Shown here: piece by piece, positions 1 through 18,835 of the stretch
Position numbering within the stretch: the first letter of the stretch is position 1
Layout: every line of letters begins with the position of its first letter
Assembly (NCBI GenBank): GCA_034722955.1
Contig: JAYEOM010000005.1
Location: forward strand, 1 to 18,835
Reading direction: 5' to 3'
Source of the DNA: Campylobacterota bacterium
GTDB taxonomy: Bacteria > Campylobacterota > Campylobacteria > Campylobacterales > Sulfurovaceae
DNA: 18,835 nt
Position numbers and translations under genes: made by a program
The notes under the pieces: model-generated
What the model was told of the DNA's origin: nothing
The model's input: only the letters and a program-made list of their open reading frames with translations
Databases searched by the model: none

Positions 1-102
1 GGTTTGTCGTGTGATGCCCACTTGTTTTGCAAGGTCACTCTGGGTTAATCTCTTCTCTCTTCTAGCCGTTTTTACTAGTGCACCTATCTCATAGAATTCC
101 AT
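1..102 (-). CDS. XRE/Cro-family helix-turn-helix protein, HipB-like antitoxin (5' part only; runs off the window edge)
   Basis: Not in the ORF track. Manual translation from ATG at 102 gives MEFYEIGALVKTARREKRLTQSDLAKQVGITRQT..., which matches the HTH_3 pattern (R..k.LTQ.dLA...Gi.RqT). An AAGGA Shine-Dalgarno lies upstream, and the start overlaps the hipA stop (89-91) by 14 nt. Confidence 0.88.
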   Translation of the reverse strand, partial: MEFYEIGALVKTARREKRLTQSDLAKQVGITRQT

Positions 103-942
103 CAGATATATCCTTATAGGTTTTTATACTATTTTGATCGAGTGAGAAATTAAGTATCTTCACAAATTTTTCAGAAAAATCTTGAAAGTCTCTATTCTCC
201 TTAGCATACTCTACTATATCTTTTTGTATAGTTTCAATAGCACTTACGCATTTTGCATAACAAGCCTCTGCCTCTTTTTGATTAAGTAGACAATATTTTT
301 GTCCAAATATTAGTAATTCATCCTTAGAGAACCATATTTTTTTACCTTGTAGCGTTAGGGCAGGCTTAGCTTTCGGCAAATAGATGTTTGTGCAAACCAC
401 ATCATATGCAGGAGCAAGAAAACGATTTTGTATCCCTGCTTCGTAGAGTATGCCAAAGTTTTTTAAGTGTGCATCTCCATTTTTAAGCATATAATTCATC
501 ACTGTCATTTTAAAAAACTGCTCTAAATCTTCCTCTTTTTGGGTTGATATTTTTGCAATTGCTTTTGCTATCTGCTCATATGAACCATAATACTTTTTCT
601 CTTTGTTGTATCCAAAAAGGACACAAAATTCTTCAAAAGCATAAAAATCATCTTTCTCTTTTTTATATGTAAATTTTTTTTTAGAAAGATATGTAAGTAG
701 TGTATAGTTATCTAGCTTGCCATGCTCTTTAGCAAGTAAACTCTTAAAACCTCAAACAAGTACCCTTCTGGCATATGCATATCAAAAATAGGGTGTAGAT
801 GGTAGTAAGATGTGTAGCTTTTACTGCTGTATGGCATAGTAAGAGAGATAGGATTATCATGTGTATAATTGAAGATAAGCTCATGACTATCTTCATTATA
901 ACTCAAGTTACCTGCATCAGATTTATTTGCAAAAATATTCAT
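89..942 (-). pseudogene. hipA: HipA-family Ser/Thr kinase toxin, disrupted by a frameshift near 746-751 and a probable large in-frame internal deletion near 674-685
   Basis: ORF 712..942 encodes a HipA N-terminal (Couple_hipA-like) domain (ISLTMP...LHPIFDMHMPEGYL). A second frame is open from 751 to 89: FKSLLAKEHGKLDNYTLLTYLS|KKKFTY...FEEFC...KYYGSYEQI...NGDAHLKNFG...LAPAYDVV, which contains the HipA catalytic and Mg-binding motifs. The total is about 285 codons, and no ISG.Q.K ATP-binding loop is visible. Confidence 0.85.
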
Positions 943-952
943 ATCGTGTACC

Positions 953-976
953 TATTGTTAATATTGATTAACAATA
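953..976. promoter_or_regulatory. Inverted-repeat operator upstream of hipA, likely the antitoxin binding site
   Basis: Perfect 10-bp inverted repeat TATTGTTAAT-attg-ATTAACAATA ending 10 nt upstream of the hipA ATG. It overlaps the predicted -10 element and transcription start. Confidence 0.65.
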
Positions 977-1001
977 TATCATTTTTTATATAAAATGTAA
1001 A
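973..1001 (-). promoter_or_regulatory. Sigma70-type promoter of the hipA-HTH operon
   Basis: Minus strand reads TTTACA (1001-996), a 17-nt spacer, then TATATT (978-973). An extended -10 TGn lies at 981-979. Confidence 0.6.
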
Positions 1002-1013
1002 GTATTATTAACT
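996..1013. promoter_or_regulatory. Second, degenerate operator copy overlapping the -35
   Basis: TGTAAAGTATTATTAACT matches the core of the first operator (TGTTAATATTGATTAACA, 956-973) at 12 of 18 positions. Matches concentrate in the arms, and the copy sits exactly 40 nt away. Confidence 0.45.
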
Positions 1014-1017
1014 TTTG

Positions 1018-1044
1018 CTCATTCCCACCGAGGAGGGAAACGAG
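1018..1044. repeat. GC-rich imperfect hairpin, possibly a degenerate REP-like palindromic element or terminator
   Basis: CTCATTCCC-accgagga-GGGAAACGAG is a GC-rich island in very AT-rich intergenic DNA, and its arms pair with a mismatch/bulge. Confidence 0.4.
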
Positions 1045-1119
1045 TTAAAATAATTATTTTTTGATAAAATCTTTGAAAGTATGGTTTTTGTGGGGTTTTA
1101 TTTTTGGGAGAATCCTAAG

Positions 1120-1196
1120 TGGTACACCCAACAGGATTCGAACCTGTGACCTTCGGTACCGCAAACCGATGCTCTATCCAGCTGAGCCATGAGTGC
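1120..1196 (-). tRNA. tRNA-Arg, anticodon GCG
   Basis: Reverse complement is GCACTCATGGCTCAGCTGGATAGAGCATCGGTTTGCGGTACCGAAGGTCACAGGTTCGAATCCTGTTGGGTGTACCA (77 nt). It has a 7-bp acceptor stem, D-arm GCTC/GAGC, anticodon stem TCGGT/ACCGA with loop TTGCGGT, T-loop TTCGAAT and an encoded CCA. Confidence 0.97.
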
Positions 1197-1214
1197 ACTA
1201 TATGTGAAGGTCGC

Positions 1215-1243
1215 ATTTTAGCGAAAAATACCTTATTTTGCAA
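1215..1243 (-). promoter_or_regulatory. Sigma70 promoter of tRNA-Arg
   Basis: Minus strand reads TTGCAA (1243-1238), a 17-nt spacer, then TAAAAT (1220-1215), followed by the GC-rich discriminator GCGACC typical of stable-RNA promoters. The -35 lies inside the last codons of ung. Confidence 0.65.
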
Positions 1244-1937
1244 GCAGATTCATAGAACCAAAGAGATTTAATGCACTTTTATTGGATATAAAGGTGTGAT
1301 TGTAGGGGTGCTCTAGCTCTATGGATTGAAATTTTTCGATCTCCTTTAGTTTTTTTAGTGCTTTGGCATGGGTGCCAAAGAGGATGAGTGTAGGGTTGAT
1401 CTCTTGCATCTGGGATAAGAGCATTTCGACAAAAGGTTTCCAAGCATTGATATGTTTTCGGCTCTCCTCTTTGGAGCTAAATATGAGAGCTGTGTTGAGA
1501 AGCAGTACACCATTTTGTTCAAAATTCTCTTTGAGCTGATGGATACTGGTGATAAGATCATCTTTGTTTATATTGCTGATGGCCTCTTGTGAAGTATCAT
1601 TGATATCTAGATTACCTCTTGCCACTAGTGCCATTTTGATGAAATTTCTTAGGCTAGTCGCACGGTTTACTGGTTTACTCAAGCCGCTACTGCTAAAGAT
1701 ATCATCAACCTTGCCATCGATAAAGGCATACCCTATAGCACTCTCTACTCTAGGGTATGGGTCTTGACCAAAGAGAATATATCGTACCCTCTCTCTGGGT
1801 AGAGTCCTAAATGCATTAAAGTAGTTCTCTCTATTTGGGAAATAGTTTTGATCTGACTCAAGATACTCTCTGTAGGTTTGGGATAGCTGACCGTAGGAGG
1901 ATAGTAGTGTCTCTCGCCAGCTAGGGTCTACACTCAA
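1233..1937 (-). CDS. ung: Uracil-DNA glycosylase, family 1-like (atypical subgroup)
   Basis: 234 aa. Motif A is GQDPYP, GVLLLN is present, and motif B has the His in EHPYN. The TTG start overlaps the mqnP TGA (TTGA). Confidence 0.85.
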   Translation of the reverse strand: MSVDPSWRETLLSSYGQLSQTYREYLESDQNYFPNRENYFNAFRTLPRERVRYILFGQDPYPRVESAIGYAFIDGKVDDIFSSSGLSKPVNRATSLRNFIKMALVARGNLDINDTSQEAISNINKDDLITSIHQLKENFEQNGVLLLNTALIFSSKEESRKHINAWKPFVEMLLSQMQEINPTLILFGTHAKALKKLKEIEKFQSIELEHPYNHTFISNKSALNLFGSMNLLAK

Positions 1938-2797
1938 ATCATGCCTGCTATGATGATCAATAGAAAAACAAATCCCAAGTAGCCATTGACAGTAAAGAAA
2001 GCTTTGTCGATCTTGGTGAAATCTCCAGAGACTAGATAGTGTTCATAGATCAATAGCATAGCACTTACTATCACTGCAAGAGTACCAAAACTACCTACCC
2101 CTGATGGTGCTACGAAGAGTCCCCAAAAGATAATAGCAAGCAGGTGAGAGACTCTAGCAAGCATCATAGTTTTTTTGGGACCTAGCTTGGAGGGTATAGA
2201 GTGCAGACCGTGAGCTTTGTCAAACTCTATATCCTGGAGTGAGTAGAGTAGATCAAAACCAGCTACCCAAAACATAACACCTGCCCCTAGGTATATAGAC
2301 CAAAGAGGGATCGTACCCAACACTGCAATAGCTCCAGCTATGGGTGCAAGACCCAAACTCAACCCCAAAACCAGATGTGCAGCGGCACTAAAGCGCTTGA
2401 AGTAGGTGTAGGCTCCGAGTATAGCCAATATAGGTATGGAGAGTATAAATGATAGAGTATTTATAAAAAATGCTGTTATTATAAAGAGAAGAGCATTGCT
2501 AACAATAAAAATCTTCATCTGCTTCTCACTCACTCTACCATCAACCGAAGGTCTGTTTTTGGTGCGTGGATTTAGAATATCTATATCCATATCCAGATAG
2601 CGGTTGACACCCATCGCAAAATTTCTTGCACTGATTGTCGCTACAATACCCAAAAGAAACAGCCTCCATCCAAACCATCCATGTGCAGCTACCAACATAG
2701 ATATAAAGATAAATGGCAGAGAGAATAGAGTATGTTTGAACATTACCAACTCTGAAAATTGATTGAATTTCTCCAATATCTTATCATACTTCGACAC
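1934..2797 (-). CDS. mqnP: UbiA-family polyprenyltransferase of the futalosine menaquinone pathway (MqnP)
   Basis: 287-aa multi-TM protein with MFKHTLFSLPF, ARNFAMGVNRYLDMDID..NPRTKNRP, GFDLLYSLQDIEFD...GLHSIP and AFFTVNG. GTG start with an AGGAG SD. Confidence 0.88.
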   Translation of the reverse strand: MSKYDKILEKFNQFSELVMFKHTLFSLPFIFISMLVAAHGWFGWRLFLLGIVATISARNFAMGVNRYLDMDIDILNPRTKNRPSVDGRVSEKQMKIFIVSNALLFIITAFFINTLSFILSIPILAILGAYTYFKRFSAAAHLVLGLSLGLAPIAGAIAVLGTIPLWSIYLGAGVMFWVAGFDLLYSLQDIEFDKAHGLHSIPSKLGPKKTMMLARVSHLLAIIFWGLFVAPSGVGSFGTLAVIVSAMLLIYEHYLVSGDFTKIDKAFFTVNGYLGFVFLLIIIAGMI

Positions 2798-2809
2798 TCT
2801 ATTATCTCC

Positions 2810-3370
2810 TTATGGGTGTTTTATCTTTATTTTGCTATTTAATGCCCAAGCGATCACCAGTACCATAGCTGCGATCACATAAGGATTTGGGATCAATGCG
2901 TAACTATATATGAGATAGAGTATCCATAGCAGTATAGCACCTAGTGGGGTAGGTACACCCTCAAAATAGTTGGCTACCTCTCCTGCATCTACTTTGAGAT
3001 TGAACTCGATCAAGCGTCTCAATCCACTGATGATATAAAAGATAAAGATAACCCCGACTATTATCTCCCCTATGCCACCAAGCCCACTGCCCCCTCGCAG
3101 TGCATAAAAGAGCAGAAAAGATGGCATAACAACAAAAGAGATGAAGTCTGCAAAACTATCAAGCTGTACCCCAAACTCTGTAGATAGATTATACTTTCTA
3201 GCCACCTTGCCATCTGCTATATCCAATGCACCTGCAATCCAAGCCAATACAATAGCAACAAAAAAGTTACCCTGCACGATAAAATAGATAGCGATAACAC
3301 CTGCTACAATATTGCCAAATGATATAATATTTGCAGCATTAAAACGGTTGTTCTTCTCAAATAGTCTCAT
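2810..3370 (-). CDS. CDP-alcohol phosphatidyltransferase, PssA (phosphatidylserine synthase type II)-like
   Basis: Signature DxxDGxxAR-x8-GxxxDxxxD (DIADGKVARKYNLSTEFGVQLDSFAD), a PssA-like FEGVPTP motif and hydrophobic helices. ATG at 3370 is preferred over GTG at 3376 because of the AGGA SD spacing. Confidence 0.82.
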   Translation of the reverse strand: MRLFEKNNRFNAANIISFGNIVAGVIAIYFIVQGNFFVAIVLAWIAGALDIADGKVARKYNLSTEFGVQLDSFADFISFVVMPSFLLFYALRGGSGLGGIGEIIVGVIFIFYIISGLRRLIEFNLKVDAGEVANYFEGVPTPLGAILLWILYLIYSYALIPNPYVIAAMVLVIAWALNSKIKIKHP

Positions 3371-3388
3371 AAGCACACTTCCTAAAAA

Positions 3389-3402
3389 ATTATACTATTT
3401 TA
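3389..3402 (-). promoter_or_regulatory. Candidate -10 element(s) for the pssA-like/mqnP/ung unit
   Basis: Minus strand reads ggTAAAATagTATAAT, giving two adjacent -10-like hexamers (3402-3397 and 3394-3389) just upstream of the SD. Confidence 0.45.
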
Positions 3403-3434
3403 CCTTTTTTTAGTATCAATCTTCTTTATTATTG

Positions 3435-3440
3435 TATGAT
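3435..3440 (+). promoter_or_regulatory. Candidate -10 element for miaA (leaderless start)
   Basis: TATGAT is followed by 6 nt and then the ATG at 3447. No SD-like purine tract lies upstream. Confidence 0.45.
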
Positions 3441-3446
3441 TGCATT

Positions 3447-4364
3447 ATGAATGATCAGATAAGACAGATTGCCATTATCGGACCTACAGCATCGGGCAAG
3501 AGTGGATTGGCGGTGAAGATAGCAAAGAGTTACAGTGCCATCATCCTATCTCTTGATTCACTCTCTATCTACAAAGAGATAGATATCGCCTCTGCCAAGC
3601 CAACCAAGCAAGATAGAGATGGTATCTCTCACTATGGTATAGATGTTATCTACCCAGATGAATCTTTTGATGTTACTATGTTCTCAAAACTTTATCTACA
3701 AGCTTACGCAAAAGCAGAGAGCCAGAGAAAAAACTTGATCATAGTAGGTGGTACTGGATTTTATCTCAAGAGTTTAATGGATGGTATTTCGACTCTGCCG
3801 CTGCTGAGTAGATCCCAAAAAGATAGAGTAGATACCATGATGGCAAATCCCCCAAAAGCGTATGAGATGCTCCTGACACTTGATCCCCTCTATATGAGAA
3901 ACATAGCCTCTAGTGACAGATATCGTATAGAGAAGGCGTTGAGTATACTGTTTGCTACAGAGCAGATACCATCTCAATACTTTGGAGCTCATCCACCTAT
4001 ACCGACTATAGCAGGTCAACTTCCAATCTATCGTATAGTTACAGATAGAGGAGTGTTGAGAAGTCGTATTGCTGCAAGAACCAAGCAGATGATCAAGATG
4101 GGTTTGATCGATGAGATAAGCTATCTCGAACAAAAATATAGTCGCAAACCTAACTGTATGAAAGCTATAGGGGTTAAAGAGACTCTTGATTTTTTAGATG
4201 GGAGATACGATAGAGCCGGTCTGGAAGAGAAGATTATAACCAATACAGCACGACTTGCCAAGAGACAAACTACATTTAATAGATCACAATTTAAAAGTCA
4301 TATATCACTTGAGATTGAAACTTTAGAGAAGAAGATTATAGAAGATATAGAGAAGAGACCTTAA
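3447..4364 (+). CDS. miaA: tRNA (adenosine(37)-N6)-dimethylallyltransferase
   Basis: P-loop GPTASGKS, SLDSLSIYKEIDIASAKP, VGGTGFY, KAIGVKE and LAKRQTTF. ATG 3447 is chosen over TTG 3432 because the P-loop normally sits about 10 residues from the N-terminus. Confidence 0.95.
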   Translation: MNDQIRQIAIIGPTASGKSGLAVKIAKSYSAIILSLDSLSIYKEIDIASAKPTKQDRDGISHYGIDVIYPDESFDVTMFSKLYLQAYAKAESQRKNLIIVGGTGFYLKSLMDGISTLPLLSRSQKDRVDTMMANPPKAYEMLLTLDPLYMRNIASSDRYRIEKALSILFATEQIPSQYFGAHPPIPTIAGQLPIYRIVTDRGVLRSRIAARTKQMIKMGLIDEISYLEQKYSRKPNCMKAIGVKETLDFLDGRYDRAGLEEKIITNTARLAKRQTTFNRSQFKSHISLEIETLEKKIIEDIEKRP

Positions 4365-4378
4365 GGGATCTCTTCTCT
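4349..4378. terminator. Hairpin between convergent miaA and nuoN, putative bidirectional terminator
   Basis: Perfect 10-bp stem AGAGAAGAGA (4349-4358) / TCTCTTCTCT (4369-4378), with the miaA stop TAA in the loop. U-tracts are weak on both strands. Confidence 0.6.
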
Positions 4379-4392
4379 TGCATAACAGAAGG

Positions 4393-5883
4393 TCAATACC
4401 CGCTTGCACTCACCATATAATATATATAAGAGATAAGTGGTTGCATTATAAAGACTGAACCAACTGTCGCAACAACTGCTATACCAACTATAGTCATCAG
4501 AGGTTTAGACAAGTTATAGATAGTTGTGCCATCATTATCTTCTGGCGGAAGAAGGAACATATAGACAATCAGCTTTAGATAGTAATAGGCAGCTATAGCT
4601 GAATTGAGTCCCATTACAACTGCCAACCAGATGTATCCTGCATCTACAGCAGCACTCATGATATATATCTTACCCCAGAATACCGAGAAGGGAGGTACGC
4701 CTGCTAGGGATAGCATAAAGAGTGCCATCACTACAGCTGCCATCGGCATGAGCTTGATAAGACCTGCAAACTTTTCATAAGGGTGGTCATATCTCTCATG
4801 GAAGATTCTGTTTTTATGGCGACTGATCCAGAGCATAGTAAAGGCTCCTAGATTCGTAAACATAAAGAGAGCATAATATAGGAATATCCCTGTATTACCC
4901 TTTGTAGTATCTAGTGCCAATGCTGCCATGACAAATCCAGCATGTGAGATTGAACTATATGCTAGCATTCTCTTGACATCCTCTTGTACCAATGCCATCA
5001 TATTGGCTAGTGTCATTGTGGCTACTGCTAGTATCAATATAGCTATTCTCACCCACTCGATACCTAGATCAATATACATACCAAAGATACGCATAGCAAC
5101 AACAAATGCTGCTACTTTTGGCACAACAGACATATATCCGGCAAGTGGTGCACTTGCACCCTCATAGACATCCGGTGTCCAAGTGTGGAATGGAAATAGC
5201 GAGAGTTTGAAAGCAAAAGCAGCCAACAGAAGAACTGAGCCACCAAGAATTGCGATCATAATACCAGGCTCATTGATACGACTCTGAAGTACATCTGCAA
5301 CTTGATATAGCTCAACACTACCGGTCAATGCATAGATAACAGCAGAACCCATCACATAGAAACCAGCTGCCAAAGCACCCATCGTAAAGTACTTGACTGC
5401 TGCCTCATATGAGTTGCTTCTATTGTGCAGTGCAATAAGCGTATAGAGTGAAAGCGATGCTGTCTCTATCCCTACAAATATGAGGATAAGATTGTCACTT
5501 GCAACCATAAACTGGAAGCCTGCTATCATGAATAGAAAGAGTGCAAAGAACTCAGGATAAGAGTATTCATGGAAACGCTTTGATGTCAATGCCAACGGGA
5601 TGAAGAGCATAGAGGCAGCCAAAATCAACAACTGTGATACGATCGCTATACCGTCAACCAACATAACATCAAAAAAACCTCTCTCATTGATATTGAGTCC
5701 CAGTACAGAACCAAAATCAACAAAAAGAATCAAGATTGTCAACATTACATAAAGAGATTTATGTAATCCCCCTTTAATCAGATCAATGATCAAAATGATC
5801 AATCCACCAACAATTGCTATAAGCATTGGCGCTAGTGTAATCATATTTAGGGAAGCTAAACTTATACTGATAGGCTCTAACAT
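4393..5883 (-). CDS. nuoN: NADH-quinone oxidoreductase subunit N
   Basis: 496-aa antiporter-like subunit with EAAVKYF, FKLSLFPFHTWTPDVYEGA, KRMLAYSSISHAG and SLAGVPP. It is the last gene of the operon. Confidence 0.96.
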   Translation of the reverse strand: MLEPISISLASLNMITLAPMLIAIVGGLIILIIDLIKGGLHKSLYVMLTILILFVDFGSVLGLNINERGFFDVMLVDGIAIVSQLLILAASMLFIPLALTSKRFHEYSYPEFFALFLFMIAGFQFMVASDNLILIFVGIETASLSLYTLIALHNRSNSYEAAVKYFTMGALAAGFYVMGSAVIYALTGSVELYQVADVLQSRINEPGIMIAILGGSVLLLAAFAFKLSLFPFHTWTPDVYEGASAPLAGYMSVVPKVAAFVVAMRIFGMYIDLGIEWVRIAILILAVATMTLANMMALVQEDVKRMLAYSSISHAGFVMAALALDTTKGNTGIFLYYALFMFTNLGAFTMLWISRHKNRIFHERYDHPYEKFAGLIKLMPMAAVVMALFMLSLAGVPPFSVFWGKIYIMSAAVDAGYIWLAVVMGLNSAIAAYYYLKLIVYMFLLPPEDNDGTTIYNLSKPLMTIVGIAVVATVGSVFIMQPLISYIYYMVSASGY

Positions 5884-7409
5884 TATTTTGCCTCCTTTGT
5901 TATAGTACTTACTATGATTCTCTCTTTGGCTTCAGGAGTGATCGCCTTCTCTTCCATGAAACTCAACAAAGCCTTGACACTGTTATCTATGGGGGCAAGT
6001 ACAGGCTTTGGATAGACTCCCAGCCAGATAACTATTGCAACCAAAGGTATCAGTGATGCCATCTCTCTACCATCAAGGTCTTTGAGATTTTTATTTGCCT
6101 CATTTGTTACTGGACCAAAGAAACTTTTTTTGTATAATGACAACATATATATAGCACCAAGAACGATCGTTGTACCTGCTAGGATCGTACCGATCACAGA
6201 GACCTTGTAGAATCCAAGAAGAACAAGGAACTCCCCTACAAAACCAATAGTCAATGGTAACCCGACAGATGCCATCAACATTATTCCATAGATGACAGCA
6301 TACTTAGGCATAACAGCGGCTAAACCACCAAACTCACTCATGAGCTTAGTGTGCCGGCGATCATAAATAACACCAACCAGCATAAACAGTGCACCCGAGA
6401 CAATCCCGTGAGAGAGCATCAAGAAGACAGAACCACTAATACCCTCAGCATTCATCGCAAATGTACCCAATACTATAACACCCATATGTGATACTGAAGA
6501 GTAAGCTATCACCTGTTTCATATCCTCTTGAGCATAAGCTATCATAGCTGTATATATGATCATAATGATCGATATCACAGCGATAGGCATGATCATCATG
6601 ACAGAGGCATCCGGGAAGAGTGGCAATGAAAATCTGACAAACCCATAAGTTCCCATCTTAAGCAGAACTGCTGCTAGGATTACTGAACCTATTGTTGGTG
6701 CCTGACCGTGAGCATATGGCAACCAAGTATGGAAAGGAAACATCGGTACCTTGATGGCAAATCCGACAAAAAAGGCTATAAAGAGCCATAACTGATAATT
6801 GACCGGCAGTACCAACGCATACCAATCCGTAATAGAGAAACTCCATATACCTGAGATACTGTGGTAGAGATATGCCATAAAGAGCATACCTACCAACATG
6901 ATCAATGACCCTGTAAATGTATATAGGAAAAACTTGATTGAAGCATATATCCTGAGAGGTCCGCCCCAAGCACCAATGATATATAGCATAGGCACCAGTG
7001 ATAGTTCCCAAAATAGATAAAAGACGATTGCATCCAAAGCAACAAAAACACCTATCATTGTCATCTCAAGAAAGAGAAGCGATATGATCATATTTTTGAT
7101 ATCTTTTTCGGTACTCATTCCAACCATTCCAACAAGAGTCATCAATGCAGCCATCACTACAATAAAGAGGCTGATTCCATCAACACCCAAATAGTAGTTG
7201 ATACCAAAGTCAGGAACCAAAGGCACTAACTCAACAAACTGCATACCGGCATTGCTGCCATCAAAACTCATCCAAAGCCAAAGAGCCAACAGGAGTTCTA
7301 CAGAAGCTACACTGATACCATAAACTCTCGCACTATCTTTATCGACTACAAAACCCAGCAGTGCTGCAATTGCCGGGAAAAATACTAAAACACTTAATAT
7401 ATTATCCAT
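5883..7409 (-). CDS. nuoM: NADH-quinone oxidoreductase subunit M
   Basis: 508 aa with LGVDGISL, FYLFWE, AIKVPMFPFHTWLPYAHGQAP, LLKMGTYG and IAYSSVSHMG. Its stop overlaps the nuoN ATG (TAATG). Confidence 0.96.
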   Translation of the reverse strand: MDNILSVLVFFPAIAALLGFVVDKDSARVYGISVASVELLLALWLWMSFDGSNAGMQFVELVPLVPDFGINYYLGVDGISLFIVVMAALMTLVGMVGMSTEKDIKNMIISLLFLEMTMIGVFVALDAIVFYLFWELSLVPMLYIIGAWGGPLRIYASIKFFLYTFTGSLIMLVGMLFMAYLYHSISGIWSFSITDWYALVLPVNYQLWLFIAFFVGFAIKVPMFPFHTWLPYAHGQAPTIGSVILAAVLLKMGTYGFVRFSLPLFPDASVMMIMPIAVISIIMIIYTAMIAYAQEDMKQVIAYSSVSHMGVIVLGTFAMNAEGISGSVFLMLSHGIVSGALFMLVGVIYDRRHTKLMSEFGGLAAVMPKYAVIYGIMLMASVGLPLTIGFVGEFLVLLGFYKVSVIGTILAGTTIVLGAIYMLSLYKKSFFGPVTNEANKNLKDLDGREMASLIPLVAIVIWLGVYPKPVLAPIDNSVKALLSFMEEKAITPEAKERIIVSTITKEAK

Positions 7410-7420
7410 CTACCTGCTCC

Positions 7421-9328
7421 TTAACCTATTACCGATGAGATTGCTGCTGCAACCAGTAATGCCAATAAACCTACACTCATCCAATTCAAATAGTTGGATA
7501 GGTTACCTGTATTCATTTTTCTCGTATAATCACCACCTCTGTAGAAGAGGTTGGCAATACCATCAACTGTAGCATCGACAATTTTCATATCAACCGATTT
7601 CCACATCATTTGAGATAGTAGGTAGTATGGCTTAGAGATAAACTCTGCATAAAATTGTGGAATATAGTATTGATTCTTCAAGAGTTTAAAGGCAAAGCTG
7701 TTTTCAACTTTCTCATCTCTTTTAAGTCCTTTACCATATTTTTTCCAAGCTAAAACAATACCACCAACTGCAAATATAAGTACCAATGCACCTAGATAAA
7801 TCGCTAAGTGATGCGTATGATCACTCATTACATAGTCTGGCATAACCGTTGAACTTGTAACGAATTCTTGAAATGACCCTCTAAAGAATCCAGCGATAAT
7901 CGCCAAAAGTGCCAATGGAGACATAGCAATAAGTACAAACTTGTACATCTCATGCGGATGAATATCAAATGCTTTATATCTCTCATCACCATCAAATGTC
8001 AAGAATACTTGTCTAAAGCTATAGAATGCTGTCATACCAGCTGTTACTACAAGCATCGCCCATAAAAAGAGTGTACCTTCGTTGAACGCTGTCTCAATAA
8101 TCGCATCCTTAGAGAAGAAGCCTGCAAATGGAGGAATACCTGCCAAAGCGATAGAGGCGATACCCATATAGAGATAAGTTCCTCTCATCACCTTTTTAAG
8201 TCCACCCATCTTGAAGATATCAAGCTCATCATGCATAGCATGCATAACATTACCAGCACCCAAAAAGAGTAACGCTTTAAAGAATGCGTGAGCTGCAAGG
8301 TGGAATAGTGCTATCCAATAAGCACCAAGTCCAGCTGCTGCAAACATATACCCTAACTGTGAAAGTGTAGAGTACGCAATAATTCTTTTAAGGTCTCGCT
8401 CAACTAAAGCCATAGATGCCGCAAAGAATGCTACAAATGTACCAAGAGCTGCAATAAAGAAGCTAACATCAGAAACTTCAGGCATAGAGTAGAGTGGATT
8501 GGCACGAATCACGAGGAAGACCCCCGCTGTTACCATAGTAGCTGCGTGAATCAGTGCAGAGACTGGTGTAGGACCCTCCATGGCATCTGTAAGCCAAGTG
8601 TGTAGTGGAAACTGTGCTGATTTACCCATAGCACCAATAAATAGTGCCAAAGCAGCGATAGTCAAAACAGTCTCATCAAGATTTGGCAGTGCTGCAAAAA
8701 CTACATCATACTGAAGTGAACCTGTATTCCAATAGAGAACAAAGATACCGATCAACATAGCAAGATCAGCAATACGGTTTACAATAAATGCTTCATTTGC
8801 TGCCCAAGATGGAGAGATGGATGGATTGACATCCGGAGACTCATCTTTTTTGTGATACCAAAAACCGATAAGCAACCAAGAACAGACACCAACGCCTTCC
8901 CAGCCGATAAATAGCCCAACAAAGTTATCACTCATAACTAGTACCATCATCGAGAAGACAAATGCTGATAGGTATGAGAAGAATCTGTTGAAACTCTTGT
9001 CGTGATCCATATAGCCTATAGAGTAGACATGAACAACTGTTGATACCAAAGTAACAACAACCATCATAGTAACACTAATATGATCAACAACAAATCCAAA
9101 AGGAATTGCCAAATCACCTGCACTAATCCAATCCATCATCGTCACATGAATACCGTGACCTGTCTGAACAACATAAGCTGCAAGAATAGCAGATGCTATA
9201 AATGAGGTAGCTAATAGAAGTGAAGCAATCACCCCTACAAAAGTCTTTCTAGGACTCATCCCAAAAAGAGCAGAAAAGAGAGAACCCACTAACGGTGCAA
9301 AAAGTGCAATATATACAAACTTTTCCAT
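7421..9328 (-). CDS. nuoL: NADH-quinone oxidoreductase subunit L
   Basis: 635 aa with FIGWEGVG, GKSAQFPLHTWLTDAMEGPTPVSALIHAATMV, AYSTLSQLGYM, HAFFKALLFL and a C-terminal transverse-helix region. Confidence 0.97.
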   Translation of the reverse strand: MEKFVYIALFAPLVGSLFSALFGMSPRKTFVGVIASLLLATSFIASAILAAYVVQTGHGIHVTMMDWISAGDLAIPFGFVVDHISVTMMVVVTLVSTVVHVYSIGYMDHDKSFNRFFSYLSAFVFSMMVLVMSDNFVGLFIGWEGVGVCSWLLIGFWYHKKDESPDVNPSISPSWAANEAFIVNRIADLAMLIGIFVLYWNTGSLQYDVVFAALPNLDETVLTIAALALFIGAMGKSAQFPLHTWLTDAMEGPTPVSALIHAATMVTAGVFLVIRANPLYSMPEVSDVSFFIAALGTFVAFFAASMALVERDLKRIIAYSTLSQLGYMFAAAGLGAYWIALFHLAAHAFFKALLFLGAGNVMHAMHDELDIFKMGGLKKVMRGTYLYMGIASIALAGIPPFAGFFSKDAIIETAFNEGTLFLWAMLVVTAGMTAFYSFRQVFLTFDGDERYKAFDIHPHEMYKFVLIAMSPLALLAIIAGFFRGSFQEFVTSSTVMPDYVMSDHTHHLAIYLGALVLIFAVGGIVLAWKKYGKGLKRDEKVENSFAFKLLKNQYYIPQFYAEFISKPYYLLSQMMWKSVDMKIVDATVDGIANLFYRGGDYTRKMNTGNLSNYLNWMSVGLLALLVAAAISSVIG

Positions 9329-9330
9329 TA

Positions 9331-9633
9331 CTACCCTTTCATTGACGCTAGATCATCGAGATCCAGTGTTCCGTGTTTTTTATAGAGGACGATCAAAAGT
9401 CCTAAGCCTACGGCAACTTCACTTGCTGCTACAGCGATAATAAAGAAAGCAAACATTTGCCCTGTTAAATCACCATAAAAGTGTGAAGCAGCAGCAAATG
9501 CGATATTTGCAGCATTTAACATTATCTCTGTTGCAAAAAATAGCATCAAAAGATTTTTTCTTCTCACTACGCCAACAAGACCGATCGCAAAAAGCAATCC
9601 TGACAGTATGAGATAGTCATTTAGTTCTATCAT
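9331..9633 (-). CDS. nuoK: NADH-quinone oxidoreductase subunit K
   Basis: 100 aa, three TM helices, with RRKN, EIMLNA and AASEVAVGL. Confidence 0.96.
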   Translation of the reverse strand: MIELNDYLILSGLLFAIGLVGVVRRKNLLMLFFATEIMLNAANIAFAAASHFYGDLTGQMFAFFIIAVAASEVAVGLGLLIVLYKKHGTLDLDDLASMKG

Positions 9634-10196
9634 TTTTCATCCTCCTGCGAAATAACTTTTGGCATCTCTGTATCATCATCTGTTGTAAGACTCTGATCCA
9701 TCTTTTTCCCTGCCAAGATAATCCCTGCAATCATTGCTACCAATAGCATCAGTGCCGCTACTTCAAACGGAACAAGGTATTTTGTGAAAAGTACCATACC
9801 TACTGCTTGAGCATTGCCTACACCCTCAAGAGTAGGAAAGATTGCTTGAATATTGTCACTCATTATCGGTGCAGAGAAGATTATGACTAGCAATAGTGCT
9901 ATTGAACCTCCAAGCAGGAAGATGAGAGTGGCATTTGGATTTTTCTCTTTGATATCTTTGCTGGCATCAAAGAACATCATAGCAAAGGCATAGAGTGCCA
10001 TAACAGCACCAACATAGACGATCAACTGTACCGCTCCCAAGAAATCTGCTCCTAGTAGGAAGAAAAACCCTGAGATCAATACCATCCCTGCAGCTAGTGC
10101 AGTCATAGCGTACAATACATTATTGCTTAGAACTGTGACTAAAAAGAGTCCTATAGTTAAGCCTGAAAATAGATAAAAAGCTATTTGTTCATACAT
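9630..10196 (-). CDS. nuoJ: NADH-quinone oxidoreductase subunit J
   Basis: 188 aa with ADFLGAVQLIVYVGAV and LFTKYLVPFEVAALMLLVAMIAGI. ATGA overlap with nuoK. Confidence 0.95.
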   Translation of the reverse strand: MYEQIAFYLFSGLTIGLFLVTVLSNNVLYAMTALAAGMVLISGFFFLLGADFLGAVQLIVYVGAVMALYAFAMMFFDASKDIKEKNPNATLIFLLGGSIALLLVIIFSAPIMSDNIQAIFPTLEGVGNAQAVGMVLFTKYLVPFEVAALMLLVAMIAGIILAGKKMDQSLTTDDDTEMPKVISQEDEK

Positions 10197-10207
10197 CCTC
10201 TCTCCTT

Positions 10208-10831
10208 TTAGTACGCGAGTGGCGTTTTTTTGATATTTGCATCAGCATTTGGCGTAACCGCACCAAATCCATCATACTCTTGTTGTTGCTTGAGTGCATC
10301 AATCGGAGTTAGCATATCTTCAAAAAGTGAAAAGCTAGCTCTCTGCTCTGATGCAGTCTCATAGCGTGGACCATGTACGATAGCCAACTCTGGACACACT
10401 TCAGCACAATATCCGCAAAAGATGCATCGTCCAAAGTTGATCGTATACTCAGTGACCTCTTTTCTCTGGTTATCATCATATCTTGTATCCATCTTGATAC
10501 AGTCTGAGATACAGATCTTTTCACAGAGACCACAACCGATACAGCGATAGTGTCCACTCTCAAGAAGTCTCAACATATCATGAATAGCTCTATACCTTGG
10601 AGAGATAGGTAACTTTTCAAATGGGTATTTGATAGTAGCCATCTCTCCTCTGAATAGTGCATTGATCATCTCTCTCATAGTGACATAAAGACCAACGAAT
10701 AGTTCACCTTTGAATGTACGCTTGACAACTCGTTCAAATCTACCCAAACCACTCTTGGGGCTTGGTTCGAAATCGACCATTACATAAGGCTGATTTCCTA
10801 CATTTCTGTTTTTAAATTGCTCTAAACTCAT
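10208..10831 (-). CDS. nuoI: NADH-quinone oxidoreductase subunit I (2x[4Fe-4S])
   Basis: TIKYPFEK..SPRYRA and two ferredoxin motifs, CIGCGLCEKIC and CIFCGYCAEVCP. Confidence 0.96.
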   Translation of the reverse strand: MSLEQFKNRNVGNQPYVMVDFEPSPKSGLGRFERVVKRTFKGELFVGLYVTMREMINALFRGEMATIKYPFEKLPISPRYRAIHDMLRLLESGHYRCIGCGLCEKICISDCIKMDTRYDDNQRKEVTEYTINFGRCIFCGYCAEVCPELAIVHGPRYETASEQRASFSLFEDMLTPIDALKQQQEYDGFGAVTPNADANIKKTPLAY

Positions 10832-10840
10832 CTCTACTCC

Positions 10841-11869
10841 TTACACCATCATCACTAAGCCGGTGATAACAATATTTATGACGGCTAACGGCATCAATAC
10901 CTTCCAACAAAGCCACATCAATTGATCGGGTCTGATATGAGGCCAAGAGGCTCTTACCCACAACATCAAGAAGAAGACAAATGATATCTTCAATATTATC
11001 ATAAACCATCCTGCAATAAATCCAAGATCGTTATATCCACCCATGAACATAACAGCAGCCAAAACAGATACTGTAATCATATTGGCATACTCTCCGATAA
11101 AGAACATACCCCAACGCATACCAGAGTACTCAGTTGCATATCCGGATATAATCTCTGCCTCATGCTCAAGGAGATCAAACGGTGTTCTGTTTGTTTCAGC
11201 AAAGCCTGCAATCAGGAAGAGTATAAAAGCTACAGGTTGCTGCCACATCATCCAGGAGCTAAATCCACCTGTCTGATAGTTATTGAAGTCAACCAATGAT
11301 AGAGAGCCTACCAACATGATAGGTGCCAAGATCGAGAGTCCCGTAACCACCTCATAACTGAGAAACTGGATCGCTGTTCTTGCTGAACCTATAATTCCCC
11401 ATTTGTTTGCTTGTGCCATACCTGCCAACAGGGGACCATAAAGTCCTGCTGCCATCATACCAAGGACAAAGAGTACACCGATATTTATATCAGCGGCTAT
11501 TGAGGGTACAAAGGTGCCACCAAGAAGTGGTATCCACTCAGGTATAGTAAAGTCAGGGAAGACCGGAACAGCTGCCAATGCTATAAATGCAGTCGCCGCT
11601 GTAATAATAGGGGCTACCATAAATATAAGCCTATTGGCATGTTGCGGAATGATATCCTCTTTTGTAAAGAGTTTGATACCATCTGCTGCAATCTGCAGTA
11701 GACCATAAGGACCTACATGCATAGGACCTAGTCTTCGCTGCATAAATGCCAAAACTTTCCGTTCAATAAATGTACCAAATCCCGCTAGTGCCGAGACAAT
11801 TGCCAAGATAATGATCGCTTTTATGACCACTCCGGCACTGGTTACTTCAGGTAATACTGCTGCTTCCAT
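10841..11869 (-). CDS. nuoH: NADH-quinone oxidoreductase subunit H
   Basis: ERKVLAFMQRRLGP, QIAADGIKLFTKED, SYEV, AETNRTPFDL.E.EAE...GY.TEYSG and RPDQLM. Confidence 0.97.
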   Translation of the reverse strand: MEAAVLPEVTSAGVVIKAIIILAIVSALAGFGTFIERKVLAFMQRRLGPMHVGPYGLLQIAADGIKLFTKEDIIPQHANRLIFMVAPIITAATAFIALAAVPVFPDFTIPEWIPLLGGTFVPSIAADINIGVLFVLGMMAAGLYGPLLAGMAQANKWGIIGSARTAIQFLSYEVVTGLSILAPIMLVGSLSLVDFNNYQTGGFSSWMMWQQPVAFILFLIAGFAETNRTPFDLLEHEAEIISGYATEYSGMRWGMFFIGEYANMITVSVLAAVMFMGGYNDLGFIAGWFMIILKISFVFFLMLWVRASWPHIRPDQLMWLCWKVLMPLAVINIVITGLVMMV

Positions 11870-11871
11870 AT

Positions 11872-14328
11872 TTACACCTTTCTAATTGTTACATTTTTAA
11901 ATCTATCTCTGCCAAAGAGAGTATAGACACTGTCTGCACTTTTGAAATCAGGAACCTTGACAATGTCACCTTCCATTCTCTCATCTGCTACTACACTTAG
12001 CACCATCGTCTCCCCACCGAAATCAACCTCTACCTTCTCTCCAAGTGCTTCAGCTTTTGCTACACTTGCATAGATGGAGAAGCTCTCGAAGATTTGATGT
12101 GCTTTATCAGTAAAATCATTAAACTGTCTCTGTGGGTTGCATCGATAAGCTATTTCACCTTCAAGAGCAATACTCTCATCAAACCGTTTTGGTAAATTAT
12201 GAGCTGCTCGTTTACCTAAGTTTCTAAGAGGATAGCCTCTATTCTCTTCACCGCTGTTGGTATATCCATTAGGAAGATCATCAAACTCTATAGATTGGAA
12301 ACCTCTCTTATCTCCAAGCATGGCCGTCCACTGTATAGTCAACTCTCTGCCTAGCTTAAACTCTTTCATCAAGTCATTGAGTTCATACCCTTTGTACTCC
12401 AATGCAGCATTGGTAGGAGTTACGCGTTTGTTCATATTGGTGAGCGTACCCTCCTGCTGGTTCATAGCTGGCATATCAAGATCACCATCTCCCAAAGCAC
12501 TAAGTTTAAAGTCACCATTTTCATTGTAGCCTACCGTATACCCCTCTGCCTGCTCATCAAGATCACATATCAAAGCAACACCGAGTGAGTTTGTTTTTGG
12601 CGGAATCATAGCAACTTTCATACTACAGCTACTCTCAATCAATGAGACCAGCAGTGCCAAGTTTTCTGCTTTTGGATGGAAGTATAGATCTTCTCCGACG
12701 ATAAGAGAGAAGCTCTCTTTCTTCTTCATCATCTTTTCAAATGCAGCAGCGAAGTTTGTACTGCCGCCTAGCAGTTCTATTAGTGCATTTTCATCAACTT
12801 CGATCTCTTTTTCGACCATCTTAGGTACTTTTTTTGTAACTGTTTTCTCTTCGCCTGTCTCTGCATCAACTACTGTCTCTGTAACACTCTCCATAACCTT
12901 CTCTTTGACAACCTTCGTTCCCTTTGTATGAAAAGAGTCAATGTAAGCAACTGTATCTTCTGAAAGCTTCTCTCTATCTGCGAAGAGATCTAGTATGAGA
13001 TAGAGTGCCGCCTCTTCGAGACCGGGCTTATGGACAAAAGACTCTACGCTCTTGCCAAGATCTGTGATAACTGTGTCGGAGATTGGATGGAAATAGAGTC
13101 CTGCACCTTTATTCATCTTCTGTATATTGTTGAATGCATAACGAGCATTTGGATTGTCATTACGCAATGCAGCACCTACACTGATGACAAAGTCTGTCTT
13201 CATCACCTCCTTGAAGTCACTTCCGTAGAGCAGTTTTCCAGCAGGTTTGCCATAAGCTTTTAGGAATTTTTGGAAAGCAAATGCATCATCATTTACCAAT
13301 TTTACATCAAGCTTCTCTTTAAGTCTCTGAAGCATCAACGCCTCTTCATTACTGATAACAGAGTTGAACCTGATACTGTCTGCTTTCTTCAGTGCCTCTA
13401 CTGCTCTGCCGAATGCTTCACTATCTTTGGCTGCAACTCTATTTTCAAAGTCATAACCAAAACGACCAGAACCGCATAGTGAAACATAATTCCACTCATT
13501 TGTCACACGATAGATCTTTTCGGTAGAGTCCTCTATAGATGTCGGTTTAGTCTCATAATAGATTTGGCATCCGCTACTACAGTGTGCACAGGTTGCCGGT
13601 ACTCTTGTAAGATCCCAAGCATTGGTAGTGTAGACAAAGTCACGACTCACCAATGCCCCAACTGGACAAACAGCGATACACTCACCACAGTCACTACAGT
13701 TAGTTTCGCCTGTACCATTGCTAGGAACGATAACAGACTTTTGGAGTTTGTTCCACATAGCATAAGCATCTTTAGGCATCGTATCCTTAAGACCTTTATC
13801 TAGTGCTGCTCCACCTCTTGGACCTGTTTTGATCGCAGCATCTCCGATCATATCTTTACAGACTGTTGTACATCGTTCACACACGATACATAACCCTGGG
13901 TCATAGTGCAGAACACTACTCCAGTTTGTCGACTCTCTTTTGGTGTCAGGGATCATGTAGCTTTGCGAATCTACACCCATCTCTAGTGTATAGTTTTGCA
14001 ATTCACACTCACCACTCTGGTCGCAAACACCACACTGAAGCGGATGGTTGACATCATATACTTCCATAATAGCACGACGCTCTTCGAGAATCTCTTCAGT
14101 TGCAGTGGTGACATCCATGCCATCTTTTGCCTTAGCATTACATGCATATACCTTCTTGCCATCTGCCTCTACAAGACAGATACGGCAAGCTAGTGTTGGC
14201 GAACATCGGGCAAGGTAGCAGATAGCAGGAATAAATATATCATTTGCACGGGCAGCATTGAGAATATATTCACCCTCTTGGGTCTTATATTCAACACCAT
14301 CAATTTTGATTGTAATTTCGTTACTCAT
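11872..14328 (-). CDS. nuoG: NADH-quinone oxidoreductase subunit G, paralogue 2 (Campylobacter/Helicobacter-type)
   Basis: 818 aa. [2Fe-2S] motif IPAIC..ACRIC..AC; His-ligated NHPLQCGVCDQSGECELQ; CIVCERCTTVC and CSDCGECIAVCP; N7-type CAHCSSGC...C; degenerate molybdopterin-oxidoreductase-like C-terminal body. Confidence 0.92.
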   Translation of the reverse strand: MSNEITIKIDGVEYKTQEGEYILNAARANDIFIPAICYLARCSPTLACRICLVEADGKKVYACNAKAKDGMDVTTATEEILEERRAIMEVYDVNHPLQCGVCDQSGECELQNYTLEMGVDSQSYMIPDTKRESTNWSSVLHYDPGLCIVCERCTTVCKDMIGDAAIKTGPRGGAALDKGLKDTMPKDAYAMWNKLQKSVIVPSNGTGETNCSDCGECIAVCPVGALVSRDFVYTTNAWDLTRVPATCAHCSSGCQIYYETKPTSIEDSTEKIYRVTNEWNYVSLCGSGRFGYDFENRVAAKDSEAFGRAVEALKKADSIRFNSVISNEEALMLQRLKEKLDVKLVNDDAFAFQKFLKAYGKPAGKLLYGSDFKEVMKTDFVISVGAALRNDNPNARYAFNNIQKMNKGAGLYFHPISDTVITDLGKSVESFVHKPGLEEAALYLILDLFADREKLSEDTVAYIDSFHTKGTKVVKEKVMESVTETVVDAETGEEKTVTKKVPKMVEKEIEVDENALIELLGGSTNFAAAFEKMMKKKESFSLIVGEDLYFHPKAENLALLVSLIESSCSMKVAMIPPKTNSLGVALICDLDEQAEGYTVGYNENGDFKLSALGDGDLDMPAMNQQEGTLTNMNKRVTPTNAALEYKGYELNDLMKEFKLGRELTIQWTAMLGDKRGFQSIEFDDLPNGYTNSGEENRGYPLRNLGKRAAHNLPKRFDESIALEGEIAYRCNPQRQFNDFTDKAHQIFESFSIYASVAKAEALGEKVEVDFGGETMVLSVVADERMEGDIVKVPDFKSADSVYTLFGRDRFKNVTIRKV

Positions 14329-14329
14329 C

Positions 14330-16603
14330 TTAACTGTCCATTTTTTCTAATTTGGGTTGACTAAATCTGTAATAGGATACCGAAGCACTACTTAAGCCCA
14401 TATCGAAAGTGGGGTTAATCGCAACAGTTCCTTTCATCAATGTGTCAATCGTAAACACCCTTTGGTACTCAATACCATCAAGTATAAATTTTACTCTATC
14501 ACCTTCATTGAGTTTGGCGACTGTAGCAAACTGTGCTGAACCTCTCAATTTGGCATCGCTTTTCAACTGTTTTGTTCTGTTTGTGAAGGCTGAAAATTGA
14601 TTGCCTTCATTGCTCTGGTATAATACTATACCATCATATGTCGGCAGTGTAGAGATTGCATCAGGCTCTCCATCTTTTTGAGTTGCTCTCTCTGCAAGAA
14701 GATATCCGCGATGCTCCTCTCCCTGAATATCATAATAGTCCGGTAACTTATCAAACTCTACATTTTCAAAGCCTTTATCACTTGGCAGATACTCTGTATA
14801 GCCGATTGTATACCTCTCTTTGAGCCCTAGTGCATTCATGATATCATTGAGAACATATCCTCCATAAGGCAGAGCGACATGAGTTGGTACTACACGCTTA
14901 TCTAGAGAGGTAAATGTCCCCTCTTGTTGATTGAGTGCAGGCATATCCAAATCACCATCACCTAGTGAACTCAAGATAAAGTCTCCTGAAGTATTGTAGC
15001 CTATGGTGTATCCTGTAGCCTCTTTATCAAGGTCGCAAATCAATGAGACACCCAATGCATTAGTAGCAGGAGGAGTCACCAAAACATCAAAGTCTGAATA
15101 TAGCTCTATCAAACCCAATAGTTTTGCAATATTTTCTGCCTTTGGATGATGATATAGATCGGCACCAACAACAAGTGTAAAGCCTGACTTTTTCAGAAGA
15201 GACTTTGCAAGAGTATCAAACTCCTCCTCACCGATATTGCTCTCTGCACTTAGATTTCCAACATCCAAGTCATTCAGGTAGTTGCTTATCTGGATAGGTA
15301 TATCTCTACCCTCAAGTAGTGTTTTTGCCAAGAGTGCTGCAACACCCTCTTCGCTACCCACTTCATACTTCATAAACTGTGTTACAATATTTTGGATGGA
15401 GGTATCTTCTATAGGATGCATATAAGCGACACGAGCCCTATGTCTCTTGCTCGCCATATTGAGATGGTATTTAACCATAGGAGCATCATCATTGATCCGT
15501 GTTCCAAAAACTACAACTCCTCTGGATTGACTCAAATTTTCAAGATTGCTTCGATAGAGTGTAGCTCCTGTCACAGAGCTAAAGGCTTGCATAAAACGCT
15601 GATAACCCTCTGCCTCATCACAGACCAGTTTTACACCACTCTTCTCTTTAAATCTCTGGAGGATTAGAGCCTCTTCATTTGTGATAGTTGCGGTAAACTT
15701 GATACTCTCTGCTTGACGAAAAGCATCTAGTGTCTTAGCAAAGGATTCAGGTTCTTTCAATACACCAGAGTTTTCATAATCAAATCCAAATCTACCTGCA
15801 CCGCAAAGTGAACTAAACTCATAGTTATTGGTCACTCTATAGATCTTTGATTCTGGCTCTCCAATCCCTACTGCTTTGACTTCGTAACTCATTTGACATG
15901 CAGCACTACAGTGACTGCAAGATGCAGGGATCTTCTCAAGCTCCCAAGCATTTGTACTATATTTAAAGTCCGTGCTGACTAACGCCCCTACAGGACAGAC
16001 TGCCATACACTCTCCACAGTTACTGCAATCCTCATCAGGCTTGGTATTGATGATCGTAGAGTTATATCCACCTACAGAGATAGCTAGGGCTTCATCACCT
16101 ACTATCTCATTGCAGACATGGACACACTTCTCACACATGATGCAGAGTGCAGGATCATAAGAGATAAACCCCCAGTTTTCTACTGGTCTATGCTGATCTC
16201 TTGCCGTAAAGGACTGTTCGGAGATATCAAACTCCATCGTTTTATTCTGCAGATCACACTCACCGCTTTTGTCACAAACACCACACTCTAAAGGGTGATT
16301 TACATCATAGAGTTTCATAATGTTTTGACGCTGCTTAAAAAGCTCTTCATTATCTGTCGTGATAACTGCACCATCAGTAGCTCTCTCTTGGCATGATAGG
16401 ATCATGCCATCAACACCTTCGACATTGACAACACACATTCTGCATGAAGCTATGGGTTCTACTTTGGTGAGATAACACATAGTTGGGATATAGATATCAT
16501 TTGCACGAGCTACCTGCAAGATCGTTTGACCAAACTCTGCCTGACACTCTCTGCCATCAATAACAACAGTGATGGCTCTGGATTCATTTTTTCTTGCTGT
16601 CAT
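14330..16603 (-). CDS. nuoG: NADH-quinone oxidoreductase subunit G, paralogue 1 (NuoG/SfrA-like partner of the upstream flavoprotein)
   Basis: 757 aa from ATG 16603 (MTARKNES...), 1 nt after the upstream TAG. It has the same Cys motifs: IPTMC..SCRMC..SC, NHPLECGVCDKSGECDLQ, CIMCEKCVHVC, CSNCGECMAVCP and CSHCSAAC...C. The ORF-track start at 16660 overlaps the upstream gene and is unlikely. Confidence 0.88.
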   Translation of the reverse strand: MTARKNESRAITVVIDGRECQAEFGQTILQVARANDIYIPTMCYLTKVEPIASCRMCVVNVEGVDGMILSCQERATDGAVITTDNEELFKQRQNIMKLYDVNHPLECGVCDKSGECDLQNKTMEFDISEQSFTARDQHRPVENWGFISYDPALCIMCEKCVHVCNEIVGDEALAISVGGYNSTIINTKPDEDCSNCGECMAVCPVGALVSTDFKYSTNAWELEKIPASCSHCSAACQMSYEVKAVGIGEPESKIYRVTNNYEFSSLCGAGRFGFDYENSGVLKEPESFAKTLDAFRQAESIKFTATITNEEALILQRFKEKSGVKLVCDEAEGYQRFMQAFSSVTGATLYRSNLENLSQSRGVVVFGTRINDDAPMVKYHLNMASKRHRARVAYMHPIEDTSIQNIVTQFMKYEVGSEEGVAALLAKTLLEGRDIPIQISNYLNDLDVGNLSAESNIGEEEFDTLAKSLLKKSGFTLVVGADLYHHPKAENIAKLLGLIELYSDFDVLVTPPATNALGVSLICDLDKEATGYTIGYNTSGDFILSSLGDGDLDMPALNQQEGTFTSLDKRVVPTHVALPYGGYVLNDIMNALGLKERYTIGYTEYLPSDKGFENVEFDKLPDYYDIQGEEHRGYLLAERATQKDGEPDAISTLPTYDGIVLYQSNEGNQFSAFTNRTKQLKSDAKLRGSAQFATVAKLNEGDRVKFILDGIEYQRVFTIDTLMKGTVAINPTFDMGLSSASVSYYRFSQPKLEKMDS

Positions 16604-16604
16604 G

Positions 16605-18614
16605 CTACACCGCCACCATAGAGATATAGTAGCATCGCATACAGCGTTCTGCTTCTGCAAGTGCTTCTTCCCCGGTAAATCCGAGATTGACCTCTATATT
16701 ATTATCTTTTCTCTCATCAACACCTAGTTTTTCACTCTCACTGCGAGGCAAACCTGGCATCCAGCCTGTCACTTTCTCTTTTTTATCATAAACTTTAAGT
16801 GCTGAGAGATGATCTTCCATGATCTCATCATCAGTTAGAGAAATTTTTTCATCATAGATATAACGGCTGATAACAGATGCTGCTCTTTTTGCTTGACCTA
16901 CAGCATTTACGATAGTCATTGGACCATATTCACAATCTCCAGCTGCAAATAGCCCCGGACGATTTGTTATGTAGTCTTTTCCATTTGTCATAAGTGTATT
17001 CCAAGAGGTTAACTTGATATCCCACTCTTCAGGTATCAGCTGTAGATCTGCGGCTTGAGATACAGCTGGGATCAGATAGTCACATTCGATTTCGAAGTCT
17101 TCACCCTCTATCTTTATCAATTGTGCTCTACCGCCATCTGGATCAGGAACTAGTTCAAAACGATTTACCAGAAGTTTTACCAGTTGATTTTCCTCATCAT
17201 AAATCCGTTCGATAGCAGTGTGAAAGATAAATTCAACACCCTCTTCTACCGCCTCATGGTACTCTTCATAGGTTGTATTTCGGATGATGGTCTTCTCATC
17301 TCTTCGGTAGATCATTATAACTTTTTTTGCCCCCTCACGGATAGAGCATCTTACGACATCCATCGAGGTAAATCCTCCGCCGACACACACTACTACTTTG
17401 TCCTTGAGTTCGTTGGATGCAGGTGAACCTATACCATATTTTGTCCATAGATTCACCTTGTCTAGCATCTCAATCGCACTCCAGTATCCATTCATATCAA
17501 GGCGTTCATTCTCTGCACGCACCTTTTTGGATAGTCTAGCACCAAATGCCAAAAGTGTAGCATCATACTCTGCATCAAGCTCTTTGAGGCGCGCTGCATC
17601 AACACGATGATTACTATAGACATCAACAGCCTCTAGAGAAGTAACCAGCTCTATGTCTCTATCGTATTTATCAATAGGCATACGATACTCAGGTACACCC
17701 ACAGCAACCTCTCCACCCAGTACAGGAAGCTCTTCAAAGATATCTACCTTGATCCCTTCAACTCCTAGATAGTATGCTGCCGTCAATCCTGCAGGACCTG
17801 CACCGATAATCGCTACTTTTTTGCCATCATCTCTGAGTGGTTTAGGGGTTTGGGGATGTTGCCAAGGGAGTTGATGATCTGTCTCATAGTCAGCACCAAG
17901 TCTCTTGAGTTCCATGATAGAGATCGGTTCATCCAGATTTGTTCTTCTGCAAGCATCTTCACATGGATGAGGGCAGACACGGCCACAAGTATGTGCAAGT
18001 GGCATTGTCTGGCGTGTTGCAGAGAGAGAGTCTGCAAACTCCATATCACGAACACCCTCAATATAGGCAGGGATATCAACATGTGCGGGACAGACATCAC
18101 TACAGGGAGCTGTAACTTTCGCTATATAGCTAATATCTTGATGGTAATGCTTTGAAGGTATTTGTCTCTCTATCGCTTTGTCAAATTGATCTTTGTAGTG
18201 CTCCATAAGATCGAGTATAGGCTTAGGAACCGTTCTGCCTATTTCACACTTGGAGGTGAGCATCATAGTTTCACTAATCTCTTTGAGATGATCTATATCT
18301 GATTGACTCCCTTCACCTCTAGCTATCTTGTCAAGAAGGTCATATAGAATTCTACCGCCCCATCTACCTGGTGCACAACGACCGCAAGCTTCTGAATATA
18401 CTTGATATTGTGCAGCATACTCTGTTGCTAATCTAATGGCATCAATATCCTCTTGGAAAATAGCTACTCCATCCCAACCGATAAAAGCTTTTGAGCGTCT
18501 ATCTGCTGTATACTCTTCTGGCAGTCTAAATGCCGACTTACTCCACTCATCAGATGATTTGCCACGATTGTCGATAAATTCATCTTTCCAAGTTGAGAAC
18601 AGAACCGCTGACAT
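16605..18614 (-). CDS. FAD/NAD(P)H-dependent Fe-S oxidoreductase, GltD-family/SfrB-like, with an N-terminal NuoF 4Fe-4S-like domain
   Basis: 669 aa. SEACGRCAPGRWG...SKCEIG (NuoF N3-like); APCSDVCP and CGRVCPHPCEDACRR (Fer4_20); FAD motif AIIGAGPAG; GVPEYR; second Rossmann fold VGGGFTSMD...YRR; LFAAGD...GP..IV.AV; C-terminal EAERCMRC. The N-terminus (FSTW...IDNR...FRLP...AFIGWDG) resembles Geobacter SfrB as recalled from memory. Confidence 0.88.
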   Translation of the reverse strand: MSAVLFSTWKDEFIDNRGKSSDEWSKSAFRLPEEYTADRRSKAFIGWDGVAIFQEDIDAIRLATEYAAQYQVYSEACGRCAPGRWGGRILYDLLDKIARGEGSQSDIDHLKEISETMMLTSKCEIGRTVPKPILDLMEHYKDQFDKAIERQIPSKHYHQDISYIAKVTAPCSDVCPAHVDIPAYIEGVRDMEFADSLSATRQTMPLAHTCGRVCPHPCEDACRRTNLDEPISIMELKRLGADYETDHQLPWQHPQTPKPLRDDGKKVAIIGAGPAGLTAAYYLGVEGIKVDIFEELPVLGGEVAVGVPEYRMPIDKYDRDIELVTSLEAVDVYSNHRVDAARLKELDAEYDATLLAFGARLSKKVRAENERLDMNGYWSAIEMLDKVNLWTKYGIGSPASNELKDKVVVCVGGGFTSMDVVRCSIREGAKKVIMIYRRDEKTIIRNTTYEEYHEAVEEGVEFIFHTAIERIYDEENQLVKLLVNRFELVPDPDGGRAQLIKIEGEDFEIECDYLIPAVSQAADLQLIPEEWDIKLTSWNTLMTNGKDYITNRPGLFAAGDCEYGPMTIVNAVGQAKRAASVISRYIYDEKISLTDDEIMEDHLSALKVYDKKEKVTGWMPGLPRSESEKLGVDERKDNNIEVNLGFTGEEALAEAERCMRCYYISMVAV

Positions 18615-18835
18615 TATTTGGCCTTCGCTCTAGATTTACTTCTTGCTCTTGATCTAGTAGCTCTCTTTGGAGTAGTCTTTGGCGGTACTTTTTTATCATC
18701 CTCTGTACTGCTGCTTGGAGGTGTAGATTCAGCCTCTTTCTCTGCAGCAGCTTTAGCGTCGGCTTCGGCTTTCTCTGCTGCAGCTTTTGCCTCTGCCTCC
18801 TCCTTCTCTTTGAGAGCTATCTCCTCTGCTGCCTT
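18614..18835 (-). CDS. 3' end of an upstream nuo-operon gene (low-complexity Ala/Glu/Lys then basic tail); identity not determinable, position fits the epsilon-type NuoF-replacement gene
   Basis: Not in the ORF track. The open frame reads ...KAAEEIALKEKEEAEAKAAAEKAEADAKAAAEKEAESTPPSSSTEDDKKVPPKTTPKRATRSRARSKSRAKAK-TAA, and the TAA overlaps the next ATG (TAATG). Confidence 0.75.
   Translation of the reverse strand, partial: KAAEEIALKEKEEAEAKAAAEKAEADAKAAAEKEAESTPPSSSTEDDKKVPPKTTPKRATRSRARSKSRAKAK

Follow-up and report, generated by a model that had tools for sequence, protein, structure and literature searches.

Introduction

In the flavodoxin-fed complex I of Campylobacter and Helicobacter, the published model has Cj1574c (NuoY) hand flavodoxin electrons to the complex (PMC4178425). 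For Sulfurimonas and Sulfurovum, a layout like the present one and the idea of reverse electron transport are already in print (bioRxiv 10.1101/717884). In the sections of that preprint available to us, both nuoG copies show comparable expression, the long NuoG carries insertions near residues 175-204 and 466-532, and the short NuoG is not related to NuoY. The operon described here belongs to this published complex I type of CO2-fixing Campylobacterota, and its layout is ordinary for the group, as the preliminary description of this DNA had presumed for related sulfur-oxidising members; that description overstated the functional novelty, since a proposal of 2019 already had this complex make NAD(P)H and ferredoxin by reverse transport (same sections of 10.1101/717884). 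New here is the finding that the genes sort into three modules, each inherited separately. The genome comparison supports what would be two separate electron inlets, and the reading to which we lean, at slightly less than an even chance, is that two input modules take turns at one NuoC/D/I site rather than joining in one assembly.

Gene organization of the locus

The window is the whole stretch of DNA analysed, 18,835 nucleotides long; positions marked C5 are contig coordinates outside it. The cluster consists of the following genes:

C5:22272-19361, upstream and outside the window: nuoA-D
C5:19130-19351, minus strand: nuoX domain, the first 74 codons (PF16514, E 2.6e-40)
18614..18835, minus strand: 3' tail of nuoX, Ala/Glu/Lys-rich; the gene continues to C5:19351 across an N gap
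16605..18614, minus strand: flavoprotein, 669 aa (Pfam NADH_4Fe-4S, Fer4_20, Pyr_redox_2)
14330..16603, minus strand: nuoG-1, 757 aa, partner NuoG of the flavoprotein, ancestral-like (profile match, predicted fold)
11872..14328, minus strand: nuoG-2, 818 aa, orthologous to the one NuoG that Campylobacter/Helicobacter have
10841..11869, minus strand: nuoH (PF00146, PRK06076)
10208..10831, minus strand: nuoI (PRK05888.2-3, over the cut-off)
4393..10196, minus strand: nuoJ, K, L, M and N, membrane arm (ORF and Pfam calls)

Thus nuoA-D, nuoX, the flavoprotein gene, a short and a long nuoG and nuoH-N lie together in one cluster, and every nuo gene is single-copy in the genome under study (G000; below, f and g numbers denote families and genera of the comparison set). 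The genes for the flavoprotein, NuoG-1, NuoG-2 and NuoH, all on the minus strand, are uninterrupted and free of internal stops, with successive spacings of 1, 1 and 2 nt, from which translational coupling appears probable. The preliminary description had given these tandem genes as intact with spacings of -1 to 2 nt; their integrity stands, but the 1 nt overlap (TAATG) lies between the flavoprotein gene and the upstream ORF, nuoX, which had been missed and is truncated where the window stops, at an assembly gap (C5:18836-18935). The start of nuoG-1 was taken as the ATG at 16603, which is preceded by GGCGGTG; the alternative of the ORF finder is a 776-aa frame with a TTG start that overlaps the flavoprotein stop. 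Between 11000 and 18835, promoter-like sites number 15 against 16.6 expected by chance, and terminator-like sites 5 against 4.8.

Both NuoGs exceed the NCBIfam PRK08493 cut-off of 591 bits (894 and 1081 bits). They share 39% protein identity, and their DNA is similar only in patches of 67-79% identity; the pair therefore reflects an old duplication and no assembly artefact. Regarding the known complex I types, canonical NuoF (TIGR01959) has no match in G000 at E 1e-20, and of the NuoE and FMN/NADH-binding NuoF of the NADH type the flavoprotein holds the N3 domain alone. The operon shares NuoX (PF16514) with the Campylobacter/Helicobacter flavodoxin type, but not the combination of a free NuoY with a single NuoG: NuoY profile matches in G000 are confined to the two nuoG genes.

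The flavoprotein

The flavoprotein, presumably SfrB-like, joins a NuoF-type N3 cluster domain to a GltD-like FAD/NADP(H) domain. The N3-like domain (residues 73-146; 18177..18398, minus strand; Pfam) has only three Cys residues (C77, C80 and C123), with Gly83 in the usual third Cys position; C77, C80 and G83 are kept in 45/46 flavoproteins and C123 in all 46. The closest solved relatives are the large subunits of Stn and Nfn-Bfu. The protein has NADP(H)-type motifs, and a preference for NADP(H) is probable; YRR, R311 and K237 occur in 46/46. K237 lines up with K170 of StnC; bifurcating NfnB has a Glu at the corresponding position (PMC10482914, in the part available). The Glu ligand that NfnAB (NfnSL) has at the FAD-proximal cluster is thus replaced by Lys, and the FMN-containing StnAB/HydBC bifurcating module of Stn/Bfu is absent. 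The nuoD-nuoH interval contains no gene for a small NfnA/NfnS subunit. By these residues, the FAD domain looks like that of non-bifurcating StnC.

This bears on the possibility, to which we give real but lesser weight, that one large complex holds both NuoGs, with NuoG-2 on NuoC/D/I and NuoG-1 beside it carrying the flavoprotein. NAD(P)+ and ferredoxin would then be reduced together in reverse (the McNichol and Sievert model), or the subunits would form a serial wire. An estimate from redox potentials speaks for joint reduction, as averaging the two uphill steps eases ferredoxin reduction compared with ferredoxin alone. The StnC-like, non-bifurcating FAD domain speaks against it, together with an operon that lacks any NfnA/NfnS or HydBC-type partner gene.

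Co-inheritance across Campylobacterota

Module 1 comprises the flavoprotein with NuoG-1's Fe-S half, and module 2 NuoX, NuoG-2 and the membrane arm. The C-terminal domains of NuoG-1 make up module 3 and survive alone as NuoY. A survey of synteny and of co-occurrence of nuoG-1 with the flavoprotein, suggested in the preliminary description, gave a uniform answer: full NuoG-1 directly follows the flavoprotein in 47/47 flavoprotein loci (23/23 and 24/24), always inside a nuo operon, and no full NuoG-1 lacks the flavoprotein among the 101 loci surveyed. This adjacency, the NADP(H)-type motifs and operons outside the phylum with the pair as sole input bear out the earlier proposal of a paired NAD(P)H-linked module, and the two proteins are predicted, with high confidence, to bind each other.

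NuoG-2 is the sole Fe-S NuoG in 38/61 loci, so it must dock too. Its earlier placement on the flavodoxin side agrees with its being the only NuoG of Campylobacter/Helicobacter-type operons and with its association with NuoX. NuoX tracks NuoG-2 and not NuoY: it is present in 4/4 NuoG-2 genomes without NuoY, and in the 25 NuoY genomes without NuoG-2 it occurs only once, as a remnant. In genus g44, the operon is broken exactly between nuoG-1 and nuoG-2.

The proposed link of the pair to autotrophy also found support. In family f6, ATP citrate lyase occurs in 24/24 genomes with full NuoG-1 versus 1/45 NuoY genomes without it, and canonical-length NuoF in 1/24 versus 44/45, contrasts drawn among kin for which the within-genus comparisons agree in g46 and g47 and disagree in g56. 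ATP citrate lyase is found in 22/24 flavoprotein genomes; it is absent from G008 and G046, one of them a Helicobacter, and present without the flavoprotein in 10 genomes (f4 6/6, f11 2/4, G225 and G188). The module is not confined to autotrophs. G000 itself carries ATP citrate lyase and, slightly below the cut-off, a long-chain flavodoxin-like gene. A flavoprotein that we take to be FqrB-like is present in 147/151 genomes including G000, so NADPH could come from flavodoxin without module 1; its presence in so many genomes rules it out as a substitute for module 1.

These distributions could also arise if module 1 ran forwards only, oxidizing NADPH for respiration, with the autotrophy link due to shared ancestry. 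The two module 1 genomes without ATP citrate lyase, the replacement of module 1 by canonical NuoF in f6 and the names of the outside relatives (Syntrophorhabdaceae/Syntrophales) fit this explanation, which we nevertheless consider doubtful given the f6 lyase contrast and the two within-genus contrasts that agree with it.

Relatives outside the phylum

The order nuoD-flavoprotein-single NuoG-nuoH occurs in 10 of the 18 loci examined outside the phylum, with the pair as sole input module; these 10 all stem from a search with a single relative and do not count as independent. A scan of contigs gave at least three full-length flavoprotein relatives among the 80 loci listed. With the NuoG-1 profile the single outside NuoG reaches 278-319 bits, with that of NuoG-2 191-234, and in locus L091 it lacks both Cys42 and the NuoG-2 insertion; thus, a NuoG-1-like protein can serve as the only NuoG of an operon.

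These operons also bear on whether the flavoprotein and NuoG-1 form an SfrAB-like NADP(H):ferredoxin/flavodoxin oxidoreductase that would be co-transcribed with complex I yet soluble or only loosely bound, leaving NuoG-2 alone to dock. SfrAB was isolated as a soluble pair of GltD-like and NuoG-like subunits (PMC7483475, in the part available), one outside locus (L121) has the pair without nuo genes, and the retained NuoG-1 N7 could be a carrier site. We regard this arrangement as unlikely: the closest outside operons have no input module other than the pair in the nuoD-nuoH interval, the pair stays within the nuo operon in 47/47 loci, and the FqrB-like enzyme is already there for that job.

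Comparison of NuoG-1 and NuoG-2

The two NuoGs contain the following features:

15764..16579, minus strand: NuoG-1 Fe-S half, residues 9-280 (N1b, His-ligated N5, two [4Fe-4S] being N4 and one extra, and N7)
15077..15529, minus strand: NuoG-1 first NuoY-homologous segment (NuoY profile E 1.3e-34), with the acidic motif DxGYLSxES..GEEE
14342..14683, minus strand: NuoG-1 second NuoY-homologous segment, C-terminal barrel domain (NuoY profile E 6.5e-13)
13729..13827, minus strand: NuoG-2 basic insertion, residues 168-200, in the two-cluster domain; NuoG-2-specific, 30-31 of 31 columns filled in 60/60 NuoG-2
12739..12933, minus strand: NuoG-2 Lys/Glu/Val-rich insertion, residues 466-530, not in NuoG-1 nor in some NuoG-2

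The predicted structure of NuoG-1 (pLDDT 88) has a fold similar to FDH alpha and NuoG. Its Cys motifs are conserved in 22-23 of 23 sequences and the N7 Cys in 96-100% of 46, and its Fe-S half disappears together with the flavoprotein. NuoG-2 has an additional Cys42 in the N1b loop. Both published long-NuoG insertions are in NuoG-2 and neither is in NuoG-1; the basic one, with a net charge of at least +2 in 38/46, may be where an acidic carrier docks.

The residues taken to face NuoI follow known complex I structures. In a comparison of 46 pairs of paralogues, 20/26 positions of the N5 motif are identical and no fixed difference falls in the strand after it; in the N1b domain, of 74 sites, 6 are fixed differences and 17 are conserved only in NuoG-2. 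The NuoGs share the exit motif at N5 and diverge on the input side, a mild point for alternation over one complex or a soluble pair; the N5 region lacks the divergence that a new interface in NuoG-1 would suggest. The shared N5 motif may, against alternation, reflect cluster binding alone. In favour of one complex are the close gene spacing and the near-invariant N7 of NuoG-1, a possible branch point, and the similar expression of both nuoG copies (10.1101/717884, in the part available) fits it equally well. The N7 of NuoG-2, absent in 12/46 dual operons, counts against it; with this loss and its retention in 13/37 single-NuoG operons, it was ruled out as an entry from NuoG-1. A complex prediction for NuoG-1 (residues 8-757) with NuoG-2 (residues 2-243), run on 46-row alignments without controls, gave 0.00 against a mark of 0.32 and is evidence neither way.

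NuoY is a fragment of NuoG-1

Judged by its profile scores, NuoY (Cj1574c/HP1265; the 'NuoY/NuoF' of Campylobacter and Helicobacter) is a truncated NuoG-1 and no NuoF. All 35 NuoY sequences score higher against the NuoG-1 profile (53-208 bits) than against that of NuoG-2 (at most 69 bits), and NuoY and NuoG-1 are separated from NuoG-2 in the tree with support 100/100. As a fragment of NuoG, NuoY lacks Fe-S clusters, has a Mo-bisPGD-family fold and corresponds to the C-terminal domains of NuoG-1. NuoY as one clade appears in 0% of 200 bootstrap trees, and the AU test of a single origin, run with 24 of the 33 rows, gave p = 0.197, the nine left out including the long branches; NuoY may have arisen several times. 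An apparent NuoY-NuoG fusion (1090-aa frame, G198 and G182) is really two separate ORFs.

In 35/38 single-NuoG loci, NuoY fills the slot that NuoG-1 has elsewhere, with nuoX on one side and nuoG on the other. This position and the part in flavodoxin input published for Cj1574c (PMC4178425) support one complex; the latter, NuoY here being part of NuoG-1, also counts against alternation. The earlier claim of two distinct complex I forms holds for the association of the modules, but the forms are less cleanly separate, as NuoG-1 includes the NuoY module of the published flavodoxin route. The losses are independent, however: 25 genomes keep NuoY without NuoG-2 and 4 keep NuoG-2 without NuoY, which argues against one complex and weakens NuoY as proof that both NuoGs share one. 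NuoY also persists where a genome has lost or never had this complex I, so its true partner probably differs from the assumed one; g25, g38 and part of g17 have no NuoY. Selection on NuoY is no more relaxed in orphans than in operons (dN/dS 0.35-0.62 versus 0.44-0.54, 6 pairs each); its neighbour genes have dN/dS of about 0.1-0.2.

Proposed mechanism

Gene layout, motifs, co-inheritance and NuoY homology, of which we are practically certain, can be combined as follows. A single membrane arm (NuoA-D, H-N) would be served by two input modules. Module 1 would connect it to NADP(H): a hydride would be received at the non-bifurcating FAD and electrons passed through two GltD-type [4Fe-4S] clusters and the three-Cys N3-like cluster to N1b, N4 and N5 of NuoG-1, then to NuoI, NuoB and menaquinone. 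Module 2 would connect the arm to ferredoxin/flavodoxin. In an autotroph using the rTCA cycle, the proton motive force would drive both backwards, yielding NADPH and a low-potential carrier; this role in CO2 fixation is likely. The C-terminal domains of NuoG-1 would have a third job, independent of complex I, in which they survive as NuoY. This scheme is based on the invariable flavoprotein/NuoG-1 adjacency, the outside operons with the pair as only input, the shared N5 with diverged N1b and the g44 split; it also draws on NuoX accompanying NuoG-2, the f6 lyase and NuoF contrasts and the K237/StnC K170 match. Against it count the kinship behind the f6 contrasts, the mismatches between lyase and flavoprotein, the widespread FqrB-like enzyme and the non-independence of the outside loci. 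The module map shows which subunits to tag or deplete, recasts NuoY as a NuoG-1 fragment and offers the flavoprotein with one NuoG as a simpler model enzyme for NADP(H)-linked complex I.

Comparison with known systems

The closest system is complex I of S. denitrificans and Sulfurovum (Suden_1824, Suden_1823 and Suden_1822), which in the available sections of 10.1101/717884 has a flavoprotein replacing NuoF, a short and a long NuoG, the same two long-copy insertions and a suggested reduction of NAD(P)+ and ferredoxin by reverse transport. The model put forward there is a single bifurcating complex whose flavin is NfnB-like, whereas the flavin domain here looks StnC-like and we lean slightly to alternating modules. 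The C. jejuni/H. pylori complex I (NuoX = Cj1575c, NuoY = Cj1574c/HP1265) shares the arm, NuoX and the NuoG-2 orthologue, but lacks the flavoprotein as well as NuoG-1's Fe-S half, with only NuoY remaining. StnC of Sporomusa ovata Stn and NfnA of Nfn-Bfu (PDB 8oh5, 9bov, 9n5u) have the same circularly permuted GltD-like FAD/NADP(H) domain, a Lys at the proximal cluster and wiring to a NuoG-like chain. In Stn, however, the NuoG part is fused and the StnAB/HydBC module bifurcates, whereas the flavoprotein here holds only the N3 domain of NuoF and lies in a nuo operon. Geobacter SfrAB, an NADPH:Fe(III) oxidoreductase compared by description only (PMC7483475, in the part available), is likewise a GltD-like and NuoG-like pair, but is described as soluble and not as a nuo operon component; no sequence named SfrA or SfrB was among the matches listed in the searches made. 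Finally, the Syntrophobacterales/Syntrophorhabdaceae-like operons (L091, L251-L264), of whose flavoprotein and single-NuoG arrangement the literature searches made found no description, have the same flavoprotein architecture right before a NuoG-1-like gene in the nuoD-nuoH interval, and differ from the present operon in having neither NuoX nor a second NuoG.

Organization of the nuo operon

The preliminary description placed genes for a GltD-like flavoprotein, NuoG-1, NuoG-2 and NuoH in succession, and all four are intact at those positions; the first three encode 669 aa, 757 aa (the short NuoG) and 818 aa (the long NuoG). The gaps between them are 1, 1 and 2 nt, as tight as claimed; the overlap of −1 nt belongs to the upstream nuoX, the tail of which is truncated by the window edge at an assembly gap. 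Since nuoA–D lie further upstream on the contig and nuoH–N downstream of the NuoG pair, the contig carries a complete nuo operon. The two NuoG proteins share 39% identity, and both score above the NCBIfam cut-off for Campylobacterota-type NuoG. A genome search returned neither a second copy of these nuo genes nor a canonical NuoF; ATP citrate lyase and a flavodoxin-like protein are encoded.

Additional features of the window are as follows.
89–508: HipA-like C-terminal piece, inside a low-GC stretch (0.32; 89–942) that is probably a HipA-type gene in pieces
712–942: short ORF upstream of the HipA-like piece
1233–4364: ordinary neighbours (uracil-DNA glycosylase-like, UbiA-family prenyltransferase, CDP-alcohol phosphatidyltransferase, miaA)
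18614–18835, continuing at C5:18836–19130 of the contig: long, Ala/Glu/Lys-rich NuoX tail with a basic final stretch

NuoX (PF16514; typically 76 aa, with a weak TusA match, E 0.0013) reaches 245 aa here, with an N gap, and 268–272 aa in two genus mates. Elsewhere in the genome, C44:629–3230 encodes distant nuoB, nuoD and nuoI homologues (27–43% identity), which probably represent a group 4 hydrogenase-type complex and a possible second route to ferredoxin. A flavoprotein at C61:851–1789, which we take to be FqrB-like, is near-universal across the phylum. The available text of 10.1101/717884 states that no ferredoxin:NADP+ reductase was found in S. denitrificans.

Distribution of the flavoprotein–NuoG-1 module

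Three modules can be distinguished: the flavoprotein with the Fe–S half of NuoG-1 (module 1), NuoX with NuoG-2 (module 2) and the NuoY-like C-terminal domains of NuoG-1 (module 3), NuoY being the short protein of single-NuoG operons. Among 151 genomes sampled from the phylum, NuoG-2 is matched in 121 and the flavoprotein is present in 24. In 61 loci (60 chosen across families, plus the present one), the gene order is nuoX–flavoprotein–nuoG-1–nuoG-2 in 23, nuoX–short protein–nuoG in 35 and nuoX–nuoG in three. Forty further loci, from surveys of family f6 (presumably Arcobacteraceae) and of the family of the present genome, comprise 24 with flavoprotein–NuoG-1, 12 with the short protein within the operon and four with the short protein alone. 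Neither the flavoprotein nor NuoG-1 occurs without the other in these 61 and 40 loci, which bears out their suggested co-occurrence.

The family of the present genome has a NuoG-1-type frame in 38 of 41 genomes, two short frames in G225 and none in two genomes. G225 has two nuo operons (L173, L174) with NuoY and without the flavoprotein, the rest of the family having the dual layout; this bin may be mixed, because a gene near these loci is closest to family f4, which we take to be Nautiliaceae. Among the 71 f6 genomes, 24 have full NuoG-1 (three genes interrupted by contig ends; flavoprotein confirmed in 11), 45 the short protein and two neither.

ATP citrate lyase, of the rTCA cycle, follows this division in f6, occurring in 24/24 full-NuoG-1 versus 1/45 short-protein genomes, although these genomes are kin and, of the within-genus contrasts, two agree and one disagrees. 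A NuoF of 412–432 aa shows the reverse, 1/24 versus 44/45, where every match is below the family cut-off, matches of 542–558 aa were excluded by length as another enzyme, and a partial match in G207 was left out and G185 counted. Across the phylum sample the lyase accompanies the flavoprotein in 22 of 24 genomes, the exceptions being G008 and the Helicobacter genome G046. It occurs without the flavoprotein in f4 (6/6), f11 (2/4), G225 and G188. Although lacking the lyase, G046 (L087) retains the full flavoprotein and two-NuoG layout; the core-subunit tree places it amid NuoY lineages.

Full-length relatives of the flavoprotein also occur outside the phylum (31–39% identity), one of them directly before the single NuoG of a Syntrophobacterales nuo operon. 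The order nuoD–flavoprotein–nuoG–nuoH, without nuoX, is found in 10 of 18 outside loci (L091 and 17 found using its NuoG), and the single NuoG is NuoG-1-like. The complex I operons at L091:4492–15632 and L251–L264, from Syntrophobacterales/Syntrophorhabdaceae-like genomes, have as their sole input module a single NuoG with a flavoprotein of NADP(H) type; the literature searched yielded no description of such operons. P0046, a 962-aa protein, has 51% identity to the flavoprotein across aa 155–668 and about 300 more residues in its N-terminal part.

NuoY and the NuoX–NuoG-2 module

NuoY (230–343 aa; databases call it hypothetical, NADH dehydrogenase or subunit F) is a truncated NuoG-1. All 35 NuoY sequences score higher with the NuoG-1 profile (53–208 bits versus at most 69 for NuoG-2), matching it across about aa 340–510 and 635–750, and the tree joins NuoY and NuoG-1 against NuoG-2 with support of 100/100. 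No Pfam family matches NuoY; its structure model (pLDDT 95) resembles molybdoenzyme and NuoG domains. Annotation hints at the same likeness: one ESM Atlas cluster bears the automatic name 'chain G-like protein', and PRK08493 is matched by 20 of the 35 with E no higher than 0.01. NuoY is suggested to have arisen several times. We equate it with Cj1574c/HP1265 of Campylobacter/Helicobacter by gene position and length. NuoY binds FAD, and Cj1574c is an essential gene, which the nuo genes are not known to be.

NuoY is retained, at sites apart from nuo genes, in 20 of 27 genomes without a NuoG-2 match, and two genomes that carry it show no nuoH match at all; at four f6 loci the operon is deleted on either side of it. 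Conversely, G098, G062, G039 and G058 lack NuoY but retain nuoX and nuoG. Because NuoY outlasts the operon, and nuoX and nuoG persist without it, NuoY has its own job. In at least five of the six f4 genomes (L222–L227), NuoY is an orphan far from nuo, with a gene that we call hemN-like from its sequence about 10 nt before it; this neighbour may be a lead to a partner or a chance relocation.

NuoX is present in 61/61 surveyed loci and in all four genomes having NuoG-2 without NuoY. Among 25 genomes with NuoY and without NuoG-2 (an absence judged in G154 from its locus only), just a 42-residue remnant is found, in one. In genus g44 the operon is broken between nuoG-1 and nuoG-2, and nuoG-2 still adjoins nuoH. 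In G039 (L086), nuoG is divided into two ORFs (305 and 510 aa).

Alternating modules or a single complex

Both NuoG proteins keep N1b, N5 and the two-cluster domain; N7 is nearly always kept in NuoG-1 and is gone from NuoG-2 in 12 of 46 dual operons. NuoG-2 additionally has Cys42 and a basic insertion. Each type can presumably dock, since the sole NuoG is NuoG-1-like in the outside operons and NuoG-2 in heterotrophs. The N5 exit motif is common to both (20/26 positions), whereas divergence is seen in the N1b input domain; this favours two input modules that would alternate on one membrane arm; cluster constraints could also account for the shared motif, and we give alternation slightly less than an even chance. 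That both NuoGs sit together in one complex is possible but somewhat improbable; arguments for it are that both are similarly expressed, that NuoY has a published role in flavodoxin input and that, by our own estimate, the energetics would be easier. A soluble flavoprotein–NuoG-1 pair is very doubtful. Whether module 1 runs in the forward direction only is a question separate from docking, and we consider this unlikely.

Comparison with known systems

This operon type is real, conserved and already published. The expectation of similar layouts in related Campylobacterota agrees with the available text of 10.1101/717884, which describes the same layout in Sulfurimonas and Sulfurovum, refers to Weerakoon and Olson 2008 on the two NuoG copies, and puts forward one bifurcating complex in which reverse transport reduces NAD(P)+ as well as ferredoxin. 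In the parts available, PMC6682613 and PMC4178425 treat NuoX/NuoY as flavodoxin-linked substitutes for NuoE/F, PMC3561388 names HP1265 'chain F', PMC2628731 describes Nautilia without nuoE, F and G, and PMC7483475 and PMC9888536 describe SfrAB. A literature search, with subscription journals outside its coverage, found no paper with a swappable model, a NuoY–NuoG-1 link or a structure. The module map, the rTCA link, the single-NuoG relatives and the identity and independence of NuoY are our additions, which ease testing of swap versus one complex without settling the mechanism.

The flavoprotein itself fuses a NuoF-type N3 domain (aa 73–146) to a GltD-like domain. In 46 orthologues, the N3 site consists of three Cys and one Gly, and eight GltD-domain Cys, K237, R311 and a YRR motif are invariant. 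Its closest solved relatives are the Stn and Nfn-Bfu large subunits (E 2e-73 to 1e-68), with NfnB narrowly behind (E 4e-67). According to the available part of PMC10482914, the GltD-like domain of StnC is non-bifurcating and has Lys170 at the position where NfnB has Glu. K237 and R311 of the flavoprotein align with K170 and R239 of StnC; judged by sequence, the flavoprotein would bind NADP(H) at a site whose FAD is non-bifurcating.
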